Source: a bacterium (GTDB lineage: Bacteria > Sysuimicrobiota > Sysuimicrobiia > Sysuimicrobiales > Humicultoraceae). From it: a stretch of DNA of 64,000 nucleotides. This document shows, piece by piece, positions 1 through 64,000 of this stretch. Made by a program: the position numbers and the translations under genes. The stretch's first letter is position 1. Every line of letters starts with the position of its first letter. Where the stretch lies: assembly GCA_041497675.1 (NCBI GenBank), contig JBGQGY010000003.1:335-64334 (forward strand), in the 5' to 3' direction. Under the pieces are notes generated by a model that searched no databases, was not told the origin of the DNA, and saw nothing but the letters and a program-made list of their open reading frames with translations.

Positions 1-908
1 TTGTCCTCCCCCACCAGCCCCAACCGGTCGATGCCCACCAGCGCGGCCCGCTTGTCCAGGATCCGCATCACGACCTTCTCGCCGAAGACCGTCGGGATCG
101 TCGAGACCCGCAGGTCGATCTCCCGGCCGTCGACGCGCAGTTCGATGCGGCCGTCCTGCGGGAGGCGGCGCTCGGCGATGTTCATGTTGGCCATGATCTT
201 GATGCGGCTCACGCCGGCAGCCTGGACGTGCTTGGGCGCCGTCATCACATTGTAGAGCGTGCCGTCGATCCGATAGCGGATCCGTACCTGGTTCTCCTGC
301 GGCTCCACGTGGATGTCACTGGCGCCCTGCCGCACGGCTTGGACCAGCACGAGGTTGACCAGACGCACGACCGGAGCTTCGTCGACGATCTCGCGGAGCT
401 TGTCGAGCCCGGGCTCGTCTTCCCCGACCTCGGACGGCCGGATCTCCTGGATGACCTGATCCAACGAAGTTTCCAGCGCCGGGTACTGGTTGACCGCGTG
501 CAGGAACCCGTCTTGCGTGATGACGGCCGGAATGAGGTCGCGGTCGGCGATGCGGCGGATGTCATCCAGCGCCAGCACATCGAGCGGATCGACCATCCCG
601 AGCACGAGCGCTTCGCCTTCGGCGCGCAACGGTAGCACCTGATAGCGGCGGATCGCCTGCTCGGGCAGGATCGTCAGGATGTCCTCGGGGATGGTGGTCG
701 CCTGGACGTTCACGTACTCCATGTTCATCTGACTGGCGATCGCCTTGGCGATCGCCTCCGGCGTCGCCAGACCCATTTTGACCAACACTTTGCCCAGCCG
801 GTCGCCAGTCGCATTCTGGGCCTGCAGTGCCTGCTCCAGCTGCGCCTGGGTAATCAGACCGGCTTCGACCAGGACCTCGCCCAGCCGCACCCGCCGGCGA
901 GCGGTCAT
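1..908 (-). CDS. PilB/GspE-family secretion or type IV pilus assembly ATPase, N-terminal ~300 aa; 3' end runs off the window start
   Basis: Translated the minus strand from ATG at 908-906 by hand: MTARRRVRLGEVLVEAGLITQAQLEQALQ... (T2SSE_N-like) ...LVNLVLVQAVRQGASDIHVEPQENQVRIRYRIDGTLYNV...RIKIMANMNIAERRLPQDGRI...IPTVFGEKVVMRIL. About 65% identical over this stretch to the 3318..5654 paralog. Absent from the ORF track because it has no in-window stop. Confidence 0.85.
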   Translation of the reverse strand, partial: MTARRRVRLGEVLVEAGLITQAQLEQALQAQNATGDRLGKVLVKMGLATPEAIAKAIASQMNMEYVNVQATTIPEDILTILPEQAIRRYQVLPLRAEGEALVLGMVDPLDVLALDDIRRIADRDLIPAVITQDGFLHAVNQYPALETSLDQVIQEIRPSEVGEDEPGLDKLREIVDEAPVVRLVNLVLVQAVRQGASDIHVEPQENQVRIRYRIDGTLYNVMTAPKHVQAAGVSRIKIMANMNIAERRLPQDGRIELRVDGREIDLRVSTIPTVFGEKVVMRILDKRAALVGIDRLGLVGED

Positions 909-912
909 GCCT

Positions 913-1155
913 CTAGATGGTTTCATGACGCTCCATCAGCATGACGACGTGAGCCTTGTGCACCATGACGACGGACGCTTCGTAGAGCAGCCGGCCGTCG
1001 AGGGAGAACACCCGCGCAGACGTGATCGGCAGGAAGTCTTTGGCCGAGTTCAGCCGGTCAGAAATCCGCGCGGTCGAGGGCAGGTGCAGGTCGCCCTCGA
1101 TCCGGTGGTGCGGCGTGAACAGGATGACCTGTTCTCGGTCGAGCTCTGACTTCAT
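913..1155 (-). CDS. small conserved hypothetical protein (~80 aa), translationally coupled between MerR and the GspE ATPase
   Basis: Internal ATG start (MKSELDREQVILFTPHH...KAHVVMLMERHETI) within ORF 913..1263. The ATG overlaps the MerR stop (ATGA arrangement). No family recognised. Confidence 0.5.
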   Translation of the reverse strand: MKSELDREQVILFTPHHRIEGDLHLPSTARISDRLNSAKDFLPITSARVFSLDGRLLYEASVVMVHKAHVVMLMERHETI

Positions 1156-1433
1156 CGACCACTCCCACGGCCGTCCCCGGCCATTTCCACCGGGCGTGTG
1201 CTCTCGATCAACCGCTGGATGCCCTTGAGGCTCATGCCACGATCCACCATGGCCTTGACCCAACGGATGCGTTCGACATCGTCTTCACTATACAGGCGAT
1301 GGCCACCGCCGGTCCGGGCCGGGGAGAGCAGGTTGTACTGGTCCTCCCACGCTCGGATCCGCCGGGGGTTCACCCCGGTCAGGTGCGCGACCGTCCGGAT
1401 CGGATAGATCGGCGCGCGACGGTCCACAATCAT
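1152..1433 (-). CDS. MerR-family HTH transcriptional regulator
   Basis: YPIRTVAHLTGVNPRRIRAWEDQYNLLSPARTGGGHRLYSEDDVERIRWVKAMVDRGMSL matches the MerR N-terminal HTH pattern. Stop/start overlaps with both neighbours. Confidence 0.8.
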   Translation of the reverse strand: MIVDRRAPIYPIRTVAHLTGVNPRRIRAWEDQYNLLSPARTGGGHRLYSEDDVERIRWVKAMVDRGMSLKGIQRLIESTRPVEMAGDGRGSGR

Positions 1434-3007
1434 CGGCTTCCCCCTCCGCTTCCCGCCGCGCGCTGGGCTGTGGCCAGATCACGGTCGCGCGGTGGACCGT
1501 AGCCATGATCGCGCAGGTACGTGTAGATCTCCTGAAGTTTCGAGAACCCGTGAAAGTCGGGGCGATACTCCGATTCGAGCTTGTAGTCCAGTTCGACGTA
1601 CTTGTTCAGCGTCACGAAGAACGCATACTGGACGATGTTGGACGGCGCTTCAGGCGCGTCGCGGTTCTTGTCGATAAAGAGGTTGACGATGTCGACCTTG
1701 GGAAGATCGTCGGTGGCGAACCCCTCGGCCCGCGAGCGCGTCTCGATCAATTGCTGCAGGTCGTGGGTCGCCTTCCAGTCCTTGGCCAGCACCATCGCCA
1801 CGTCCAAGTCGTACTCGAGGTCGCCGGACCCCATGCTGTGGTGCATCGTCGGCCGGTTGAACGGGTTGAAGACCTCGCCTTCCTCCACCGGTCGCTCGTC
1901 GAGCCGACAGCCTTCTTTGTCCAGCGGCGAGATGGCAAAGATCGGGCAGTCGAGTTCGAGGCTCATCTCCGCCAGCGCGGTTGAGATTCGGTCCGTGCGG
2001 CCCTTCGAGTCGTCCAGGTGCTCGGGCAGCGGGATCTTTTGTAGGTAGTCAAAGAAGATGCAGATGTCCTGTGTCTGAAACTCCTGCATCAGGTTGTGGG
2101 CGTGCGCCCTGATCCGATCGAGTGTTTCCTTCCTGCCGGCCTCGACCAAATGCAGGAAGGGCCCGTAACGGGCGAGCTTGGACTGCGCCGAAGCGACTCG
2201 AGGACCGACCGGCCGGCCGTCCGTGTCGGCGCCGATCAAAATCGAGGTCGGGTTGAGACCGGTCTCTTTCGCGATGAGCCGCGCGGCCAAGACGCGCCGG
2301 GTTTGCTCCCACGTGTAATAGAGCACGGGGATCTTGTGGTTGACGGCCACGTGCACGGCCAGATCGAGCGCCAGGTTGGTCTTCCCGCGGCGCGGCGCGC
2401 CGGCAAGGCCATAGTAGAACCCGCGGCGCAGCCCCGAGAGCAGCGTGTTGAGCCGGTCGAAGGGGCTGATCGAAAACCCGAGGATCCCGTCACTGGCCAC
2501 CGGCCGCAATTCCAACAAGGGACTGAACGCCTCCGAGATCGGCGCCACCTGGCGCCGAATACGCCGCCGCTGGATCTCCATCAGATTGTGGACGCAGTCC
2601 GCCGTGAACTGCACGATGTCGGGGTGCTGGCCGTCCTGCCGGTACAGGTACCCACCGATCGATTCGTGGACTTGGCCGAGCAGGTCGCGGCTCTCGCGGG
2701 CTTTCAGCACGTCGACCTGGGCCATCGCCTCCCCGGCGCTCAACGGCGGGTTCTCGATCACGTTGGCCAGATACCGCTCCATCTCAGGCGTCAACAGGCC
2801 GCGGTCGACCAGATGGACGCGCAGGGTGGACTCATCGACGACGGCATCCTGGGCGGCGTAGAGGTCGATGATGACCTTGGCCAGCCGCCGCGCGAGTGGC
2901 GACGCCAGCAGATCAACATGAAACCCCTCCGTCGAGGCAAGGGTAATCAAATGCCGATCGCGGATAAATCCGCTAAGCAGACGGATTTCAATCTGGTACA
3001 GATCCAC
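1430..3007 (-). CDS. atypical DnaB-like helicase C-terminal domain (RecA-fold) ATPase, 525 aa
   Basis: Walker A GLAGAPRRGKTNLALDLAV, DnaB-like Walker B ICIFFDYLQKI, SGDLEYDLDVAMVL (compare DnaB SGSIEQDADVV). Has insertions and a long divergent C-terminal tail. Stop overlaps the MerR start, so it is the first gene of a four-gene minus-strand operon. Confidence 0.7.
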   Translation of the reverse strand: MDLYQIEIRLLSGFIRDRHLITLASTEGFHVDLLASPLARRLAKVIIDLYAAQDAVVDESTLRVHLVDRGLLTPEMERYLANVIENPPLSAGEAMAQVDVLKARESRDLLGQVHESIGGYLYRQDGQHPDIVQFTADCVHNLMEIQRRRIRRQVAPISEAFSPLLELRPVASDGILGFSISPFDRLNTLLSGLRRGFYYGLAGAPRRGKTNLALDLAVHVAVNHKIPVLYYTWEQTRRVLAARLIAKETGLNPTSILIGADTDGRPVGPRVASAQSKLARYGPFLHLVEAGRKETLDRIRAHAHNLMQEFQTQDICIFFDYLQKIPLPEHLDDSKGRTDRISTALAEMSLELDCPIFAISPLDKEGCRLDERPVEEGEVFNPFNRPTMHHSMGSGDLEYDLDVAMVLAKDWKATHDLQQLIETRSRAEGFATDDLPKVDIVNLFIDKNRDAPEAPSNIVQYAFFVTLNKYVELDYKLESEYRPDFHGFSKLQEIYTYLRDHGYGPPRDRDLATAQRAAGSGGGSR

Positions 3008-3192
3008 CGGGCAGTTCCCTCCGATATCGGAAATCGGGGATCGTGCCTGACCCGGACTCAGTCAACCCTCTCGCCGTGAACTTCCCAGGAACCTCTCTGA
3101 CGTTGGCTTGCCTCGGGCATAACCTTGTTGCGATTGTGTTCCAATCTTCATCCGGGCAAGTCAGAATATGCCCAGAAGATTGTGGGGCTAGT

Positions 3193-3275
3193 CACGAACG
3201 GGCAAACCCGGAGCGATTCGGGGGCGCAAAACTACGGGACCGGGGAATATACATACCGGTCCCTGTTTTTCTTGG
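3193..3275 (+). promoter_or_regulatory. c-di-GMP-I (GEMM) riboswitch-like element in the 5' leader of the GspE-family ATPase gene
   Basis: CACGAACGGGCAAACC-CGGA-GCGA-UUCGG-GGGCGCAAAACUACGGG then hairpin ACGGGACCGG-GGAAUAUACAUA-CCGGUCCC followed by UGUUUUUCUU. It has the GGCAAACC box, a GNRA-capped first hairpin and a GCGCAAA(G/A)C junction resembling the Vibrio Vc2 aptamer (GGCAAACC AUUC GAAA GAGU GGGACGCAAAGCC). The second hairpin plus U-tract could act as terminator. Confidence 0.6.
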
Positions 3276-3317
3276 GGCTGCTGCCACATGGCAAAACGGC
3301 ATGGGTGAGGGTACGCA

Positions 3318-5654
3318 TTGGATCGGTCCCCGGACGAAGGCGCCATCCAGACTCTGAAAGCTTCCGTTGGCCTGCCCGCGGAGAGCCTGACGCTCGAACG
3401 GGCTTTCCTTCATGCGGAGGCACGCCAGGCCATGCGGTCCGCACAATGGGAGACCGCGCGCGACGCGCTGCAGCGTCTAGCGGCGGCCGATCCAGAGGAA
3501 CCATGGGTCTGCTGGGACCTGGCGGCGGCGTGCCGGGCGCTCGAGGACCACGAAGGCGCAGCTCTCGCGTATCTGACCGCGGCCGACAAGCACCTGGCCC
3601 GCGGCGAGACCGACCAGGTCCTCCAAGCGTACCAGCAGGCCGCCGCGATCTCGCCAAATGATCCGCAGATTCAAGCCAAGCTGGCGGAACCAGCCCCACC
3701 TCCATCGCAGCCCTCGGCAAGCCGGCCGGCAAACGCTTCACCGCGACCGGCGCCGCCCGCCGCGACCACGTCGCCGGAGACCGGTGCGCGTGCCGTGCCG
3801 GAGCGCAGCGACGCTCCGGTATTGCCAACGCCTCCCGGGCCATCGAAGGCCGACAAGCGAGGGGCGGCGGCGCCCGATGCACCTCCCACACCACCCGCGC
3901 GCGAGCCCGTCGACCCAGCATCCCAGGCGGCGCGGGCACCGCGGCCGCGACTGGGCAGCAAAACCGAGACGCTGGGCCAGGTGCTCCAGCAACTGGGCAT
4001 CATCACCGCCCACCAACTCAACGAATCGCTCGAGATTCAGGCGCGCACCGGCGAGCGCATCGGGCAAATCCTGCGCGACATGGGCGTGATCAGCGACACC
4101 GACCTGGCGCGCGCCATGGCGCACCAGTGGGCCTACCCGTACCTCTCCCTGGCGGAGCGGCGGCCAGATACTGAGATCGTCAGGCTGATCCCGCACGCGC
4201 TGGCGATGCGGCACAAGTGCGTCGCCGTCGAGCGCGCCGGGGGCCGGCTGCTCGTCGCGATCAGTGATCCGCTGAACGTCATCGCCGTCGACGACGTCCG
4301 CCTCATCACCGGCATGGAAGTCGACCTCGCGGTCGCCACCGAAGAAGACATCACCACCGCGCTGGCGCGCGGCTATCAGCTGTCCGACACGACGATTGAG
4401 AAGGTCCTGCGCGAGTCCTTACCCGATTCTGCGGGGGATCTCGGCGATGAGGATGTCTCGATCGAGCAGCTGAAGGCGTTGGTTGAGGAAGCGCCTGTCG
4501 TCAAGCTCGTCAACCTCGTAGTGGATGAGGCGGTCAAGCAAGGCGCCAGCGATATCCACGTCGAGCCGCAGCGCAACGGCGTCTGGGTGCGGTTTCGCGT
4601 GGACGGGGTGCTGCGCGACGTGATGAACCCGCCTAAGCACCTGAAGTCGGCGCTCGTCTCGCGCATGAAGATCATGGCTGAGATGGACATCGCCGAGCGC
4701 CGTCGCCCCCAGGATGGGCGCATCCATCTGATCGCCGATGGCCGCAACATCGACCTGCGCGTCTCGACGCTCCCCACGATGTATGGCGAGAAAATCGTGA
4801 TGCGCATCCTGGATCAAGCCCAGACCATGATCGGGCTGACCCGGCTGGGCTTCCACAGTGATACGCTCCGACAGTGGGAGAGCTCGGTCAGCAAACCCCA
4901 CGGGATGGTGTTGGTCACCGGGCCGACCGGGAGCGGGAAGACGACGACCCTCTACGCCACGCTGAGCAAGCTCAACACGCCCGAACTCAATGTCGTGACG
5001 GTCGAGGACCCCGTCGAGTATCAGATCAGCCGTATCAACCAGGTCCAAGTGAACATTAAAGCCGGCATGACCTTTGCCACCGCGCTCCGGCACATCCTGC
5101 GCCAGGACCCAGACATCGTCATGGTCGGTGAGATCCGCGACAAAGACACGGCCGAGATCGCGGTGCAGGCCGCACTCACCGGCCACTTGGTCCTCTCAAC
5201 GCTCCACACCAACGACGCGGCGGGCGCGGTCACGCGGCTGGTCGACATGGGGGTTGAACCGTTCCTGATCAGCTCGTCGGTCATTGGGGTGCTGGCGCAG
5301 CGTCTCGCCCGGGCCATCTGCTCCCGTTGCAAGGTCGCCTACTCGCCGCCACCCGAAGCGCTCGGCCGTCTCGGTGCGGATGTGCGAATCGATTCCGATG
5401 TGACCTTCTATAGAGGCCAAGGCTGCGAGTCGTGCCGCGGCACCGGTTACCGCGGTCGGATCGGCATCTTCGAACTGCTGATCATCAGTGACGCCGTCCG
5501 CGACCTGGTTGTCCACAACGCCTCCTCCACCGAGATCAAGGCGCAGGCGATCCGTGAGGGCATGCGCACGCTGCGGGATGACGGCCTCGAGAAAGTCATG
5601 TCCGGCATCTCCACCATCGACGAGATCCTGCGGGTCGTGTACGTCCAGGACTGA
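3318..5654 (+). CDS. PilB/GspE-family ATPase with N-terminal TPR-like domain and Pro/Ala-rich linker (778 aa)
   Basis: T2SSE_N-like region (LGQVLQQLGIITAHQL...), Walker A GPTGSGKTT, Asp box, Walker B DPDIVMVGEIRD, His box LVLSTLHTND, tetracysteine CSRC...CESC. TTG start at 3318; ATG at 3432 is an alternative. N-terminal ~100 aa TPR-like, then low-complexity P/A-rich segment. Confidence 0.9.
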   Translation: MDRSPDEGAIQTLKASVGLPAESLTLERAFLHAEARQAMRSAQWETARDALQRLAAADPEEPWVCWDLAAACRALEDHEGAALAYLTAADKHLARGETDQVLQAYQQAAAISPNDPQIQAKLAEPAPPPSQPSASRPANASPRPAPPAATTSPETGARAVPERSDAPVLPTPPGPSKADKRGAAAPDAPPTPPAREPVDPASQAARAPRPRLGSKTETLGQVLQQLGIITAHQLNESLEIQARTGERIGQILRDMGVISDTDLARAMAHQWAYPYLSLAERRPDTEIVRLIPHALAMRHKCVAVERAGGRLLVAISDPLNVIAVDDVRLITGMEVDLAVATEEDITTALARGYQLSDTTIEKVLRESLPDSAGDLGDEDVSIEQLKALVEEAPVVKLVNLVVDEAVKQGASDIHVEPQRNGVWVRFRVDGVLRDVMNPPKHLKSALVSRMKIMAEMDIAERRRPQDGRIHLIADGRNIDLRVSTLPTMYGEKIVMRILDQAQTMIGLTRLGFHSDTLRQWESSVSKPHGMVLVTGPTGSGKTTTLYATLSKLNTPELNVVTVEDPVEYQISRINQVQVNIKAGMTFATALRHILRQDPDIVMVGEIRDKDTAEIAVQAALTGHLVLSTLHTNDAAGAVTRLVDMGVEPFLISSSVIGVLAQRLARAICSRCKVAYSPPPEALGRLGADVRIDSDVTFYRGQGCESCRGTGYRGRIGIFELLIISDAVRDLVVHNASSTEIKAQAIREGMRTLRDDGLEKVMSGISTIDEILRVVYVQD

Positions 5655-5698
5655 TCTCGACGGGTCGACGGGGCGGACGAGCCCGTGGTCAAAAGGAT

Positions 5699-5738
5699 GA
5701 GGAGCCGGCGCGGTCACGCCGGCTCCTCGGTGTTGTGT
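5699..5738. terminator. bidirectional intrinsic terminator between convergent genes
   Basis: GAGGAGCCGGCG-cggtca-CGCCGGCTCCTC 12-bp stem followed by GGTGTTGTGT on plus, with CCTTTT on the minus side. Confidence 0.6.
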
Positions 5739-5747
5739 AGAGCGCCG

Positions 5748-6104
5748 CTAGACGAGCGCGGCAGCCAGCTGGCTGTTACGCCGCATCTCCAACCGGATGC
5801 GACCGAGATTGGCCTGTTTGCCGCCGACGACCACCATCATGGCGTCGGGGCCCGCCGGGCCGACCGCGATCGGACCGTCATCGTACTCGAGCAACATGCT
5901 GCGCATCGCCCCCCGGCTCATTTCGCGTCCCATCGAATCCGCCGCGGCCATGCTGCTGGCCACGATGGCGCCAACGGCCTCCAGGTCGATGGCCTCTTCA
6001 CTCGTCATCCCCTCGACGACAAACCCATCCCGGCCAACGACCAGGACGGCGACGACCCCCTCGACTTTGGCCAGGTCGCTGATGACATCCTTCAGCTGCG
6101 ACAT
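5748..6104 (-). CDS. Roadblock/LC7 (MglB-like) domain protein
   Basis: MSQLKDVISDLAKVEGVVAVLVVGRDGFVVEG...AIDLEAVGAIVASSMAAADSMG...MMVVVGGKQANLGRIRLEMRR matches the Roadblock/LC7 pattern. Internal ATG at 6104 with upstream AGGAGGGGAA; the longer ORF 5748..6248 is an antisense-style extension. Confidence 0.8.
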   Translation of the reverse strand: MSQLKDVISDLAKVEGVVAVLVVGRDGFVVEGMTSEEAIDLEAVGAIVASSMAAADSMGREMSRGAMRSMLLEYDDGPIAVGPAGPDAMMVVVGGKQANLGRIRLEMRRNSQLAAALV

Positions 6105-6153
6105 CGTGCGTTCCCCTCCTACTCCAGAGTTCCGGCCCTCTAGCGTCCGGGAG

Positions 6154-6969
6154 CTACAGTGTTCCGTGCGACGGTACGCCCATGACACCCCGCAGTTTGG
6201 TGAGCGCTGAGGCCAGCACCCGCGAGACATGTTTCTGCGAGATGCCAATTCTCTTTGAGGCTTCGGTCTGGGTGAGATCGGTGTAGAACAGGTAGTAGAC
6301 GACCTTGCGCTGTAGCGAGTTCAGGGATTCCATCGCTTCGACCAGCATCACGCGATCTTCTATGGGTAACTGGAAGCTGATGTGGGATCGGTGCTTGATG
6401 CGCTCTCGGTCGACGCGCAGGTCGCCGCCCTCTTCTTCGGTCTCAAGGGAGATCGTCCGGAGGGCCTCACGGGTACGCAGCACCTCGAGCAGCCCTTCCT
6501 CTTCGATATTGAGCTCGGAGGCCAGCTCTTCCAGCCCGGGAAACCGCCCCTCTTCCGCAACGTATTTGCCGACGGTGTCCTCGATCTGGGTGTTGAGCTT
6601 CTGCAGCCAGCGCGGTTTCCGAATCGTGTCGCGCTGATCCCGCAGGTAATGGCGGATCTCGCCGCGGACCAGATAGCTCGCGTACGTCGCGAACTTCGCG
6701 CCCCGCGTCGGATCGAAGGCCGCGATGGCATTGAGCAACCCGATGTACCCCACCTGCACGAGATCGTCGGTCGGAACACCCGAGAACACAAATTCTGAGG
6801 CGATGCGCCGCACCAGCGGCGTGCACGCGTGGACGACTCGTTCTCGGATCGCTGGGTCGGGGCTCTCGACGTACTGGGCCATCAATACATCTTCGTTCTC
6901 GTGCTCGGTCACACGGGGTGTGATCTGCTCTTGTCGAACCGGTGCGCGTTGCGCGCTGCGGACTGCCAT
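6154..6969 (-). CDS. RNA polymerase sigma factor, sigma-70 family group 3 (SigB/SigF/FliA-like)
   Basis: Region 2 DLVQVGYIGLLNAIAAFDPTRGAKFATYASYLVRGEIRHYLRD; region 4 HTH LTQTEASKRIGISQKHVSRVLASALTKLR. GGAGG lies 6 nt upstream of the ATG at 6969. Confidence 0.85.
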   Translation of the reverse strand: MAVRSAQRAPVRQEQITPRVTEHENEDVLMAQYVESPDPAIRERVVHACTPLVRRIASEFVFSGVPTDDLVQVGYIGLLNAIAAFDPTRGAKFATYASYLVRGEIRHYLRDQRDTIRKPRWLQKLNTQIEDTVGKYVAEEGRFPGLEELASELNIEEEGLLEVLRTREALRTISLETEEEGGDLRVDRERIKHRSHISFQLPIEDRVMLVEAMESLNSLQRKVVYYLFYTDLTQTEASKRIGISQKHVSRVLASALTKLRGVMGVPSHGTL

Positions 6970-6980
6970 CGTGCCCCTCC

Positions 6981-7022
6981 GAGGAAAAAAGATAAGTCCT
7001 CTCGAGCTGCCCCAAGAGGACC
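6981..7022 (-). terminator. intrinsic terminator forming the expression platform of riboswitch A
   Basis: Minus-strand RNA: AGGUCCUCU-UGGGGCAGCUCG-AGAGGACU UAUCUUUUUUCC, immediately before RBS GGAGG and the sigma factor ATG. Confidence 0.6.
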
Positions 7023-7031
7023 TGATGTTCT

Positions 7032-7110
7032 CCCTTCGGCAGCCCGGCCAACCGTGACGGTCCCGGAGCTTTGCGCCCCCACCTTGCGATGGGTTTGCCC
7101 TTTCGAGGAT
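7032..7110 (-). promoter_or_regulatory. c-di-GMP-I (GEMM) riboswitch-like aptamer A, leader of the sigma factor/Roadblock operon
   Basis: Minus-strand RNA: UCGAAAGGGCAAACC-CAUC-GCAA-GGUGGGG-GCGCAAAGCUCCGGGACCGUCACGGUUGGCCGGGCUGCCGAAGGG. GGCAAACC box, GCAA GNRA-capped hairpin, GCGCAAAGC junction. About 85% identical to element B at 12046..12140. Confidence 0.7.
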
Positions 7111-7149
7111 CGCTATTCAGTTAGAAGAAGACCACAAACCCTTACTGAC

Positions 7150-7181
7150 CTTAGTTTACATCATTCTTAGTTTAGATCATT
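7150..7181. repeat. 16-bp tandem direct repeat (cttagttta[c/g]atcatt x2) in an AT-rich island upstream of riboswitch A
   Basis: Read directly: ccttagtttacatcatt / cttagtttagatcatt. About 45-60 nt upstream of the riboswitch 5' end, so likely in the promoter. Local GC falls well below the window average. Confidence 0.6.
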
Positions 7182-7257
7182 GAGAACATTTCTGCAAGCT
7201 CTGTGTCAGAAATTGTACCCACCCTCGGACCCGTTTAGACCTCCCTGACCGGTAATC

Positions 7258-8199
7258 TTACCGGGCCGCGGATGCCCCCGCCGCGGGACGGGATCGGCTG
7301 ACGTACTTGAACGCCAGTCGGTGTGAAACCAGTGCCTCCAGAATGCCCCCGACTTGGGCCGGCGTCAAGCCCGTTTCGGAGGCAATCTCGGCCAGGGTGT
7401 GCGCGCCGTCGAGGAGACGCAGAACCGTCCCGGTGACGCCGTTGCTCACGACCCCGGCGAGCTCCGCGGCGACGTCCGAAGGCAGATTCTCCGCGACACC
7501 CGGCGATAGCAGATACCGTGCCTCCCGGGCGAACCGGCCGAAAACAGCTTCCAGTTCCCGCGACGGCGCTGCGGGCGGTGGCGGCGCGACCTCAGGCTGC
7601 GCACCCGCCTCCTCGACCGCGGCGACCTTGATCGCCGGGACCTCGATCACCGGGACGTCAACCGGCGCAGCGTCGACGGGCGCAACGTCGGCGGGCGCAG
7701 CGTCGACCACCGCAATGGGTTCTGAGGCCGGCGTGACGACTGAGACTGTCTGCGCCTGCAGCGAGCCGGTGATGACGATGATCCATCCCCTGGCCTGCTT
7801 CATGACGGCGCCAGACGTCGCTGCCGACGCCGGCTCGATGACGGCGAGCGCTCCCCCATTGAGGTCCAGCACCGCTGGTTTGGGTCCGAGCACGAGCACT
7901 ACGGCGCTCGCTTGGTCAGACTGTAGACGGGCGATGTAGCGGTCGAGGTGGACGAAGTCAGTATGCAGCGCCGCGCCTGAAAATTCTAGTGACGCGATCC
8001 GCTCCACGACGTCCTTGCGCAGCCGTAACTGAGCGGATTCCGCGCGGGCCGGTGGACCATCGGCGAACACCGCATCCGGCGCGCCGACATGCCAGCCGCT
8101 GGGCCCAAAGACCGCCGCGCAGGGCGTCGATGCTTCGAAAATCGCCGCCACGCCTCCGAGCCAAGCGTAATGAGTAATCCTGGCAGTCGCGGCGGCCAC
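7258..8199 (-). CDS. hypothetical protein with C-terminal HTH-like segment and internal (APVDA)n low-complexity repeat
   Basis: 313-aa ORF with uniform codon use. C-terminal ...VLRLLDGAHTLAEIASETGLTPAQVGGILEALVSHRLAF resembles a winged-helix/HTH. Last gene of the riboswitch-B operon; start is 4 nt after the upstream stop. Confidence 0.55.
   Translation of the reverse strand: MAAATARITHYAWLGGVAAIFEASTPCAAVFGPSGWHVGAPDAVFADGPPARAESAQLRLRKDVVERIASLEFSGAALHTDFVHLDRYIARLQSDQASAVVLVLGPKPAVLDLNGGALAVIEPASAATSGAVMKQARGWIIVITGSLQAQTVSVVTPASEPIAVVDAAPADVAPVDAAPVDVPVIEVPAIKVAAVEEAGAQPEVAPPPPAAPSRELEAVFGRFAREARYLLSPGVAENLPSDVAAELAGVVSNGVTGTVLRLLDGAHTLAEIASETGLTPAQVGGILEALVSHRLAFKYVSRSRPAAGASAAR
7664..7708. 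repeat. 15-bp tandem repeat x3 (ggcgcagcgtcgacg) inside the CDS
   Basis: ggcgcagcgtcgacg / ggcgcaacgtcggcg / ggcgcagcgtcgacc, coding APVDAAPVDAAPVD on the minus strand. Confidence 0.7.
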
Positions 8200-8202
8200 G
8201 AC

Positions 8203-8979
8203 TCAGATGTCCTCCTGTACCGTCCGCTGCCAGAAACCACCCAGCGCGAGAAAGACGAAGCCCGCCACCCACAGCGCATTGATCGTGTGGACTTCCGAGT
8301 AGAGTTCGTACCAGCTGAGAAACGCGTAGCCCAGACTGGCGACCGCCAGACAGAGCGCCGAGGCGGCGACGGCCAGCCAGGTATATGCCGAGGTGCCGCC
8401 GCGAAACCCGACGGCGGGTAGCAACCCCGCGGGCACGAGAAAGACCGCGATGGTCGGATAGAAGACCGCCAGCACCTTCACCGTTGTCGGCGCCGGACTG
8501 GCCATGATCGGGCTCACGATGAACTCGAAGCCAAGCGCCCACCCCACGACACCGAGTCCCACCAGCGCGAGGCGGACCGGGCGATCGACCATTGGTGCAA
8601 CCAACCGGATCTCCAGACCGAGGGCGAGACCAAGCAGCAGGTAGAAGACGACGAAGAACCCGTCGGCGATCGACGGGTACGGCAGTGCCCGTCCCCCCCA
8701 CCATTGGTAGAACGCAAAGACCCCGCGGCCGGCCGCCCAGGCTAGCGCCGCCAGCCCCCCGATGGACCACACCGCGCGCTCGCGATCGCCCGACACGTAG
8801 GCGCGTCGAGCCGCGAGGCACCCGATACCGGCAAGGATCGGCGCAACGATCTGAACTGCCGAGCCCAGCACGTGTCGGGCCAGGCGGCCCTGGAGGCTGG
8901 TTTCTGCCGCACCGTACGCGTAGGCGGCGGCCAGGACAAGGCCGCCCATGACGATGAGCAGCACGCGAAAACGCTTCAT
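8203..8979 (-). CDS. integral membrane protein, ~7 predicted TM helices (258 aa), unknown function
   Basis: MKRFRVLLIVMGGLVLAAAYAY... followed by multiple hydrophobic stretches. ATG at 8979 overlaps the upstream stop (ATGA). The longer 353-aa ORF has an Arg-rich N-terminal extension that looks like antisense or out-of-frame readthrough. Confidence 0.65.
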   Translation of the reverse strand: MKRFRVLLIVMGGLVLAAAYAYGAAETSLQGRLARHVLGSAVQIVAPILAGIGCLAARRAYVSGDRERAVWSIGGLAALAWAAGRGVFAFYQWWGGRALPYPSIADGFFVVFYLLLGLALGLEIRLVAPMVDRPVRLALVGLGVVGWALGFEFIVSPIMASPAPTTVKVLAVFYPTIAVFLVPAGLLPAVGFRGGTSAYTWLAVAASALCLAVASLGYAFLSWYELYSEVHTINALWVAGFVFLALGGFWQRTVQEDI

Positions 8980-9830
8980 CGAGCCGCTCCGGAGTCGCCG
9001 GCACCTGCCGCGTCGCGTTCGGCTGCGGCAATCGCCCGGTCGACGAACGCACGACCGGCGACGGCGATGATCGGTTCGCACGCCGTCTCGACGATGACCC
9101 GCCACGACGCCTCGGAGATCGGAGGCGCATACACGCGGGTTCCGTCGACCCGGCCGCCATGCGGCGCGAGCGCGGCGGCGAGCGTCGATGTGAACCGCTG
9201 GGCGAGCCGCTGGCCGCGATGACGCGCTACCCGTTCGGCCACGCCTTCCATGGTGCGCGGCCACGGTCGGGTCGACGCCTCAACGGGGGCCACGGGTTCC
9301 GTCGCCACCACGCGCTCGCCGGCAGCAGTCGCTCGCGCTGGCGGCGCTTCGCTCACCGGGGCGACCGGCTCGACGACCGGCGGAGCGGTCACCACCTCAG
9401 CCACCTCCGCCGGCTCAACCGCTGGCATCGACTGCGACGTCACGAGGCTCTGCCCTGGGACTTTGAAGACCGTCGCCGGGGCTGCGGACGGTGGGCCCGC
9501 CGCCTGTCCGAAGGCGACGTCTGGCGGCGCGCCCACATACACGCTCAGCGTCGAACCGTTTGACGCCATCTCGCGGAAGAGGTCGTGCCCGCCGGCACCG
9601 GCCAGCACGGCCTCTCCGCCGTCAACGTCAAAGAACCAGGCGTCCTGCGCCTCGCCCTCGTGCACCCAGACCAGGCTCTCCATTTCGAGGTCGGCGAGGT
9701 AGATGCCGCCTTCAAACCCGCGGCCGATCAAATGCGCCAGCAGCCCGTCGATATCCACCGCATCGCCGGGGAAGTCGGTGACTAAGGCCGGTCCGGCCCG
9801 GAGCACTTCGAGTGCTTGACGCCGGTTCAC
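8976..9830 (-). CDS. hypothetical protein, DUF4388-like N-terminal motif (tentative), Pro/Ala/Val-rich middle
   Basis: GDAVDIDGLLAHLIGRGFEGGIYL resembles the DUF4388 G-x-x-x-F-x-L-x-D-L-L-Q-x-L...G-x-L signature as I recall it. Probable GTG start at 9830, with AGGAG 5 nt upstream and 8 nt after the TAXI gene stop. Confidence 0.5.
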   Translation of the reverse strand: MNRRQALEVLRAGPALVTDFPGDAVDIDGLLAHLIGRGFEGGIYLADLEMESLVWVHEGEAQDAWFFDVDGGEAVLAGAGGHDLFREMASNGSTLSVYVGAPPDVAFGQAAGPPSAAPATVFKVPGQSLVTSQSMPAVEPAEVAEVVTAPPVVEPVAPVSEAPPARATAAGERVVATEPVAPVEASTRPWPRTMEGVAERVARHRGQRLAQRFTSTLAAALAPHGGRVDGTRVYAPPISEASWRVIVETACEPIIAVAGRAFVDRAIAAAERDAAGAGDSGAAR

Positions 9831-9838
9831 GTGAGCTC

Positions 9839-10810
9839 CTACTTGATGCCTCGCTCCCTGTAGAAACGCAGAGCGCCGGCATGCATCGTAATTGGCATCC
9901 CCGAGCGTGACGTGTTGGTCGTAATGTCCTTGCCGCGCGCATGGGCGGCCTGCAATCGGTCGGTGTTGGTCCACAGCGCCGAGGTCAACGTGTAGATCAG
10001 GGCTTCCTCGATGTCCTGACGCGTCACCAGCATCGCCATCACCGCTGCGGTATCCACTGACTCGGTCTGGCCCTTGTAGGTGTTGGCCGGTACCGTCACG
10101 CGTGTGTAATAGGGGTACTGCTCGCGCAGCATCTCCACGACGTCTCTTGGGATCGCCAGGACCTTCAGGTCGCGGCTGGACGCGATATCCTGTACAGCCG
10201 CTGTCGGGAACCCCGCTGTAATGAACGCCGCGTCGATCACGCCATCCTTCAACTGATCGGCGGCCTCGGCGAAGTTCAGGAAGTCCGGCCGCGTGTTGTA
10301 ATAGCCGAGTTCAAACGCGCGGAGAATCTGACGCGCGTTGATCTCGGTGCCGCTGCCCGGCGCGCCGACGGCGATGCGCTTGCCCTTGAGATCGGCGATC
10401 GAATTGATGTTCTTGGACTTCAGCGTGACGACCTGAATCGTCTCCGGATACAACATCGCCATGCCTCGAAGATTCGCGATCGGCTGGGTCTTGTTGGCGA
10501 CGCGATCCATAAACATCTCGGTCCCGTGGAAGGCGTAGTAGGTGATATCGTTCTGGATGAACGCCACCGCCACGTCGCTCCGCTGTAGCAGGCGGATGTT
10601 GGCGACCGAGGCGCCGGACGTCTGCGCCGTCGCCTGGACGTTTGGCACCTTGCCGCTCCACACTTCCGCCAGCGCCGCGCCCAACGGGAAGTAGACACCC
10701 GCCGTGCCGCCCGTTGCAATGGCGACAAACGTGCGCTGTTGGGCCATGGCGGGCCAGACGGCTACGCTGAGCACCGCCAGTATGACGATTCCGAGTGTGA
10801 TCCGACGCAT
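9839..10810 (-). CDS. TAXI-family TRAP transporter solute-binding protein (orphan, no DctQM permease adjacent)
   Basis: Signal peptide MRRITLGIVILAVLSVAVWPAMA; VAIATGGTAGVYFPLGAALAEV matches the TAXI signature. Start codon choice among M1, M9 and M16 is uncertain. Confidence 0.8.
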   Translation of the reverse strand: MRRITLGIVILAVLSVAVWPAMAQQRTFVAIATGGTAGVYFPLGAALAEVWSGKVPNVQATAQTSGASVANIRLLQRSDVAVAFIQNDITYYAFHGTEMFMDRVANKTQPIANLRGMAMLYPETIQVVTLKSKNINSIADLKGKRIAVGAPGSGTEINARQILRAFELGYYNTRPDFLNFAEAADQLKDGVIDAAFITAGFPTAAVQDIASSRDLKVLAIPRDVVEMLREQYPYYTRVTVPANTYKGQTESVDTAAVMAMLVTRQDIEEALIYTLTSALWTNTDRLQAAHARGKDITTNTSRSGMPITMHAGALRFYRERGIK

Positions 10811-10858
10811 GTGCGCTCTCCTCCTCATCATCGTGTCGAACGGATGGACCCTCATACG

Positions 10859-11983
10859 CTATCGCTGGATAATCTCAAACTGTCCTTGGTGCACTCGGGC
10901 CACGGCTACCGGGCGGGACGGCACACCCCATCGATCAAGGGTGATCTGACCGGTCACACCGGGAAACTTCCGGAGCCCCTGCAGCGCGGTCTTGATCGCG
11001 ACGGGGCTTCTGTCACCACGGCGCATCGTGGACGCCAGCATCTTCACCGCATCGTAGGCCTGTGCCGCGAAATGGTCCGGCGTCTCGTTGAACTTCTTCC
11101 GATACTTGGCCCCGAACTCTTGGACGATCGGTAGCGGATCGCTGGCCACAAACGGCGCAGGCAAGAGCACATCCTCCGCGTAGATTTTGGCCCACGCCAC
11201 GAGATCGGTCGAATACAGCGCGTCGGATCCCACGATCGGCACCCGAACGCCGCGGCCTTTGAGCGCCGCCACGATCAACGCGCCCTCATCCGGGTACCCG
11301 GCCACAAAGACCGCGTCCGCCCCGTCGGCGAGCACGCCGGTCACGTGACGGGTGAAGTCGGTGTCCCCGTCGTGGTAGAGCCTCGTGCCGACGACCCGAC
11401 CACCCAACCCCTTGATCCGCTCGGCAAATGCGAGGGCGACCATGGTGCCGTACTCGTTGGCATCGTGGATGATGGCCAACCGGCGCGTATTCCGGGTACG
11501 CACAAGAAAATCCGCGAGGGTGCGCGCCTGAGCTTCAGCGGACAGCGACGTGCGGAAAAACGAGGACCCCGAGTAGGGAATCGTCCCGGTAGCGCCTGGG
11601 CTGACCAGGGGGATCCCCGCGCGCTCAGCCATCGGCGCGACGGCCAGCGCGGTCGCGTCCGTCACCGGTCCCACCACGGCGACGATCTTTTGCTTCACCA
11701 GATGCTCGAACTGCTTTGCGGCCTCATCGGCGGTGCCGCGATCGTCCTGCACCATCAGCGTGATCGACGCGCCGCCGACCCCACCCGAGGCGTTGATCTC
11801 TTCAGCGGCGAGCGTGGCACCCTGCACGACGGACTTGGCCGCGGCGGGCACGCCGCTATTGAGCGGCGCCAGGATGCCGATAATAACTGACTCCTGCGCC
11901 CGGAGCGCGGCGCTGGGACCGCAGGCGGAGGTCGCGAGCGCTGCGAAGATGATCGCCGCGGCCCCGAGTGTCATCGTTTTCAT
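10859..11983 (-). CDS. type 1 periplasmic binding protein (LivJ/branched-chain amino acid-like), lipoprotein; orphan SBP
   Basis: MKTMTLGAAAIIFAALATSAC (lipobox), then a PBP1 Leu/Ile/Val-binding-like fold (IVAVVGPVTDATALAVAPMAERAGIPLVSP...). First gene downstream of riboswitch B. Confidence 0.75.
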   Translation of the reverse strand: MKTMTLGAAAIIFAALATSACGPSAALRAQESVIIGILAPLNSGVPAAAKSVVQGATLAAEEINASGGVGGASITLMVQDDRGTADEAAKQFEHLVKQKIVAVVGPVTDATALAVAPMAERAGIPLVSPGATGTIPYSGSSFFRTSLSAEAQARTLADFLVRTRNTRRLAIIHDANEYGTMVALAFAERIKGLGGRVVGTRLYHDGDTDFTRHVTGVLADGADAVFVAGYPDEGALIVAALKGRGVRVPIVGSDALYSTDLVAWAKIYAEDVLLPAPFVASDPLPIVQEFGAKYRKKFNETPDHFAAQAYDAVKMLASTMRRGDRSPVAIKTALQGLRKFPGVTGQITLDRWGVPSRPVAVARVHQGQFEIIQR

Positions 11984-11997
11984 GTGTGTCACCGCCT

Positions 11998-12036
11998 GTG
12001 AACACAAAATGCCTTTCGGCCGCCTGCCGAAAGGCA
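11998..12036 (-). terminator. intrinsic terminator forming the expression platform of riboswitch B
   Basis: Minus-strand RNA: AUGCCUUUCGGC-AGGCG-GCCGAAAGGCAU UUUGUGUUC. Perfect 12-bp stem plus U-tract, 15 nt before the SBP ATG. Confidence 0.65.
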
Positions 12037-12045
12037 TACCACGCC

Positions 12046-12140
12046 TGCCCCTTCGGCAACCCGGCCGGCCGCGCGGTTGGACGTCCCGCGCGCCCCCGTG
12101 GCTTTGCGTCCCCACCTTGCGATGGGTTTGCCCGTTCGGA
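12046..12140 (-). promoter_or_regulatory. c-di-GMP-I (GEMM) riboswitch-like aptamer B, leader of the SBP/DUF4388/7TM operon
   Basis: Minus-strand RNA: CCGAACGGGCAAACC-CAUC-GCAA-GGUGGGG-ACGCAAAGCCACGGGGGCGCGCGGGACGUCCAACCGCGCGGCCGGCCGGGUUGCCGAAGGGG. It has the GGCAAACC box, a GNRA-capped hairpin and GGGACGCAAAGCC, which matches the Vc2 junction exactly. Confidence 0.75.
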
Positions 12141-12261
12141 GGCTCTATGCAGTTTGCGGTGCTACCTTTTCTCTACCCCGCCGCGGCTTCGCCTAGACCT
12201 CTGCCTACCCTCCAACAGATGTCCCGAGAGTTGCGGCAGGGTTCCTCCAAGAAGCCATACG

Positions 12262-13191
12262 CTAGAGCGAGAGCAATCGACGGTACAGCTGCGTGACGTT
12301 GTAGACGTACCACTTGGTCTCGTCATAGGGCGGGATGCCTTCATAGCGTTCCACCGCGGCGCGGCCCGCATTGTACGCGGCCAGGGCGAGATGCACGTTG
12401 TCGTATCCGAACCGATCGAGGTTGCCACGCAAGTACCGGATCGTCCCGTAGAGGTTTTGCACGGGATCCTGTGGATCGACGCCCAATGCCCGCGCTGTAT
12501 CCGGCATCAACTGGCCCAATCCCAGTGCCCCCGCCCGCGACGTCACATGCGGTTGGAATCCGGACTCGACCACGACGAGAGCCACGACCAAACGCGGGTC
12601 GATGTTGAATCGATACGAGTATCCGAGCAGCGCCTGCGCGATCTTCTCTGCAACCTCGGGCTGGAGTCTCGGGTTGTAGTAACGCGCGAGCTGCGTATAG
12701 CTCTCAATCGTCGTGACCCACGCCGGCGCCGTCGGTGCGCCGCCCTTCAACGCCGCCAGTTTTGGCACGGGCTTGACGACCCGTAGCCCCTGCAGCGCCA
12801 GCTCGTGGATGCGGTCAGATCCTGGTGCCAGCAGGGCGCGCTGAAACGCCACCTCGGCCTCCCCGGACCGGCCGCCCTGGGCGAGGACGTATCCCCACCA
12901 CAACAGCACGGTGGAATCGCGTGGCGCCAGACGGACCGCCGATTCAAGCACCTGCACCGCCAGCCGTGGCTCGCCCCGATAGTGGTAGACGATCCCAAGC
13001 CACAACCAGCCCTCGGGGTCACTCGGCCGCTGCGCAACCTCGCGGGTGAAGACCGCTTCGGCGTCGCGCAGGCGGCCCTGTGCGACCAGCGCCGCGCCCT
13101 CCCGGAGCGCCGCCGGACCGCTCGGGGCCGCGACGGCCGAGCCGGCCGCAAGAGTGATCAGCAACACGAGCAGGATCACGCCGGTCTTCAT
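12262..13191 (-). CDS. TPR-repeat lytic transglycosylase (SLT domain)
   Basis: Signal/TM MKTGVILLVLLITLAAGSAVA, TPR-like repeats, then an SLT core VVVESGFQPHVTSRAGALGLGQLMPDTA...AYNAG. ATG at 13191 overlaps the Roadblock stop. Confidence 0.8.
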   Translation of the reverse strand: MKTGVILLVLLITLAAGSAVAAPSGPAALREGAALVAQGRLRDAEAVFTREVAQRPSDPEGWLWLGIVYHYRGEPRLAVQVLESAVRLAPRDSTVLLWWGYVLAQGGRSGEAEVAFQRALLAPGSDRIHELALQGLRVVKPVPKLAALKGGAPTAPAWVTTIESYTQLARYYNPRLQPEVAEKIAQALLGYSYRFNIDPRLVVALVVVESGFQPHVTSRAGALGLGQLMPDTARALGVDPQDPVQNLYGTIRYLRGNLDRFGYDNVHLALAAYNAGRAAVERYEGIPPYDETKWYVYNVTQLYRRLLSL

Positions 13192-13547
13192 CCCAGTTGC
13201 TCCACGATCTCGGCCTTCCGGCGCCGTATCTGCAGCCGTGCCCGGGCCAGATTGCCGCCGGCATCGAGCACGGTCGCCACATAGTGTATCTGGCTCACCG
13301 CCATCACCAAGACCGCCAGGCTTTCGGTCGTGAGCGTCACGTAGTCCAGATCCCCGCCCTCGAGCTTCCGAGTGCAATAGGCCCCCACTTTGATCAGCGC
13401 GGCCAGGTCGACACTGGCTTTGGAGAGGTCGCTCGGGCCGCCCTTCGTCACCGCCTCGATGACAGTACCATCCATTGCCACGACCGCGGCGGCACGCGTG
13501 TCGTCGCCCACGAGCTCCTGCAAGATGCCTCTTAGTTTGGTTCCCAT
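13188..13547 (-). CDS. Roadblock/LC7 (MglB-like) domain protein, second copy
   Basis: MGTKLRGILQELVGDDTRAAAVVAMDGTVIEAV...VDLAALIKVGAYCTRKL...LAVLVMAVSQIHYVATVLDAGGN. Start taken at M47 of the listed ORF; M33 at 13589 is an alternative. Confidence 0.75.
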   Translation of the reverse strand: MGTKLRGILQELVGDDTRAAAVVAMDGTVIEAVTKGGPSDLSKASVDLAALIKVGAYCTRKLEGGDLDYVTLTTESLAVLVMAVSQIHYVATVLDAGGNLARARLQIRRRKAEIVEQLG

Positions 13548-13651
13548 GCTCGGCCCCGGGCGGCCGTCAGTGTTCGCCAATGACCCCATGCCTCCTGCCG
13601 AGAAGAGGAATTGTCGATGGCGGCATCGTAGCATCGCCCGGGGAAGGTGAC

Positions 13652-14620
13652 ATGCACACCGCGTTGATCGAACGCATCCGCACACATCGCCGGATCCTGA
13701 CCAGCCGTTGGTCGAAGGCCCTGAAAGAGGCCCCCGGCGCGAACCCGTGGTGGCAAGACACTGAACGGACCGATCGACTCCTGTTCGCCGGCCTTGAAGC
13801 CCTGATCGAGGCCGTGAGCTCCGGCAACGATGAGTTGTTCGTCGCCTTCGCCTCGCGCCTCAGCCAGGAGGCCTTCGCGCTCCAGGTTCCACCCAATGTC
13901 GTCATCCGCGCCATCCTGACCGGAAAGGTCATTGTCACCGAGTTCCTGACCGAACCCGACTCCTCGCCTGGCCTCGACGTCGCCACCGTGCAGTCGCTCG
14001 ATCGGGTCGTCTCCGCCGGCATCCTCGAAGGGATCCGGCGGCACGAACGACAGCGCGAACGCCGGCTGCTCACCGCGCAAGAGCAGCTCGAGCAGCTGCG
14101 CGACCGCCTCCGCCGTCAGGTCGTTGTCGACCCGGCGACGGGTCTCTACAACGCCAACTACTACTCGATCGCCGTGCGCCGCGAAGTTCGCCGTAGCCAG
14201 CGGTTCGGCCGCGTCTTTTCGCTCGCCCTCGTCGCCCCCGACAAAGATGACGGGGTCCGCGACGCCTGGGGCGACGAAGGTCTGCGTGCCGTGTCGATCA
14301 CACTCGCCGACATCCTGACCCGCTGCACCCGGCAGGTCGATCTGCGGGCGGCGCTCGGCGGCGTCCGCTTCGGTCTGATCCTGCCTGAAACGCCGATGGA
14401 GGGCGCGTTCGTGCTCGCCGAGCGCATCCGCGTCGCGGTCGAACAGCAGGCGTTCACACTCCCCGATCACCCATCCCCCGTGACACAGACTGTCAGTATC
14501 GGGCTGGCGAGTTTCCCCCGCGATGCCGAAGATGACCGAGGGATGCTCTCCCGGCTCGAAGAGGCCCTGGCGCGCGCTCGCGGTGGCGGCAACACGACCG
14601 TCGCTGCCGCGTCGGCATAG
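13652..14620 (+). CDS. GGDEF-domain protein with degenerate active site (GGVRF) and intact RxxD I-site; probable c-di-GMP receptor
   Basis: DPATGLYNANYYSIAVRREV...RQVDLRAALGGVRFGLILPET. RQVD lies 5 aa before GG(V)(R)F. Internal ATG (MHTALIERIRT) chosen because the upstream part of the ORF overlaps the divergent Roadblock gene. Confidence 0.75.
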   Translation: MHTALIERIRTHRRILTSRWSKALKEAPGANPWWQDTERTDRLLFAGLEALIEAVSSGNDELFVAFASRLSQEAFALQVPPNVVIRAILTGKVIVTEFLTEPDSSPGLDVATVQSLDRVVSAGILEGIRRHERQRERRLLTAQEQLEQLRDRLRRQVVVDPATGLYNANYYSIAVRREVRRSQRFGRVFSLALVAPDKDDGVRDAWGDEGLRAVSITLADILTRCTRQVDLRAALGGVRFGLILPETPMEGAFVLAERIRVAVEQQAFTLPDHPSPVTQTVSIGLASFPRDAEDDRGMLSRLEEALARARGGGNTTVAAASA

Positions 14621-14641
14621 CCCCGTCGCGTCCTCGCCGCC

Positions 14642-16264
14642 TTATCGCTCCCGCCACAGGCGTAGTTGCACTTCGAACGGCGGTTTTACCTGCAGCACCC
14701 TGAGAAACACGTCGACCAGTTCCGGATCCAGCGTCGTCCCGGCCAGCGCACGCAGTTCATCCATCGCTTCGGCGACGGTCCGGCCACGGCGGTACGGACG
14801 GTCGGATATCATCGCATCAAACGTCTCTGCCACGCGTATGATGCGGGCACCCAGCGGAATCGCGTCGCCCGCAAGCCCGTCCGGGTAGCCGCTGCCGTCG
14901 TACGCTTCTTGATGGTGCTTCACGTCGTCAACCAGCGGACGAAACGGCGCCATCTCGCGGAGAATGGCCGCGCCGCGTTCGGGGTGCTGGTTCATCGCCT
15001 TGCGCTCGTCATCGCTGAGCGCGGCGCGCTTGCGCAGCACGCCCTCCGGCGCGCTGATCTTCCCGATATCATGGAGGAGGCTCGCCCACTGGATGCGCTC
15101 AACCTCTCCAGGGGGCAGGCCGATCTCCGTCGCGACGGCCACCGCATTGGCGGCCACGCGCTGTGAGTGCCCCTGCGCGTAGGGATCCTTGGCCTCCAGC
15201 GCCGCAGCCAGGGTGTTCACGGCGCTCAGCAAGAACTCACGCGATTGACTGTGCATTTGCGCGTCATGCAATGGAGGCGACGCCATCTCGGCCAGGGTAT
15301 ACGTCGCGCCCAGATGCTCGTCCCTGAAGAGCCGGATCCCGCGCCGTGCCAAGTGCACCACGCCAAACGATCGCTCGGCCGCGCGCAGCGGCACGAGCAG
15401 CGCCGATCCCGTCGCATCGTCGCCAAATACGCTCACCCACCGTGCGTCCGTCGACGCGTCGACGACCAGTTGTGGCAGACCGGAGCGCATGGCCTCCTCG
15501 ACCACGGCCGCTGAGTCCAGCACCTCTCCACGCGCGCGGAGCCTGCCGGCGGCGTCGAGACCGGCTTCGATGACCAGCCGCTGCTCGATATCCAGCACGG
15601 CGACCAGTCCGTAGTCCGCGTCGGCCAGATGCAGCGACCGATCGAGGAGCCTGCGGGCGCGATCGGCCAACGGCTGCCCGGCCATGGCGGTCAAGGTCGC
15701 GTGGATCTGCGCGGACACGTGCACGCGCCGGTTGAGTTCCTCGGCGCCGCGCAGCGCCGATTGCATCGCTTCAGTACGACGCTGTTCCATGAACCCGACG
15801 AGCAGTCCGATCAGCATCAGCAGCGCGGCCCTGGGGAGGATCCCCGCGGCAGGTTGGGAGTGGAGCGTAATCGCGGCCGCGTACCCCAGGGCAGAGACCC
15901 AACCGCCGACGACTCCCGCCACCAGACCGCGCCCGGCCGTCCCCCAGATCAGCACCGGCACATAGAAGAAAAAGAAGAAGCTCGTCATCCCGCCGGTCTC
16001 GCCCACGAGCAAGGACACGATGAGTAGCTCGAGGATCGTGCCGACGTAGGAGGCGACGTGCGGCCCAGACTGGCTGGGCGCCAGCGCGCTCAGCAGCCCG
16101 GCTGGGAACAGGAGCAATAGGAGAAGCGCGGAGGTGAGGCTGGGGCTCGCACGGTCGGTCTGTGTCCCGATCAACAGGACCGAAAACCCAAACAGTACCG
16201 CCAACCCGCGGAGATAGAGCGCCCACCATTCGAAGGGGGCCTTCTGGGCCGCCGATTTCATCAC
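14642..16264 (-). CDS. membrane-anchored GAF/HD-GYP c-di-GMP phosphodiesterase
   Basis: N-terminal multi-TM region, a GAF-like middle, HD (LHDIGK) and HHEAYDGSGYP (HD-GYP signature). Confidence 0.8.
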   Translation of the reverse strand: MMKSAAQKAPFEWWALYLRGLAVLFGFSVLLIGTQTDRASPSLTSALLLLLLFPAGLLSALAPSQSGPHVASYVGTILELLIVSLLVGETGGMTSFFFFFYVPVLIWGTAGRGLVAGVVGGWVSALGYAAAITLHSQPAAGILPRAALLMLIGLLVGFMEQRRTEAMQSALRGAEELNRRVHVSAQIHATLTAMAGQPLADRARRLLDRSLHLADADYGLVAVLDIEQRLVIEAGLDAAGRLRARGEVLDSAAVVEEAMRSGLPQLVVDASTDARWVSVFGDDATGSALLVPLRAAERSFGVVHLARRGIRLFRDEHLGATYTLAEMASPPLHDAQMHSQSREFLLSAVNTLAAALEAKDPYAQGHSQRVAANAVAVATEIGLPPGEVERIQWASLLHDIGKISAPEGVLRKRAALSDDERKAMNQHPERGAAILREMAPFRPLVDDVKHHQEAYDGSGYPDGLAGDAIPLGARIIRVAETFDAMISDRPYRRGRTVAEAMDELRALAGTTLDPELVDVFLRVLQVKPPFEVQLRLWRER

Positions 16265-16294
16265 ACCATCGATTATGCCCCCAGATCAAACCGG

Positions 16295-16822
16295 TCAGAC
16301 CGGCTCCTGCGGCGTGATGCCGCGGCGGGCCAGTATCGCCAGAGCCAGACGCTCGGCGTGACGCAGCATGCGTGTGCGCAGCGCCTCGCGCGGCGACAAC
16401 GGCGCCGTCAACACCGTCGGCACCCCCAACCGGTTCCCGGCCAGGATATCCGTGAAGAGCTGGTCACCGACCATCGCGGTCCGCGGTGGCGCCGTACCAA
16501 GCAGCTCCAGGGCATGCCGGAGCTTCGATACGCTGGGTTTGTAGGTGCCAAGGGAGAACGGGAGCCCCAACGCGGCGGCGGCTTCGCGCACGCGTTGGTT
16601 CACGTTGTTCGACACCAGGCAGGCGGGGATGTGCGAGCGCCGGATGTCGTCGATCCACGCGCCCACCGGGCCGGGCGGGGCGGCCTCTCTCCACAGCACG
16701 AGCGTGTTGTCTAAGTCGAGCATCAACGCGTCGATCTGCCAGGCGCGCAGGACGGCCGGTGTGAGATCGGTCACGGCGCGCACCCGATACCGCGGCGCGA
16801 GCAGTCGCAGCAGGTCAATCAC
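16295..16822 (-). CDS. yqeG: HAD-superfamily phosphatase, YqeG-like
   Basis: LMLDLDNTLV, SNN, GDQLFTDI motifs. Position after mltG matches the Firmicutes-type yqeG neighbourhood. Confidence 0.7.
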   Translation of the reverse strand: MIDLLRLLAPRYRVRAVTDLTPAVLRAWQIDALMLDLDNTLVLWREAAPPGPVGAWIDDIRRSHIPACLVSNNVNQRVREAAAALGLPFSLGTYKPSVSKLRHALELLGTAPPRTAMVGDQLFTDILAGNRLGVPTVLTAPLSPREALRTRMLRHAERLALAILARRGITPQEPV

Positions 16823-17841
16823 GGCCGGTACCGCCGGACCGCGGCGCGATGCTCCTCCAGCGTGCGGCTGAAGTAGTGGCGGCCATCGGGTTTGAGCACG
16901 TAGAACAGATACGGTGTCCGAGCCGGCGTCGCGGCGGCGGTGATGGCCGCAAGCCCGGGATTGGCGATCGGCCCAGGGGGCAGACCGGGGTACCGGTAGG
17001 TATTGTAAGGAGAATCGACGGCCAGGTCCTCCAGCGTGACGACGTCTTTGTGCCGGCCAAGCGCGTAGAGCACCGTCGCGTCGATCTCCAACCGCATGCC
17101 CTTTGCGAGCCGGTTGTAGATCACGCTCGCCACGATCGGGCGCTCGTCGGGTACGCGGGTCTCACGTTCGATCATCGACGCCACGGTCAGCAGCTGGTGA
17201 AGCGTGAGCCCGCGGGCTCCGACCGAGGAGCGCAATGTGATGCCGACAGCCGTCTCGAACCGGTCCAGGATCCCGCCCAACAGCCCCTCCGCTTCGAGGC
17301 CCCGCGCAAACTGGTACGTATCGGGGAACAGATAGCCTTCAAGACTATCCACGGGAAGATCGGCCAGCCCCGGCCGCCGCAGACTCCTCCCACCGCGGAG
17401 GGCCAGGTTCAAGATTCGGTCGCGGTCGGCGAGCCCGGCCGCGGACAACAGATCGGCGATTTGCGTGATCGTGTAGCCCTCCGGGATGGTGACGCGATGG
17501 AGCACCACCTCTCCCTTGACCAAGGCGTCCACGATTTGCAGCGCGCTCTGCGAAGGCGCTAGGAGGTACTCGCCGTGGCGGAGCCGGCCCGCCGCACGAC
17601 GCAGCATGGTGGCGATCACCAAAGCCCGTGCATCGCGCACCAGACCCGCCCGCGCCAGATCCTCGCCGATCCGCCAGGTTGACGCGCCCTTGGAGATCAT
17701 CACGGGGATCCCAGTACCCGTGCCCACCGGGCGAACTTCCCACCACACGGCGGCCAGGATCGCGACCACAAACGCAACGCCGGCCAAGACGATGCCGATC
17801 CACCGCACCGCCCGCCGGCGTGATGGCGCCGAAGGAGTCAC
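16819..17841 (-). CDS. mltG: endolytic murein transglycosylase MltG (YceG family)
   Basis: N-terminal TM, YceG-like core ...YLFPDTYQF...LTVASMIERE...IYNRL... Synteny with ruvX and DUF1292. Confidence 0.85.
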   Translation of the reverse strand: MTPSAPSRRRAVRWIGIVLAGVAFVVAILAAVWWEVRPVGTGTGIPVMISKGASTWRIGEDLARAGLVRDARALVIATMLRRAAGRLRHGEYLLAPSQSALQIVDALVKGEVVLHRVTIPEGYTITQIADLLSAAGLADRDRILNLALRGGRSLRRPGLADLPVDSLEGYLFPDTYQFARGLEAEGLLGGILDRFETAVGITLRSSVGARGLTLHQLLTVASMIERETRVPDERPIVASVIYNRLAKGMRLEIDATVLYALGRHKDVVTLEDLAVDSPYNTYRYPGLPPGPIANPGLAAITAAATPARTPYLFYVLKPDGRHYFSRTLEEHRAAVRRYRP

Positions 17842-17859
17842 GCTCGTCGTCTGCGCTGG

Positions 17860-18216
17860 TTAGTCGGCCTCCTCATTGTCATCCTCGCCGCGATCGCCGT
17901 TCCCCTCGTACTCCTCTCCGAGTTCATCGAGCACACCCATCTCGTCGCGGTCTTCCTGACCCTCGTCCAGGATAACCTCGCCGTAGCTCTCGGTGGCCTC
18001 CAGCGCGGCCATCACGCGACCGAGTTCTTCATCGTCCTCAATAGGCACCAGCCGATCTTCGGATTCCATGCGGAAAATCACGGCCGCGGCGTCTTCCTCG
18101 TCCTCCGGCAGCAGCACCGCGTACCGGCGCCGGTCCACTTCAACGACATCGACGAGGTTGAACCGATGCTCCTTGCCGTCTTCATCCTGCAGCGTGATCA
18201 CGTCCGACTCTTCCAC
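17860..18216 (-). CDS. DUF1292 (YrzB-like) acidic protein
   Basis: ITLQDEDGKEHRFNLVDVVEVDRRRYAVLLPEDEE...LVPIEDDEELGRV. Conserved partner of ruvX and mltG. Confidence 0.8.
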   Translation of the reverse strand: MEESDVITLQDEDGKEHRFNLVDVVEVDRRRYAVLLPEDEEDAAAVIFRMESEDRLVPIEDDEELGRVMAALEATESYGEVILDEGQEDRDEMGVLDELGEEYEGNGDRGEDDNEEAD

Positions 18217-18303
18217 CGCCTCTGCACCTCCACGACCCGGTTCATCCCGCGGTCAGCGCAACGGGGATGCGCCGGTGCGCTCGGGCCGAGCATAACACCT
18301 CCA

Positions 18304-18738
18304 TCAGGGCCCTCGCAACGGATCGACCCGGCTTCGCCGATCCAAATACGGTTGCAGAATCAGCGCTGCCGCGACCGCGTCACGGCGCGCGCGACGCTGG
18401 GCCGCCCGGCTGCCGGCGTCGCGCATGGCGCGTTCGGCGGCGACCGTCGAAAGCCGCTCGTCGACTTCGACCACCGGCACGGACAGCGCGGTGCGTAGCT
18501 TCGCGGCGAATCGCTCGGCCTCGCGCGCTTCCGCGCCAACCTCACCCCGCATCGTCAGCGGGCGCCCCACAACGATCTCACCCACCGCGGAGTCCTCGAC
18601 GATCTTTCTCAGACGCTGCACATCGGCCTTCCACGCCGACCGCTCGATGACGCCCAGCGGGCTCGCGATCGTCTCGGACGGATCGCTGATCGCCAACCCC
18701 AACCGCCGCGAGCCCGGATCGATCGCCAGAATCCGCAC
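18304..18738 (-). CDS. ruvX: Holliday-junction resolvase-like RuvX/YqgF
   Basis: MRILAIDPGSRRLGLAISD... Located immediately downstream of alaS. Confidence 0.85.
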   Translation of the reverse strand: MRILAIDPGSRRLGLAISDPSETIASPLGVIERSAWKADVQRLRKIVEDSAVGEIVVGRPLTMRGEVGAEAREAERFAAKLRTALSVPVVEVDERLSTVAAERAMRDAGSRAAQRRARRDAVAAALILQPYLDRRSRVDPLRGP

Positions 18739-18741
18739 GTG

Positions 18742-21390
18742 CTACGAAGCCGCCATCAACTGCCGGACGTCATCCACGACGGCGTCAAGCGCCGCATCGA
18801 GCCGGGCCGCGTCGCGACCGCCGCCCTGTGCAAGATCGGCCTTGCCGCCGCCGGTTCCACCGACGCGCGAGGCCACCGCGCGCAGAACGGCGTCGGCGCG
18901 AAGTCCGTGCGGGTGGAGGTCCGGGGTCACCATGGCCACCAGGTTGACGCGCCCGTCCGAGACCCCTCCGAGCACGAAGACGCCGCGGGGGGACTTCTGT
19001 CTCAGACGGTCGCCGGCGGCGCGCAGGTCTTCATGACTGGCGCCGTCGATGCGGTGCGCTTCCACATGGACGTCCTCGACGTCGGTGGCGATCTTGAGGG
19101 TGGCGGCCCCGCCGTCCACATCCACGCGCGGCTTGCGCGCGTGCTCCAGCGCGCGAACCTGCTCTTGGAGGCCGCGCACACGGGCGGTCACATCAGCGGG
19201 CGTCGCGCGAAGTTCGCCTGCCAATTCGGCCAGCAGACGGTCCTGGGTCCTGGCGCGTTCGTAAGCCGTCCAGCCGGTGACCGCCTCGATGCGGCGGATA
19301 CCCGACGCCGCACTGCTCTCCCCGGTGATGACAAACTGGCCGATCTCCCCGGTGGACGACAGGTGGGTGCCCCCACAGAGCTCCCGGCTATAGTCTTTGA
19401 CCGTGACCACGCGGACGCGCTCGCCGTACTTCTCCCCGAAGAGCGCCATCGCGCCGAGACGCTGCGCCTGCTCGAGCGTCATCGTCGTGACGCGCACTGG
19501 GCGCGCGTCCAGCACGATTTCATTGACCCGCCGCTCGACGGCCTCGCGCTCCACTGGCGTGAGCGCCGCGAGGTGCGTGAAGTCAAAGCGCAGTCGGTCG
19601 GGCGCGACCAATGACCCCGCCTGGCGGGCGTGCTCGCCGAGCACTTCCTGCAAGGCGCGGTGGAGCAGGTGTGTCGCGGTATGGTTGCGTTCCACCGCGG
19701 CGCGGCGCGTCCGGTTGATGGTGGCGCGGACCTTGCCGCCCGGCCGCAGGACGCCCTCGAGAATGCGCCCCACGTGCCCGGTGACCGTGGGGGCCAGCCG
19801 CCGCGTATCCGTGATCTCGACCCGGAGGCCACGCGCGGTCAACTCGCCCGTGTCGCCAACCTGACCGCCCGACTCCCCGTAGAACGGCGTCTGATCCATC
19901 ACAACGATGATGTCGTCTCCCACCGCCGCCACCGGCACGGATGCCCCATCTTTCAAAACGGCGAGCACCGTCGCCGGCAGCGACGACCGCGTGTAGCCTT
20001 CGAACTCGGTCGCCAGAAGATCGGCGAGGACCGTGGGCTCAGCCGAGGCCACGACGGCCGACGACGCCAGGCTTCGCTCGCGCTGCGCCTCCATCTCGCG
20101 GTGAAACCCGTCCTCATCCACGCTCAAACCCGCCTCACGCGCCACATCGCGTGTCATCTCGACCGGGAAGCCATAGGTGTCATACAGCTTGAAGGCGTCC
20201 ACCCCGGAAATCCTGTCCGCCCCGCGTGCACGCGCCGCCGCGATGACTTCGGCCAGGCGCTCAAGCCCTGTCGACAGCGTCTGAGAGAAGCGCGCCTCCT
20301 CCGCCCCGATCACCTTTGTGATGAAGTCGCGGCGCTCGGTCAGCTGCGGCTGGTCGGCGCCCATGTGGTCGATGACCGCGTCCGCCACCTGCCCCAAGAA
20401 GGGTCCCTCAAAGCCCGCCCGCCGGGCGAACCGTATCGCGCGCCGGAGGATCATGCGCAACACGTACGCTCGACCCTCGTTCCCCGGTGTGACTCCGTCG
20501 GCGATCAGGAACGCCGCCGCCCGACCGTGGTCCGCGATCACCCGATAGGACACGTACGCCGCCTTGCGCTGTGCGTCGTTGTGCCCAAGAAGCTTCTGGA
20601 TGCGGGCCAGGATCGGCGTGAACAAATCCGTATCGTACACGGACGGCGCGCGTTGGACGACCGAGGCAATGCGCTCGAGCCCCATGCCGGTGTCCACGCC
20701 GGGTTTCGGCAGGGGCGTGCGGGTCCCATCCGCAGCCTGGTTGAATTGCATGAAGACGAGATTCCAGATCTCCAGCCAGCGCTCACAGCCGTTGTCCAGC
20801 GCGACGCTGCAGTCGGATCGACCGCAGGTGCACGCCGCCGATCCCCAATCGTAGTACAGCTCCGAGTTGGGACCACACGGCCCGGTGGGCCCCATCGCCC
20901 AAAAGTTGGTGTCTTCACCCATGCGGAAGAGGCGCGACTCCGGAATCCCGATCGCCCGCCAATGCGCGTACGACTCGTCGTCCTCAAGAAGCACCGTGGC
21001 GACCAGCCGGTCGGTATCGATGGCGAGATCCTTGGTCACGAACTCCCAGGCGTAGGGGATGGCGTCGCGCTTGAAGTAGTCCCCGAAGCTGAAGTTCCCG
21101 AGCATGAAGAAGAGCGTGTGATGCTTGGGACTCGGGCCAACTTCCTCGAGGTCGTTGTGCTTGCCGCTGACGCGCATGCAGCGCTGCAACGTCACCGCGC
21201 GTACGTATGACGGCCGTTCGAGGCCCAGGAAGACGTCCTTGAACTGCACCATGCCCGCGTTGGCGAACAGCAGCGTGGGATCGCCGGCGGGGACCAGCGA
21301 CGAGCTGGGCACGACCGTGTGTCCCCGCTCCCTAAAGAAGCGGAGGAAGCGGCGGCCGATTTCGATGCCCGTCAGCGTGTGGGCCGTCAT
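18742..21390 (-). CDS. alaS: alanine--tRNA ligase
   Basis: 882 aa. Class II motifs, HTATHLLH editing/zinc motif, C-terminal DHHA1-like region. Confidence 0.95.
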   Translation of the reverse strand: MTAHTLTGIEIGRRFLRFFRERGHTVVPSSSLVPAGDPTLLFANAGMVQFKDVFLGLERPSYVRAVTLQRCMRVSGKHNDLEEVGPSPKHHTLFFMLGNFSFGDYFKRDAIPYAWEFVTKDLAIDTDRLVATVLLEDDESYAHWRAIGIPESRLFRMGEDTNFWAMGPTGPCGPNSELYYDWGSAACTCGRSDCSVALDNGCERWLEIWNLVFMQFNQAADGTRTPLPKPGVDTGMGLERIASVVQRAPSVYDTDLFTPILARIQKLLGHNDAQRKAAYVSYRVIADHGRAAAFLIADGVTPGNEGRAYVLRMILRRAIRFARRAGFEGPFLGQVADAVIDHMGADQPQLTERRDFITKVIGAEEARFSQTLSTGLERLAEVIAAARARGADRISGVDAFKLYDTYGFPVEMTRDVAREAGLSVDEDGFHREMEAQRERSLASSAVVASAEPTVLADLLATEFEGYTRSSLPATVLAVLKDGASVPVAAVGDDIIVVMDQTPFYGESGGQVGDTGELTARGLRVEITDTRRLAPTVTGHVGRILEGVLRPGGKVRATINRTRRAAVERNHTATHLLHRALQEVLGEHARQAGSLVAPDRLRFDFTHLAALTPVEREAVERRVNEIVLDARPVRVTTMTLEQAQRLGAMALFGEKYGERVRVVTVKDYSRELCGGTHLSSTGEIGQFVITGESSAASGIRRIEAVTGWTAYERARTQDRLLAELAGELRATPADVTARVRGLQEQVRALEHARKPRVDVDGGAATLKIATDVEDVHVEAHRIDGASHEDLRAAGDRLRQKSPRGVFVLGGVSDGRVNLVAMVTPDLHPHGLRADAVLRAVASRVGGTGGGKADLAQGGGRDAARLDAALDAVVDDVRQLMAAS

Positions 21391-21396
21391 CGCGCC

Positions 21397-22674
21397 CTAC
21401 TCTGCGCGCGACCCCGTGGTCACCTCGGCAACGAGCGCCAGGGATTCGGCGAGGGCGTCGGTGAACGCGCTCACCGCCCGGTCGACCTGCGCGTCCGTCG
21501 CAATGAGCGGGGGCGCGAACCTGATGACTTCACCGCGATTGAGCGTGTGGAACGCCAGCACCTGCCGCTGAATCATCCCGGCCATCACGAGAAACGCGAC
21601 GTCGGCCTCGGCAAACTCCACGCCGACCAGACATCCCTTCCCGCGGACGCCTTTGATCGCACCGGACGCGCTGGCCGACGCGCGCCGCAGACCGGTCATC
21701 AACCGGTCGCCGATCGCCCCTGCGCGCGGTAGCAGGTTCTCCTCGAGGATCACGTGGATAGCCTCCGCCGCCGCGGCCCAGCCCAACCGGTTGCCAAACG
21801 TGGTCGTATGCATGTAGGGATGCTTGATCAGCGTCTCCCACAGGTGCGGCCGTGCGATCATGGCGCCAACCGGCGCGATCCCGCCCCCCAACCCCTTGGA
21901 CATGGTCATGATGTCCGGGGTGACCCCCTCCCACTCGCAGGCCCACATCTTCCCGGTGCGCCCCATGCCGGTCTGGACTTCATCAAAGACCAGCACGGTA
22001 CCCTCACGGTCACAGATCTCGCGGGCCGCGGTTAGGTAGCCCTCCGGTGGGAGCATGACGCCGTTCTCTCCCTGGATGGGTTCAAGGAACACGGCAGCCG
22101 TCTCGCGCGTGGTGGCGCGGGCGAGCGCATCGGCATCGCCGAACGGCACGTGGGCAACCCCCGGAATCAGCGGTTCGAACGGCGTCTTGTAGAGCTCGCG
22201 CCCCGAGATCGACAGCGCGCCGAGCGTCTTCCCATGAAACGCGCCGATCATCGACACGAGACCCTTGCGGCCGGTGGCGGCGCGGGCAACCTTGATCGCG
22301 GCTTCGTTGGCTTCGGCGCCGCTGTTGCCGAAAAACACATACGTGAGATCACCCGGCGTGATCTCAGCCAGGAGGGCGGCCAGCTCGCCCATCGGCTCGT
22401 TGGCCATGATGCGCACCGACAGCGGCATGCGGTCGAGTTCGCGTCGCGCCGCCGCGACCACCCGTGGGTGACGGTGCCCCAAGATGAAGACCGCCGGCCC
22501 GCAGGCAAAGTCGAGGTAGTCGCGCCCGTACGCGTCGCGAATGATCGCGCCCTCGGCCTCAACCTCCAGCGTCTCGACGCCGAGGAACTTGAACCCACGA
22601 ACCCAGGCCGGATTCAGGTGGTCGGCGTACTGCTGGAAGGTGTGGAGCACCCGCGCCTCGATGTCCCGGTTCAT
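21397..22674 (-). CDS. class III PLP-dependent aminotransferase (acetylornithine/GABA aminotransferase family)
   Basis: DEVQTGMGRTGKMWA...TMSKGLGGG. Confidence 0.85.
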   Translation of the reverse strand: MNRDIEARVLHTFQQYADHLNPAWVRGFKFLGVETLEVEAEGAIIRDAYGRDYLDFACGPAVFILGHRHPRVVAAARRELDRMPLSVRIMANEPMGELAALLAEITPGDLTYVFFGNSGAEANEAAIKVARAATGRKGLVSMIGAFHGKTLGALSISGRELYKTPFEPLIPGVAHVPFGDADALARATTRETAAVFLEPIQGENGVMLPPEGYLTAAREICDREGTVLVFDEVQTGMGRTGKMWACEWEGVTPDIMTMSKGLGGGIAPVGAMIARPHLWETLIKHPYMHTTTFGNRLGWAAAAEAIHVILEENLLPRAGAIGDRLMTGLRRASASASGAIKGVRGKGCLVGVEFAEADVAFLVMAGMIQRQVLAFHTLNRGEVIRFAPPLIATDAQVDRAVSAFTDALAESLALVAEVTTGSRAE

Positions 22675-23153
22675 GCGCCTGCCTCCCTGACGGATTCGAT
22701 CGTGTCCAGGGCCGCCCTGGCGCGATTGACGACCTCACGCGTCTCCTTATACTTAATGCGCGCGAGCGCCTCGTCGATCGTGACCCACTCAGCGGCCACG
22801 AACCCTTCCTCTCGCTGAGGCCGCACCTCTTCGCCGCCGAGAAACTCGAGCAAGAAGTAGTGCACCGTCTTGTCGTAGTACGCACCCTCAGTGCGCCAGA
22901 AGAACGAATACCGCTCCTGGCCCAGATCTGAAATCACACGAACGCTGGTCAGACCAGTTTCCTCGGCGACCTCGCGCTTCGCAACCGCCTCGGGCGTCTC
23001 GCCGGTTTCAATGGTCCCTTTGGGCAGCATCCATTTCCCGGCCTCGTGTTGCAGGACGAGAATCTGCACGCCCCCATCCGCGCGCCGGAACACCACTCCA
23101 CCAGCACTGCGCGCCTGCTTGACCGTCTTTCGCCGACGTGGTGCCGTCCCCAC
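22671..23153 (-). CDS. NUDIX hydrolase
   Basis: Nudix box GTIETGETPEAVAKREVAEETG. Confidence 0.8.
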   Translation of the reverse strand: MGTAPRRRKTVKQARSAGGVVFRRADGGVQILVLQHEAGKWMLPKGTIETGETPEAVAKREVAEETGLTSVRVISDLGQERYSFFWRTEGAYYDKTVHYFLLEFLGGEEVRPQREEGFVAAEWVTIDEALARIKYKETREVVNRARAALDTIESVREAGA

Positions 23154-23242
23154 ACTCGCACTCCTTTACTACGTCCATCCTAACGCGAAAAGCCCGGGTG
23201 CCATGACCCGGGCTTCACCGATCCTCTGTGCGGCCGCAGGTC

Positions 23243-23689
23243 CTACCCTCGCAGCGCGTCGCGCACCACCTGCTCGACGGCGCGGCCATCCGCCCGGCCG
23301 GCGGCGCGGCGCATGACTTGCCCCATCACCTTCCCGAAATCCCTCTCGCTGGTGGCACCGACCTCGCGCACAACATCCGCCACGACCTGCCGGATCTCTT
23401 CCTGCGTGAGCGCCGGCGGCAGGTAGCCGAGCAAGATCGCCATCTCCAGTTGTTCCTTTTGAACGAGGTCCGTGCGACCACCGCGTTCAAACGCCTCAAT
23501 GGCCTCGCGGCGACGTTTGACCTCGCGCTGGATCACTTCGACGGCCTCTGCCTCGGTCAGCGGGCGGCGGTGATCGATCTCGGCATTCTGGAACGCGGCG
23601 CGCGCCAGACGGATCGTCGACGTCCGAACGCCGTCACGCGCACGCAACGCATCCTTCAGGTCTGCGTCCAAGCGGGAGGCGATCGTCAT
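23243..23689 (-). CDS. yqeY: GatB/YqeY domain protein
   Basis: MTIASRLDADLKDALRARDGVRTSTIRLARAAFQNAEI... follows rpsU as in many Firmicutes and Chloroflexi. Internal ATG chosen. Confidence 0.75.
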   Translation of the reverse strand: MTIASRLDADLKDALRARDGVRTSTIRLARAAFQNAEIDHRRPLTEAEAVEVIQREVKRRREAIEAFERGGRTDLVQKEQLEMAILLGYLPPALTQEEIRQVVADVVREVGATSERDFGKVMGQVMRRAAGRADGRAVEQVVRDALRG

Positions 23690-23720
23690 CGCCGCGGGCA
23701 CGGTGTCGATTCGGTACGCC

Positions 23721-23897
23721 CTACTTGCGGCGCCGCTTCGCGCTGCGCGCGATCTTACGCCGGCGCTTTTCACCGGGCGTCTCGTAGTGTTCATGACGCT
23801 TTGCTTCGGTCAGGATCCCAGACCGCTTCACCTGACGCTTGAAGCGGCGAAGCGCGGAGTCCAGACTCTCGTCTTTTCCTACGCGGATTTCGGCCAT
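23721..23897 (-). CDS. rpsU: 30S ribosomal protein S21
   Basis: MAEIRVGKDESLDSALRRFKRQVKRSGILTEAKRHEHYETPGEKRRRK... Confidence 0.85.
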   Translation of the reverse strand: MAEIRVGKDESLDSALRRFKRQVKRSGILTEAKRHEHYETPGEKRRRKIARSAKRRRK

Positions 23898-24070
23898 TGC
23901 TTTCCCCTCCCGGACAAGCGGGATGCGGCCGACCAACTCGATTGGCCCTCAACAGACACGAAGCAGGTTCCCCCGCCGTGACTCGAGGAACCTGCCATTC
24001 GAAATACCTGGGCGATCCGCGGAACGGATCGCCGAAACTGTACGGTGGCAGGCCGTACGACACACCGATT

Positions 24071-24100
24071 ATACCATCGGCCCCACGAGTGTCAAAAGGC
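24071..24100 (-). promoter_or_regulatory. near-consensus sigma-70 promoter (TTGACA-N17-TATAAT, extended -10 TG) for rpsU, giving a ~165-nt leader containing a hairpin
   Basis: Minus strand reads ttTTGACActcgtggggccgaTGgTATAATcgg. Leader contains GGCGAUCCG-cggaa-CGGAUCGCC (plus 24010..24035). Confidence 0.6.
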
Positions 24101-24332
24101 CGGGATTGGTCTGATTGATGGGCCTGTGGGGCATTCCTAAGAATGAAGGTCCGTCTCGAACGGGAGTACTGCTTGCACCGCCCGGCCGACTTTCAAGAAC
24201 GCGCCGCACGGCTGTGGCCTAAGCGCGGGGGACTTCCCGCCAGGACGGGATTCAACGGTACGGTCGCGTCAGCCAGAGCGATCCACGAGATTCATCTGGC
24301 GGCGACCGTATCGTGTTTTTCCGCGAGCAACG

Positions 24333-25172
24333 CTACGGCGTGACCGGAGGTTTGGCGAATCGCAGATAGTCGGGCGCGGCTCTCGCCGTCAGGCGGAGAC
24401 GCGGCTGCCGCTGAACGACCAACCGCAGGCCCACGGCCCGAAGCCCATCAACGAACCCGCCGCGGATGGCCAGCGCGGCCAACAGCATGTCCGGATCACC
24501 GATGGCTTCGAGCCGGTATGGCGGGCTCAGCCGCGCGCCACCCAGGACGATGCCCGTCTTGGTCTGCTGGACACCTGTCGCGGCCTGAGTACGGATGCCG
24601 TTGATCGCCATGGCCTCGGCGCCCGCGGACCACAACTCGTTGGCCAGTCCTGACAGATCCTGCGCCTCAAGCGTCACCGGGAGGATCCCGCCGGGCCGGG
24701 CGGGGCCCTCGTGAACCGTCACGCTCACTCCGGGGCCCATGACAGGCACCAGCGCCAGCACCAACCGAAGTTGCGCCAGCTCGCGGGCCATGGCTTCCGA
24801 CAACCCGCGGCCCTCGGCCACGGCGGCTTCATAGTCCTGGGTCTGGCGGCGGAGCGACTCCACCTCGACCTCGAGCAGCTTGCGGGCCTCATCCTGCTTG
24901 TGGACCAGAACGGCAAGCTCCTGGAGCCTCCAGGTGGGGAGCGTCGCGGCCTGTCGCAGCGGCTGGCGGCTGCGAAGTTGGGTGGCTACGAGAAATCCGA
25001 CGCCGACGAGAAAAAGCGCAACGGCGGCCGGCCATCGAGACGAAGCGTGACGCACGAACACCAGTATAGCATCGGGACCCGTCGCGCCTCCCCGCTGCCC
25101 CTCACCCTTCGCTGCGGCTGAAAAATCGCGAAAACGAGAGAATTCAAGCGATTCGGCAAGAGATAACGCCAA
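24333..25172 (-). CDS. DUF881-like membrane-anchored protein (tentative)
   Basis: TM helix, coiled coil, then ...MGPGVSVTVHEG...AGAEAMAINGIR... resembling the DUF881 architecture as I recall it. Start codon uncertain. Confidence 0.45.
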   Translation of the reverse strand: MALSLAESLEFSRFRDFSAAAKGEGQRGGATGPDAILVFVRHASSRWPAAVALFLVGVGFLVATQLRSRQPLRQAATLPTWRLQELAVLVHKQDEARKLLEVEVESLRRQTQDYEAAVAEGRGLSEAMARELAQLRLVLALVPVMGPGVSVTVHEGPARPGGILPVTLEAQDLSGLANELWSAGAEAMAINGIRTQAATGVQQTKTGIVLGGARLSPPYRLEAIGDPDMLLAALAIRGGFVDGLRAVGLRLVVQRQPRLRLTARAAPDYLRFAKPPVTP

Positions 25173-25248
25173 AACTTGTCGTATTGGAGCCTGGTGAACC
25201 GAAAATCCCCTTGATATGCCACAGGAAGACTACAACAATAGGAGAGGA

Positions 25249-26935
<1,687 letters not shown>

Positions 26936-26954
26936 AGCACTCACACAACGCGGC

Positions 26955-26993
26955 GGACCCCGGACGAGTCGTTCGGGGTCCGTCTTCTTCTTA
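26955..26993 (+). terminator. intrinsic terminator after groEL (convergent with the amidase gene)
   Basis: GGACCCCG-gacgagtcgtt-CGGGGTCC followed by GTCTTCTTCTT. Confidence 0.6.
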
Positions 26994-27001
26994 GGCCTCC
27001 C

Positions 27002-28423
27002 TTAGCTCGCCGGGGGCCGGCGATCCCGCCAGGGCATCACCGCCTCGAACGCCGCCGCGGCCCGTAGGACCAGCGCGTCCTGCAGCCAGCCCGCAACGAT
27101 CTGTAGCCCGACCGGCAGCCCCGCAGCCGTCCAGCCACACGGCACCGAAATCGCCGGATACCCGCTGAAGTTGAAGGCGAGGGTGGGCACCAGCATATCC
27201 AGATGATCGACGATCGGCCTCCCGGCGATCGTCGAGGGCAGCACCGACGCGAGCGGCGTGGCCGCGACCCCCGTGGTCGGGAGCAGCAACAAATCGTGCG
27301 CCTCGAAAAAACGCCGGAGCCGCTGATGGTAGGCTGAACGCTCGACCTCCGCGCGCCCGATATCTTCACCCGTCAGGGCGCGTCCCGCCTCGATCCGCCG
27401 CACCAGAATCGGATCCATCTGGTCACGCCACTCGTCGAGATATCGGCCAACGGTCGCCTGCCGGATGCCCGCGTTGAGGGCGCGAAACGATGGCACGATG
27501 TTCCCGATCTCCGGCGACGTCGCCTCGATGCGGCAGCCGAGATCTGCAAACCGCCGCGCCGCCGCTTCACAGACGGCCGCGATGGCCGGATCGACGGCCG
27601 CCGCGCCGCCCAGATCCGGGGTCCAGGCGACGCGCAGCCCGCGTACCGACGCCGCATCGGTGACCCGCGCCCACGCCTCGCCGGTGTGCGGCAGTGCCAG
27701 CGGGTCGCGCGGATCCGGTCCGGTGAGCGCTGAAAACATCAGGGCCGCGTCGGCCACAGTGCGCGTGATCGGCCCGTTGGCGCTCATCGCATTCCACGCC
27801 GCCGGGGTTGGATACCGCGCGATCCGCCCCTGAGACGGCTTGAACCCCACCACCCCGCACCAGGATGCGGGGATCCGAATCGATCCGGCAAGATCACTGC
27901 CCTCCGCCAGCGGTCCCAGACCCGCCGCAACGGCCGCCGCGGCGCCGCCACTCGATCCGCCCGCGGTGCGATCAAGCGCCCAGGGATTGGCGGTCGCCCC
28001 AAAGACGCGATTGTCGGTGAAAGGCTTGATGCCAAACTCCGGCGTGTTCGTCTTCCCGATGAGAGTAGCGCCGGCCCCGCGCATCCGCTCGACGATGATC
28101 GCGTCTTCGGCGGGCACGTGGTGCTCAAAGATTTTCGACCCAGACGTCGTGCGGATCCCTTTGGTCGGCGTCAGGTCCTTCAGCGAGTACGGGACGCCGT
28201 GGAGCGGGCCGAGCGGCCCGCCGCGCATCACCGCGGCCTCCGCATCACGCGCCGCCGCCCGGGCGTGATCGGCGGTGACGGTGCAGTACGCGTTGATCCG
28301 TGGGTTGACCCGGGCGATGCGGGCCAGCACGGCTTCGGTCAGCTCGACCGGCGAGACCTCTTTGGCGAGGATCATTCGCGCGAGCTCGACAGCGGTAACC
28401 CAACAGAGGTCTTCGGCACTCAT
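27002..28423 (-). CDS. amidase (amidase-signature family)
   Basis: GGSSGGAAAAVAAG signature. Internal ATG (MSAEDLCWVTAVELA) chosen; the long N-terminal extension of the ORF is not protein-like. Confidence 0.8.
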   Translation of the reverse strand: MSAEDLCWVTAVELARMILAKEVSPVELTEAVLARIARVNPRINAYCTVTADHARAAARDAEAAVMRGGPLGPLHGVPYSLKDLTPTKGIRTTSGSKIFEHHVPAEDAIIVERMRGAGATLIGKTNTPEFGIKPFTDNRVFGATANPWALDRTAGGSSGGAAAAVAAGLGPLAEGSDLAGSIRIPASWCGVVGFKPSQGRIARYPTPAAWNAMSANGPITRTVADAALMFSALTGPDPRDPLALPHTGEAWARVTDAASVRGLRVAWTPDLGGAAAVDPAIAAVCEAAARRFADLGCRIEATSPEIGNIVPSFRALNAGIRQATVGRYLDEWRDQMDPILVRRIEAGRALTGEDIGRAEVERSAYHQRLRRFFEAHDLLLLPTTGVAATPLASVLPSTIAGRPIVDHLDMLVPTLAFNFSGYPAISVPCGWTAAGLPVGLQIVAGWLQDALVLRAAAAFEAVMPWRDRRPPAS

Positions 28424-28532
28424 GGCACGCTCCTTGATCGCGATGTGTACGTGTTGCTTGGGGACTGCCCGCGGTTTGTCCTGCGGGCACCCCCAGCCTG
28501 CGCGCGGGGTATAATTGTATGAGGAGGCGCGT

Positions 28533-30272
28533 ATGCTGCGGATCGGTCTGGCCCAGATCAACACCACCGTGGGCGACATCAACGGCAACGTCCGGCGCGT
28601 CTGTGAGACGATGGATCGCGCGCGCGAGATGGGCGTCGATCTGATCGCCTTCCCCGAGCTCGCGATCCCCGGGTATCCGCCGGAGGACCTGCTGTTGAAG
28701 CCCGACTTCGTCCGGGCCAACCACACGGCGCTCGAGCGCGTCGAAGCCCTCACGCGTGGGCTGACGGCCATCGTGGGGTTTGTCGATGGCGCCGACCGCC
28801 TCTACAACGCCGCGGCGGTCTTCGTGGACGGCACACGAGCCGGTGTGTACCACAAGCATCGTCTGCCGAACTACGGCGTGTTTGACGAAAAACGGTATTT
28901 CCACGCCGGCAACGAATGCCCGGTGTTCAGCCTCAACGGGTCACCGGTCGGCGTGACGATCTGCGAGGACATCTGGTACCCCGGCGGACCGCCCCAGGCC
29001 GTCGCCGCTGGTGGCGCGCTGGTGATTGTCAACATCAACGCGTCACCGTATCACGCGGGCAAGTGGCGCGAGCGCGAACAGATGCTGCGCACCCGCGCCC
29101 AGGACTACGGCGCGGTCATCGCTTATGTCAACCTGGTCGGTGGTCAGGATGAACTGATCTTTGACGGCACGAGCGTCGTGCTCGATCACACCGGGACGGT
29201 GCGCGCGCGTGCGGCGCAATTCGAGGACGATCTGCTCGTGTGCGACGTCGACATCGAAGCCGCGAGACGCGCGCGGCAGCAGCAGTCGCTGCGCGCGCCG
29301 GACGACGAGACGGCGGCCGTCTCGACGCCGCTCATCGATTTGAGGACCCCCATCCCTCCCTCCCGTCCCCTGCTCCCGCCACACCTGATCGAGCCATTGT
29401 CACATGCGGAGGAAGTGTACAACGCGCTGGCACTGGGCCTGCGCGACTACGTCGCCAAGAATGGCTTCAACGAAGTGGTGGTCGGGCTATCCGGCGGGGT
29501 CGACTCGGCGCTCGTGGCCGCGATCGCCGCCGATGCGCTGGCACCCGACCGCGTGCACGTCGCGTTCCTTCCATCATCGTACACGTCGCAGGAAAGCCGT
29601 GTGCTGGCCACTCAGGCGGCGGCGAACCTCGGTGTCCAGGTGATCGACGTCTCGATTGGCACGATCTTCAACGCCTACCTCGACGCGCTCGCGCCCGTCT
29701 TCACCGGCCGTCAGCCCGACGTCGCCGAAGAGAACATCCAGGCTCGCATCCGCGGGACGTTGCTGATGGCGCTCTCGAACAAGTTCGGCTGGCTGCTGCT
29801 CGCGACGGGCAATAAGAGCGAGTACTCGTGCGGGTATGCGACGCTGTACGGTGACATGGCCGGGGGCTTTGCCTTGATCAAAGACGTGCCGAAGATGCTG
29901 GTCTACGAACTGGCGCGATGGCGGAACCGGCGCGGCGAGGTCATCCCCCAGGGCATCATCGACCGCGCCCCCACCGCCGAGCTCCGGCCCGGCCAGAAGG
30001 ACACCGACACCCTGCCGGCCTACGAGATCCTCGACCCGATCCTGAAGCTCTACGTGGAAGAGGACACGCCACCGGACGAGATCGTCGCGCGCGGTTTCGA
30101 CGCGGCGACCGTGGCGCGTGTCATCGCCATGGTCGACCGCAACGAGTACAAGCGCCGCCAGGCGCCGCCCGGGGTCAAGATCACGCCGAAAGCCTTTGGC
30201 CGCGACCGGCGATTGCCGATCACCAACGCCTATCGGAGCGTCGTGTCCTCAAAAACACCCCAACGCGCGTGA
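28533..30272 (+). CDS. nadE: glutamine-dependent NAD+ synthetase (N-terminal nitrilase domain + NAD synthetase domain)
   Basis: CN-hydrolase N-terminal domain (FPELAIPGYPPED, ...ICED...), then SGGVDS PP-loop. RBS GAGGAGG precedes the ATG at 28533. Confidence 0.9.
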   Translation: MLRIGLAQINTTVGDINGNVRRVCETMDRAREMGVDLIAFPELAIPGYPPEDLLLKPDFVRANHTALERVEALTRGLTAIVGFVDGADRLYNAAAVFVDGTRAGVYHKHRLPNYGVFDEKRYFHAGNECPVFSLNGSPVGVTICEDIWYPGGPPQAVAAGGALVIVNINASPYHAGKWREREQMLRTRAQDYGAVIAYVNLVGGQDELIFDGTSVVLDHTGTVRARAAQFEDDLLVCDVDIEAARRARQQQSLRAPDDETAAVSTPLIDLRTPIPPSRPLLPPHLIEPLSHAEEVYNALALGLRDYVAKNGFNEVVVGLSGGVDSALVAAIAADALAPDRVHVAFLPSSYTSQESRVLATQAAANLGVQVIDVSIGTIFNAYLDALAPVFTGRQPDVAEENIQARIRGTLLMALSNKFGWLLLATGNKSEYSCGYATLYGDMAGGFALIKDVPKMLVYELARWRNRRGEVIPQGIIDRAPTAELRPGQKDTDTLPAYEILDPILKLYVEEDTPPDEIVARGFDAATVARVIAMVDRNEYKRRQAPPGVKITPKAFGRDRRLPITNAYRSVVSSKTPQRA

Positions 30273-30360
30273 CGAGTTCAGCGGGTGCCGGCAAAGATCG
30301 ACGGAGCGCCCCACAGGCGCCCCGTCGATCCCAGCTGTGTCACACGTTCTTCCGATCCGG

Positions 30361-32613
30361 CTAGCGCCTGCGCGATCTGTTCTGAGGGCACAGCCTCGGA
30401 TCGTGATTGGGGCTCCGCTCATCGCAAACCGGCTGTCTGATCTGGTTCCGTGGCGGCTGAGGCGCCGGGCGTATCTGCGGCGACATGGGATTGCCCTGTG
30501 GCGTCGGCACCGGCTGCGGCACTTGAACGCGCGGCTGCTGGCGCGGGGCCGGGACCTCGGGCTGCACTTGTCGAGGCGCCGGCTGCGGTGGCACCACCGG
30601 CTGCTGCGGTCTCGGTTGCGGCGCGACCCCACCAGGGTGCGGTGTTGGCATAGGATTCGGCTCGGGCGCTGGCTGCACAATCTGCGGCCGAGGCTGTGGC
30701 GCCGGGGCATTTGGCTGCCGTACCGGCGCGTTCGGCTGCTGTGCCGGGGCATTGGGCTGTGGCGCCTGAGGCGCCGGCTCGTTCGGTCTCCGGCGATGCG
30801 GTGTTGGCACCGCATTTGGCTCGGGCGCGGGTTGCACGATCTGCGGTCTCGGCTGCGGCGCCACGCCACCAGGTTGCTGTGCCGGGGCATTCGGCTGCGG
30901 CGCTGGGGCGTTTGGCTGCCGTACCGGCGCGTTGGGCTGCTGTGCCGGGGCATTGGGCTGTGGCGCCTGAGGCGCCGGCTCGTTCGGTCTCCGGCGATGC
31001 GGTGTTGCCACCGCATTCGGCTCGGGCGCCGGCTGGACGATCTGCGGTCTTGGCTGGGGTGCCGGGGCATTCTGTTGAGGCGCGGCCGTAGTTGGCTGTG
31101 GTATCGGAGCGTTCGGCCGCGGTGCTTGAGGCCCAGGCGCGACAGGCTGCGCGGGCGCCGGCTGCGGCTCGGCGCGAGGCTCGCGACGCTCGGTCGCGCG
31201 CCTGACCGGAACCGCTCGCATCTGCGCCCCCGGCGCGCTCACCTGCGGCCTGATCGGCGCGGGCGGACCGTGGCGGACAACGACCGGTCGCTGCTCCACG
31301 ACCGCCGGAGGCCGGTGCGAACCCACGCCTCCTTGCGGCCGGCCCAGCATGCTTTCGACCCTGGGCTGCATCGGAGCGCCGGCTGCGACCCTGGCGTGCT
31401 CCAGGTCGGCCCGCGGGACCGTGATCAGCGATCCACCGACAACGCCGCCCTGGTTGAATGAACCCCTCCGCACGATCGTGATCGCGTGCGGCGCGTGACG
31501 GTACACGTACCTGACATTCGTAATGTTGATGTTCGTGATATTGATGTTGATGATGTTGATGTTCACGCGGCGGTGATAGACGGGGCTCGCAAAGTAGGGC
31601 GGGACGTACACTTCATGCGGCGCCAGCGGGAACCAGCCGATGGCCTCACCGATCACAATGAAGACAACCAGCGCCGGGGCGAACACCGGCCGCACGACTA
31701 CCGGACCTGGGATCCAGGCCCACACGCCGCCGATCACCACCCAGCGACCGTAGTGGAACGGAGCGAAGCCCCACGGGGCACTGTCCACCCAGGTCCAGCC
31801 CCACGGTGATATCCAGACCCACCGTCCGTCGCGATACGGCGCCCAACCCGATGGAACGCGCGGGAACCACGCGTGCCCGTACCCTCCGACCGTGCGCCAA
31901 GCGCCATAGCGCGGCAGGTCTTCGTATCCCGTCATGGCGGGTGCTACGTATGGAGCGGTGACCTGCAACGCCCGCTCCTCCTCGGCATGCCGCCCGAGCG
32001 ACCATCGCCCAAACTCATCGACAGCCGGCGTCACCACCATCTGGTAGCTGGCGTCCGAGACCAGCGCGGTCTGACCCGAATAGATAGAGAACGTGTAGCT
32101 CGAGGTCGCGACGTCGACCTGACCCTTCCACACGATCACCCGGACGCCGTTATCGTCGGCCTCCAACCGGTAGTGACCCGGACGCACCAGCGCAACAGAT
32201 GCCGATGGTGTCGCCACTTCAAAACGCTCATCAGCGTCGAGTTGGTACAGACTGATGTCAAGCGTGCCCTGGGCGACGCGGAGTTGTGTCGTCTGATCGT
32301 CGAGATTGAGGATGTCGAGTTCGGTCGTCTCGTCCATTCTGATGGCGGTCGATCCGATGTGCAGTTCAGCCCGCCCATTCTGATCGGTCCAAAGCGCGGT
32401 GCCGGTCGTCAGGGGGTAGTTGAGCGTCGCCTGCGCCCACTGGTTGAGCCCACCGGGCGCGTATGATACCGGCCCGTTCATGTAGTTCAGGCGTCCCACA
32501 CGCGCGGGCGGGTCGGATGTCTGCGCCCAGGCCGTGCTTGCGAACTGAGCGGGCATGGCCAGGGGGGCCAGAAGCATCGCAACGACTACGGCGAGTCCGA
32601 GGGCCTTTCGCAT
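30361..32613 (-). CDS. secreted protein with FecR-like/beta-rich domain, YXWGXW-type Trp repeats and long Pro/Gln/Ala-rich tandem-repeat C-terminus
   Basis: Signal peptide MRKALGLAVVVAMLLAPLAMPAQ (AAGGAGGA RBS), W-rich block GWAPYRDGRWVWISPWGWTWVDSAPWGFAPFHYGRWVVIGGVWAW, VNINIININITNINITNV, then ~67-aa repeats (PQPRPQIVQPAPEPNAV.TPHRRRPNEPAPQAPQPNAPAQQPNAPVRQPNAPA). Confidence 0.7.
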   Translation of the reverse strand: MRKALGLAVVVAMLLAPLAMPAQFASTAWAQTSDPPARVGRLNYMNGPVSYAPGGLNQWAQATLNYPLTTGTALWTDQNGRAELHIGSTAIRMDETTELDILNLDDQTTQLRVAQGTLDISLYQLDADERFEVATPSASVALVRPGHYRLEADDNGVRVIVWKGQVDVATSSYTFSIYSGQTALVSDASYQMVVTPAVDEFGRWSLGRHAEEERALQVTAPYVAPAMTGYEDLPRYGAWRTVGGYGHAWFPRVPSGWAPYRDGRWVWISPWGWTWVDSAPWGFAPFHYGRWVVIGGVWAWIPGPVVVRPVFAPALVVFIVIGEAIGWFPLAPHEVYVPPYFASPVYHRRVNINIININITNINITNVRYVYRHAPHAITIVRRGSFNQGGVVGGSLITVPRADLEHARVAAGAPMQPRVESMLGRPQGGVGSHRPPAVVEQRPVVVRHGPPAPIRPQVSAPGAQMRAVPVRRATERREPRAEPQPAPAQPVAPGPQAPRPNAPIPQPTTAAPQQNAPAPQPRPQIVQPAPEPNAVATPHRRRPNEPAPQAPQPNAPAQQPNAPVRQPNAPAPQPNAPAQQPGGVAPQPRPQIVQPAPEPNAVPTPHRRRPNEPAPQAPQPNAPAQQPNAPVRQPNAPAPQPRPQIVQPAPEPNPMPTPHPGGVAPQPRPQQPVVPPQPAPRQVQPEVPAPRQQPRVQVPQPVPTPQGNPMSPQIRPAPQPPRNQIRQPVCDERSPNHDPRLCPQNRSRRR
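30620..31080. repeat. nested tandem repeats (~201-bp unit with ~30-bp sub-repeats) inside the CDS
   Basis: gtgccggggcattgggctgtggcgcctgaggcgccggctcgttcggtctccggcgatgcggtgttg... recurs with a 201-bp period (30741 and 30942). Partial earlier copy from ~30629. Confidence 0.75.
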
Positions 32614-32737
32614 GATGGCGTCCTCCTTGCGGCGATTCTCCATCTGGGATTTGATACGGAGCCCCGGGGCCAAAGGTTCCCGGGCGTATAATCGTTTGTG
32701 AGGGATGACCTGCGGTCGCACGACCGGCGAGGTGATC

Positions 32738-33133
32738 ATGGTAAGACACGTTGGGGTGCTGGTGGCCATCCTCCTGGCGACGGCGTGTCTGTTCTCCGCT
32801 TCGAGCGCGGACGCCGCCAGCCGAACTGTCTCGTTGGACGCTCTCACGGCGGCCAAAGGTTTAGTCGTCGCGAAGGCTCAGGGATCATTAACCGTCCGCG
32901 ACGGGAGGACGGTCATCCAGGTCGTCATCACACCGCAGACCCAGGTTGCGGGACGACGCGCCTCGTTCGCCACGATTGCCATTGACGACGTGGTGCGACT
33001 CGAAGGATTGCTTGCGGCCGATCGACGCCTCGTCGCCACTCGCGTCGAGGTGCTCCTCACGGCCGGTAGCATGACGGCCGTTCGCCGGTCCAAAACGGAG
33101 ACCGACCACACGGTAACGTTGGTGACCTGGTAA
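32738..33133 (+). CDS. small secreted hypothetical protein
   Basis: Signal peptide MVRHVGVLVAILLATACLFSASSADAAS, then a beta-rich sequence. Confidence 0.55.
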   Translation: MVRHVGVLVAILLATACLFSASSADAASRTVSLDALTAAKGLVVAKAQGSLTVRDGRTVIQVVITPQTQVAGRRASFATIAIDDVVRLEGLLAADRRLVATRVEVLLTAGSMTAVRRSKTETDHTVTLVTW

Positions 33134-33156
33134 CCCTGACTACAAAGGAGACCGTT

Positions 33157-33669
33157 GTGCATCCTCTCGAGCACTATGACATCCTGCTGCGCTCGCGTCG
33201 CAAGCTGATGGATTGGGTCCGCGAGCGGACGCCTGAGCAGTACCTGCAGGAGTTCCCGTTTGGCCTCAAGACGATCCGCGCGACGGTCGTCCACCTGGCT
33301 GACGCGGAGTGGCTCTACGGCAAACGCGTCCGCGGCGAGGACTTCCGCTTCGACGACCGTCCGGTCACGCCTCAACGGTATCCCGACCTGGTCTCACTCG
33401 AGCGGGCGTGGAAGGATCTCGAGCTCTCCACCCGGCAGTGGCTCGAGAGGGAACAGGACTGGACCCGGCGGCTGGAGACCATCTCCCGCCTGCCCGGCCG
33501 CAAGCGGATGCGCGTGGTGTTCACGCCCGAGAAGGTAGCGTTTCAGATGTTGTACCACGAGGTCCACCACCGCGCGCAGATCATGGCGATGCTGCGTCAG
33601 ATGGGTGTCGCAGCTGAGAATCTGGATTTTTCACGCAGTGCGTACGAGTGGACGGAGCTTCAGGAGTAA
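33157..33669 (+). CDS. DinB/YfiT-family (DinB_2) metal-dependent protein
   Basis: ATVVHLADAEW...YHEVHHRAQI matches the DinB-family His triad pattern. Confidence 0.7.
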   Translation: MHPLEHYDILLRSRRKLMDWVRERTPEQYLQEFPFGLKTIRATVVHLADAEWLYGKRVRGEDFRFDDRPVTPQRYPDLVSLERAWKDLELSTRQWLEREQDWTRRLETISRLPGRKRMRVVFTPEKVAFQMLYHEVHHRAQIMAMLRQMGVAAENLDFSRSAYEWTELQE

Positions 33670-33793
33670 GACGCCCTGCCCGGCAGCGCGTCGTCTCCTG
33701 GCTAGGTCTCCGGGCGCCTGGGTATGAAGCCCCCAGAGGGGTGCGCACACTCCTCAGGAGCCCGGTATGCCGCGTCGGAGGCCTGTCGTCCGT

Positions 33794-34258
33794 ATGCTCA
33801 CTGGTCTCGCCGTTCTCTTGGCGAGTCTCTGCGGCTCCATCCTGCTCACGCCACCTCTCAGTCTCGCTCAACGTCGCGATCCGTGTGGCTATCGAGAGAC
33901 CGCTGATCACATGACTGAGGTGGTCATTTACAAGAAAGGACCTGGTTTCGAAAGTTACGTCGTGTTCGCGAACCGTGATCTTCGCATGATTTCGACGTAT
34001 GGCACGCTGAGGGCCACGATCAACGATACACCCGTGCCGGTCGGCGGCGATTTTGACTGCAAAGACTTTGAATTCTTCCTCAGGGGGACAGCACGCCAAG
34101 AGGTGCTCGGATACGTCTTCAAGTTGATCCCTCTGACAACGATCCAGTCGGTCCTTCACTGGGGCACGAACGATCCCGCCGACAGGTTCTGCGTACGGTT
34201 GACCGCGACGTACACTGCCGGAAAGGCGATGTGCAAAGAATTCTATGGTCGCCTCTAA
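33794..34258 (+). CDS. secreted hypothetical protein
   Basis: Signal peptide MLTGLAVLLASLCGSILLTPPLSLA. Start chosen at an internal ATG. Confidence 0.5.
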   Translation: MLTGLAVLLASLCGSILLTPPLSLAQRRDPCGYRETADHMTEVVIYKKGPGFESYVVFANRDLRMISTYGTLRATINDTPVPVGGDFDCKDFEFFLRGTARQEVLGYVFKLIPLTTIQSVLHWGTNDPADRFCVRLTATYTAGKAMCKEFYGRL

Positions 34259-34272
34259 GGGAGAAACTCATC

Positions 34273-34896
34273 ATGCGTAGATGGCTGTCGCTCGTCGCCG
34301 TCGTCGGCCTTGGCGTACTCTGCAGCCACACGTCGGCCGCGCCCGCTCAGTCCTCGTCGTGTATGGTGACCCCTGGACGGTCGATCGGCACCCTCACTCT
34401 TGGTGTGGCCCGAGACGAGATGATGAGGCTTTGGGGCGCTCCGGACAGAATCGAGCCGACGAGGGCCGGTGGGCAGTGGATGGAGTTCAGGCTCCTCCGC
34501 CTGGGCGCAGTCGCGCTGAGCGCGGAAGGACGGGTGGTGTTCATCGCGATCTCGGATGACGCGTGTATGAAGACCGTTGAGGGACTCGCGACTGGTGATA
34601 CGCGTGCAAGAGTTCGCGCCGTGTATGGTGACCCAGCGCAGACGGCGGCCGAGTCCTTCTCTGACATCGTCGTCAAGCGGAAGTATCGACTGAGGATAGG
34701 AACCTCGTTCAAAGACTTCCACCTGGACGTCTACCCAGGCCGAGGCTTGGGGATCGTGTCGGCGCAGACCATGCACCTCAACGGTTATACGAGCGACGGC
34801 ACGCCGATTGTGGTGCCGATCGATCCAGAACCGATCGTTGACACGTTTACGGTCGAGGTCGCAAGAGAGCAGGCGATGATCGGCCCACCGAAGTAG
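34273..34896 (+). CDS. secreted hypothetical protein
   Basis: GGAGAAA RBS, then MRRWLSLVAVVGLGVLCSHTSAAPA signal peptide. Confidence 0.55.
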   Translation: MRRWLSLVAVVGLGVLCSHTSAAPAQSSSCMVTPGRSIGTLTLGVARDEMMRLWGAPDRIEPTRAGGQWMEFRLLRLGAVALSAEGRVVFIAISDDACMKTVEGLATGDTRARVRAVYGDPAQTAAESFSDIVVKRKYRLRIGTSFKDFHLDVYPGRGLGIVSAQTMHLNGYTSDGTPIVVPIDPEPIVDTFTVEVAREQAMIGPPK

Positions 34897-35106
34897 TCTT
34901 CGCGTCCTGCCCCACTCAGAAGTTCCCCCGAACGTCGGTGTCAATTGCCTAGCGACTCCCAAGAGATTCTTGCAGCCCGCTCAGCCCCCCGAACGGGAGA
35001 GTACCCGCCGCTCGGAGGATGGTCGTTCGAGCAGGACTCGCCTACCTTTGAGAACACTTAGGCTTTCGTGGTGGTGGCCGGAACGACCCCGAAAGGAGCT
35101 GCGCCG

Positions 35107-35523
35107 ATGAAGAAGATGAAACGCAGAGAGGGTTTCACGCTCACCGAGCTGGTGGTCGTGCTGGCGATCCTCGGCATCTTGCTCTTCTTGGCCGTGCCCC
35201 GCTATCTCGGCCCGCGGAAAAGCGCCCTCGTCGCCGAAGGTGACCACGTCATCCAGGAGCTGAAAGCCATGGCGTGGGGCTACTACCAGCAGCACAACGA
35301 CTTTTCGAACATTACGCTGGAGGCGGTGGGCTTCCAGCCGCCGGGCACAGCCTGCTGGACGTTCTTGTACGTGAACCCGGCCCCGACAGTCGTCAAGATC
35401 ATCGCGCTCGCCAACCCTTCCGGGCGCACGCAGTGCGCCGTGCTGGACCCGACTGACAGGATCGGCCTCTTCCTCAACAATGACGGCTCATCGATGCGCC
35501 TGGCGCCCTGGGAGACGTTGTGA
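35107..35523 (+). CDS. type IV pilin/pseudopilin with prepilin N-terminal cleavage/methylation motif
   Basis: MKKMKRREG|FTLTELVVVLAILGILLFLAV is the classical G/FTLxE class III signal. AAAGGAG RBS. Confidence 0.8.
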   Translation: MKKMKRREGFTLTELVVVLAILGILLFLAVPRYLGPRKSALVAEGDHVIQELKAMAWGYYQQHNDFSNITLEAVGFQPPGTACWTFLYVNPAPTVVKIIALANPSGRTQCAVLDPTDRIGLFLNNDGSSMRLAPWETL

Positions 35524-35536
35524 AAGTGATGTGAAC

Positions 35537-35615
35537 TGGGGTGACCGACGGGATTCGAACCCGCGACCTCCTGGGCCACAGCCAGGCGCTCTCACCAAGC
35601 TGAGCTACGGCCACC
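35537..35615 (-). tRNA. tRNA-His (GTG) with encoded G-1 and CCA
   Basis: Hand-folded: G-1 + GTGGCCG acceptor, D-arm GCTC...GAGC, anticodon stem CCTGG/CCAGG with loop CTGTGGC (anticodon GTG), T-arm GCGGG TTCGAAT CCCGT, discriminator C, CCA. Confidence 0.85.
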
Positions 35616-35673
35616 ACGAACCGCGGCCATTGTAGCACAGTCGCGCGAAACGCCTCAATGCGACGAGCGGTCG

Positions 35674-35940
35674 CTACTTCTGCGCCGGCGCCGTCGGACG
35701 CGCGGCCCGGGCGCGGGCCACGCCGAGCGGCGTGAGCATCGTGACCGTATCGCTGCCGCGGCCCACCCGTTCAACCAGACCTCGTTCCTGGGCGGCGCGG
35801 CGCGCGGTCACAACGCGATCAATATCGAAGCCGGTGATTTCGGCGACACGCTGATCACTCAGGCCGTGGCGGAACCACGCGCCTTCATCATGCAAAGCGG
35901 CGAGGACGCGGGCAACGTCCGCCGCAAGGTTGCGGTGCAT
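35674..35940 (-). CDS. small HTH/winged-helix DNA-binding protein (hypothetical)
   Basis: MHRNLAADVARVLAAL...QRVAEITGFDIDRVVTARRAAQERGLV. Weak call. Confidence 0.4.
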   Translation of the reverse strand: MHRNLAADVARVLAALHDEGAWFRHGLSDQRVAEITGFDIDRVVTARRAAQERGLVERVGRGSDTVTMLTPLGVARARAARPTAPAQK

Positions 35941-35979
35941 CGTATTCTGCTCCTTCCGGCATGAGAGGCGGGATCTGGC

Positions 35980-36942
35980 ATGGTCCCATCTCCCCATCAG
36001 GCTGATTATGCCCAAACTCGGGGACTTCTAGCCCGGGCGGGATTCTGTCGATGTTCGGCGAACAGATATTCGGTGCCCACCCCACACGCCTCGAGCCATT
36101 TTGCCTCACGCCGCTTCGGTGACGCGACGGTCACCGTGATCTCGGAGGGGTCGTGTCTCTGGGCACCCAAATACCAGGTCCCCGAGCCCGACTGGCGCCG
36201 TTGCCTGCACGACGCCGACGCCGATGGACGCATCCGCATCGGTTTTAACCTCGCGCACATCGCGACCCCGGCTGCGTCGATCATGATCGATCCCGGTTTC
36301 GACGACCCACACACGCCTTGGGCTGCTGCGTTTCGCGCCCGGTGGCCCGGATACGTACCGACACCCGGCACGATGGCCGCGCTCGCCGCGATTGGGGTGC
36401 GGGCGGACGACGTCACGCACGTGTTGATCACCCACACGCACGACGATCACTTTGTGGGAGTCACGTGCGATGACGATGGTCATCATCGGGCCAGGTTCCC
36501 GCAGGCCCGCCACTTCGTCGGGCGCGCGGATTGGGAACAGCAGCCCAGGCGCAGCGACCCACAGTCTGAACTGATGATGCGGCTGGGGACCGTCGAACGA
36601 GCGGGACGGCTGGAATTGGTCGACGGCGACCGAGAGGTCGCGCCGGGCGTGAGCATGCTGTACTCGCCGGGCGAGACGGCCGGGCACAGCGTCGTGCGAG
36701 TCCGATCAGGCGGCGAGAGCTTCTACTACGTCGGAGACCTCTTCCACCATCGCTGCGAGATCGAGCATCCTGGGTGGGTCTCGCCAAACCGCGATCCCGC
36801 GGTCATGCGTACGTCTCGCGACCGGCTGATCACCGAGACCGCCGGCAGCGGGGCCACTGTCGTGTTTGCGCACGAGGCGTTCCCCGCGTGGGGGCGCATC
36901 AGCCTGCGCGGCATCAATGCGCAGTGGGATCTCCTGACCTAA
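35980..36942 (+). CDS. MBL-fold metallo-hydrolase
   Basis: HVLITHTHDDH motif. True start probably downstream of 35980 (GTG/TTG); the N-terminal ~40 aa are not convincing. Confidence 0.65.
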   Translation: MVPSPHQADYAQTRGLLARAGFCRCSANRYSVPTPHASSHFASRRFGDATVTVISEGSCLWAPKYQVPEPDWRRCLHDADADGRIRIGFNLAHIATPAASIMIDPGFDDPHTPWAAAFRARWPGYVPTPGTMAALAAIGVRADDVTHVLITHTHDDHFVGVTCDDDGHHRARFPQARHFVGRADWEQQPRRSDPQSELMMRLGTVERAGRLELVDGDREVAPGVSMLYSPGETAGHSVVRVRSGGESFYYVGDLFHHRCEIEHPGWVSPNRDPAVMRTSRDRLITETAGSGATVVFAHEAFPAWGRISLRGINAQWDLLT

Positions 36943-36952
36943 CACTCCTTCC

Positions 36953-37609
36953 TCACCGCCAGGCGCGGAACCGCGGCAGCGGCCACAGCAGCGAGCGCCC
37001 CAATCGATACACGAGGCTCAAGTACGGGTGCGCGGAAATCCGGGGCTCGTATGTGTAGCGCTCACGGGCGCCAATCCCGCGAATGATGAGCGCGAACCCG
37101 CCGAACAAGCCCTTACGGTGCAGGACGCCCGGCACGAACTCGAGATCACAGAAGACGTCGGCTCCCCGAACGGCAGTCGCAATCCCCCGACGGGTTGCCG
37201 GGTAGAACGCATCGTGGCAGAGGATGACGTCGGCGAGTTGCAACGCGTGCCTCACGTCCGCTGCAACCGAGTCTTCGGCGTGATCGGCATCGACGAGCGC
37301 CAGATCGAAGTGGCGCCGTTCGCGGAGCAACTCCTCCGCCGCCCTCGCCGTCGTCATCTGGCGAAACGTCGTGTGCCCCAGCGTCGCCAGCACGTCCGGC
37401 GCCAGATTCTCTAGATCGACCGTCACCACGGCGTCCGCATAGTGGTCGAACACGGCCGTGGAGCCGCCGAACCCCGTGCCAAATTCGAGAATGGTTCTCG
37501 GTTGCAGCCGTTCCAGCAGCCCAATGAGCGCGCTGCGCTCGCCCGGCGTCATCTGCCAATTGTCGGGCGACAGACACAAAAAAGACTTCACCTCGTCGGT
37601 GATATGCAT
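36953..37609 (-). CDS. class I SAM-dependent methyltransferase
   Basis: ILEFGTGFGGST motif I. Internal ATG (MHITDEV) chosen. Confidence 0.7.
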   Translation of the reverse strand: MHITDEVKSFLCLSPDNWQMTPGERSALIGLLERLQPRTILEFGTGFGGSTAVFDHYADAVVTVDLENLAPDVLATLGHTTFRQMTTARAAEELLRERRHFDLALVDADHAEDSVAADVRHALQLADVILCHDAFYPATRRGIATAVRGADVFCDLEFVPGVLHRKGLFGGFALIIRGIGARERYTYEPRISAHPYLSLVYRLGRSLLWPLPRFRAWR

Positions 37610-37628
37610 CGAACCTCTGCCGCGAGAC

Positions 37629-38408
37629 TCAGCGCGGCCCGGCGAACGCCCGCATCCCCTGCACGTTCGCGCGGCCGGCGGTACCCAGCATCCCGGTGTC
37701 GTTGCCGCAGGTGAAGAACCGCATCCCCTTCTCCCACCACGGCCGCAGGGCCTCAGGCGTCGCCATGACGGTGCCGACGGCGACGTGGTGCGCACGACCG
37801 ATCTCGGTGACGCGCGCCATCGCTCCGATCACTTTGGGATGATCGAACTGCCCAGGGACGCCCAGGTCGATCGAGAGATCCAGGGGACCCACCACCAGCG
37901 CATCAATCCCCTCGACCTGCAGGATGCGGTCCAGCGCGTCGATGGCGCGCTGCGACTCGACCTGGATCGCGACCAGCGTCTGTTCGTTGAGCCAGGGCAG
38001 CGCCTCGCGCCAATCCTCCCGGACAAAGTCGAGCGTCGCGATCGTGCCACACCCGCGCACGCCCTTTGGGGGGAACCGGGCCGCCGCCACCGCGCGTTCG
38101 GCCTGGGCCGCACTCTCGACGCGCGGCACGATGATGCCGTCGGCGCCTGAGTCGAGGGCGTTGGCTATAATGTGATACTCGGTGTCCTGGACCCTCACGA
38201 TGGGCGAGATGTCGCAGGCGCGCGCCATCTGCACCACCGCCATGAGTGTTTCAGGGGACATGAGCGTATGCTCGATGTCAATGAAGAGAAAATCATAACC
38301 GGCGCTGGCCATGACGCGCACCACGCTCGGATTGGCGGCGATCGTCAGCCCCGCGCCCACCACAGTCTTCCCTTGCCGCAACGCCGCCTTGACTCGATTC
38401 TGCCGCAT
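37629..38408 (-). CDS. HpcH/HpaI-family aldolase
   Basis: MRQNRVKAALRQGKTVVGAGL...DFLFIDIEH...VRV. Confidence 0.75.
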   Translation of the reverse strand: MRQNRVKAALRQGKTVVGAGLTIAANPSVVRVMASAGYDFLFIDIEHTLMSPETLMAVVQMARACDISPIVRVQDTEYHIIANALDSGADGIIVPRVESAAQAERAVAAARFPPKGVRGCGTIATLDFVREDWREALPWLNEQTLVAIQVESQRAIDALDRILQVEGIDALVVGPLDLSIDLGVPGQFDHPKVIGAMARVTEIGRAHHVAVGTVMATPEALRPWWEKGMRFFTCGNDTGMLGTAGRANVQGMRAFAGPR

Positions 38409-39429
38409 GGCTCCCTCCCGATAGGAACTCGTCGATTCGCACGCTGGCCCCGCGCTCACCCGACTCAATGGCCGCCAGGACAACGGCCAGCGCCAGCGTG
38501 GCTTCTTCCCCTCCAACCTCTGGCCGATCACCGCGCCTGATGCAGCGGGCAAACTCCGTCATCTCTTCAACGAGCGGATCGATCGCGGGCAGCGGGATCG
38601 TCTCTTCGACGATGCGCGCGCGTGTGTCACGCCGCAGACGCAGACCCAGCGCGCGGTCGTACGTCGCCACACCCGTTGTCCCCATCACTCGAATATCGAT
38701 CGTGCGCGCGGTGGCATAGTGAGACGTGAGATGGCCAATGACCCCGCCCCGGAACTCCAAGAGCGTCACGGTCACGTCGTCGATCGGCGCCGCAATCAGT
38801 CGGTGTCTCTGGAGGCCAAAGACCCGGTCGATCGGTCCCAGCAGATAGCAGAGTGTATCGATGTGGTGAATACCGATCTGAATCAAGGGACCACCCGGGC
38901 ACTGCTCGCGGCTCCACCGCCACGTGTCGGGGGTCACCGAGCGGCCCGTGTCGGTGCTGATGTTGGCCTCGACGCCGACGATCTCGCCGAGTTCCCCCGC
39001 GTCGATGAGGGCCCGCAGTTGTCTTGCGCCGGGCTCGCGCCGGCTCTGATGTCCCACGGCCAGGACGACCTGGGCCTCAGCGCAGGCGCGGGTCGCCGCC
39101 TGGCCGTCGACCACGGTCAGGGCAATGGGTTTTTCGACGAACACGTGCTTGCCGTGGCGCGCGGCCAATTCGATCTCATACCGGTGCACGTCGTTTGGGG
39201 TGGCCAGGACGACGCCCTCGACGGCCGGATCGGCCAAGACGGCCTCATACGACGGCGCGACGCCGCAACCGCGGCGTTCGGCAAACTCCTCACAATGCGC
39301 CTGGGTCGGTGCAAAACAGGTCACGATCTCCGCCGACTGAGATGCCGCAACGGCGTCGGCGAGGCTCGAGCCCCAATACCCGACGCCAATCGATGCCAAC
39401 CGGACCGGCGGATCAAGACGTCCGGACAT
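38293..39429 (-). CDS. Gfo/Idh/MocA-family oxidoreductase with unusual ~45-aa C-terminal extension overlapping the next gene
   Basis: RLASIGVGYWG Rossmann N-terminus, EKP motif. The 3' 116 nt overlap the HpcH gene start. Confidence 0.7.
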   Translation of the reverse strand: MSGRLDPPVRLASIGVGYWGSSLADAVAASQSAEIVTCFAPTQAHCEEFAERRGCGVAPSYEAVLADPAVEGVVLATPNDVHRYEIELAARHGKHVFVEKPIALTVVDGQAATRACAEAQVVLAVGHQSRREPGARQLRALIDAGELGEIVGVEANISTDTGRSVTPDTWRWSREQCPGGPLIQIGIHHIDTLCYLLGPIDRVFGLQRHRLIAAPIDDVTVTLLEFRGGVIGHLTSHYATARTIDIRVMGTTGVATYDRALGLRLRRDTRARIVEETIPLPAIDPLVEEMTEFARCIRRGDRPEVGGEEATLALAVVLAAIESGERGASVRIDEFLSGGSHAAESSQGGVAAREDCGGRGADDRRQSERGARHGQRRL

Positions 39430-40420
39430 GGTGGCCTCCTGCAAGATGGTAGACGCTCTCGACGAGCTCCAGCGCCGCCAGACCGTCGCGCATGGTTGCG
39501 ATCGGCGGGACGCCCTGGCGAAACCGGCGCAGCGAATCCGCGACAAACGTGTGATACGCGACGTCCGCCGGCATCCCGGGCAGCCGTTGCTGCCGCCCGT
39601 CGTCCAGCGTCTGCACGGTGACACCCTCGGCGCGCTGGACCACGTAGGCGTTGCTCGTGATGAGCCGCCACTCCTGATCGCCGCCGCTCATCGCCGCGTA
39701 GCAGTAACCGGACTCTACCGTGCCGACGGCCCCGCCGGCTTCACGCATGACGACCAGCGCGTAGTCTTCGATCGGCAGGTTGTGCGCCAGCGAGCACACT
39801 TGTGCAGCCGTGACCGACACCCGCTCACCCGCGAACCGCCGGAAACCGTCGAGCCCGTGAATCCCCAGGTTGATCAGGCTCCCCCCTCCGGACCGGACCG
39901 GGTCGAGCATCCAGGCGACGCCATCGCGGACATAACGCTGCGGGGAGCCGTTGAGGATGCGGAAGTGCGCGTAACACGCCGTCCCCAGGCGGCCGGCCTG
40001 CGCCAGCGCGTCGATCGCGCCCCACATCGGCGCGTATCGGTTGGTAAAGGCGACGGCCGCGAACCGCCCCTCACGTTCGACTCGCTCGACCAACGGCGCC
40101 ACCGCCGCGACGCGCGTGCCCAGCGGCTTCTCCAGGATCAACGCCGCGGGACTCTCGAGCATGGCCGCGATCAACGCAGGCATCGTGGAGTGCACACCCA
40201 TACCCACGATCACATCAGGTCTGACGCGCCGCAACAGATCGGGAAGCTCGGGGCGCGTCTCGGCTCCAATCGCGGTGGCTGCACGCGCAGCCACCGCCAG
40301 ATCTGGATCCCAGACTGCGATGATCCGCTCCCCGAGGACACGGAGAGACTCGAGGTAGCGAGCGGCGTGCCAATGCCCGACACCTACCACCGCCACGCGC
40401 AGCGGTACCCCGTCACTCAT
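39413..40420 (-). CDS. Gfo/Idh/MocA-family oxidoreductase
   Basis: LRVAVVGVGHWH...LEKP... Confidence 0.75.
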   Translation of the reverse strand: MSDGVPLRVAVVGVGHWHAARYLESLRVLGERIIAVWDPDLAVAARAATAIGAETRPELPDLLRRVRPDVIVGMGVHSTMPALIAAMLESPAALILEKPLGTRVAAVAPLVERVEREGRFAAVAFTNRYAPMWGAIDALAQAGRLGTACYAHFRILNGSPQRYVRDGVAWMLDPVRSGGGSLINLGIHGLDGFRRFAGERVSVTAAQVCSLAHNLPIEDYALVVMREAGGAVGTVESGYCYAAMSGGDQEWRLITSNAYVVQRAEGVTVQTLDDGRQQRLPGMPADVAYHTFVADSLRRFRQGVPPIATMRDGLAALELVESVYHLAGGHHVRTS

Positions 40421-40456
40421 CCCGCCCCGACCCTCATCTCACCGATCCCGTCCCGT

Positions 40457-41530
40457 CTACAGACTGTACGTCGCGGTCCACCCGCGGCATGGCTGCCCGC
40501 GGATGACGTGGAGGGCCCCCGCCGCCGGCTCGACGACCAGCGCGGCCGTGGTCTGGAGGTCACCGGCCAAGGACGCATGCCGGCAGATGCTCCGCGGATA
40601 ATTGGCGTGATCCATCAGACACCGCACAGCGAGTGGCGCGGTCAATCGGCCGCGCTCAGCCTCGAGCATGTCGCGCATCCGCTCCTGACGGCGCAGCGAC
40701 GCGCTGCGCTCCGGCTCAGCATAGGTTTCACCCACGGCGAGCCCCGGGCTATCGATGTGATTCGCGTGGACGAGGATGCCGTCCTTCGCTTCGACGACGC
40801 CAATCCCCGTGTCGGTGCTCTCGACGGCGACAACACGACCCGTGGCGTCGCCGATGGTGAGGTTTCCTGGCGTTGCGATACCGTGCCGATCGATCAACTC
40901 GATCACGTCGGCGATGCTGCCGGCCTCCAGAGTCAGGCGACGGAACAGCGACCAGGGAAGCGTGCCTCGCCCGCGGGCACGCACGTAGAGCGAGTTGCCA
41001 AATGCGGACATCCCCGCGCTCGACAGGCCAAAGACCCCCACCTCCCCCGCATAGGGCATCTGGAGGAGGTCGGGCCGGCCGTGTTGATAGGTGGCCGTGA
41101 CCACGTACAGGTCTTGCGAGGGCGGCGGCGTGTCCTTCGTCTGCCCCAACAGCGGCCGCCCGTCCAGGGTGGCCGCATCATAACATCCAAACGACGTGCA
41201 GGCCTCAGAAGCGGATGGTGCACCGGGGGTCACCAGTTCATCCCGCACGTTCAAAAGCAAGATCTCCTCGAAAGAGCGTTCGGCGCCCCGTGCCAGGCCC
41301 TGCATCTCCTCCACGACGTGCGGTGCCAGATCTTCGTAGGGTGGGAGGTAGGCCCGCACCTCGCCGCGCCACCACTCGGGATTGTGCGGATGGAGCGAGG
41401 CCATGACGGCTTTCTGGTTGGAGAGGTGCAGCGCGATGCGATCGCGCGCCTGCTGCCCAAACGCCTTCCCGATCTCAAACGGCGACCCGCGCAGGGTGAT
41501 CAGCGGCAAGACGTACGGCGTGTGCGGCAT
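40457..41530 (-). CDS. C45-family peptidase / acyl-CoA:6-APA acyltransferase-like Ntn hydrolase
   Basis: CTSF nucleophile context (EACTSFGCY). Length and composition fit. Confidence 0.65.
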   Translation of the reverse strand: MPHTPYVLPLITLRGSPFEIGKAFGQQARDRIALHLSNQKAVMASLHPHNPEWWRGEVRAYLPPYEDLAPHVVEEMQGLARGAERSFEEILLLNVRDELVTPGAPSASEACTSFGCYDAATLDGRPLLGQTKDTPPPSQDLYVVTATYQHGRPDLLQMPYAGEVGVFGLSSAGMSAFGNSLYVRARGRGTLPWSLFRRLTLEAGSIADVIELIDRHGIATPGNLTIGDATGRVVAVESTDTGIGVVEAKDGILVHANHIDSPGLAVGETYAEPERSASLRRQERMRDMLEAERGRLTAPLAVRCLMDHANYPRSICRHASLAGDLQTTAALVVEPAAGALHVIRGQPCRGWTATYSL

Positions 41531-41531
41531 A

Positions 41532-42446
41532 TCAGGTCATCTGCGCGCCGGCCCGCGTTCTGCGCGGGTCGATCGCATCCTGCAGTCCATCGGCGAAGTA
41601 GTTCAGCGCGATCACCACGACCGTGAGGGCGGCGCCGGGAAAGATCCCGTAGGTCGGCGACCGATAGAGGTAGCTCTGCGCCGCCGTCAGCATGTTGCCC
41701 CACGATGCGGTGGGTGGCTGGCTCCCCAGCCCAAGATAGCTGAGCGACGCCTCGACCAGAATCGCGGCCGGCGCCGCAATCGCCATCTGCACGACGACGA
41801 GCGACAGGCAGTTCGGGAGGATGGTCCTGAACATGATCCGCGCGTTGGGCGCGCCGATCGCCCGCGCGGCCTCCACAAAATCCTTGCCCCTCAGCGCAAT
41901 CGTCGACGCCCGGACCAGCCGCGCAAAGGTCGGCAAATTGATGATCGCCACGGCCAGGACGGCGTTCAGGTACCCGGGCCCGATGATCGTCACGATGCCG
42001 ATGGCCAGGAAGATAGCGGGAAAGGCGAGCAGCGTATCCCAGATGCGTGAGATGATCGCGTCGATCCACCCGCCCAGGTATCCCGACACCAGTCCGCCAG
42101 CCACGCCCACGATGCCCGCCAGTCCCACGGCCAGCACGCCGGCCGCCAGCGACACGCGCGCGCCGTGGATCACCCGGCTCAAGATATCGCGCCCCAACTC
42201 GTCGGTCCCCCACCAGAATCGCGCCGAGGGCGGTGCGAGCTGTGCGTCGAGGTGCAGCTCGATCGGATTGTATGGCGTCACCCGCGGACCAACGATCGCC
42301 ACTAGGATGAAGACCAGCAGGCACACGGTCCCGACGGCGCCTTTGCGCTCGCGCATCAACCGCCGCAGGATGGCGGCCGCCGGGCGCCCGACCGCCGCCC
42401 GGCTATCGGGCTTCTTCGAGTTTGACGCGGGGATCGAGGTAGCCAT
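41532..42446 (-). CDS. ABC transporter permease (DppC/OppC-like)
   Basis: Six TM helices; EAA-like motif region ...ARAIGAPNARIMFRTILPN. Confidence 0.8.
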   Translation of the reverse strand: MATSIPASNSKKPDSRAAVGRPAAAILRRLMRERKGAVGTVCLLVFILVAIVGPRVTPYNPIELHLDAQLAPPSARFWWGTDELGRDILSRVIHGARVSLAAGVLAVGLAGIVGVAGGLVSGYLGGWIDAIISRIWDTLLAFPAIFLAIGIVTIIGPGYLNAVLAVAIINLPTFARLVRASTIALRGKDFVEAARAIGAPNARIMFRTILPNCLSLVVVQMAIAAPAAILVEASLSYLGLGSQPPTASWGNMLTAAQSYLYRSPTYGIFPGAALTVVVIALNYFADGLQDAIDPRRTRAGAQMT

Positions 42447-43356
42447 ACGTGAGATCCACGGTGAGATTCACGATCAAGAACAGACACACCACCAGCATCA
42501 GCGTCCCCTGCACGACAGGATAGTCGCGGTTGAGGATCGACAGCACACTCAGGCGACCGATCCCCGCGTAGGCGAACACGGATTCCGTCACGACCGCTCC
42601 GCCCAGCAACCGTCCGAACTGGATCCCCAGGATGGTGACGACCGGGATCATGGCGTTCTTCAGCGCGTGCCGGACAACGACCGCCCGCTGCCCCAAACCC
42701 TTGGCACGCGCCGTGCGGACGTAGTCGGCCGCCAGCGCATCGATCATCGCCGTTCGCACAAAGCGGGCAAACACCGCCAGGTTCGATGCCGCGATGGTCA
42801 CGACGGGCATGACCAGGTAGCGGAGGTTGTACCACGACCCCTGGTCGGGATCACCGACGCCCGAGGGCGGCAGCCAGCGGAAGCGCACACTAAAGGTGAT
42901 AATGAGCAGAATACCCAGCCAGAAACTCGGCACCGCCAGACCCACCGAACTCAGCCCGGTCACGACCGCGTCGAGCCGGCTGTTTTGCCTCACCGCCGCG
43001 ACGATGCCGATCGGGAATCCGATGAGGATCGACAGCACCATCGACGCGAGGGTCAAACGGAGCGTTTGCGGGATCGCCTCCCCGATCATCTGCGTCACCT
43101 GCCGTCTGGCCAACAGGGAGTAGCCCAGGTTCAGATGCACGACATCTGACAGCCAGACCGCATACCGGACGGGCAGCGGCTTGTCCAAACCGAGCCGTGC
43201 GCGCTCGGCGGCCAGTTGCTCCGGCGTGGCCTCGGGCCCCGCGGTAATCTGAGCGGGATCGCCCGGCGCTTTGACGATGATGAAGAAGATCACCATTGAA
43301 GCCAGGAAGAGCGTCGGGATGAGGTGCAGGATCCTCAGGAGGACATGCCGGATCAC
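42403..43356 (-). CDS. ABC transporter permease (DppB/OppB-like)
   Basis: MIRHVLLRILHLIPTLFLASMVIFFII... typical DppB N-terminus. Confidence 0.8.
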   Translation of the reverse strand: MIRHVLLRILHLIPTLFLASMVIFFIIVKAPGDPAQITAGPEATPEQLAAERARLGLDKPLPVRYAVWLSDVVHLNLGYSLLARRQVTQMIGEAIPQTLRLTLASMVLSILIGFPIGIVAAVRQNSRLDAVVTGLSSVGLAVPSFWLGILLIITFSVRFRWLPPSGVGDPDQGSWYNLRYLVMPVVTIAASNLAVFARFVRTAMIDALAADYVRTARAKGLGQRAVVVRHALKNAMIPVVTILGIQFGRLLGGAVVTESVFAYAGIGRLSVLSILNRDYPVVQGTLMLVVCLFLIVNLTVDLTYGYLDPRVKLEEAR

Positions 43357-43452
43357 GTCACGCCTCCCCGGACGCGAACGTCAACGAACACACTGCCGCC
43401 GGTGCGTCGTCATGGTTCGACGGCACCGACGGCAGCGTCGCGTGAGCAAGCC

Positions 43453-45018
43453 CTATGACTGCAGGACGGCATCGACCATGGTGAGATCACCCACCAGGTC
43501 CGTGGTCATGCCCTTCACCTTGGTGCTCCACGCCCAGATCCGCGGGTCGTTGGCCACGTGGATCATCGGGACCTCTTCGACGATGATCTCATTGGCGCGC
43601 TGGTAGATGCTGCGCCGCTTGGCCGTATTGATTTCCGCGGCACCCTCGGCGACGAGCTTCTCGAGCTCGTCGTTGACCCACCCGTGCTTGGCCGTCCTGC
43701 CGCCCCGATGCGTGATCTGCGTGCCGAAGAAGATGGCCGGGTCGCGGGTCGTCCGGCCGACGACCCAGGGAATCATGTCGAGCCCTCTCAAATTCGCGTC
43801 GTTCCCTGACGCCAGGAACTGTGCCTGCTCCACCTCGGCGACGTTCAGCTTAATGCCGATCTTGGCCAAATCCGCCTGCCAGATCAGCGTGAACAGTTTC
43901 ATCTGCGGCCATCGCGGCGTGACAATCGTGTTGAACTCCGCGTTCCGCACACCGGCTTCCTCGAACAGCCTCGCCGCGCGATCCAGGTCGAACGGATAGG
44001 CTCTGGCCAGGTCTTCGCGATACCCGAGGCTGGTTGGACTGAAGAACATGGTGTGGATCGGTTGGGACACGCCAAAGAAGGCCTTTTGGGCCATCTCGGC
44101 GCGGTTCATGGCGTAGGAGAGCGCCTGCCGGACCTGCTTCTTGTCGAGCGGCGGCTTCCTCACGTTGAGCATCACCGGAAACATGCTGCCCGGATGAGGC
44201 GTGCTGACGACGGTGATGTTCTTGTCGGCCCGTAGTTGCTGCACGTCGGCCGGATTGCTCACGAAGATGCCGTGGACGGCCCCGCTTTGCAAATTTGCCA
44301 CCAGCGTCTCGGGCCGGTCCAACCGGCGGAACATGAAGGTGTCGACGGTCGGCCTCCCTTTCACGTAGTAGTCGGGATTCCTGACGAATCGGCCGTATTG
44401 GTTTGGAACCCAGTGGACAAACTTGAACGGCCCACTTCCCACAGGCGGTCTCTTCATGAGCGCCGGGTCGGAGGGATCGTCGATGCGGATGGCCCAGAGG
44501 TAGTCGAGGATCTCGGTGAAATACGGCACCTGACCATTGAACGTGAAGGCCAGCGTGTACTGATCGATGGCCTGGACATCCTTCACCGGCGTCAGCAGGT
44601 CGCGCGTCTTGCGGATACCCAGTTCCCTCTCCAGGAGGCTGGTGTCTTTCGTGTACCCGTACATGTTCACAAAGTCATGCGCGACGATCGGTTTGCCATC
44701 ATGCCACTTGGCGCCCTGACGCAGCTTGATCTTGGCCGACGTACCGTCCTTGGCCGGCTCGTAGGCTTCGGCCAGCTGCAGATGGACTCTCCCCTGGTCG
44801 TCCTTCCAGGTCAGGCGGTCAAAAAGCTGGTTGTGCATGTTGGTATTGACCGCTTCAAAACGCCAGGGATTGAACGCGGAGAAATCACCGGCTTCGGCGT
44901 AGTTCAATGTTCCGCCGCCGGGCGCAGCCGCTGCGCGGACTGCAGGAGGAACGGCGAGCGCTGCCGCTGAGAGCGCCGCGATCTTCATGAATTCACGGCG
45001 TGACACTCTGTGTCTCAT
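43453..45018 (-). CDS. ABC transporter substrate-binding protein, peptide/nickel family 5, Tat signal
   Basis: MRHRVSRREFMKIAALSAAALAVPPAVRAAA twin-arginine signal. SBP_bac_5-like length and composition. Confidence 0.8.
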   Translation of the reverse strand: MRHRVSRREFMKIAALSAAALAVPPAVRAAAAPGGGTLNYAEAGDFSAFNPWRFEAVNTNMHNQLFDRLTWKDDQGRVHLQLAEAYEPAKDGTSAKIKLRQGAKWHDGKPIVAHDFVNMYGYTKDTSLLERELGIRKTRDLLTPVKDVQAIDQYTLAFTFNGQVPYFTEILDYLWAIRIDDPSDPALMKRPPVGSGPFKFVHWVPNQYGRFVRNPDYYVKGRPTVDTFMFRRLDRPETLVANLQSGAVHGIFVSNPADVQQLRADKNITVVSTPHPGSMFPVMLNVRKPPLDKKQVRQALSYAMNRAEMAQKAFFGVSQPIHTMFFSPTSLGYREDLARAYPFDLDRAARLFEEAGVRNAEFNTIVTPRWPQMKLFTLIWQADLAKIGIKLNVAEVEQAQFLASGNDANLRGLDMIPWVVGRTTRDPAIFFGTQITHRGGRTAKHGWVNDELEKLVAEGAAEINTAKRRSIYQRANEIIVEEVPMIHVANDPRIWAWSTKVKGMTTDLVGDLTMVDAVLQS

Positions 45019-45170
45019 CTCATCCTCCTTCTCTGTATTGCAGGCGACGCTGTCGCCTGTTAGCCCAAAGGCTTCTCCGCGTCAACCACCCTACCTGTTG
45101 GTTGCGAGGATCCACCCCAGGGGGGCAGAGGGCCGTGCGCAACGTTACGTTCCATCGGTGGATGAGTGAT

Positions 45171-45246
45171 TGGCGGGCCCGGAGGGAATCGAACCCCCGA
45201 CCAGCCGGTTAGAAGCCGGCGGCTCTATCCGCTGAGCTACGGGCCC
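45171..45246 (-). tRNA. tRNA-Arg (TCT)
   Basis: Hand-folded: GGGCCCG acceptor, GCTCAGCGGATAGAGC D-arm, anticodon stem GCCGG/CCGGC with loop CTTCTAA (anticodon TCT), T-arm GGGGG TTCGATT CCCTC, discriminator G, CCA encoded. Confidence 0.85.
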
Positions 45247-45276
45247 GAATACCCATCAGTATACCGCCGAGCGGTA

Positions 45277-46566
45277 CTACTTGCCGTCCCCGGATGCCGC
45301 ACCCGCGGTCGCCGGGATGGGCGCGAGCGTCCTGCCGGCGCGCAGGATCCCCAACAGCGGCACCGACCCGAGCACTGCCGCCATGATACCGACCGTGACC
45401 TCTCCGCCCCGGGCCAGGAAGACGCCACCCAGCAGCGCCGCCGCCATCGCGGCCACGTTCGTGAACAGGTCGTTGATGCCCACGACGCGGGCCCGTGTCG
45501 CCGGGCCGGACAGATCGCCGAGCAGCGCGGTGCCCGACACGAACGCCAGACACCACCCCAACCCCACGAGATAGAACGCCATCGACGCGATCACGGCCGA
45601 GTCGACGCCCAGCGTAAAGACCAACCCGCTCGATGCGCTGAGCAAGGCCCCGCCGATCAAGACGGGTCTGCGGCCGATGCGGTCGGCAAGGCGTCCAACG
45701 GGCGCCGACAACCCAAACATCCCCAGCACGTGCGCCATCAACGCGAATGAGATGGCGTTGATCGAATGCCCATGGAAGTGCATCATCAGCGACGAGGTGG
45801 CCATCAACATCGCCATCGCCGCCTGCGCGCAGGCCAAGGCGATCATCGCGGCTTGCGCCGGACGTGAGGTCACGATCTCTGCGACCGTGGCGTCGCGTCC
45901 ACGGGCAACAGTCCCTTCCGCAGATGCGGCCTCAGGAAAGTAGTCCGTCAGCCGCTGACTGATCTCGCGGGGATCGGGTCGAAGCCGGGACGCGATCAAC
46001 GCGGCGATCGCCAGCGCCGCCACAAGAAACCCGTATGGAACCGCCAATGGGTCGATGCGGATCGCCGGGGCGATCCGGTCACCCAGCGCCACCAGGCCGG
46101 GGCCGGCGATGCCGCCGACAAGCCCTCCCGCGACGACGAATCCAACCGCCCCGGCGCGGCGCTCGGCCGGGTACATGTCGGCCACCGCTGCGCGGGTCAG
46201 CATGCCCATCCCGGCCCCCAGGCTCAGGATGATGATCCCGACCAGGTAGGCGGCGACCAGATGCGCCGCCACCGCGGCGGCGACCGCCGCCGCCCCCACA
46301 CCGGCGATCAGATACCCGAGGACCAGCCCGGGCCGGCGACCGCGGCGATCCATGAACCGGCCCGCGGGATACGCGATGGACGCAATGGCGACATAGTGCA
46401 ATGCGGTAGGCAAACCGGCCAGGCTCTTGGAATGGGTGAGCGAGTAGATGATCAGGCTGCCCAACTGCGAGGCCATCGACAAACCGGTCGAGAGCATGGC
46501 CTGCGTCGTGAACAGCAGCCACGTGTTGCGCCGGATGTCAGAGGGCACCCCCGCGGTGGTGTTCAC
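45277..46566 (-). CDS. MFS transporter
   Basis: 12 hydrophobic segments; RRGRRP-like loop (FMDRRGRRPGLVLG). Confidence 0.75.
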   Translation of the reverse strand: MNTTAGVPSDIRRNTWLLFTTQAMLSTGLSMASQLGSLIIYSLTHSKSLAGLPTALHYVAIASIAYPAGRFMDRRGRRPGLVLGYLIAGVGAAAVAAAVAAHLVAAYLVGIIILSLGAGMGMLTRAAVADMYPAERRAGAVGFVVAGGLVGGIAGPGLVALGDRIAPAIRIDPLAVPYGFLVAALAIAALIASRLRPDPREISQRLTDYFPEAASAEGTVARGRDATVAEIVTSRPAQAAMIALACAQAAMAMLMATSSLMMHFHGHSINAISFALMAHVLGMFGLSAPVGRLADRIGRRPVLIGGALLSASSGLVFTLGVDSAVIASMAFYLVGLGWCLAFVSGTALLGDLSGPATRARVVGINDLFTNVAAMAAALLGGVFLARGGEVTVGIMAAVLGSVPLLGILRAGRTLAPIPATAGAASGDGK

Positions 46567-46569
46567 TTC

Positions 46570-48129
46570 TCAGGGCTCCGCGCGAATCTGACGCAGTTGT
46601 TCCTCGGCCTGCTTGCGCAGCGAGGGGTCGCGGCTGACCTCCAATACCTTTTCCATGTCGGGGATGGCCTTGCGCGGCTCGCCGCGAAGCCGGAGGGTGA
46701 TGCCGTGCTGATAGTAGACCTCGGCATCTTTGGGATCGATCGCGATCGCGTGCTCGAAATCTTCGAGCGCCCGTGCATACTCCCGCCGGAGCAGCTGACT
46801 GATGCCCCGCCCCTTGTACGCATCGCCATAGCGAGGATTGAGTGTGATCGCGGCCGAGAAATCCTCGACCGCCTGCTCGTGCCGGCCCAGGATCGTCCGC
46901 GCGATCCCTCGTTCGTAGTACGCCACGGCCATCTTTGGGTCGCGCTCGAGGGCGGCGGTGAAGTCGGCGATGGCGCCGGTCTGATCTTTCAGGATGCTGC
47001 GGCTCCGACCGCGGTTCACGAGTATCAGCGGGTCTGCCGGCCGCATCTCCAGCGCGCGCGAGAAGTCCTCGATGGCCTCGCGGTGGGTGCCAAGCGCTGC
47101 GCGGCTCAGGCCGCGGTCAAAGTACGCGAGCGGGTTCGGCCCCATGGCGATCGCGCGGGAAAAATCCTCCAGGGCGCGCTTGTGCTCGCCGAGCGCAGCC
47201 CAACCTACCCCACGGCCGAGAAGCGCCCCGGCGCTGCGAGGGCTGCGTTCCAACACGCGATCATAGTCGCTGATAGCTTGCCGGTAGTCCCCGCGAAACG
47301 TGCGGCTGATCCCCCGATTGCGATAGGGCGCCTCGTCTCTGGGACTCAAGCCGATGGCCGTCTCGTACTCCGCCAGGGCCTTCTCCTGATCGCCGATGAT
47401 AGCGTACACGAGACCGCGCCCGTTGTGCGCGGCCGCGCCCAGAGACGCGTCCTGCAAGATCTCGTCATAAGACTTTAGGACCTCACCAGACGGGGCCGTC
47501 AGTACTGCGAGGTTCGCGCGACTGAGCAGCAGCGCGGCCCGGTCGCCCGGTTGGACGACGTTGAGCAGATCGGCAAACAGAGGATCGGCCGCTGTGTCAC
47601 GGCCGTCGCGATACCCCACCACTGCGTTCACGAGAAGCACCGGCGCGTCTACGTTACTGCCCATCTGTTGCCGGAGCACAAACTGATCGGGTTCGGCGAG
47701 CGCACCCTCGACAGCGTAGTCCCCAAAGGGACGCAGGATGACAAACCTCGGCGGGCCCATGTTCTCTATGGTCAACGTCAGCACGGCATCGGGGCCTGTC
47801 GATTTCAAGTATCCCCACACAACCAAAGTGGCACGTTGCCGGTCACCTAACGAGCGCGCAGCGCGACTTCCCTCTTCTTCCGTGATCGAAGTCCTGAGCC
47901 GGCGCAGGGCCGCTGGTTCACGGCGATCTCTCGCGTCGGTCAGGGCACGTGCCAGCTTCTCCGTAAGCACGGCAGCTTGAGGTCCTGCTCCGGCGACCGG
48001 GGCTAAGAGAATGGCGCCTCTTCTGCCGGGCCCCAAGACGTCGAAATAGCGCAGGCCGGCAACCAGAGCCGCGAGGAGCAGGACGAACGGGAGGTAACGA
48101 GCGATCCTGGAACCGCGAACGCGGTTCAC
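46570..48129 (-). CDS. TPR-repeat protein (BatC-like), N-terminal TM anchor
   Basis: Many 34-aa TPR units (...AIADFTAALERDPKMAVAYYERGIARTILGRHEQAVEDFSAAITLNP...). Last gene of the MoxR/VWA operon. Confidence 0.75.
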   Translation of the reverse strand: MNRVRGSRIARYLPFVLLLAALVAGLRYFDVLGPGRRGAILLAPVAGAGPQAAVLTEKLARALTDARDRREPAALRRLRTSITEEEGSRAARSLGDRQRATLVVWGYLKSTGPDAVLTLTIENMGPPRFVILRPFGDYAVEGALAEPDQFVLRQQMGSNVDAPVLLVNAVVGYRDGRDTAADPLFADLLNVVQPGDRAALLLSRANLAVLTAPSGEVLKSYDEILQDASLGAAAHNGRGLVYAIIGDQEKALAEYETAIGLSPRDEAPYRNRGISRTFRGDYRQAISDYDRVLERSPRSAGALLGRGVGWAALGEHKRALEDFSRAIAMGPNPLAYFDRGLSRAALGTHREAIEDFSRALEMRPADPLILVNRGRSRSILKDQTGAIADFTAALERDPKMAVAYYERGIARTILGRHEQAVEDFSAAITLNPRYGDAYKGRGISQLLRREYARALEDFEHAIAIDPKDAEVYYQHGITLRLRGEPRKAIPDMEKVLEVSRDPSLRKQAEEQLRQIRAEP

Positions 48130-49121
48130 AGCAGACGGTGGACGGTCAGCAGCGAGAGCGCCACAGCGGCTACAAGAGAGCCGAGCGCGGCGCCCGCCGC
48201 AACCGACGTCACCTCGGTGGGCTTATTCTCCCAACCGATTTCGCGGCCCAACTGCCGGTAGACGCGACGGAGTTCGCCCGCGTTGGTCGTGCGGTAGTAC
48301 GACCCCCCGGTCGTCTCGGCCATGGCGCGCAGCGTCTCTTCATCAAGCCGGACCCAGATGCTGCGCCCGCCTACGCTGAGAAACGTCCCTTCGGGAGTCC
48401 CCACGCCGATCGTGTAGGTTTTCACCTGCAGGTCGCGCGCAATCTTCGCCGCTTCTAACGGGAGCGTCCCGCGGTTGCTCTGCCCGTCCGACAACAGGAC
48501 CACCACGGCCGGAGGCAGCGGCCCCGCCGGCGGGGGCGGCGGGGACCCGGGTGTCAGCGGGCGCGGTCGACCCGGAAGGTTCCAGATCGCTTCGAGCAGC
48601 CCGTCCCCGATGGCGGTGGCGAACTCCGTGTTGAGCATGTCGATGGCGTCGAGCACGCGGGCCCGGTCGCCTGTTGGCCGGAGGATGGTCGTCGCGTAGC
48701 TGCTGAAGCTGACCAACCCCACCCTGAATCCCCGTGGGAGCGCGTTGACGAACTCGCGCGCGGCCAGTTTGGCGGCTTCCATCCGGTTCGGTGGAAGATC
48801 TTCGGCCAGCATGCTGCGGCTCACGTCGATCGACAGGACGACGACCCCGCTGTTGGCAGGCACCGGCAGCGGCGCGACCGGGCGCGCCAACCCGACGATC
48901 GTCGTGGCGATCGCCAGGAGGACCAGCAACGCGGGCACGTGACGGCGCCATCGGCTGTGCCGCGCCGCGGCCTGGATCAACAGCGCTAGGTTGGGGATGA
49001 GCACGGCGCGGCGCGGCGGGCGCACGAGGAGCCGCACGTACAGCCACACCGCCGGCGGCAGGAGCGCTAAGCCCCACAGCATGAAGGGCCACTCGAACGT
49101 CACGGCACCCGCCTGAACCAC
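48126..49121 (-). CDS. VWA-domain protein (BatA/BatB-like)
   Basis: FEWPFMLWGLALL N-terminal TM, VVVLSIDVSRSM MIDAS motif, C-terminal TM. Confidence 0.8.
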   Translation of the reverse strand: MVQAGAVTFEWPFMLWGLALLPPAVWLYVRLLVRPPRRAVLIPNLALLIQAAARHSRWRRHVPALLVLLAIATTIVGLARPVAPLPVPANSGVVVLSIDVSRSMLAEDLPPNRMEAAKLAAREFVNALPRGFRVGLVSFSSYATTILRPTGDRARVLDAIDMLNTEFATAIGDGLLEAIWNLPGRPRPLTPGSPPPPPAGPLPPAVVVLLSDGQSNRGTLPLEAAKIARDLQVKTYTIGVGTPEGTFLSVGGRSIWVRLDEETLRAMAETTGGSYYRTTNAGELRRVYRQLGREIGWENKPTEVTSVAAGAALGSLVAAVALSLLTVHRLL

Positions 49122-50137
49122 GCGAGCGACAGTACCCCGCCCGTCGTGATCACGAGCCCGGCGACGCCCACCAGCAGGAACGACACCTCCAACCGCGTGC
49201 GTTCCCAGCCGATGATGCGACCCAGCTGGCGATAGATGCGCTGCAATTCCTCATCACCCGCGGAGCCAAAGTACCGGCCGTCGGCGATCTGCGCGATCCG
49301 CTCGAGGCCACTCGAATCAAACGGCACCAGAACCATCTGGTTGTCGATCTGCATCACGACGCCGCCGGGCGTCCCCAGACCGATCGTGTAGATCTTCACC
49401 CGCCCGTCGCGCGCCAGCTGTGCCGACTCATAGGGATCGGGACCAAAGTTGTTCACGCCATCAGAGAAGATGAGGATCGCCGATGGCGCCAGTTCCTCAA
49501 ACGTGGGGATGGGTTCGGTGGGGCTCTGAGGCGGAGGAGTGCTCGGCCGGGCCGCGCCCTGTCGCATCAGGCGTTCGAGACGTTCTCCGAGGAACCGGGC
49601 GCGCCCCGGCAGGACGCGGATCGATTCCAGGATCCCGCCACCCACTGACGTCGCCGACTGGAACTGCAAACGGTCGATGGCCTCCGAGAGCTGCTGGCGT
49701 TCGGTCGTGGGCGCAAGCAAGACCTGCCCATACTCGCTAAAGGACACCAACCCGATCTTGGTCGACCGCGGCACGATGCGCGCGAACTCCCGCGCCGCCC
49801 GCTTGGCGGCCTCCAGCCGGCTCGGAGGGACGTCGGTGCCCATCATGCTCTTGCTGGTATCGATGGCGATGATCACCGCCGATCGGTTGACGGGCATCGG
49901 GATAGCGGCCACGGGTCGGGCCATCGCGAGCGACAGCAACAAGATTGCGATCAAGTAGAGCGAGAGCGGCAGGGACCGCTGCCACGACGGCGGCCGCACG
50001 ACGAGCTGTTCGAAGAGGCGGCGCTCGGCGAACACCTCGGCCGCGCGCCGCTGGCGGCGCACCAGGGCCAGGTGCCCCAGATAGAGCAGGGGCACGAGGG
50101 CGAGCGCCCACAACATCACCGGCCAGGTGAATTCCAC
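49100..50137 (-). CDS. VWA-domain protein (BatA/BatB-like), second copy
   Basis: EFTWPVMLWALALV..., AVIIAIDTSKSM MIDAS motif. Probable GTG start; an ATG 21 nt downstream is the alternative. Confidence 0.75.
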   Translation of the reverse strand: MEFTWPVMLWALALVPLLYLGHLALVRRQRRAAEVFAERRLFEQLVVRPPSWQRSLPLSLYLIAILLLSLAMARPVAAIPMPVNRSAVIIAIDTSKSMMGTDVPPSRLEAAKRAAREFARIVPRSTKIGLVSFSEYGQVLLAPTTERQQLSEAIDRLQFQSATSVGGGILESIRVLPGRARFLGERLERLMRQGAARPSTPPPQSPTEPIPTFEELAPSAILIFSDGVNNFGPDPYESAQLARDGRVKIYTIGLGTPGGVVMQIDNQMVLVPFDSSGLERIAQIADGRYFGSAGDEELQRIYRQLGRIIGWERTRLEVSFLLVGVAGLVITTGGVLSLAWFRRVP

Positions 50138-51027
50138 AGACGCCTCCGCCTCCGCATGATGAACTTCACCAGCGGGTCGACGATCGGTTCGGCCGTTGAC
50201 AGTTCGAGCGCATCGCTGCGTGACTGCCGGAACACATCGGTGATCCGGGCGCGGCGCGCTGCCACCAGTGCTGAGAACGCTTCCCGCACCTGCGCGTCGG
50301 ACGTATCGATCCAACAGTGCTCGCCGGTCTCCGGATCCCGCACCGGTAACATGCCAACGTCGGGGAGCGTCTCCTCGGCGGGATCGCGGATCCATACCGT
50401 GACGACGTCGTGGCGGCGGCCGAGTTCCTTGAGCGGCTGTTCCCACCCCGTTGGCGCGATGAAGTCGGACACGACGAACACGAGGTTCCGCCGGCGGAGC
50501 AGACCGGCCGCGGTGCGAAGGGTGGCCGCCAGATCCGTCGCCCCCTGATCGGTCGCCGTCGCCTGGTTCAGCACGTGAATGATGCGCAGGGCGTGCCGCC
50601 GGCCGGTACGGGGCGGGACCACCGGCGTCCCGTGGCCGGGAAACACCATGGCCGCCACCTTGTCGCCGTGCCGCGCGATGACGTACGACGCGACGCCGGC
50701 GAACTCAATGGCCAGCTCCCGCTTCAACCTCCGGCGGGTGCCAAACGTCATCGACGGCGACAGATCGACCAGCAGCCAGGCCGTGATCTCGCGCTCTTCG
50801 AGGTATTGACGCACGAACAGACGGTCCATCCGCGCCGTGACGTTCCAATCGATGCGGCGTATCTCATCCCCCGGCTGGTATTCGCGTACTTCGGCCAGGT
50901 CAAGACTGGGACCGTAGAAGGTCCCGCGGTAGTCTCCGAAGAGGAACCCATCGAGCCGCCGGACGACCGTAAACTCCAGCCGCCTCAGCAGGCGCTCCGG
51001 CGTCTCGAGGGTTTGGGTGTCAGGCAT
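50116..51027 (-). CDS. DUF58-domain protein (MoxR-associated)
   Basis: ...GDYRGTFYGPSLDLAEVREYQPGDEIRRIDWNVTAR... matches the DUF58 core. Confidence 0.8.
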   Translation of the reverse strand: MPDTQTLETPERLLRRLEFTVVRRLDGFLFGDYRGTFYGPSLDLAEVREYQPGDEIRRIDWNVTARMDRLFVRQYLEEREITAWLLVDLSPSMTFGTRRRLKRELAIEFAGVASYVIARHGDKVAAMVFPGHGTPVVPPRTGRRHALRIIHVLNQATATDQGATDLAATLRTAAGLLRRRNLVFVVSDFIAPTGWEQPLKELGRRHDVVTVWIRDPAEETLPDVGMLPVRDPETGEHCWIDTSDAQVREAFSALVAARRARITDVFRQSRSDALELSTAEPIVDPLVKFIMRRRRRLWNSPGR

Positions 51028-51030
51028 GCG

Positions 51031-52080
51031 CTACGAGGCCCCCGCGGAGGCCTCCCCGGCCACCGGCGTGATCTGCTGAACCATGTACGGATCGCCGAGC
51101 GCGACGCGCGGGGCCGGCACCACACCGAGGACCTGCTCGATGATCGAGTCGGGTCCGACGCCGTCGGCCAGCGCTTCGTATGACAGGATCAAACGGTGCC
51201 GCAACACCTCAAGGGCCAGATCGCGTACGTCCTCCGCCATCACGTACTCGCGGCCGCGCAGGAGGGCCAGCGCCCGCGCGCCCAGGACCATGTTCAACGA
51301 GGCCCGAGGGCTGGCACCGTACGAGATGAACCGCTTGAGGCGCTCCAGTCCGACCTCTTGAGGCTCGCGCGTCGCGGCGGTCAGGCTCACGGCGTACTCT
51401 CGGATCTTGGGATCGACATAGATGCCGTCGGCGGCGGCCTGCAGTCTGATCAACTCGGCTGAGGCAATGATGGGCGACACGTCCGCCGCGACCCCGCTCA
51501 TCCGCTCGACGATCGTCACCTCTTCATGATAGGACGGATACCCGATGACCACTTTGAACATGAAGCGGTCGACTGCCGCCTCCGGGAGCGGGTAGGTGCC
51601 CTCGCTCTCGATGGGGTTCTGCGTCGCCATCACCAGGAACGGCTCGGGCAGTTGGAACGTCTGCTTGCCGATCGTAGACTGGCGCTCCTGCATCGCCTCG
51701 AGCAGCGCCGACTGCACCTTCGCCGGTGCCCGGTTGATCTCGTCGGCCAACACGAAGTTCGCGAAGATCGGACCGAGCTCAGTATCGAACGCGCCACTCC
51801 GTTGATTGTAGATCCGCGTGCCGACCAGGTCGGCGGGCACCAGGTCGGGGGTGAACTGGATGCGTTTGAAGTCACAGTCGATCGCGCGGGCCGTGGTCTT
51901 GATGGCCAGCGTCTTGGCCAGCCCGGGGACACCCTCGATGAGCACGTGGCCGCGGGCCAGCAGCGCCACGAGGATCCGTTCGAGCATCACGTCCTGCCCC
52001 ACGATCACCCGCTTGATCTCGTACAGGACCTTCCGCATCGTCGCGGAAGCCTGGTGCAGCGTCTCCAACGGCATGGGCAC
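51031..52080 (-). CDS. MoxR-family AAA+ ATPase
   Basis: GVPGLAKT Walker A, DEINRAPAKVQSALLEAMQE. Confidence 0.85.
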   Translation of the reverse strand: MPMPLETLHQASATMRKVLYEIKRVIVGQDVMLERILVALLARGHVLIEGVPGLAKTLAIKTTARAIDCDFKRIQFTPDLVPADLVGTRIYNQRSGAFDTELGPIFANFVLADEINRAPAKVQSALLEAMQERQSTIGKQTFQLPEPFLVMATQNPIESEGTYPLPEAAVDRFMFKVVIGYPSYHEEVTIVERMSGVAADVSPIIASAELIRLQAAADGIYVDPKIREYAVSLTAATREPQEVGLERLKRFISYGASPRASLNMVLGARALALLRGREYVMAEDVRDLALEVLRHRLILSYEALADGVGPDSIIEQVLGVVPAPRVALGDPYMVQQITPVAGEASAGAS

Positions 52081-52227
52081 AGTGTTCTCCTCCGCTATGA
52101 GAAACCGGCGGCCGACCCTTCCACCTTGCCCGGTCGCCCGCCAGCCTCACATGTCCTTTAGAACGTACCACCAGGGCGCGAGCAGGGTCAAGCCGCAGGG
52201 TCGGGCGCGCGGCGCATCGTATACTTC

Positions 52228-53094
52228 ATGATCGTGCATCGACTCCCGCTTACCTTTGCCCTGCTGGCTCTCTTCCTCTCATCAGGGCCCGCCCGCCTCG
52301 GCGCGGCGGCGTCTCCGACGACCGCTGCGGCACCGTTGACCGACCCGTGGTTGATCGTGCCCGGTCAATCGCTTGGGCTGCTGCGCCTGGGCAGCCCGAT
52401 GCGCGTCGTCTCGCAGACCCCCGGCTGGGCGCAATCGGACCGCACGCACGTCGTCGGGACGATCTCGTACTTGACGTACAACCGGCATGGGGTCACGATC
52501 GCCGTCCGCGACGAGACCGCGGTGATGATGCTGACGACCAACGAACGGTTCCGCACGGAGCGCGGCGTCGCCGTCGGCAAGGCCGCGTCGACGGTGTCGG
52601 CGGCCTACGGCGCGACGGGTGGCGGCGACGATCGCACACTCTGGTACGACGGCATGGGGATGGTCGTCGTGATCGGGGGCAACACCGTGGTCCGGATCGG
52701 TGTCTATGACCCGAAAACGCTGGTCCGGGTGATCCTCGCCGAAGAGCGCCCGGCGAGGGACGTGTTCCTCTCAGCCCATGCGCCGAAAATCGGCCCGCCA
52801 CCGGCCAAAGCCGAGGCGGGCAGCCGGAGCGTCGCCATCAGCATCACGCTCAAGAACACGGCGTCAGCAGCAAAAGTGCTCAACCCGAACTTCTTGACGC
52901 TCACCGACCGCAACGGGCACTCGTACCGGTATCATCCCTCGACCTTCGGTCAGAAGGACGCCTGCCGCTCGACGGTGATCGTCCGCCCTGGGGATAGCGC
53001 GTCGTGTTCGGTCGTGTTTGTGCTGCCCGCGGGGGAGACGCCCCGCACGATCACCTACAGCGACGGCGCCAGCATCGACGAAACCTCATTGTAG
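52228..53094 (+). CDS. secreted hypothetical protein (signal peptide; C-terminal DUF4352-like beta domain, tentative)
   Basis: MIVHRLPLTFALLALFLSSGPARLGAAAS signal. Confidence 0.5.
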   Translation: MIVHRLPLTFALLALFLSSGPARLGAAASPTTAAAPLTDPWLIVPGQSLGLLRLGSPMRVVSQTPGWAQSDRTHVVGTISYLTYNRHGVTIAVRDETAVMMLTTNERFRTERGVAVGKAASTVSAAYGATGGGDDRTLWYDGMGMVVVIGGNTVVRIGVYDPKTLVRVILAEERPARDVFLSAHAPKIGPPPAKAEAGSRSVAISITLKNTASAAKVLNPNFLTLTDRNGHSYRYHPSTFGQKDACRSTVIVRPGDSASCSVVFVLPAGETPRTITYSDGASIDETSL

Positions 53095-53108
53095 CCCGCG
53101 ACGTCGGC

Positions 53109-54500
53109 TCACCCCTTCGCGCGGCGGGGGACGGCTCCCCGGGTATCGGCATCGGCCAGGGATTGAAACACCTGGGCGCTCACGTGGATGCCGTCGTAGT
53201 AGCGCTCCAACGACATGTTCTCGTTCGGGCTGTGGTTGTTCTCGTCGGCATTGGCATACGGCACCCCGATGTGCGCCACGCCCAGGACATCCGGCCAGAC
53301 CGCGTTGGGGAGGCTGCCCCCCGCGCACAGATTGACGACGGGCTCCGTCTTCCGCCAGGCGGCAATCGCCGCGCCCACCGCGCCGACCGCGGGATGGTCG
53401 GGCGGGGTCCGGCTCGCCTCCATGTGCCCGAAGCCACGGGGCAGCACCTGCACCCGCGGGTCGACCTTGGCGACGTGCCGTGTGACCTTTTCGAAGATGT
53501 CATGCGTGCGCTGGTCGACGACGAGACGGATGTCGATCCGGCACTCGGCCTTTGATGGAATGATCGTCTTCGAACCCGGGCCGACATACCCGCTGATGAA
53601 CCCATTGATGTTAAAGTAGGGCTCGAGCATGATGCGGCGCCAGTAGGCGGCGCCGTCCATGGGGATATCGGGCAGCCCCATCGTCGCCGCGAAGGCTTTC
53701 GAATCGAAATCCATCTTCGCCAGATACGTCTGTTCCACGGCCCCGACCGGCCGGACGTCGTCATAGAAGCCCTCGATCAAGACACGCCCCGACCGATCGA
53801 CCATCGTCCCGAGCAGGTGCGTCAGCATCCACACTGGATTCGGGGCCACCCCACCCTTGTTGCCGGAGTGGTTGTCGCGATCGGCCCCCTGCGCGGCCAG
53901 GGTGATCCCGAGGATGCCGCGATTGCCCAGCGAGATCACCGGGGCCCCGGACGGATGCAGCCCGCCGTCGGAGATGTACACGAGGTCGGCCGCCAGACGC
54001 TCGCGGTGGGTCTGCACGAACCCCGCGAGACCCGGCGATCCTGATTCTTCCTCCCCTTCGAAGATGAACTTGAGATTGATGGGCGGGCCGCCCGCCGCTT
54101 CCATCCACGCCTTCGCGGCGAGCACGTGGGTGATCAGCTGCCCCTTGTTGTCCCCCGTCCCACGCCCGTAGAGCCGGCCGTCTCGGATCGTGGGCTCAAA
54201 CGGGGGGCTCTGCCAGAGATCGAGCGGCTCGGGTGGCTGCACATCGTAGTGTCCGTACAACAACAGCGTGTAGGCCTTGGGGTCACGCCGCAGTTCGCCG
54301 AGCACCACCGGCTGCGTCGGGGTCTGGATGACCTCCGCCGGAACCCCAAGATCGCGCATGATCCCGCTGAGCACCTGCGCGCACTCTTTGACCCCGGTAT
54401 TCTGGGCACTGATACTCGGCTGACGAATCAGCGTCCTCAAGATCCCCAGGGAATCTTCGCGGTGCGCGTCAATGTAGCGATGCACGCCATCGGTTGCCAT
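53109..54500 (-). CDS. M20-family metallopeptidase (dipeptidase-like)
   Basis: LLLYGHYDVQP...GRGTGDNKGQL...FEGEEESGS. Confidence 0.8.
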   Translation of the reverse strand: MATDGVHRYIDAHREDSLGILRTLIRQPSISAQNTGVKECAQVLSGIMRDLGVPAEVIQTPTQPVVLGELRRDPKAYTLLLYGHYDVQPPEPLDLWQSPPFEPTIRDGRLYGRGTGDNKGQLITHVLAAKAWMEAAGGPPINLKFIFEGEEESGSPGLAGFVQTHRERLAADLVYISDGGLHPSGAPVISLGNRGILGITLAAQGADRDNHSGNKGGVAPNPVWMLTHLLGTMVDRSGRVLIEGFYDDVRPVGAVEQTYLAKMDFDSKAFAATMGLPDIPMDGAAYWRRIMLEPYFNINGFISGYVGPGSKTIIPSKAECRIDIRLVVDQRTHDIFEKVTRHVAKVDPRVQVLPRGFGHMEASRTPPDHPAVGAVGAAIAAWRKTEPVVNLCAGGSLPNAVWPDVLGVAHIGVPYANADENNHSPNENMSLERYYDGIHVSAQVFQSLADADTRGAVPRRAKG

Positions 54501-54520
54501 GACGTTCCTCCTCGAGCGAA

Positions 54521-55243
54521 TCAGCCGCGCGTGATGGGATCGTTCAGAATGGTCCGCAGCAGGTCCGGGCGGTTGGTGCAGATCCCGTCGACATCGAGCC
54601 CGCGTAGCGCCCGGATCACGTCCGGCCGTTCTTCATGCCAGAGGATCACGCCGAGCCGGTGATGCCGGATGCGCGCCAGCAGGTCGGACGTGAGAAACTC
54701 TGCCGGCTGGTGGGACCGCGCCTCCCAGCACAGGTGAACGTACGCCGCGCCGGCCGCCAGCGCCCCGGCCACCGGGTCATCGCCGGCCGGCCCGATGAGC
54801 AGTGAGGTCGGGATCTCCCGCGCAAGCGCCCGGGCCTGCCGGATGAGCGCAGGTTGAAACGATCCGACGATCGTCTGCCCCTCGACCCGATTCGCTCGGA
54901 CGAGCCCCACCACCGGCCGGGGCGTTGTTGCGCCCTTCAGTTCCACGTAGAGACGGCAGCGGCCCCGGGTGAGATCGATCACTTCTTGCAGCGTCGGCAC
55001 GGTCTCGCCCTTCCCGGCGTCGAGACGGCGCAACTCGTCGAGGGTGTGCTCGGAGACCCGACCCCTCCCGTCGGTCGTCCGCGACAGATCTTCGTCGTGG
55101 ATGACCACGACCTCACCGTCGGCGCTGAGGTACACGTCGAGCTCGATCATGTCCGCGCCGAGTTCGATGGCTCGGTGGAAGGCGCGCAGTGTGTTTTCGG
55201 GTTCGTAGTCGGAGGCGCCGCGGTGGGCGATGATCCAGGGCAT
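54521..55243 (-). CDS. glycerophosphodiester phosphodiesterase
   Basis: IIAHRGASDYEPENTLRAF...ELDVYLSADGEVVVIHD. Confidence 0.8.
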   Translation of the reverse strand: MPWIIAHRGASDYEPENTLRAFHRAIELGADMIELDVYLSADGEVVVIHDEDLSRTTDGRGRVSEHTLDELRRLDAGKGETVPTLQEVIDLTRGRCRLYVELKGATTPRPVVGLVRANRVEGQTIVGSFQPALIRQARALAREIPTSLLIGPAGDDPVAGALAAGAAYVHLCWEARSHQPAEFLTSDLLARIRHHRLGVILWHEERPDVIRALRGLDVDGICTNRPDLLRTILNDPITRG

Positions 55244-55339
55244 CCTCACGGTGATTTCCCTGCCGGCAGCCACCGGTCCTGTGCCGGCGGCCCAGGGTGC
55301 CACTTGACCGCAGCGCACGGCTTCAAAGATGATCGGGGC

Positions 55340-56527
55340 GTGCACCCCCGCAGCCGTCTAGTGCTGGCCACGACGACGCTCGCCCATTTCGTCCACGACG
55401 GCTTCTCCGATATCCTGTACGTGCTGCTGCCGGTGTGGGCCCGGGACTTCCATCTCGTCTACGCGCAGGTCGGGATCATCCGGCTGCTCTACACGGGCAG
55501 CATGGCGCTCTCGCAGATCCCCGCCGGGCTCAGTGCCGAGAGACGCGGCGAACGCGGCCTGTTGGTGGCCGGCACCGCGCTCACGGCCTGCGGGTTCATG
55601 GCCGCGGCGGGATGGGCCGGGGGCTTTGCCTCGCTGGCGGCCTTCCTCATCGTGGCGGGGCTGGGATCGGGCGTGCAGCATCCGCTGGCATCGTCGCTGG
55701 TCTCCAAGGCCTACGAGACCGGCGCGCGGCGGGCGGCGCTGGGTACGTACAACTTCTCGGGGGACCTGGGCAAGATCGCCGCGGCCGCGGCCGCCGGGCT
55801 TGGGGTGGCCGCCTTTGGCTGGCGGGTCACGACGGCGGGGTACGGGGCGCTGGGTCTTGTGGCGGCAGGCGCGGTGGGGCTGGGGCTGCTGCGGCTCGGA
55901 GCGGGCGATCCTGATCCGGTGGCCGCGCGCCCCCATCGAGAAGACCGTGGTTGGGGAATTCGCGACAGCCGGGGATTCGTCGCCCTGGCCGCGGTCGGAC
56001 TGATCGACAGCGGGACGCGGTCGGGATTCCTGACCTTCCTGCCGTTCGCGCTGGTCGCCAAGGGCTCGTCACCCGCGGGTATCGGTGGGGCGCTCGCGCT
56101 CGTCTTTGCGGGCGGTGCCGCCGGCAAACTCATCTGCGGGCTGCTGGCCGAGCGGATCGGCGTCGTCCGCACCGTCGTGATCACCGAGGTGGCGACCGCT
56201 GTAGGCATTGTCGCCACCGTGGCCGCGCCGCCGGCGGTGACGTTGCTGATCTTAATCCCACTCGGCGTCGCGTTGAATGGCACGTCGTCGGTGTTATATG
56301 CGACCGTGGCGGATCTTGTGGTGCCCGCACGGCGCTCGCGCGCCTACGGTCTCTACTACACCGTTGCCATCGGCGCGTCGGCGGTGGCGCCGTTCATCTA
56401 CGGCATCATGGGCGATCTGGTGGGCGTCCCCGCGACGCTGGTGGTGATCGCAGCCGTCGGGCTGGCGACGCTTCCGCTGTGCGTGGCGTTGCGACCGGTG
56501 ATCGCAGCGGCCGGTCGCGCCGCCTGA
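55340..56527 (+). CDS. MFS transporter
   Basis: 12 hydrophobic segments. GTG start after the first ~160 codons of the ORF, which are antisense to the GDPD gene. Confidence 0.7.
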   Translation: MHPRSRLVLATTTLAHFVHDGFSDILYVLLPVWARDFHLVYAQVGIIRLLYTGSMALSQIPAGLSAERRGERGLLVAGTALTACGFMAAAGWAGGFASLAAFLIVAGLGSGVQHPLASSLVSKAYETGARRAALGTYNFSGDLGKIAAAAAAGLGVAAFGWRVTTAGYGALGLVAAGAVGLGLLRLGAGDPDPVAARPHREDRGWGIRDSRGFVALAAVGLIDSGTRSGFLTFLPFALVAKGSSPAGIGGALALVFAGGAAGKLICGLLAERIGVVRTVVITEVATAVGIVATVAAPPAVTLLILIPLGVALNGTSSVLYATVADLVVPARRSRAYGLYYTVAIGASAVAPFIYGIMGDLVGVPATLVVIAAVGLATLPLCVALRPVIAAAGRAA

Positions 56528-56543
56528 CCCTGCCCGCCCGAGC

Positions 56544-57623
56544 TCAGGCCGAGGTGCGATATCGACGCGAGTCGGCGGCCTCGATAAGATCTGTTGTCAG
56601 CGACACGCCAAGCTTCAGCGCGCACTGTTCAATCTCGCGGTAGGTGCTCGCGGGCACTTCGATCCCGTGCGCAAGTCTGTCCGCCCGCGCCCGGTGCTCG
56701 GGTTCTCCCGGCGCCAACACCTCAGAAAACCCCGGTGCGGGCGGCGTCGACTTCACCGCGTTCAACACCGCCCGAACGCCCCGCTGGTAGGCGTCCAGCG
56801 GCGCAAAGGCGCTGATGTTGATCGCCTGCATGAAGACCCCGCTCACCGTCGCACGTTGCATGTCGAAGTGCCCGGACAGCCCAGTGAGCAACGCGATCAG
56901 GAGGCTGAGCGCGTAGCCCTTGTGCTCGCCGAACGGGAGCAGCACGCCGCCGTCGAAGTAATCCGCCGGGCTGACGCTCGGGTTGCCGTGCTTGTCGATC
57001 AGGGCGCCCGGGGGCAGGTCATGACCCTTGCTACGCGCGACCTGCACCTTCCCTTGGGCGATCTTGCTGGTCGCATAGTCGAGGATGAATGGGACGTCGT
57101 CCCCGGTCGGCACGCCCGCCGCAATCGGGTTCGTGCTGAGCATGCTTGCGGCCCCACCGTACGGCGCCGTCCCGCCGCGACCGACACCGGTCCGCCCGTA
57201 CATCACGATCCCAATAGCCCCGGCCCGTGCCGCCTGTTCCGCGTACTCGCCGAGCCGCCCAATATGCGTGTGGTTGATCAGATTGGCGCAACAGATATCG
57301 GCCTGCCGCGCCTTCTCGAGGAGCCTGGCCATCACCCATCGCGCGGTGTAGTGGCCGAAGCCACTTTGGCCGTCGATCGTCAGCGTGCCCGGCGTCTCTT
57401 TCAGGATGACCGGCTCGGCCGCCGGGACAATCTCGCCCGACTCGATGCTCTTCAGATATGCCGGAATCCGCAACACCCCGTTCGAGTCATGCCCGGCCAG
57501 GTTTGCGTTGACGAGGATCTCCGCGACGTCGTCGGCGACGTGCCGGGGTGTGCCGGCGGCCTCGAAGAGACGGCGAGTCGTCGCGTGGAGATGGGCGGCG
57601 GCGAACCGGTACATGGTGTCCAT
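56544..57623 (-). CDS. Ldh_2-family (malate/L-lactate/sulfolactate dehydrogenase-like) oxidoreductase
   Basis: ...GHDSNGVLRIPAYL...FGEHKGYALSLLIALL... Confidence 0.7.
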   Translation of the reverse strand: MDTMYRFAAAHLHATTRRLFEAAGTPRHVADDVAEILVNANLAGHDSNGVLRIPAYLKSIESGEIVPAAEPVILKETPGTLTIDGQSGFGHYTARWVMARLLEKARQADICCANLINHTHIGRLGEYAEQAARAGAIGIVMYGRTGVGRGGTAPYGGAASMLSTNPIAAGVPTGDDVPFILDYATSKIAQGKVQVARSKGHDLPPGALIDKHGNPSVSPADYFDGGVLLPFGEHKGYALSLLIALLTGLSGHFDMQRATVSGVFMQAINISAFAPLDAYQRGVRAVLNAVKSTPPAPGFSEVLAPGEPEHRARADRLAHGIEVPASTYREIEQCALKLGVSLTTDLIEAADSRRYRTSA

Positions 57624-57633
57624 GGCGTGTCCG

Positions 57634-60600
57634 CTATCGCATGCCTTCCCCGCCGCTGCCGTCAGACGGGGTAGGTTCGGCGCGCGCGGGCATGGGGAGT
57701 CGGCCGAGGAACCTGCGCCCGGCTTCGATCAACCGGCTCACCAGATGAGCCCGCTGCAGGTCGTCGAACAGCGAGTACATGACCGGGATGGCGACCAGCG
57801 TGAGCAGCAGTGAGAAGACCTGACCGCCGATGATGACCGAACTGATCGCCTTGTTGGTCGCCGCGCCGACCCCGCTGGAGAGCGCGAGCGGGACCATGCC
57901 GGCCACGAACGCGATCGTCGTCATCAAGATCGGCCGCAGGCGGTCGCGGCTAGCCTGCACGATCGCCTGATCCCTGTCCAGACCGGTAGCGCGAAGCTGG
58001 TTTGCGCGGTCGATCTGGAGGATGGCGTTCTTCTTCACGACGCCGAAGAGGACCAGGATGCCGAGCTGGGACAGGATGTTGAGCGAACCCCGCAAGACGA
58101 TGATCGACAGCAGGGCAAACGGCACGGTCAGGGGCAACGACAACAGGATCGTGATGGGGTGGATCCACGACTCGAACTGCGCGGCCAGCACCAGGTACAT
58201 GAACACAAAGGACATCATGAAAGCGGTCATGAACGCCTTGGCCTGACGCCCCTGCTCGGCCGCCTGACCCGTGAACGCCATCACGTAGTCTGGTCCAAGA
58301 TTGAGCGCGCGCACGTCCCGGTCGAGCCGCTGCAAGACGGCCGACTGCGACGTCCCCGGCAGCAGGTTGGCGGTCAACCGAACCTGGCGACGCCGGTTGA
58401 AGTGGTCCACCTGGCTGGGCCCAACCCCCTGCTCGGTGCTGACGACCTGCTCGAGCTGGACGACGCCCAGCTTCGTCGACCCCACGGTCAGCTGCCCCAA
58501 CTGTGCGAGATCGGCCCGGGCCGACGGTTCGGCCCGCATGACGACGTCGTACTGCTGGCCGCCCTCGGAATAGGTCGAGACCTTCTGACCGCCAACCAGC
58601 ACACGGAGTGCGGCGGCCGCATCCAGCACGCTGACGCCCAGATCCGCCGCCCGGGCGCGGTCGACGGTGATCCCCACTTGCGGCTTGCCGCCGATCAGCG
58701 ACGATCGGATATCGACGACGCCCGGTGTCTCGCGGAGGATCTTTTCGCCCGCCGCGGCGGCGCGCGTCAGGACCCGCAGATCCGGACCGGTGATGACGAA
58801 GTCGACGGGCTGGAAGTTTCCGCTGCCGCCGAACTCGGAGACCGCGCCTGCCTGCGTCTGGAGGCCAAGATAGGCATAGCGCGGCAAGAGTTCACGCCGC
58901 ACGCGATCGGTCGAGTCCTGCTGGCTAAACGACCGCTTGTCGACGTCGACCATTTGCACGAAGATCGTAAACCGGTTGGGGGTCCGCAACGGGTCGTCGG
59001 CCGTCGTGACAATCGTGTAGTCGATGCCGGGCAGCCGGCGGATATCGGCGGCCATCCGCGTGCCCAACCGCTCGGTGGAGTCGAGCGACCATCCTTCCGG
59101 GGCGCGGACGACGACCTCAAACTGTGACTGGTCGTCCTCGACCAAGAAGGTCTTGCTCACCATGATGCCCAGCGGCCCGATGCTGAACAACGTTGCCGCG
59201 GTGAGCACAACGACCACCCACCGGCGGCGCAGCGACCGTTCGAGCAACCGGCGATACCACCGCTCCAACGCCAGGTAGAGCCACCCGCCACGGGCCTCTT
59301 CTCCCCCGGCGTGAGCGCGGGCAGCCATCGGCTTGATCCACCGGGCGGACAGCATCGGCGTCAGCGTGAAGCTGACCAGCAGCGAGACGGCGATGGCAAA
59401 CGCCATCGTCCACCCAAACGAACTCATGAACCGCCCGACGATGCCGCCCATGAACGCCAGGGGCAGGAAGACCGCAATCAGGCTCAGCGTGGTGGCGGTC
59501 ACGGCCGGGCCTACCTCGCGCGTCGCGTCGATGGCCGCCTGGAACGGTGGGACGTGTTTCTCGTGGACGAACCGATAGATGTTCTCGAGCACCACGATGG
59601 CATCATCAATGACGATCCCCACCACGAGGGCGAGAGCGAGCAGCGTGATGGTGTTGAGCGTGAGCCCCATCCACGCGAGCAGCGCGAAGGTGCTGACCAG
59701 CGACGTGGGGATGGCGATGGCCGCGATGATGGTCGAGCGCCAGTTCCACAGAAAGACCATCACCACGAGCGCCGCGAGCAAGGCACCGACCAACAGGTGT
59801 TCCTGGACGGCGCCCGTCGACGCCTCCACGAACACGGATTGGTCACGCACGATCTGGATCTTGTAGCCGGGGGCCAGCGTGCGCTCGATGGCACGGAGGC
59901 GGGTCTTCACATCCCGTACGACACTCAGCGTATTGGTGCCGGACTGCTTGCGGATCTGCATCAACACGGCCGGCGTGCCGTTGAGGTTCGCGACGGTCTG
60001 ACGATCGACCGCGCCGTCTTCGACCCGCGCCACGTCGGCGAGCGTGATGGGCACACCCGCACGGTTGCTGATGACGACGCCCTGGAGCTCGGCCACGGAC
60101 GACACCCGGCCCAGCGTGCGCAGGGTCCACCGCGCCGTCCCCTGGTCGACGCTGCCGGCGGGGATCTGGACATTCTGCGTCTGCAGAGCGCCGATGGCGG
60201 CGGTGGTGCTCAAGGCGTACGCGCCCAACCGGGAAGGATCGACCCAGACGTTGATCTGACGCGCGCGGCCGCCGATGATCTCGACCTGGCCGACGCCGGC
60301 CGTGCCCTCCAGTCTGGGTCGGATTACCTTGTCCGCGTACTCCGTGATGTCGCGGACCGGCTTGTCGGCGGAGATGGCGAGCGTGATGACCGGGACCACG
60401 CCGGGATCGATCTTTGTCACGCTCGGTGGATCGAGGTTGGCCGGCAGGTCGGCGCCGATAGCGCTGATCCGGTCCCGCACTTCCTGCGCCGCCACCTCGA
60501 TGTTCTTGTCGAGGACGAACTGGATCAGGATCTGCGCGAACCCCTCGGCCGACGTCGAGGACAAGGTATCGATGCCGCTAATCGTGTTGACCGCCGACTC

Positions 60601-60804
60601 GATCTTGTCGGTGACGTCGGTTTCGACCTCTTCGGGCGACGCGCCGGGGTCGCGTACGGTCACGACCACGATCGGGATGTCAATGTTGGGCCAGCGTTCG
60701 ATGTTCAGGCGAAAGTAGGAAAACAGCCCGAGGAACGCGAGCCCCAGGATCAGGACCGACGCCAGCACCGGCCGGCGGACAGAAATCTCAGAGAGCCATC
60801 GCAT
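57634..60804 (-). CDS. RND efflux transporter permease (AcrB/HAE1 family), 1056 aa
   Basis: MRWLSEISVRRPVLASVLILGLAFLG... 12-TM topology with two large periplasmic loops. Confidence 0.9.
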   Translation of the reverse strand: MRWLSEISVRRPVLASVLILGLAFLGLFSYFRLNIERWPNIDIPIVVVTVRDPGASPEEVETDVTDKIESAVNTISGIDTLSSTSAEGFAQILIQFVLDKNIEVAAQEVRDRISAIGADLPANLDPPSVTKIDPGVVPVITLAISADKPVRDITEYADKVIRPRLEGTAGVGQVEIIGGRARQINVWVDPSRLGAYALSTTAAIGALQTQNVQIPAGSVDQGTARWTLRTLGRVSSVAELQGVVISNRAGVPITLADVARVEDGAVDRQTVANLNGTPAVLMQIRKQSGTNTLSVVRDVKTRLRAIERTLAPGYKIQIVRDQSVFVEASTGAVQEHLLVGALLAALVVMVFLWNWRSTIIAAIAIPTSLVSTFALLAWMGLTLNTITLLALALVVGIVIDDAIVVLENIYRFVHEKHVPPFQAAIDATREVGPAVTATTLSLIAVFLPLAFMGGIVGRFMSSFGWTMAFAIAVSLLVSFTLTPMLSARWIKPMAARAHAGGEEARGGWLYLALERWYRRLLERSLRRRWVVVVLTAATLFSIGPLGIMVSKTFLVEDDQSQFEVVVRAPEGWSLDSTERLGTRMAADIRRLPGIDYTIVTTADDPLRTPNRFTIFVQMVDVDKRSFSQQDSTDRVRRELLPRYAYLGLQTQAGAVSEFGGSGNFQPVDFVITGPDLRVLTRAAAAGEKILRETPGVVDIRSSLIGGKPQVGITVDRARAADLGVSVLDAAAALRVLVGGQKVSTYSEGGQQYDVVMRAEPSARADLAQLGQLTVGSTKLGVVQLEQVVSTEQGVGPSQVDHFNRRRQVRLTANLLPGTSQSAVLQRLDRDVRALNLGPDYVMAFTGQAAEQGRQAKAFMTAFMMSFVFMYLVLAAQFESWIHPITILLSLPLTVPFALLSIIVLRGSLNILSQLGILVLFGVVKKNAILQIDRANQLRATGLDRDQAIVQASRDRLRPILMTTIAFVAGMVPLALSSGVGAATNKAISSVIIGGQVFSLLLTLVAIPVMYSLFDDLQRAHLVSRLIEAGRRFLGRLPMPARAEPTPSDGSGGEGMR

Positions 60805-62267
60805 CAGGGTTGCGCGGGCCGCGGGGTCACGGATTGATTGTCCGTCAGCCCCTCTTGCCCTTCAACAATGACCTGGTCGCCCTCTTCCAGTCCCTGGACG
60901 ACCTCGGCCACTCCGCCCTGCTGCTCGCCGATCGACACCTCGCGGCGCACAGCCTGCCCGTCTTTCACCACGAACACGATCCGCTTGCCGGCCGTGAGCA
61001 GCACGGCGCGATCAGGAATCTGCAGCACACCCGTCCGCACGCCGGTGGTGATGCTGCCCCGGGCGAACATCCCGGGCCGGAGGATGCGTTCCGGGTTCGC
61101 CACGCGCACCTTCACGAGAAACGTGCGGCTGGCCACGGACGCCGAGGGCCGGATCTCCTCGACCTTGCCGCTCAACCGGGACTGCGGGAGCGCATCGACG
61201 ACCACGACCACACTCTGCCCCGGGCGCAGATCCGCGCGCTGCCGCTCGGGTACCACGAGTTCCACGAAGACATCCTGGACCTCGGCGAGCACGAAGGAGG
61301 GCGCCGCCGGGGAGACGCTCTCGCCGGGCTCGACCATGCGCTGCAGGATGGTACCTGGGAACGGGGCCGTCACCGTCGCGTCCTGCACCCGCAGCCGAGC
61401 TGCGGTGAGCAGAGCCTGCGCCTGATCGAGTTGCGCGCGGGCCGCGGCAATTTCCTCGGACCGGGGGCCCATCTCCACGAGCCGCATGGTCTGACGGGCG
61501 ATGTCCGCGGCGGCTCGCGCCTGCTCGAGTTGTGCCCGCGCGGCCTGGACTTCCTCGGCGCGCGGCCCTTCGGTCACAAGCGCCTGCTGCTGGCGGGCGC
61601 TATCATAGGTGGCCTGCGCAACCCGAAGCTGGGTCTCGACCGAGTCGAGCTGCTGTTTGGATACCGCACCCATCTGATAGAGTGACCGTATCCGCTGCAC
61701 GTCGGCCTGGGCGAGGTCGAGTGCGGCCTTCGCCTGAGCGACCGAGTTGGCAACCTGCTCGCGCTCCTGGGGCCGGGCCCCGCGCTCGAGCGCCTGCAGA
61801 CGCGCCCGTGCCGCCTGGACGCCGGCCTCAGCCTGGGCGGCCGCATCCGCGGCCTGGCGCCGCTCTTCGGGACGCGCACCGGCCGTCATCTGCGCCAGGC
61901 GGGCGCGCGCCCCGTCGACGCTTGCGCGGGCCTGGGCTTCCTGAGCGTCGAGGTCACGTGCGTCCAAGCGCATGAGGGCCGCGCCAGTCACCACCCGCTG
62001 ACCTTCGCGTACAAACACCTGGGCCACCCGCCCAGCCAGCTTCGACGCGATCTTCGCTTCTCGCAGACTCGACACGCTGCCGGTGGCGGAGATGGTGCTG
62101 ACCAGGTCGCCGCGTTTAGCAACCGCGACGACCACGGATGCGGCTGCCTGTGGCGCGGGCGCGGCCTGACGCTTCGATTCGGCGGAACGGCTGTTCGCAC
62201 GGATCGTCATGATGCCGCCGGCCAGCGCTAAAATCACCAGTGCGACGATCGGAACTCGCGCCCGCAT
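60804..62267 (-). CDS. RND efflux periplasmic adaptor (membrane fusion protein, HlyD family) with extended coiled coil
   Basis: Signal/TM region, lipoyl-like hairpins, long AQ/AR-rich coiled coil, beta-barrel GQSVVVV... Overlaps the RND gene start by 1 nt. Confidence 0.85.
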   Translation of the reverse strand: MRARVPIVALVILALAGGIMTIRANSRSAESKRQAAPAPQAAASVVVAVAKRGDLVSTISATGSVSSLREAKIASKLAGRVAQVFVREGQRVVTGAALMRLDARDLDAQEAQARASVDGARARLAQMTAGARPEERRQAADAAAQAEAGVQAARARLQALERGARPQEREQVANSVAQAKAALDLAQADVQRIRSLYQMGAVSKQQLDSVETQLRVAQATYDSARQQQALVTEGPRAEEVQAARAQLEQARAAADIARQTMRLVEMGPRSEEIAAARAQLDQAQALLTAARLRVQDATVTAPFPGTILQRMVEPGESVSPAAPSFVLAEVQDVFVELVVPERQRADLRPGQSVVVVVDALPQSRLSGKVEEIRPSASVASRTFLVKVRVANPERILRPGMFARGSITTGVRTGVLQIPDRAVLLTAGKRIVFVVKDGQAVRREVSIGEQQGGVAEVVQGLEEGDQVIVEGQEGLTDNQSVTPRPAQP

Positions 62268-62372
62268 TGCTCCACCCCAGACGTTGCCTTGTCTCTTTCA
62301 AACAAATCTAACTCTACCAGCAACACGCACATTCCACGTAGACCGCGGGAGGGCGCGTCACACACCATGCCA

Positions 62373-63884
62373 TCACTCGACCGCGGCAACCGCCTCGCCG
62401 TCGCGCTGCCCCCTCCGGAGCAGCAGCACCAGCGGCAGACACGCAAGCGACAGGATGCCGATGAGTGCAAACACATAGTTGAACGCGATGACCGAGGCCT
62501 GCCGGTGCATGACGTTGTTGAGGAGCGCCAGCGCCTGCTGGCCAGCCGTTGACGCGTCGACGCCCTTCGCGATCAGCGCGGCACGCAACGCCTGCCAGCG
62601 CTGGACAAAGGTGGGGTTGTAGATCGAGGCGTATGCGGCCAGACGCGCGCTGACTTCGGTCAGCCGGTGATCCATCAGCGCGACGACGATGGCCGTCCCC
62701 AGGCTGCCCCCGAGCTGCCGGATCAGATTGTAGAGACCGGTCGCGTACTGCATCTTTGCTCTGGGAATCGTCGACAACGCCGTGGTCGACAGCGCCACGA
62801 ACACAAACGAGAACCCGATACCCTGCACCACCTGCGGGATAAGGATCTGCAGCGACCCGCTCTCGAGCGTGAGCCGCGCCATCAGAAAAGCGGCGCTGCT
62901 GCCCACGATGAGGCCAAACGGCAGCATGACGTAGACGCCGAGCCGATTGTAGAGCATCCCCGCGACGGGCATCAACAACACCATCGTCAGGGACCGTGGG
63001 ATGAGCGTCAGACCCGACTGCGTGGCGTTGTAGTGCAGCAGGTTCTGCAGGAAAAACGGCAGCAGGATCAGGCTGCCAAAGAGTGTCAGACCCAGTATGC
63101 CGCCGATGGCCGTGCCGGCGGCGAACGAGACGTTTTTGAGGATCCGCAAGTCGACCGCCGGCGCCGGCGTGAGGAGTTCCCAGACCACGAACACCACCAG
63201 GGCGGTCACGGCGATGATCGTCAGGGTGACAATGTGCGAACTGGCGAACCACCCGGCCGCTTCGCCTCCCTCGATCAGCATCTGCAGGGAGGCCAACCCC
63301 ACGGCCAGGAGCCCGATGCCGATCGCGTCGACCCGCTGGAGGCCGCGCGCCCGCATGTAGGCCGGGTCGGCGATGTACCGTCCCGCCATGATCATGGCGG
63401 CCACGCCCACGGGGATGTTGACGAAGAAGATCCACCGCCACGACAGATTATCCGTGAGCCACCCCCCGATCGTCGGTCCGACCGCGGGCCCCAGCAGAAC
63501 CACCATGCCATAGAACCCCATCGCGACGCCCTGTTCTTCAATCGGGTAGGTCTCCCGCATGATCGCCTGTGAGACGGGCTGCAGCGCGCCGGCGCCCAAC
63601 CCCTGCAGGACTCTGAAGGCGATCAATTGGGCGAGTGTCCGCGAGAGCCCGCAGGCCACCGACGATAACGTGAAGATCGTCACCGCCAGGAGGTACATGC
63701 GCTTGCGGCCGATGACGGTCCCCAACCAGGCCGTGAGCGGCATGATGATGACGACGGAGATCAGGTAACTCGTCGTGACCCAGGTGACCTCCTGAGTCGT
63801 GACGCCGTACGCCGTCTGGATGTGCGGAAGGGCGACGTTGACAACGCTGCTGTCGACCGCAGCCATCACCGAGCCGAACAGCAC
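62373..63884 (-). CDS. MFS transporter, DHA2 (EmrB/QacA) family, 14 TMS; N-terminus possibly longer than annotated
   Basis: ...AAVDSSVVNVALPHIQTAYGVTTQEVTWVTTSYL... Only ~9 residues precede the DSSVVN motif, so TM1 looks truncated. The frame stays open upstream, so the true start may lie upstream. Confidence 0.75.
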   Translation of the reverse strand: MLFGSVMAAVDSSVVNVALPHIQTAYGVTTQEVTWVTTSYLISVVIIMPLTAWLGTVIGRKRMYLLAVTIFTLSSVACGLSRTLAQLIAFRVLQGLGAGALQPVSQAIMRETYPIEEQGVAMGFYGMVVLLGPAVGPTIGGWLTDNLSWRWIFFVNIPVGVAAMIMAGRYIADPAYMRARGLQRVDAIGIGLLAVGLASLQMLIEGGEAAGWFASSHIVTLTIIAVTALVVFVVWELLTPAPAVDLRILKNVSFAAGTAIGGILGLTLFGSLILLPFFLQNLLHYNATQSGLTLIPRSLTMVLLMPVAGMLYNRLGVYVMLPFGLIVGSSAAFLMARLTLESGSLQILIPQVVQGIGFSFVFVALSTTALSTIPRAKMQYATGLYNLIRQLGGSLGTAIVVALMDHRLTEVSARLAAYASIYNPTFVQRWQALRAALIAKGVDASTAGQQALALLNNVMHRQASVIAFNYVFALIGILSLACLPLVLLLRRGQRDGEAVAAVE

Positions 63885-64000
63885 CGACAGGGTGACCTGC
63901 CACTTGCTGACACCCGCAGGCAGGCCCGGGGCGTCGGTCGACGCGCTCAGCGGGTGCCCTGCCGCGTGTCGATGGTGACGACGGCCGACAGACCGAATCG

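Follow-up and report, generated by a model that had tools for sequence, protein, structure and literature searches.

The window analyzed here, a 64-kb stretch of DNA from Candidatus Sysuimicrobiota (CSP1-3), carries genes for two Roadblock/LC7 proteins, Robl1 and Robl2, at opposite ends of a single co-directional gene block (hereafter, the island) that is conserved in this phylum. What do these proteins act on, when no gene for an MglA-type GTPase adjoins them? A sequence-only reading of the window had named sigma regulation and cell-wall remodelling at pilus sites as candidate roles. For comparison with the window, we used 37 genome loci of the clade, 26 same-family loci from metagenomes, and 43 remote relatives. 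The related loci were examined with flanks of about 6 kb, and most of the loci came from one candidate phylum.

Identification of the two Roadblock proteins

Robl1 (118 aa; positions 5748-6104, minus strand) is encoded by the last gene of the island, with the Shine-Dalgarno sequence AGGAGGGG located 5' of the ATG. It passed the gathering threshold of Pfam Robl_LC7 (PF03259) (E = 2.9e-15; 56.2 bits, cut-off 23). In the profile search against the PDB, Robl1 matched 9jue, 7f8m, CvnB5 (3leq, E = 5e-10), and MglB (E of about 1e-6); it is of the canonical Roadblock type, closest to CvnB and the archaeal Roadblocks. With the MglB equivalog model (NCBIfam NF052242) the score was 29.6 bits, below the cut-off of 200. 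The nearest relatives outside the clade were 118-aa Roadblock proteins, 36-47% identical to Robl1, that are members of MglA clusters.

Robl2 (119 aa; 13188-13547, minus strand) is encoded by the first gene of the island and is more divergent. The 119-aa form gave no match to PF03259, and the 165-aa open reading frame form gave E = 0.093 and 12.9 bits, under the cut-off of 23; a precomputed PF03259 match was found in 4 of 45 Robl2 homologues. Thus, the check with this HMM that the sequence-only reading had suggested was positive for Robl1 and negative for Robl2. NF052242 did not match Robl2 either. Despite failing this Pfam model, Robl2 is a Roadblock-fold protein, and its nearest known relative is MglC. 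Alignment of the Robl2 family profile with that of Robl1 by hhalign gave a probability of 96.5% (E = 9.5e-10), and the PDB profile search gave MglC as the best match (7ct3, E = 6e-6), with a weaker match to an Asgard Roadblock, 9jue (E = 6e-3). The AlphaFold model (pLDDT 83.7) had the order helix-strand-strand-helix-strand-strand-strand-helix. The top 50 Foldseek matches of the model were all Roadblock/MglB/MglC/LAMTOR structures with a probability of 1.00 (MglC, MglB, and Roadblock3 among them; TM-scores up to 0.85). In the Robl2 family, G27 was invariant and D26 was conserved in at least 90% of the sequences, so that the D26-G27 pair of the MglC type is present. No signal peptide was found in Robl2. 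The two proteins are therefore genuine Roadblock/LC7-fold proteins, as had been claimed, and represent two old paralogue types.

Gene organization of the island

The gene order of the island, all on the minus strand, is Robl2, TPR-SLT, riboswitch 2, two solute-binding protein genes, X284, M258, X313, riboswitch 1, sigma, and Robl1. That the two Robl genes delimit one conserved island had escaped the sequence-only reading, as had the second riboswitch and a third, riboswitch-like element 5' of pilB. TPR-SLT (12262-13191) encodes an exported lytic transglycosylase (Pfam SLT, E = 7e-22, and TPR families), the N-terminus of which reads as a Sec-type signal peptide of the cleavable type, MKTGVILLVLLITLAAGSAVAAPSG, with few cytoplasmic residues. 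The stop codon of Robl2 overlaps the start codon of TPR-SLT as ATGA, and the two genes are probably translationally coupled, in agreement with the sequence-only reading. TPR-SLT followed Robl2 in every locus with a readable downstream gene, down to 53% identity.

Riboswitch 2 is a c-di-GMP-I aptamer (12052-12142; Rfam RF01051, 57.5 bits, gathering score 35) with a predicted terminator-type expression platform (12009-12037). The two solute-binding proteins that follow are optional inserts: one is of the Peripla_BP_6 type by profile match (10859-11983), and the other belongs to the TAXI family (9839-10855; TIGR02122, E = 1.4e-103), for which no homologue was detected in a number of relatives, L106, L116, and L117 among them. 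X284 (8976-9830) had no match in Pfam; hhalign gave a weak match between its N-terminal domain and the X313 middle domain (E = 1.4e-4, probability 53%). M258 (8203-8950) is a polytopic membrane protein with about 8 hydrophobic helices as counted from the sequence; it matched no family in Pfam or NCBIfam and is syntenic in relatives. In X313 (7258-8199), the N-terminal part is rich in beta strands and is joined by a disordered Pro/Ala linker to a winged helix-turn-helix at the C-terminus. The AlphaFold model of X313 (pLDDT 70) gave no significant Foldseek match. Across the X313 copies, weak Pfam matches to HTH_IclR, HTH_47, and DUF742 were obtained, the copy in the window matching generic helix-turn-helix models only; DUF742 (CvnC) was sub-threshold in 3 of 27 orthologues (best E = 4e-5). 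As for DUF4388/PATAN in X284 and X313, the only Pfam value was a non-significant E = 0.34 in one orthologue, and hhalign of the two proteins against the DUF4388 proteins of the remote loci gave probabilities below 1%.

On the Robl2 side, the island is flanked by a divergently oriented gene (13652-14620, plus strand) for a degenerate GGDEF protein (Pfam GGDEF; GGVRF in place of the motif) with an intact RxxD I-site. The pattern RxxD-x5-G[GAS]xRF was present in 14 of its 18 orthologues, never as GG[DE]EF. A phosphodiesterase with GAF and HD-GYP domains (Pfam HD_5, E = 1.4e-41; GAF_2) is encoded next to it (14642-16264, minus strand). On the Robl1 side, a PilB-type ATPase whose N-terminal part carries TPR and MshEN domains (3318-5654, plus strand; Pfam T2SSE, E = 1e-144; MshEN, E = 3e-20) is encoded convergently with Robl1. 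A GEMM-I-like aptamer was located 5' of pilB (3192-3274, plus strand) with 36.2 bits (E = 3.8e-6), under the gathering score; the pilB leaders of two other loci (L027 and L020) exceeded this score.

The sigma-Robl1 unit and its conservation

The gene directly upstream of Robl1 (6154-6969, minus strand) encodes an alternative sigma factor of 271 aa similar to SigB/F/G. Sigma-70 regions 2, 3, and 4 were present, of which regions 2 and 4 passed Pfam, and the best NCBIfam match was TIGR02980 (SigBFG) with 179.7 bits, below its cut-off of 234.35. The gap between sigma and Robl1 is 49 nt and contains no terminator-like site; the unit is closed by a bidirectional terminator hairpin (5698-5729, both strands; 13-pair stem with T-runs on either strand) between Robl1 and the convergent pilB. 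The aptamer of riboswitch 1 (7034-7108, minus strand) is a c-di-GMP-I-GGC aptamer, a GEMM-I variant (Rfam RF03167, 63.5 bits, gathering score 59), and its terminator-type expression platform, a hairpin with a U-run (6994-7023), lies directly 5' of the Shine-Dalgarno sequence of sigma. These features agree with the earlier statement that Robl1 is co-transcribed with the sigma gene behind a riboswitch, as predicted from the sequence. The aptamer was found 5' of sigma in 24 of the 30 related loci that could be assessed.

A motif search also revealed a SigB/F-type promoter-like motif, GTCTAA-N14-GGGTAC (7215-7240, minus strand), which we take to resemble the sigma-B consensus. This was the single match in the whole window. 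The motif met the search pattern in four loci of close relatives (L015, L016, L022, and L023), and near variants were visible in four further loci (L012, L014, L024, and L030). It was seen in the closest relatives only, where it was conserved while the spacer differed.

All 37 clade loci had sigma immediately upstream of Robl1, whereas a sigma neighbour was lacking from all 43 remote relatives. The gap between the two genes was 3-70 nt in 33 of the 37; in the other four, genes for MerR and a Robl2-type protein lay in between. In a sister lineage, the gene order is riboswitch, sigma, MerR, Robl2-type, Robl1-type, and PilB, and a transglycosylase homologue was undetected in its loci. The sigma-Robl1 pair was kept across three operon contexts with differing neighbours, down to a protein identity of 44%. 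Together with the constant position of TPR-SLT behind Robl2, this bears out the neighbourhood conservation that the sequence-only reading had proposed to examine.

Search for a GTPase partner

GTPase genes were searched for with a G-x4-GK[ST] motif scan of all six frames and with Pfam scans of the other large open reading frames. In the 64-kb window, the motif was found only in a DnaB-like protein, PilB, an amidase, and two frames not called genes, and the Pfam scans detected no GTPase family; the earlier statement that the window has no GTPase gene was thus correct. The adjoining 10 kb, beyond the window start, likewise contained no GTPase gene. With the same motif scan, no small GTPase was detected in the 37 clade loci or the 26 metagenome loci, and no MglA-family GTPase lay within four genes in the window or in these 63 loci. 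As a positive control, the scan detected an MglA-like GTPase of 192-205 aa (GPG[LM]SGKT...NKRD) within 3.5 kb in 19 of the 43 remote loci; both examples tested (L045 and L088) matched Pfam Arf.

The sequence-only reading had regarded the missing adjacent mglA as remarkable. This view is not upheld, because 328 of 749 MglB-family genes (44%) do not adjoin mglA (PMC4316618), and MglC is a characterized orphan (PMC4719450). The orphan status of the Robl genes is ordinary; the unusual part is the context of the island. Note that of the 238 genomes carrying MglB-family genes, 200 also have mglA (PMC4316618). Robl1, Robl2, or both could thus be GAP, GEF, or co-GAP subunits acting in trans on an MglA-family GTPase from another part of the genome, like MglC of Myxococcus. 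That MglC is the best sequence and structure match of Robl2, which retains the D26-G27 pair, and that the closest out-of-clade relatives of Robl1 belong to MglA clusters, are consistent with this explanation. We nevertheless consider it rather unlikely, given the low score of Robl1 with the MglB equivalog model, the absence of a GTPase from the window and from the 63 related loci with flanks of about 6 kb against its presence in 19 of the 43 remote ones, and the invariant neighbour, which is a sigma factor instead of a GTPase.

Possible function of the Roadblock pair

From the gene context, we tentatively propose, with somewhat less than even confidence, that Robl1 and Robl2 form a GTPase-uncoupled Roadblock pair that regulates the sigma factor in a circuit of c-di-GMP and type IV pili. 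Since Robl1 is always directly behind sigma, it may regulate that sigma factor, and sigma regulation by Robl1, one of the two roles named at the outset, is plausible. An alternative sigma factor often shares a transcript with its own regulator (RsbW with sigma-B, SpoIIAB with sigma-F), and Roadblock proteins serve as binding platforms in the form of homo- or heterodimers (MglB, MglC, LAMTOR2/3). In the literature, we found no described pairing of a sigma factor and a Roadblock protein, which fits novelty and equally lends the proposal no support.

The data are explained about as well by a role in the pilus machine, in which the Roadblock pair would bind PilB (e.g. its TPR or MshEN N-terminus) or position the motor, the link to sigma being shared c-di-GMP control only. 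PilB adjoins Robl1 in the window, was inside the fetched flank in 20 of the 37 clade loci (within 1.5 kb in 12), and is encoded on one strand with sigma, MerR, Robl2-type, and Robl1-type genes in the ANGP1-type loci L064 and L067; pilB itself has a GEMM-I-type leader, and pilus polarity in Myxococcus is under the control of MglB and MglC (PMC4719450). The linkage to sigma is tighter, however (37/37 against 20/37), and the group about 50% identical to Robl1 retained the sigma-Robl1 pair but showed no PilB within 6 kb. We therefore regard this role as unlikely.

It is very improbable that the gene order is inherited synteny in a narrow lineage, with the Roadblock proteins acting elsewhere: one candidate phylum does supply most of the loci, but sigma-Robl1 persists in the three operon contexts while its neighbours change. 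Least credible is the earlier suggestion of cell-wall remodelling at pilus sites, with Robl2 regulating or chaperoning the transglycosylase, since in spite of the ATGA overlap and the constant gene order, Robl2 is cytoplasmic, having no signal peptide, and the enzyme has a Sec-type one, which would place the two in different compartments and make a direct role of Robl2 in the wall unlikely, and the Robl2-type gene of the sister lineage lies in the sigma operon, no transglycosylase homologue being detected in those loci.

Under the proposed regulation of sigma, the cyclic-dinucleotide riboswitch with its terminator would gate the expression of sigma and Robl1, and Robl1 would be produced only together with the sigma factor. 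The sigma-B/F-like promoter motif, the sole match in the window and kept in close relatives, suggests possible autoregulation. Co-expressed with the sigma factor, Robl1 would most likely bind or tune it, in the manner of a feedback or anti-sigma-like partner. The two proteins would work as small dimeric adaptors for protein binding, with no GTPase gene alongside, and a Robl1/Robl2 heterodimer is possible, as among other Roadblock paralogues. In this way, a sigma-dependent programme with a connection to type IV pili would be tied to the c-di-GMP level.

Comparison with known systems

MglB, the Roadblock GAP of the Ras-like GTPase MglA in Thermus thermophilus and Myxococcus xanthus, has the same fold and size as the Robl proteins; the Robl2 model superposes on it with a TM-score of about 0.8, the Robl1 profile matches its structures, and type IV pili are a common link of the two systems. 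Here, however, no MglA was found within four genes or in 64 kb, and the neighbour is a sigma factor. MglC, the orphan MglB paralogue of M. xanthus, is the closest counterpart of Robl2: it is likewise an orphan gene with the D26-G27 pair (as defined in PMC4719450) and a paralogue working together with a second Roadblock protein. The identity is only 22%, though, and Robl2 has M and T in place of F25 and I28 of MglC; moreover, genomes with MglC encode a group-1 MglA, and MglC binds MglB and RomR.

The actinobacterial conservons (CvnA-D, with CvnB and MfpX-type Roadblocks) share with the island a multi-gene regulatory cassette and the CvnB5 match of Robl1; the DUF742 (CvnC) similarity of a few X313 orthologues is below threshold. 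They differ in having the CvnD GTPase and the kinase-like sensor CvnA, whereas the island has neither a GTPase nor a HATPase domain. The nearest out-of-clade relatives of Robl1 reside in MglA/DUF4388/Roadblock clusters (Desulfomonilaceae, Acidobacteriota, and others). One of these (L045) encodes REC-DUF4388, MglB-like, and MglA-like GTPase proteins, a DUF4388 protein whose C-terminus is Roadblock-like, and an ATPase similar to DnaA, and has no sigma factor.

RsbW/sigma-B, SpoIIAB/sigma-F, and FlgM/FliA are co-transcribed sigma regulator systems that resemble Robl1 by functional analogy only. A small gene in a group-3 sigma operon and a possibly autoregulatory promoter would be common to them and the island, whereas the regulators have a GHKL kinase or FlgM fold instead of a Roadblock fold, and the island has no STAS-type antagonist. 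Finally, in motility genes controlled by GEMM-I, aptamers with terminator platforms lie 5' of motility or regulatory genes, as they do here; the island differs in that two or three aptamers are arranged along it and that a GGC variant would gate the sigma-Roadblock pair.

The two Roadblock proteins

Two Roadblock/LC7 proteins had been claimed in the sequence-only reading, and both were upheld, on different evidence. Robl1, the canonical one (118 aa; 5748-6104, minus strand, as are all genes of the finding), matched the Pfam Roadblock/LC7 family with E=2.9e-15. In the PDB profile search, its nearest proteins were archaeal Roadblocks, followed by CvnB5 and then MglB, and it scored 29.6 bits with the NCBIfam MglB equivalog model (cut-off, 200). 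Robl2, the divergent MglC-like protein (119 aa; 13188-13547, minus strand), failed the Roadblock HMM check: the 119-aa form gave no match with Pfam Roadblock/LC7, the 165-aa ORF scored 12.9 bits, below the cut-off of 23, and PF03259 was passed by 4 of 45 Robl2 homologues. Many of the homologues are COG-type Roadblock/MglB in the JGI naming. Over its full length, the Robl2 family profile (A1) aligned in hhalign with that of the Robl1 family (A2) (probability 96.5%, E=9.5e-10), and in the PDB it matched MglC (7ct3, E=6e-6) and also an Asgard Roadblock (9jue). The AlphaFold model of Robl2 (pLDDT 83.7) had the secondary-structure order expected of the Roadblock fold, and the top 50 Foldseek matches of this model were all MglC, MglB, Roadblock or LAMTOR structures (probability 1.00, TM-scores up to 0.85). 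Thus, four independent tests (homologues, hhalign, PDB profile, and model with Foldseek) assign the Roadblock fold to Robl2 despite the Pfam failure. Exact-sequence look-ups found no identical database entries for the 119-aa Robl2 or for P0066.

Conservation of the gene order

The homologues carry the NCBI label Armatimonadota; the matching MAGs are named Candidatus Fervidifonticultor and Geohabitans, which belong to Candidatus Sysuimicrobiota (formerly CSP1-3). The island, that is, the gene run from Robl2 to Robl1, was found in the same order in three homologous loci (L001, L007 and L009): HD-GYP; GGDEF; Robl2 and TPR-SLT (an exported lytic transglycosylase); the solute-binding proteins SBP and TAXI with the family-less X284, M258 and X313; and an alternative sigma factor with Robl1. 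The flanking GGDEF gene is on the opposite strand and is missing in L009. Among the Sysuimicrobiota MAGs with the island are GCA_031459875.1 and GCA_041493755.1, and contigs of this kind come from hot-spring and soil samples.

The Robl1 alignment was scanned against 185,579 species genomes, and each of the 80 loci returned was mapped by blastp. The sigma gene lies directly 5' of Robl1 in all 37 loci of the sigma-coupled clade, across which Robl1 identity falls from 94% to 44%, and the gap between the two genes is 3-70 nt in 33 of the 37; in the 43 other (remote) Robl1 relatives, a sigma neighbour was never seen. Scanning metagenomes with the Robl2 alignment yielded 26 additional loci. TPR-SLT comes after Robl2 wherever the downstream gene is readable, down to 53% identity. 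SBP and TAXI homologues were not detected in some metagenome loci (e.g. L106, L116 and L117), and the island core therefore consists of Robl2, SLT, X284, M258, X313, sigma and Robl1.

In four loci (L044, L064, L067 and L069, of which L064 and L067 are labelled "Bacillati bacterium ANGP1"), the sigma gene has a riboswitch 5' of it, and after it come first a Robl2-type gene and next a Robl1-type gene. In the ANGP1-type lineage, both Roadblock paralogues are linked to the sigma factor. The order in L067 is c-di-GMP-I-GGC riboswitch, sigma, MerR, Robl2-type Roadblock, Robl1-type Roadblock and PilB, with all genes on one strand and stops and starts overlapping. At 34% identity (E=1e-15), the Robl2-type protein of L067 is closer to Robl2 than to Robl1 (only 21%), which indicates that the two paralogue types are old.

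Search for a small GTPase

The window was scanned in six frames for the G-x4-GK[ST] motif. Five matches were obtained (a DnaB-like protein, PilB, an amidase at 27002-28801 and two uncalled frames), and no GTPase families were found in Pfam scans of about 40 large window ORFs, so the claim that the window holds no GTPase gene was borne out. An mglA gene just outside the window had been named as what would overturn that reading; the 10 kb outside the window on its start side contain MerR, DUF6812, PilT-like (T2SSE), T2SSF (PilC-type) and pilin family genes, and no GTPase. There was likewise no small GTPase in the 26 metagenome loci. As a positive control, the motif scan detected a protein of 192-205 aa with GPG[LM]SGKT and NKRD less than 3.5 kb away in 19 of the 43 remote loci, and the two examples tested (L045 and L088) both matched Pfam Arf.

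In L045 (labelled as an uncultured delta proteobacterium; ranking neighbours, Desulfomonilaceae MAGs), the Robl1 homologue is clustered at 1617-7367 with a REC-DUF4388 response regulator, an MglB-like protein, an MglA-like GTPase, a DUF4388 protein, a DnaA-like ATPase and an ankyrin-repeat protein. The C-terminus of the DUF4388 protein is Roadblock-like (hhalign 91.7%, E=7.6e-7, alignment A7); DUF4388 proteins with a Roadblock-like C-terminal half recur across remote loci. It is reasonable to suppose that a GTPase-coupled Roadblock family gave rise to the sigma-coupled clade.

The strongest alternative to a pair uncoupled from any GTPase is an MglA whose gene lies in another part of the genome. 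In its favour, an mglA gene accompanied MglB-family genes in 200 of the 238 genomes in a published survey (PMC4316618); the scans of the window and of related loci speak against it, and we regard this alternative as rather unlikely. If it is true, the finding reduces to an ordinary orphan MglB/MglC pair.

The riboswitch-sigma-Robl1 unit

The sigma factor (271 aa; 6154-6969, minus strand; SigB/F/G-like) is upstream of Robl1, and the 49-nt spacer between them carries the Shine-Dalgarno sequence AGGAGGGG; no terminator-like site was seen within the gap. A bidirectional terminator (5698-5729, both strands) separates Robl1 from the convergent pilB. A c-di-GMP-I-GGC aptamer (Rfam, 63.5 bits versus a gathering score of 59; 7034-7108, minus strand) is followed by a hairpin with a U-run (7023-6994, minus strand) just 5' of the sigma start, and a riboswitch is present 5' of sigma in 24 of 30 assessable loci. 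The minimum-free-energy fold comprises the aptamer stems and an extended terminator helix and is compatible with either switching direction. The literature searched names no ligand for the c-di-GMP-I-GGC variant.

Further upstream, a promoter-like motif, GTCTAA-N14-GGGTAC (7240-7215, minus strand), resembles the sigma-B/F consensus; this was the sole match when further copies were sought across the 64-kb window. Close relatives keep the motif with a variable spacer (4 loci fit the search pattern and another 4 have near variants). A sigma-70-like element, TTGCA-N17-TAnnnT, lies 3' of it and is more widely conserved. Such conservation would fit a sigma-Robl1 unit that regulates itself.

Layers of c-di-GMP control and pilus genes

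The Robl2 stop and the start of TPR-SLT (12262-13191, minus strand), which is directly 3', overlap as ATGA. Between TPR-SLT and the SBP-to-X313 operon lies a second c-di-GMP-I aptamer (12052-12142, minus strand) with a terminator in its platform (12037-12009, minus strand), and this riboswitch is predicted to gate the SBP, TAXI, X284, M258 and X313 genes. Two attenuators under riboswitch control are thus arranged in series along one strand of the island. A third, GEMM-I-like aptamer (3192-3274, plus strand) is directly 5' of pilB, whose product has an MshEN domain; it scored 36.2 bits (E=3.8e-6), below the Rfam gathering score, and the pilB leaders of L027 (12228-12313) and L020 (6834-6912) scored above it. 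Adjoining Robl2 is a degenerate GGDEF protein (13652-14620, plus strand) with GGVRF instead of GG[DE]EF and an RxxD I-site retained five residues upstream; in 14 of 18 orthologues, the I-site goes together with a degenerate G[GAS]xRF motif. The protein probably serves as a receptor for c-di-GMP instead of synthesising it. In the HD-GYP protein, the motif looks intact in the sequence.

Several other features of the window were noted. A second MshEN and T2SSE (PilB-like) ATPase (3-935, minus strand) is cut by the window's start, and between the two PilB-like genes lies a DnaB_C/AAA_25 helicase-like paralogue (1430-3007, minus strand), then MerR and DUF6812 genes; L001, L002, L003 and L009 share this arrangement. 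A pilin-like gene whose product bears an N-terminal methylation motif (35062-35523, plus strand) stands alone, far from the pilB region. A Bat-like cluster of TPR, BatA/VWA, DUF58 and MoxR-type AAA genes occupies 46570-52146 (minus strand), and the gene at 30361-32877 (minus strand) encodes a large protein that combines FecR and DUF6600 domains.

PilB follows the Roadblock genes in L064 as in L067, and the L044 and L069 contigs end short of its position; in L040, of a group with about 50% Robl1 identity, sigma comes straight after X313 without a riboswitch, a MerR gene follows TAXI, Robl1 is followed by lipB, and no PilB gene is in the vicinity. The other main alternative, that the Roadblock pair serves as a PilB or pilus adaptor, we consider improbable.

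The family-less island proteins

X313 (7258-8199), M258 (8203-8950; about 8 transmembrane helices) and X284 (8976-9830), all on the minus strand, are conserved and have no family match. In its AlphaFold model (pLDDT 70), X313 is beta-rich at the N-terminus and ends in a C-terminal winged helix-turn-helix, with a disordered Pro/Ala linker as the third part; its sequence weakly matched HTH_IclR and HTH_47, and sub-threshold DUF742 matches were found in 3 of 27 orthologues. None of the Foldseek matches of the X313 model was significant; the few local ones with GATOR1 subunits (high "prob", E>0.1) were set aside, and the PDB profile search returned generic helix-turn-helix noise only. X284 and X313 share weak domain similarity (hhalign E=1.4e-4); both were rejected as Roadblock domains (hhalign probability <=0.3%) and as DUF4388/PATAN domains (Pfam E=0.34, hhalign <1%). 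Their Pro/Ala-rich linkers differ greatly in length among close relatives, and in L001 TAXI and X284 are called as a single 611-aa product.

Interpretation

The sequence-only reading took the unusual partners to suggest sigma regulation or cell-wall remodelling at pilus sites. That interpretation found support in part. The partners proved to be conserved; Robl2 is unlikely to partner the transglycosylase directly, since the latter is exported and the compartments of the two proteins differ. Our tentative reading, to which we give slightly less than even weight, is that the GTPase-uncoupled Roadblock pair and the co-transcribed sigma factor act together as part of a c-di-GMP and pilus circuit. 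A more specific form, which we hold to be doubtful, is that Robl1 and Robl2 form a heterodimer that lost its GTPase partner and represents a new class of sigma regulator in Sysuimicrobiota and the ANGP1-labelled lineage. Such a heterodimer would be made under cyclic-dinucleotide riboswitch control and would couple the c-di-GMP level to SigB/F-like sigma activity, with PilB or pilus status possibly a further input.

The tentative reading offers a concrete, testable GTPase-independent job for Roadblock proteins, namely sigma control in a c-di-GMP and type IV pilus circuit. The locus also marks a compact c-di-GMP regulon (2-3 riboswitches, an HD-GYP protein, a degenerate GGDEF protein with an I-site and an MshEN-type PilB) in a phylum that is uncultivated yet globally common.

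Comparison with known systems

Roadblock/LC7 proteins are ancient partners of small GTPases, from bacterial MglB to the eukaryotic Ragulator, and to our knowledge few of the many "orphan" bacterial copies have been assigned a role. In the clade, a cyclic-dinucleotide riboswitch precedes an alternative sigma factor to which a Roadblock gene is tightly joined; a paralogue stands at the other end of the island. The literature searched describes neither a riboswitch-sigma-Roadblock unit nor a pairing of Roadblock with sigma or anti-sigma factors, the matches for the latter containing only "roadblock" as an ordinary word. Of 749 MglB-family genes surveyed, 328 were orphans (PMC4316618), and MglC, likewise an orphan paralogue, carries a D26-G27 signature and has MglB and RomR, not MglA, as partners (PMC4719450); an orphan Roadblock protein is thus ordinary. 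Robl2 resembles MglC in retaining D26-G27.

Follow-up and report, generated by a model that had tools for sequence, protein, structure and literature searches.

Does a second messenger control an alternative sigma factor, and with it a whole regulon, through a structured RNA leader? The question is raised by an operon in the window, i.e. the entire stretch of 64,000 nucleotides analysed here, where the gene of a group-3 sigma factor is followed by that of a Roadblock/LC7 protein and is preceded by a leader termed riboswitch A. A preliminary description, made from the letters of the sequence, had read positions 6981..7110 as a cyclic-di-GMP (c-di-GMP) aptamer followed by a terminator and a GGAGG ribosome binding site (RBS), in front of a sigma gene co-transcribed with a Roadblock gene. 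The coordinates and the stem sequences that it quoted proved correct, and each of these elements was recovered in the analyses described below. The account as a whole, that of a c-di-GMP OFF riboswitch in the leader of a sigma–Roadblock operon, is considered likely, and with good confidence. The features of the locus are collected in Table 1.

Table 1. Features of the sigma–Roadblock locus and related elements of the window, in window positions
Feature	Position	Strand	Basis or remark
Promoter-like element GGTCTA-N15-GGGTAC	7215..7241	-	Alignment A2; candidate autoregulatory promoter
Sigma-70-like promoter, TTGCAG-17 nt-TAAACT	7169..7197	-	Predicted start near 7162
Conserved leader box AACTGAATA, consensus AACTGCATA	7114..7122	-	4 nt 5′ of P1; alignments A1/A2
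Class-I c-di-GMP (GEMM-I) aptamer of riboswitch A	7030..7112	-	Rfam RF03167, model R1, pair statistics
Aptamer P1	7109..7104 with 7038..7031	-	Base pairing
Aptamer P1a, GCAA loop	7098..7073	-	
Aptamer P1b	7070..7041	-	
Aptamer pocket nucleotides	G20 = 7099, A47 = 7072, C92 = 7039	-	Vc2 numbering
Aptamer C44	7075	-	
Aptamer position 43 (G, not A)	7076	-	
Antiterminator	7004..7045	-	GGGCUGCC (7045..7038) with GGCAGCUC (7011..7004)
Antiterminator, second helix	GGGAG (7034..7030) with CUCUU (7018..7014)	-	P1 3′ strand and terminator 5′ arm
Intrinsic terminator	6985..7023	-	13-bp hairpin 7023..6994, loop GCAG, then AUCUUUUUU (6993..6985)
Shine–Dalgarno GGAGG	6976..6980	-	6 nt ahead of ATG (6969..6967), read from sequence
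Alternative sigma factor, 271 aa, SigB/SigF/SigG-like (group 3)	6154..6969	-	Pfam, NCBIfam TIGR02980
Roadblock/LC7 (MglB-like) protein, 118 aa, co-transcribed with the sigma gene	5748..6104	-	Pfam Robl_LC7 2.9e-15
Operon-end hairpin terminator	5699..5728	-	13 pairs, both strands, terminator scan
Riboswitch B	12052..12142		Precedes two solute-binding proteins and three conserved genes
Riboswitch C, third GEMM-like element, partly degenerate	3188..3293	+	Before TPR-MshEN-T2SSE ATPase gene

The aptamer and its ligand pocket

The leader contains a class-I c-di-GMP riboswitch aptamer with a canonical pocket. An Rfam cmscan of the whole 64-kb window gives a full-length match (model positions 1–80 of 80) to RF03167 at 7034..7108 of the minus strand, with 63.5 bits and E=1.2e-12. 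RF03167 is the family c-di-GMP-I-GGC of clan CL00126, and its gathering score is 59. The match recurs when the sub-region alone is scanned. A covariance model built for the purpose from related aptamers, R1, gives the aptamer of the window 89.9 bits and the 12 orthologous leaders 84–101 bits. In an alignment of 19 related aptamers, which was fitted to the covariance model, 95.6% of the pair cells hold standard pairs and 10 pairs show compensatory changes; none of 500 shuffles matches these values. The P1 pairing was checked by eye and with the model-based alignment, as the MAFFT alignment has the P1 5′ strand misregistered in some rows.

The first hairpin reads GC-AAA-CCCAUC-GCAA-GGUGGG-GGC-GC-AAA-GC. 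It displays the features described for GEMM-I, namely stems of 2 and 6 bp, a 3-nt internal loop, a GNRA tetraloop and the AAA linker (PMC1950547). The loop is a GYRA loop and the aptamer has no tetraloop receptor, which is the usual combination (PMC1950547). The nucleotides G20, A47 and C92, which contact the ligand in Vc2 (PMC4744006, PMC5888326), are invariant across the 12 leaders; these positions were placed by means of the consensus lines of RF01051, RF03167 and RF03168 together with published work (PMC4744006). C44 is also invariant, and a G is found in the bulge of the second-hairpin 3′ strand (UGGCC) where G83 is expected. C44–G83 is the universally conserved interhelical pair of class I (PMC4744006), a tertiary pair that lies beyond what sequence can display. 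Since the G20/A47/C92 pocket is canonical, the ligand of riboswitch A should be c-di-GMP. A second aptamer of the window, riboswitch B, matches RF01051 at 57.5 bits and has a P1a nearly identical to that of riboswitch A.

Another signal would be sensed if the element belonged to a variant class with altered specificity, be it the orphan GGC class or a sensor of some other cyclic dinucleotide. This could be argued from its best Rfam match, which is the GGC family at a score above gathering, and from position 43, beside C44, where a highly conserved A is replaced by G in every sigma leader. The consensus lines of RF01051, RF03167 and RF03168 differ at positions 20, 47 and 92, i.e. the base ahead of GC in GGCAAAC, the first base past ACGC and the first C of UGCC. 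The variant names were decoded with the help of these three lines, as G-A-C for the canonical form and G-G-C and U-A-U for the variants. The GGC-variant consensus has ACGCGAAG in place of ACGCAAAG, which amounts to G47. In the window, as in all orthologues, the sequence is GCGCAAAGC, that is A47; the diagnostic G47 is missing, so the feature that defines the GGC variant is absent and the pocket is canonical. GGC-variant identity is very unlikely on this ground, position 47 being A in 12 of 12 leaders, with G20 and C92 canonical as well. The window aptamer does pass the RF03167 threshold, and the orthologues score 61–72 bits, but this model does not discriminate the GGC variant: among the metagenome matches listed, many aptamers with A47 exceed its threshold, and the Rfam label is therefore uninformative for riboswitch A. 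The RF01051 score of riboswitch A is hidden by clan competition, whereby overlapping members of CL00126 are suppressed. It should be pointed out, as a matter of annotation, that the label ‘GGC variant’ falls on many aptamers with a canonical pocket.

Riboswitches for c-AMP-GMP (GEMM-Ib) typically carry A20. This hallmark is absent, as all sigma leaders have a G at position 20, and G20 argues against c-AMP-GMP specificity. Nor does the G at position 43 seem to set the sigma leaders apart. The same position toggles between A and G in orthologues of riboswitch B (A in the window, G in L009) and of riboswitch C (G in the window, A in L002), which suggests a neutral change, and at least 120 stretches of the metagenome scan match the G43 form. 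G43 is thus a common variant and is probably tolerated. A signal other than c-di-GMP is considered very unlikely.

Terminator, antiterminator and the direction of control

Between the aptamer and the ribosome binding site, a terminator scan reports AGGTCCTCTTGGG-GCAG-CTCGAGAGGACTT, with 13 pairs, and then ATCTTTTTT. In a comparison of nine leaders, 85% of the cells of the stem pair and five pairs have compensatory changes, a pair count that is an underestimate because MAFFT misregisters part of the 3′ arm in some rows; the covariation score is reached by none of 500 shuffles. In the leader alignment the stem sequence varies and yet pairs, as in GGUCCUCU/AGAGGACU, GAUCCCC/GGGGAUU, CAGCCUCU/AGAGGCUG and ACCUC/GGAGGU. 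The U-tracts of L003, L006 and L201 are weak. A purine-rich site equivalent to the GGAGG is found in all aligned leaders. Unusually for a terminator, the hairpin has a conserved apex, GGGGCAGCYC; the conservation is explained by its complementarity to the invariant 3′ strand of the aptamer, GGGCUGCC.

The alternative antiterminator pairing that the preliminary description had envisaged is predicted, in the form of a conserved helix that links aptamer and terminator. This antiterminator is incompatible with the aptamer (P1 and P1b) and with the terminator, while aptamer and terminator do not overlap. The RNAalifold consensus of the expression platforms is an 8-bp antiterminator helix, in which all eight pairs are present in nine of nine sequences; changes on the 3′ side of the helix are only wobble-compatible. 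The two antiterminator helices together come to -18 to -27 kcal/mol by RNAfold in 10 of 10 leaders, and are near-isoenergetic with the terminator. When the transcript is taken as far as the apex, before the 3′ arm of the terminator, the antiterminator beats the unliganded aptamer by 4–15 kcal/mol in every one of these 10 leaders, and it is the unconstrained minimum-energy fold at this decision point in eight of them, although ViennaRNA energies are only indicative, as tertiary contacts of the aptamer and kinetics lie outside the model. Because the antiterminator outcompetes the unliganded aptamer at the decision point, ligand would be needed for termination. The 8-bp antiterminator is not evident in L202, the most distant orthologue, and the terminator sequence of this leader differs.

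Riboswitch A is probably an OFF switch, with c-di-GMP leading to termination, a direction suggested by the modelled folds. Transcription would start at the sigma-70-like promoter (Table 1). In the absence of ligand, the 3′ half of the aptamer (GGGCUGCC...GGGAG) would pair with CUCUU-GG-GGCAGCUC, and the antiterminator so formed would consume the 5′ arm and the apex of the terminator. Read-through would be the default state, and the sigma factor and the Roadblock protein would be made. When c-di-GMP is bound, P1 and P1b would retain the 3′ strand within the aptamer, the hairpin could then form ahead of the U-run, and transcription would stop about 20 nt before the start codon. High c-di-GMP would mean less sigma factor and a lowered regulon. 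If this is correct, c-di-GMP controls a whole sigma regulon via a single RNA element and without a protein receptor.

A functional aptamer might also follow another logic, as an ON switch, or act at another level, namely on translation, by pairing of the C-rich 5′ strand of P1 with the GGAGG. Such a pairing of the P1 5′ strand (CCUC) with the GGAGG region is seen when the whole leader of the window is folded to its minimum free energy; the folds predicted for the other leaders lack it. ON switches are known within class I, e.g. Bc2 (PMC6366702), and the leaders of L128 and L202 are without the same terminator/antiterminator design. On the other side, the only alternative pairing that is conserved connects the 3′ strand of the aptamer with the terminator, at its 5′ arm and its apex, and the terminator can coexist with the aptamer, there being no overlap; this is the classic OFF layout. 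In addition, the hairpin and the U-run are kept, with covariation, which speaks against a translational or an ON reading, and makes another logic or level quite unlikely. The distance from the U-run to the start codon bears on a different proposal, that the sigma gene has a promoter of its own further downstream and is not under the control of aptamer and terminator, these being a stand-alone short RNA or the 3′ end of an upstream operon. This distance is only about 15 nt and leaves no room for a promoter of the sigma gene, and the conserved promoter elements are upstream of the aptamer. A riboswitch-containing non-coding RNA is known in Bdellovibrio (merRNA, an example of a c-di-GMP sponge), and the genes upstream of the leader share its strand and have a GEMM riboswitch of their own, the second one. 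But a conserved antiterminator makes sense only if read-through matters, and the aptamer strictly co-occurs with the sigma–Roadblock pair; a role apart from the sigma gene is extremely unlikely. The reading preferred here remains that of c-di-GMP-induced termination ahead of the sigma gene.

The operon, its conservation and its upstream signals

The sigma open reading frame passes the Pfam cutoffs for Sigma70_r2 and Sigma70_r4, and region 3 scores 22.7 bits against a cutoff of 25.3. Its best NCBIfam match is TIGR02980 (SigBFG) with 179.7 bits, which is below the cutoff of 234.35; the FliA/WhiG model gives 107.9 bits. In a PDB search the closest solved structures are sigma-F (1l0o_C) and 8x6g_H, a chain of 256 aa that bears only the label ‘RNA polymerase sigma factor’, and the WhiG structures 7lq4 and 6pfv are also among the relatives. 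Homologues are named ‘RNA polymerase sigma-B factor’ by JGI. A flagellar role of the FliA type was considered and is rejected, because the SigB/F/G model scores better and because flagellar genes have been reported in only two Sysuimicrobiota families, Humicultoraceae not being among them (PMC11604079).

The protein encoded downstream of the sigma factor has Roadblock, CvnB and MglB as its PDB relatives. A Pfam scan of the genes at 0.7–22.7 kb shows no RsbW/SpoIIAB-type anti-sigma kinase and no STAS antagonist gene, and the conserved neighbour of the sigma gene is the Roadblock/LC7 protein rather than partner-switching regulators. The hairpin at the end of the operon is bidirectional and also serves the convergent ATPase gene.

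The layout riboswitch–sigma–Roadblock is kept in all 12 orthologous loci with upstream DNA (68–94% protein identity), and an aptamer thus precedes every orthologous sigma–Roadblock pair examined. It lies 70–260 nt before the sigma start in L001–L007, L009, L037, L201 and L202. Sigma orthologues that are 75–94% identical are found in metagenome-assembled genomes (MAGs) labelled Armatimonadota and ‘Candidatus Fervidifonticultor’, the latter a genus of the family Humicultoraceae in the candidate phylum Sysuimicrobiota (CSP1-3) (PMC11604079); the sigma proteins of L201 and L202 are 68% identical. Wherever an orthologous locus extends past the sigma gene, which is so for all but L037, the Roadblock gene comes directly after it. 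No GEMM aptamer is present near about 70 more distant loci of sigma homologues, including paralogues of 48–55% identity. These loci are from Armatimonadota-labelled MAGs, Bipolaricaulota, Collinsella, cyanobacteria and others, and SigB/F-like genes in general thus do not have this arrangement. Aptamer and Roadblock gene are both absent from L010–L036, L038–L080, L203 and L204, the last two with 54–55% identity.

The 150 nt ahead of the aptamer are strongly conserved in a 10-locus upstream alignment (A2). The sigma-70-like promoter is kept as TTGCAn-N17-TAnnnT in all 10 loci of A2, and L201 has TTGCGC-17-TATCAT; a simple promoter consensus scan with a strict threshold did not report this element. 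About 25 nt further upstream there is a GTCTA-N15-GGGTA element, whose GTCTA and GGGTA/GGGCA blocks are invariant in the 10 loci of A2. The pattern GTCTA-N13-17-GGGYA has two matches in the 64-kb window against 0.26 expected, and both are just upstream of GEMM aptamers, the second copy, at 12198..12174, being directly upstream of riboswitch B. It is present in 10 of 10 close orthologous loci. The strict motif is absent upstream of the aptamer in L201 and L202, the two most distant orthologues, and the idea of autoregulation discussed below rests on the ten closer loci.

The sigma-B promoter of B. subtilis is GTTTAA-N12-14-GGGTAT, and the mycobacterial SigF promoter is GGTTT-N15-17-GGGTA. The element GGTCTA-N15-GGGTAC resembles promoters of this SigB/SigF type; from this likeness we infer that it may be used as a promoter and that the sigma factor itself may read it. 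Among the metagenome matches listed, the GTCTA motif is found 45–47 nt before GGCAAACC in 6 of 115 aptamers of the G43 type, where the expected frequency is 0.004 per aptamer. Three of the six motif-bearing loci (L101, L140 and L183) encode, among the matches listed, a PilC-like protein and a sigma homologue (36–40% identity), after which come the motif, a GEMM aptamer and a prepilin gene. The succession of sigma homologue, GEMM aptamer and prepilin gene is seen in L081, L101, L140, L183 and L188, again among the matches listed. These arrangements are evidence, though not proof, for a sigma family that recognises GTCTA-type promoters and has a link with type IV pili, and for autoregulation of the sigma gene of the window. 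Transcription of the operon may have a further start at the SigB/F-type element, the sigma gene may be autoregulated, and the regulon may be linked to type IV pili.

The leader box of consensus AACTGCATA is 3–8 nt ahead of P1 and is common to riboswitches A and B, the copy of riboswitch B being at 12146..12154. No conserved complement of this box was found in the aptamer, the terminator or the start of the open reading frame.

Perhaps these elements form a doubly gated circuit, a tentative proposal that is on balance doubtful. The SigF-like sigma factor would activate its own gene and drive its targets from GTCTA-N14/15-GGGTA, OFF riboswitches would follow the promoter on the sigma gene and on at least some of the target transcripts, and the Roadblock protein would be a new sigma partner. 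If this is so, c-di-GMP has two points of action, the sigma gene itself and the genes under its control. Double gating would combine a coherent feed-forward loop and positive autoregulation, from which sharp or bistable switching might result. The sigma factor would perhaps be specialised for type IV pili or surface behaviour, and the Roadblock protein would replace the usual pair of anti-sigma and anti-anti-sigma factors.

Known systems and genomic surroundings

The RNA class, its ligand and the terminator mechanism are already known, as is the control of a group-3 sigma factor by a class-I OFF riboswitch, the example being Cd1 of C. difficile. Cd1 (Cdi-1-3) controls the flgB operon including sigD, and through sigD the toxin genes (PMC6366702). 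The class-I riboswitches of C. difficile that have terminators act as OFF switches (PMC6366702). Cd1 is thus like riboswitch A in that a class-I aptamer is joined to an intrinsic terminator, the switch is of the OFF type, the transcript encodes a group-3 sigma factor and the regulon follows c-di-GMP (PMC6366702). It differs in that sigD is internal in a 23-kb flagellar operon and is of the FliA type, whereas the sigma gene of the window is SigB/F-like, heads a dedicated operon of two genes, has a Roadblock gene as its partner and belongs to Sysuimicrobiota.

In the light of Cd1, the earlier statement that sigma genes are not a described class of GEMM targets was too strong. GEMM aptamers of 76.5 and 71 bits are also present directly before sigma genes of the FliA/WhiG family in two metagenome contigs, among the matches listed. 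What stands of the statement is that an incomplete literature search found no paper in which a sigma gene has a GEMM leader of its own, and none on riboswitches in Sysuimicrobiota; the word ‘sigma’ does not occur in the original GEMM paper (PMC1950547).

Three other systems are of interest for comparison. Vc2 of V. cholerae is a class-I aptamer directly before the gene of a master regulator, tfoY (tfoX-like), and in this respect is similar; it differs in its expression platform and in that TfoY is no sigma factor. In Streptomyces, a group-3 sigma factor, WhiG, becomes less active in response to c-di-GMP, which in this way governs a developmental regulon. This control is at the protein level, where c-di-GMP glues the anti-sigma factor RsiG to the sigma factor, whereas riboswitch A would act at the RNA level and there is no adjacent anti-sigma gene. 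The Cdi-2-4/pilA1 system of C. difficile has a c-di-GMP riboswitch on type IV pilus genes, and is comparable to the metagenome loci with sigma gene, GEMM aptamer and prepilin gene. It is a class-II ON switch, however, and the riboswitch of the window precedes a sigma gene and not a pilin gene.

Unusual features of the present locus are that the sigma gene is the immediate and essentially the only target of the leader, that a SigB/F-like sigma factor is joined to a Roadblock protein, and that one lineage of an uncultured phylum has the arrangement as a fixed trait. A GEMM element before a sigma gene would not surprise a specialist; double gating and the pairing of sigma factor and Roadblock protein are the aspects most worth an experiment. 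The host phylum is uncultured and globally distributed, and the bacterium of the window is a hot-spring organism. In such organisms the riboswitch, if it works as proposed, would be a clean handle on the output of the messenger and on the sigma regulon. SigF-like sigma factors, the GTCTA-N15-GGGTA motif and GEMM riboswitches recur beside pilin genes in independent metagenome lineages, among the matches listed. This recurrence provides a testable hypothesis for the wiring of type IV pili or surface behaviour to c-di-GMP outside model organisms.

The sigma operon is situated in a c-di-GMP island at 3.1–16.3 kb that is flanked by housekeeping genes. Of the three conserved genes after riboswitch B, which include that of a 313-aa protein, none has a Pfam match; the 313-aa protein, encoded upstream of riboswitch A, has no NCBIfam or PDB match either. 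The TPR-MshEN-T2SSE ATPase gene that follows riboswitch C is convergent with the sigma operon. The island also encodes an SLT/TPR protein, a GGDEF protein and a GAF-HD_5 phosphodiesterase-like protein. With the GGDEF and GAF-HD_5 proteins and the MshEN-domain ATPase, c-di-GMP metabolism is encoded near riboswitch A.

The c-di-GMP island and its second riboswitch

The riboswitch cluster and the GGDEF and GAF-HD_5 genes form a compact c-di-GMP island, located at about 3.1 to 16.3 kb. The second riboswitch shares two motifs with riboswitch A, the c-di-GMP aptamer in the leader of the SigB/F-like sigma gene: a GTCTA-N15-GGGTA motif and the leader box AACTGCATA. The 3′ strand of the second aptamer is complementary to the 5′ arm of its terminator, and therefore, from base complementarity, this element looks like an OFF switch too, as does riboswitch A. 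Its three conserved targets give no Pfam matches, and in the window two solute-binding protein genes are inserted ahead of them.

Features in and beside the c-di-GMP island, and GEMM aptamers before FliA/WhiG-family sigma genes
Feature	Position	Strand	Remarks
MerR-family regulator	1152..1433	-	just past TPR-MshEN-T2SSE ATPase gene
DnaB_C/AAA_25 (KaiC/RadA-like) ATPase	1430..3007	-	just past TPR-MshEN-T2SSE ATPase gene
Third GEMM-like element	3188..3293	+	upstream of ORF 3318..5654
TPR-MshEN-T2SSE (PilB/MshE-like) ATPase	ORF 3318..5654	+	preceded by third GEMM-like element
Conserved leader box AACTGCATA	7114..7122 and 12146..12154	-	3-8 nt 5′ of stem P1 in both riboswitch leaders
Conserved stretch	7175..7215	-	sigma-70-like promoter spacer (AATGTTCTCGATGGTC) and TCTGACnCAGA segment
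Conserved targets of second riboswitch	8976..9974, 8203..~8973, 7258..8199
Terminator of second riboswitch	about 12040..12000	-
Second c-di-GMP-I riboswitch	12052..12142	-	RF01051, 57.5 bits
GTCTA-N15-GGGTA motif of second riboswitch	12174..12198	-
GGDEF-domain protein	13475..14620	+	adjoins riboswitch cluster
GAF-HD_5 (HD-GYP-type) protein	14642..16264	-	adjoins riboswitch cluster
GEMM aptamer, contig L128	692..779		76.5 bits; sigma ORF 880..1632
GEMM aptamer, contig L093	6387..6487		71 bits; sigma ORF about 6516..7334

The leader box is also found in the loci orthologous to the sigma-Roadblock pair (L001-L009, L201 and L202), and it occurs in the variant forms AACTGAATA and AAGTTCATA. Neither a complementary partner nor a known function was found for it. 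Upstream of riboswitch A, the TCTGACnCAGA segment sits between two promoter-like elements. This segment and the promoter spacer are conserved far above what a promoter needs, which suggests that the stretch is a candidate operator for a DNA-binding protein. At its C-terminal end, the 313-aa protein encoded upstream has a helix-turn-helix-like segment.

The third GEMM-like element and Rfam labels

The third element scores 37 bits (E=6e-7) in a 639-kb search with our own covariance model, built from related aptamers. Among the Rfam models it matches the UAU variant best, with 36 bits, far under the threshold of that family. Stem P1a is preserved, whereas a U-run stands in place of the second hairpin's 3′ strand and of the region around pocket position C92; a GGGGCUGCUGCC segment is present farther along, past the U-run. 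The orthologous element at 7691..7772 (-) of locus L002 is a good canonical c-di-GMP-I match (52 bits). The element in the window may be a riboswitch that is decaying or being re-wired.

Rfam scans of the orthologous loci and of metagenome aptamers also bear on how such aptamers are named. Many aptamers with the canonical pocket residue A47 exceed the gathering threshold of RF03167 (‘GGC variant’), which beats the canonical RF01051 in within-clan competition. Thus, automatic annotation will wrongly label compact canonical c-di-GMP-I aptamers as ‘GGC variant’.

Sigma genes, GEMM aptamers and type IV pili

In two unrelated metagenome contigs, L128 and L093, a FliA/WhiG-family sigma gene lies immediately downstream of a GEMM aptamer. 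That of L093 is followed by an HD_5 (HD-GYP-like) gene; an obvious intrinsic terminator was not found in the L128 leader. A different module recurs in metagenome contigs L081, L101, L140, L183 and L188, with the order PilC-like gene, SigB/F-like sigma gene, GTCTA-type promoter motif, GEMM aptamer and type IV prepilin gene, the last marked by GFTLIELL. The module sigma factors are 36-40% identical to that of the window, except in L188, where there is only a partial match (86 residues, 43% identical).

The gene order of L201 (3836..6816), a 68%-identical orthologous locus, is a further hint of a link with type IV pili: its sigma-Roadblock pair is followed by genes for a 145-aa protein, a protein with an N-methylation motif (pilin-like) and a DUF4900 protein. 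In the window, a prepilin-like ORF (35068..35523, +) adjoins a tRNA gene (35540..35614, -).

Follow-up and report, generated by a model that had tools for sequence, protein, structure and literature searches.

The c-di-GMP-I riboswitch class includes switches of both polarities. Cd1 of Clostridioides difficile is a terminator-based c-di-GMP OFF riboswitch that represses the flagellar operon (see also the review PMC11477304). The type example of the class (RF01051) is Vc2 of Vibrio cholerae (Sudarsan et al., 2008, as summarised in PMC7266159). Aptamer B, which was analysed within a 64-kb stretch of DNA (referred to as the window), has the same P1, P1b with a GNRA tetraloop and P2 as the Vc2-type aptamers. 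It differs from these in its host, a member of an uncultured phylum, in its cargo of two solute-binding proteins (SBPs) and three uncharacterised proteins, in being clustered with two more GEMM-type aptamers, and in a switch from A47 to G47 among its orthologs. Cd1 and riboswitch B both combine a class-I aptamer with an intrinsic terminator downstream, and the operon controlled by the latter is predicted to be expressed at low c-di-GMP; in contrast to Cd1, the polarity of riboswitch B is a prediction and its cargo is not flagellar.

Some bacterial sensors depend on SBPs, as in the LuxP-LuxQ, TorT-TorS and ChvE-VirA pairs, and class C GPCRs consist of a Venus-flytrap plus a 7TM part. The present locus resembles these systems in that a LivJ/ANF_receptor-type SBP is encoded alongside a 7-TM sensor-type protein, here called g4; however, g4 has no fused output, the SBPs are dispensable in relatives, and no homology to GPCRs is claimed. 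Another comparison is offered by the MASE sensor domains (MASE1-MASE12), which are recognised as a membrane-embedded domain joined to many outputs (bioRxiv 10.1101/2021.11.05.467447). Like these, the g4 family has a promiscuous 7-TM core located N-terminal to HisKA/HATPase_c, GGDEF, EAL, PAS and HAMP domains, whereas g4 itself stands alone, carries an extra N-terminal TM helix and is matched by no Pfam MASE model, the comparison covering the families modelled in Pfam. The two SBPs, g1 and g2, are clear members of the families known from LIV-type ABC (LivJ-type, 4gnr) and TAXI-TRAP systems (T. thermophilus 1us4/1us5), but membrane or ATPase subunits of such systems are absent from the g1-g5 operon and from the 64-kb window. 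The features of the locus are collected in Table 1.

Table 1. Positions of riboswitch B and of the five genes downstream of it, numbered along the window.
Feature	Coordinates	Strand	Basis or remark
Aptamer B, c-di-GMP-I (GEMM-I)	12052..12142	(-)	Rfam RF01051
Aptamer B 3' strand GCCGAAGGGGCA, 3' side of P2/P1	12046..12057	(-)	predicted alternative partner of terminator 5' arm
Terminator hairpin AUGCCUUUCGGC-AGGCG-GCCGAAAGGCAU	12009..12037	(-)	12 pairs, 7 G-C, loop 5
U-rich terminator tail UUUUGUGUU	12000..12008	(-)	sequence and consensus scan
g1, LivJ-type (Peripla_BP_6 / ANF_receptor) lipoprotein SBP, 374 aa	10859..11983	(-)	Pfam
g2, TAXI-family TRAP SBP with signal peptide, 323 aa	9839..10810	(-)	TIGR02122
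g3, cytoplasmic protein without assigned family, 284 aa	8976..9830	(-)	
g4, integral membrane protein, 258 aa, 8 predicted TM helices	8203..8979	(-)	AlphaFold and profile search
g5, cytoplasmic protein, 313 aa	7258..8199	(-)	weak winged-helix signal; ortholog alignment

Identity and conservation of aptamer B

A search with the Rfam covariance models assigned aptamer B to RF01051 with 57.5 bits (gathering score, 35; E = 1.3e-8), while its score of 56.4 bits on the sister model RF03167 fell under that model's 59. The junction GGGACGCAAAGCC quoted in the initial annotation was found in the minus-strand read of 12142..12000, and P1b is capped by a GCAA tetraloop. Alignment to the model placed a G at the G20-equivalent position, within CGGGCAAAC, an A at the A47-equivalent position, within GGGGACGCAAAGCC, and the C92-equivalent in the junction; together with the 3' UUGCC, these make up the canonical signature for c-di-GMP. 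The numbering is that of the Vc2 structures, and we take these equivalents to be the nucleotides that contact the ligand. The 3' UUGCC of the aptamer is invariant in both the model alignment and the orthologs.

Orthologous aptamers reached the Rfam thresholds at 12 related genome loci, and a consensus fold of 14 orthologs revealed changes on both sides that preserve pairing in 8 of the 31 predicted pairs, mostly within P2 and P1b. The orthologs at L004, L008 and L009 carry G at the A47-equivalent position. Together these observations indicate that aptamer B is more than a chance match. As judged from its sequence, aptamer B is a genuine class-I c-di-GMP riboswitch of the known class and is predicted to bind the ligand, in agreement with what had been proposed for it.

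Expression platform and predicted polarity

Downstream of aptamer B is a G+C-rich hairpin followed by a U-tract, the arrangement expected of an intrinsic terminator; the 12-bp stem described earlier was recovered in full. The tail UUUUGUGUU is an imperfect U-tail, and those of the orthologs are likewise U-rich but interrupted. The stem was retained in 17 of 19 orthologous leaders; among the leaders, that of locus L018 has no recognisable terminator and that of L028 has one differing from those of the other loci. Because some terminator arms were shifted by a single base in the MAFFT alignment, pairing was evaluated separately for each leader. In these 17 leaders, the sequence of the 5' arm, GCCUU[U/C]CGG, hardly changes, whereas A and G interchange in the 3' arm opposite U, and one stem position is altered on both sides (U-A/U-G to C-G). 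A 5' arm shared between two competing partners would be expected to show such an asymmetry. Taken together, these features identify a transcription terminator as the putative expression platform of riboswitch B.

A candidate for the second partner is present within the aptamer. The terminator 5' arm (UGCCUUUCGGC) is complementary to the aptamer B 3' strand GCCGAAGGGGCA. When the 11-bp antiterminator was forced, the fold energy was -79.6 kcal/mol versus -81.6 for the terminator state, so that the two are nearly isoenergetic. The antiterminator duplex of the window reached -18.1 kcal/mol compared with -7.4 +/- 2.2 for shuffled arms, and z-scores of -2.1 to -4.8 against shuffled arms were obtained in all 12 of the SBP-containing leaders tested, the 11 besides that of the window ranging from -2.1 to -4.7. 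In the clade without SBP genes, a simple antiterminator duplex was not better than the shuffled controls (z about -0.9).

The complementarity between the terminator 5' arm and the aptamer 3' strand leads to the prediction that transcription terminates when c-di-GMP is bound. In the bound state, aptamer B would keep GCCGAAGGGGCA within P1/P2, the hairpin AUGCCUUUCGGC/GCCGAAAGGCAU would form and transcription would halt before g1; in the ligand-free state, GCCGAAGGGGCA would pair with the terminator 5' arm to give the antiterminator, and RNA polymerase would read into g1-g5. Riboswitch B is hence probably an OFF switch. That c-di-GMP instead promotes expression, or that the hairpin acts on translation, is improbable: the terminator lies wholly downstream of aptamer B and has no strand in common with P1; the complementarity to the aptamer 3' strand resides in the 5' arm of the terminator and not in the 3' arm, which is the usual OFF arrangement; and a Shine-Dalgarno-like GGCGGUG is located downstream of the hairpin, which does not sequester it. 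In our view these points outweigh the imperfect U-tail, the weak antiterminator pairing in the SBP-less clade and the general occurrence of both polarities within the class.

Operon organization and solute-binding proteins

The five minus-strand genes downstream of the terminator span 11983..7258. They are separated by 48 nt (g1/g2), 8 nt (g2/g3) and 3 nt (g4/g5), and g3 and g4 overlap by 4 nt at an ATGA, which bears out the tight and partly overlapping packing noted initially. The tight junctions suggest translational coupling, and GC3 is alike in all five genes (0.76-0.83). From this layout g1-g5 are likely to be co-transcribed.

The family assignments made for g1 and g2 in the initial annotation, a LivJ-like lipoprotein SBP and a TAXI TRAP SBP, were both confirmed. 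The g1 protein matched PF13458 (Peripla_BP_6) at 1.5e-61 (209 bits; cut-off, 31.7) and also ANF_receptor at 4.7e-22 in Pfam, the lipobox Cys is kept in its orthologs, and the solved structures most similar to it are those of branched-chain amino-acid SBPs (4gnr, 2.6e-40). The g2 protein matched TIGR02122 at 2.4e-103 (345 bits; cut-off, 84) and PF16868 with 288 bits (cut-off, 27), its signal peptide is conserved, and among solved structures it is closest to the T. thermophilus TAXI protein 1us4 (2.8e-56). At 70-98% identity among orthologs, g2 is the best-conserved protein of the operon.

That the two SBPs are encoded without permease or ATPase genes also held. A Pfam search of approximately 30 large open reading frames across the window revealed neither BPD_transp_2 (LivH/M) nor DctQ/DctM permeases, and no paralogs of g1 or g2 are present within it. 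The transporters that were found comprise an Opp/Dpp-like SBP with two BPD_transp_1 permeases at 41532..45081 and several MFS transporters. The regions flanking about 30 related loci showed no permease genes either; a complete TRAP or LIV system, with linked permease and ATPase, is lacking in the operon, in the window and in the flanks of the related loci.

Related loci

Related loci were compared by tblastn and Rfam; 16 came from a scan of GTDB species genomes and 16 more, containing the same operon, from a metagenome scan. About 30 of these, from metagenome-assembled genomes (MAGs) of CSP1-3/Sysuimicrobiota, retain the riboswitch together with g3-g4-g5; L012 is without the aptamer core. Several of the related genomes are named Candidatus Fervidifonticultor, which belongs to the NCBI phylum Candidatus Sysuimicrobiota, formerly CSP1-3 (PMC11604079).

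The gene order around the operon is conserved. Upstream, it consists of a GAF-HD-GYP gene, a GGDEF gene on the opposite strand, a Roadblock-like gene, an SLT-TPR lytic transglycosylase gene and aptamer B; aptamer B is followed by g1 and g2 where these are present, then g3, g4, g5, aptamer A (a c-di-GMP-I-GGC variant), a gene for a SigB/F/G-type sigma factor and a Roadblock/LC7 gene. Where the loci extend further, a gene for a TPR-MshEN-T2SSE (PilB/MshE-like) ATPase lies nearby, at varying distance and on either strand; it is usually preceded by aptamer C and adjoined by a DnaB_C/AAA_25 ATPase gene. Aptamers A, B and C, all of the GEMM type, thus head three units of a c-di-GMP island that is conserved in CSP1-3/Sysuimicrobiota genomes, the g1-g5 operon being one of them.

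The search for the same gene order in relatives was hence positive, with the qualification that the SBP pair is missing from several loci. In L015, L016, L017, L018, L033, L034 and probably L032, aptamer B stands directly before g3 and SBP genes are absent. In L012, both SBP genes are gone and the spacer between SLT and g3 holds only aptamer remnants (CCGAACGGG ... GCCGAGAGGG ... GGCCUUUCC). Wherever the SBP pair is present, its placement is constant, between the expression platform and g3. Because the SBP-less loci keep aptamer B and g3-g4-g5, the conserved cargo of riboswitch B is g3-g4-g5 and the SBPs are accessory; the comparison of loci points to the SBP pair as a clade-specific insertion downstream of the expression platform, or else as a loss in the other clade. 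This weakens the SBP-centred framing in which the operon had originally been cast.

The membrane protein g4

The AlphaFold model of g4 (pLDDT 87, pTM 0.87) displays eight helices, each hydrophobic enough to cross the membrane, and the predicted extracellular loops are very short, at 5-9 residues. No Pfam or NCBIfam model matched the protein. At the cluster level, 65 homologs with 47-96% identity were found, nearly all of about 250-260 aa, and the few whose source is named come, as hypothetical proteins, from 'Armatimonadota', 'Armatimonadetes' or unclassified bacterial MAGs. The sequence of g4 also occurs on a JGI metagenome contig and in a Logan assembly; the samples with the sequence are JGI 3300052992 and SRR29604911.

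A profile built from 31 orthologs was used to search 1.84 billion representative proteins, yielding 1124 relatives at E<=1e-3, of which 106 reached E<=1e-10. Most relatives stand alone, with lengths of 250-280 aa; among the best 150 there are about 30 proteins of 430-920 aa in which the g4-like region is N-terminal. A Pfam search of 36 long relatives identified HATPase_c (13), HisKA (12), GGDEF (12) and EAL (5) domains, along with PAS and HAMP, whereas over the membrane part no Pfam family was found, the MASE models included. Examples of the fused proteins are P0157 (GGDEF-EAL), P0170 (GGDEF), P0173 (PAS-GGDEF-EAL) and the histidine kinases P0153 and P0179, which matched the g4 profile with library-wide E-values of 4e-14 to 5e-12. 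The matches of the fused proteins begin at about position 36-45 of the profile, which indicates a common core formed by TM2-TM8, seven helices running from outside to inside, with TM1 of g4 as an add-on. The '7-TM protein' of the initial annotation is hence corrected to one of eight predicted helices, seven of which make up the conserved core.

One and the same membrane domain is thus fused to several different output domains, as is the case for MASE domains. Since the core of the g4 family is found N-terminal to varied outputs elsewhere, g4 is a stand-alone, MASE-like sensor domain, a free-standing copy of a widespread 7-TM sensor/input domain for which Pfam has no model. The sensory role envisaged earlier is supported for g4, whose homologs are N-terminal in histidine kinases and GGDEF/EAL proteins; the SBPs do not define the system. 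When the g4 model was compared with the PDB by Foldseek, the best E-value was 0.07 and TM-scores of about 0.5 to proteorhodopsins were obtained; as none of the matches was significant, the likeness to GPCRs appears to be one of generic bundle topology.

Distant stand-alone homologs of g4 on soil contigs (24-30% identity) have unrelated neighbourhoods without g3, g5 or aptamers. In L035-L051, the neighbours are xanthine-dehydrogenase-like enzymes, M16 peptidases, a radical SAM protein and a LysR regulator. SBP genes were not observed beside these distant homologs, and their surroundings offered no clue to function.

The cytoplasmic proteins g3 and g5

A three-part layout is common to g3 and g5. 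In g3, it comprises an alpha/beta N-domain (residues 1-107), a disordered Pro/Ala-rich linker (108-179) and a helical C-domain (185-280). The predicted order of the N-domain, beta-alpha-beta4-alpha-beta, would by itself suit DUF4388 / PATAN (PF14332), the family to which g3 had been likened; however, none of 24 orthologs had a Pfam match to it at E<=10, and no fold match to g3 was found in the PDB, so this likeness is not supported.

In g5, a conserved N-domain (approximately residues 1-165) is followed by a variable Pro/Ala-rich linker and a C-terminal winged-helix-like domain (approximately 250-300). The C-terminus matched HTH_47 in 8 of 13 orthologs, with a best E-value of 7.8e-5, under the Pfam cut-offs, and HTH_IclR at 1.4e-3, under the curated cut-off. 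For the HTH earlier ascribed to g5, there is thus only a weak, if repeated, winged-helix signal, and all of its matches are sub-threshold.

Despite their shared layout, g3 and g5 were not accepted as paralogs, as hhalign produced only a local match of 34 columns with a probability of 9%. The C-terminal extensions of the closest fused relatives of g4 (P0121, P0122, P0125 and P0129) contain no Pfam domain and, when inspected by eye, bear no resemblance to g3 or g5. No homologs of known function were detectable for g3 or g5, and their putative part in signalling is suggested only by gene linkage.

Interpretation of the operon

The explanation that best joins these results, to which we assign a probability of roughly 0.6, is that a class-I, terminator-based OFF riboswitch governs a membrane signalling module, g3-g4-g5, to which the SBPs are accessory. 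It starts from the observed identity of the aptamer, the terminator, the gene content, the synteny and the domain fusions of the g4 family. According to this explanation, g3-g4-g5 would be a membrane signal-transduction module made when c-di-GMP is low, in which the sensor domain g4 may work with the two-domain cytoplasmic proteins g3 and g5, whose role in signalling we infer. In the clade of the window, two exported, amino-acid-type binding proteins (g1 and g2) would be co-regulated with g3-g5.

A different account would place g1 and g2 in transport, serving LivHMGF-type ABC and TAXI-TRAP permeases encoded elsewhere, with uptake tied to low c-di-GMP and with g3-g5, though on the same transcript, unrelated to them. 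Both proteins are full-length members of transport-SBP families, each with an export signal, and among solved structures both are closest to transport SBPs; the high conservation of g2 would suit a docking partner under constraint, and g3-g5 stand without adjoining SBP genes in about seven loci. This account is nevertheless on the unlikely side, given that the window contains neither a BPD_transp_2 or DctQ/M permease nor paralogs of g1 or g2, and that the SBP pair, where present, always lies between the expression platform and g3. It is also conceivable, if doubtful, that the SBPs take part in sensing, such that the exported proteins, once they have bound amino acids, would dock to g4 from the outside, with output through g3 and g5. 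This would be akin to the SBP-coupled sensor kinases LuxP-LuxQ and TorT-TorS or, more loosely, to a class C GPCR in split form. The ANF_receptor match of g1, the kinship of g4 with sensor input domains and the conserved co-location and co-regulation of the SBPs with g4 are consistent with such a scheme. Its difficulties are the extracellular loops of g4, predicted to be only 5-9 residues long, the presence of the module without SBPs in several species, the lack of SBP genes beside the distant g4 homologs and the lack of a significant PDB match for g4. We consequently prefer the signalling module with accessory SBPs.

A more speculative form of the preferred reading, which we consider rather unlikely as a whole, is that g3-g4-g5 constitute an undescribed three-component system, repressed by c-di-GMP at the RNA level, in which the 7-TM sensor would act with two dedicated cytoplasmic partners, one being DNA-binding, for which one clade recruited the two amino-acid-binding SBPs as extracellular receptors and which may feed back on the neighbouring sigma-factor, type IV pilus and c-di-GMP genes. 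If true, this would be a bacterial equivalent, in split form, of SBP-coupled or class-C-GPCR-like sensing.

The class of riboswitch B is already known, whereas the module that it regulates is uncharacterised. In the literature searched, we found no report of the g1-g5 gene set as a target of a c-di-GMP riboswitch, in line with the initial annotation, nor any on c-di-GMP signalling or its riboswitches in CSP1-3/Sysuimicrobiota, and no paper joining Armatimonadota, c-di-GMP and riboswitch; the paper describing CSP1-3 makes no mention of c-di-GMP, pili or TRAP. New here are the g3-g4-g5 module, the recognition of g4 as a stand-alone sensor domain, the three-aptamer island and the natural interchange of A47 and G47 at an orthologous site. 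Riboswitch B marks a compact, conserved c-di-GMP island in a widespread uncultured phylum, which holds, besides its three GEMM-type aptamers, GGDEF and HD-GYP proteins, a sigma factor, Roadblock proteins and a PilB/MshE-like ATPase, and it places three proteins of unassigned function, g3, g4 and g5, in a c-di-GMP regulon. The free-standing g4 offers a handle on how such membrane domains signal without a fused output. Finally, the A47 position is occupied by A in some aptamer B orthologs and by G in others, which amounts to a natural experiment on whether the 'c-di-GMP-I-GGC' variant class really has a different ligand.

c-di-GMP sensors and enzymes around riboswitch B

Immediately upstream of riboswitch B, the c-di-GMP-I aptamer heading the g1–g5 operon, lie genes for a GGDEF protein, a GAF-HD-GYP phosphodiesterase, a Roadblock-like protein and a TPR-SLT lytic transglycosylase (see the table below). 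Enzymes that make and break c-di-GMP are thus encoded next to the three RNA sensors of this second messenger in the island, riboswitch B and aptamers A and C.

Coordinates of aptamers and genes around riboswitch B, and of its G47 orthologs
Feature	Position	Strand	Remarks
Aptamer C, GEMM-like element	3192..3274	+	36 bits on RF03168, below threshold in the window
TPR-MshEN-T2SSE (PilB/MshE-like) ATPase gene	3318..5654	+	downstream of aptamer C
Roadblock/LC7 gene, MglB-like product	6104..5748	-	downstream of the sigma gene
SigB/F/G-type sigma factor gene	6969..6154	-	downstream of the aptamer A terminator
Terminator hairpin of aptamer A	7023..6994	-	U6 tail
Aptamer A	7034..7108	-	c-di-GMP-I-GGC variant model RF03167, 63.5 bits vs 59
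TPR-SLT lytic transglycosylase gene	12262..13191	-	
Second small Roadblock-like gene	13188..13550	-	without Pfam match; conserved in all loci
GGDEF protein gene	13655..14620	+	
GAF-HD-GYP phosphodiesterase gene	14642..16264	-	
Aptamer B ortholog with G47	L004:6757-6852		
Aptamer B ortholog with G47	L008:2881-2976		
Aptamer B ortholog with G47	L009:6962-7057		

Aptamer A carries G at the A47-equivalent position in the window, and its site passed the RF03167 gathering score in all 14 of the genome loci (among L003–L018) that extend that far; a GGC-type junction was likewise present there in the metagenome loci. A duplex of -18.5 kcal/mol that could act as an antiterminator suggests for aptamer A the same OFF logic as predicted for riboswitch B, in which ligand binding would permit terminator formation.

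The junction of aptamer C in the window reads GGGGGCGCAAAAC, and orthologs of this element score above the Rfam thresholds in four related loci (L008, L010, L015 and L018). Its P2-like hairpin, GGGACCGG..CCGGUCCC, is followed immediately by UGUUUUUCUU, an arrangement that looks as if the hairpin served double duty as a terminator. The MshEN domain encoded downstream itself binds c-di-GMP. A partial second PilB-like ORF was observed at the window edge (15..884, minus strand), with 44% identity to residues 219–512 of the 778-aa PilB/MshE-like ATPase; in L004 and L006, a weaker second match to this ATPase (about 50% identity) occurs just past a DnaB_C/AAA_25 gene.

Variation and loss of the riboswitch B leader

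At the orthologous riboswitch B site, the A47-equivalent is G (the 'GGC' signature) in three species and A in eleven. Because orthologs of one riboswitch carry either nucleotide, the GGC change may leave the ligand unaltered. In the ortholog L007:6844-6939, the nucleotide corresponding to G20 is A (CGAGCAAAC), the change associated with cGAMP-selective GEMM-Ib RNAs; as it was seen in one MAG only, the difference may stem from the assembly or from strain variation.

No recognizable terminator was found 3' of aptamer B in L018:9146-9330, and in L028:2746-2884 a different hairpin, GAUGGCCAUC, precedes GGUUUCUUUGU. The clade therefore does not share one uniform expression platform for riboswitch B. 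Candidatus Fervidifonticultor quintus (L012) represents a natural deletion: both SBP genes are missing, aptamer B and the terminator arm are reduced to fragments in the SLT–g3 spacer (L012:5074-5223), and g3-g4-g5 occur there without the riboswitch.

Other architectures of the g4-like domain and Opp/Dpp-type genes

In the closest longer relatives of the membrane protein g4 (P0121, P0122, P0125 and P0129; E values of 1e-40 to 1e-21), the g4-like domain is followed by one extra TM helix and then by a C-terminal domain, helical and about 90 aa long, which had no Pfam match; this layout is a further uncharacterized architecture of the g4-type sensor domain. In P0135, the g4-like domain is duplicated in tandem.

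Elsewhere in the window (41532..45081, minus strand), two BPD_transp_1 permease genes accompany an SBP_bac_5 gene of the Opp/Dpp type. No ABC ATPase gene adjoins them, and the neighboring genes code for a protein resembling acyltransferases and for GFO/IDH/MocA oxidoreductases.
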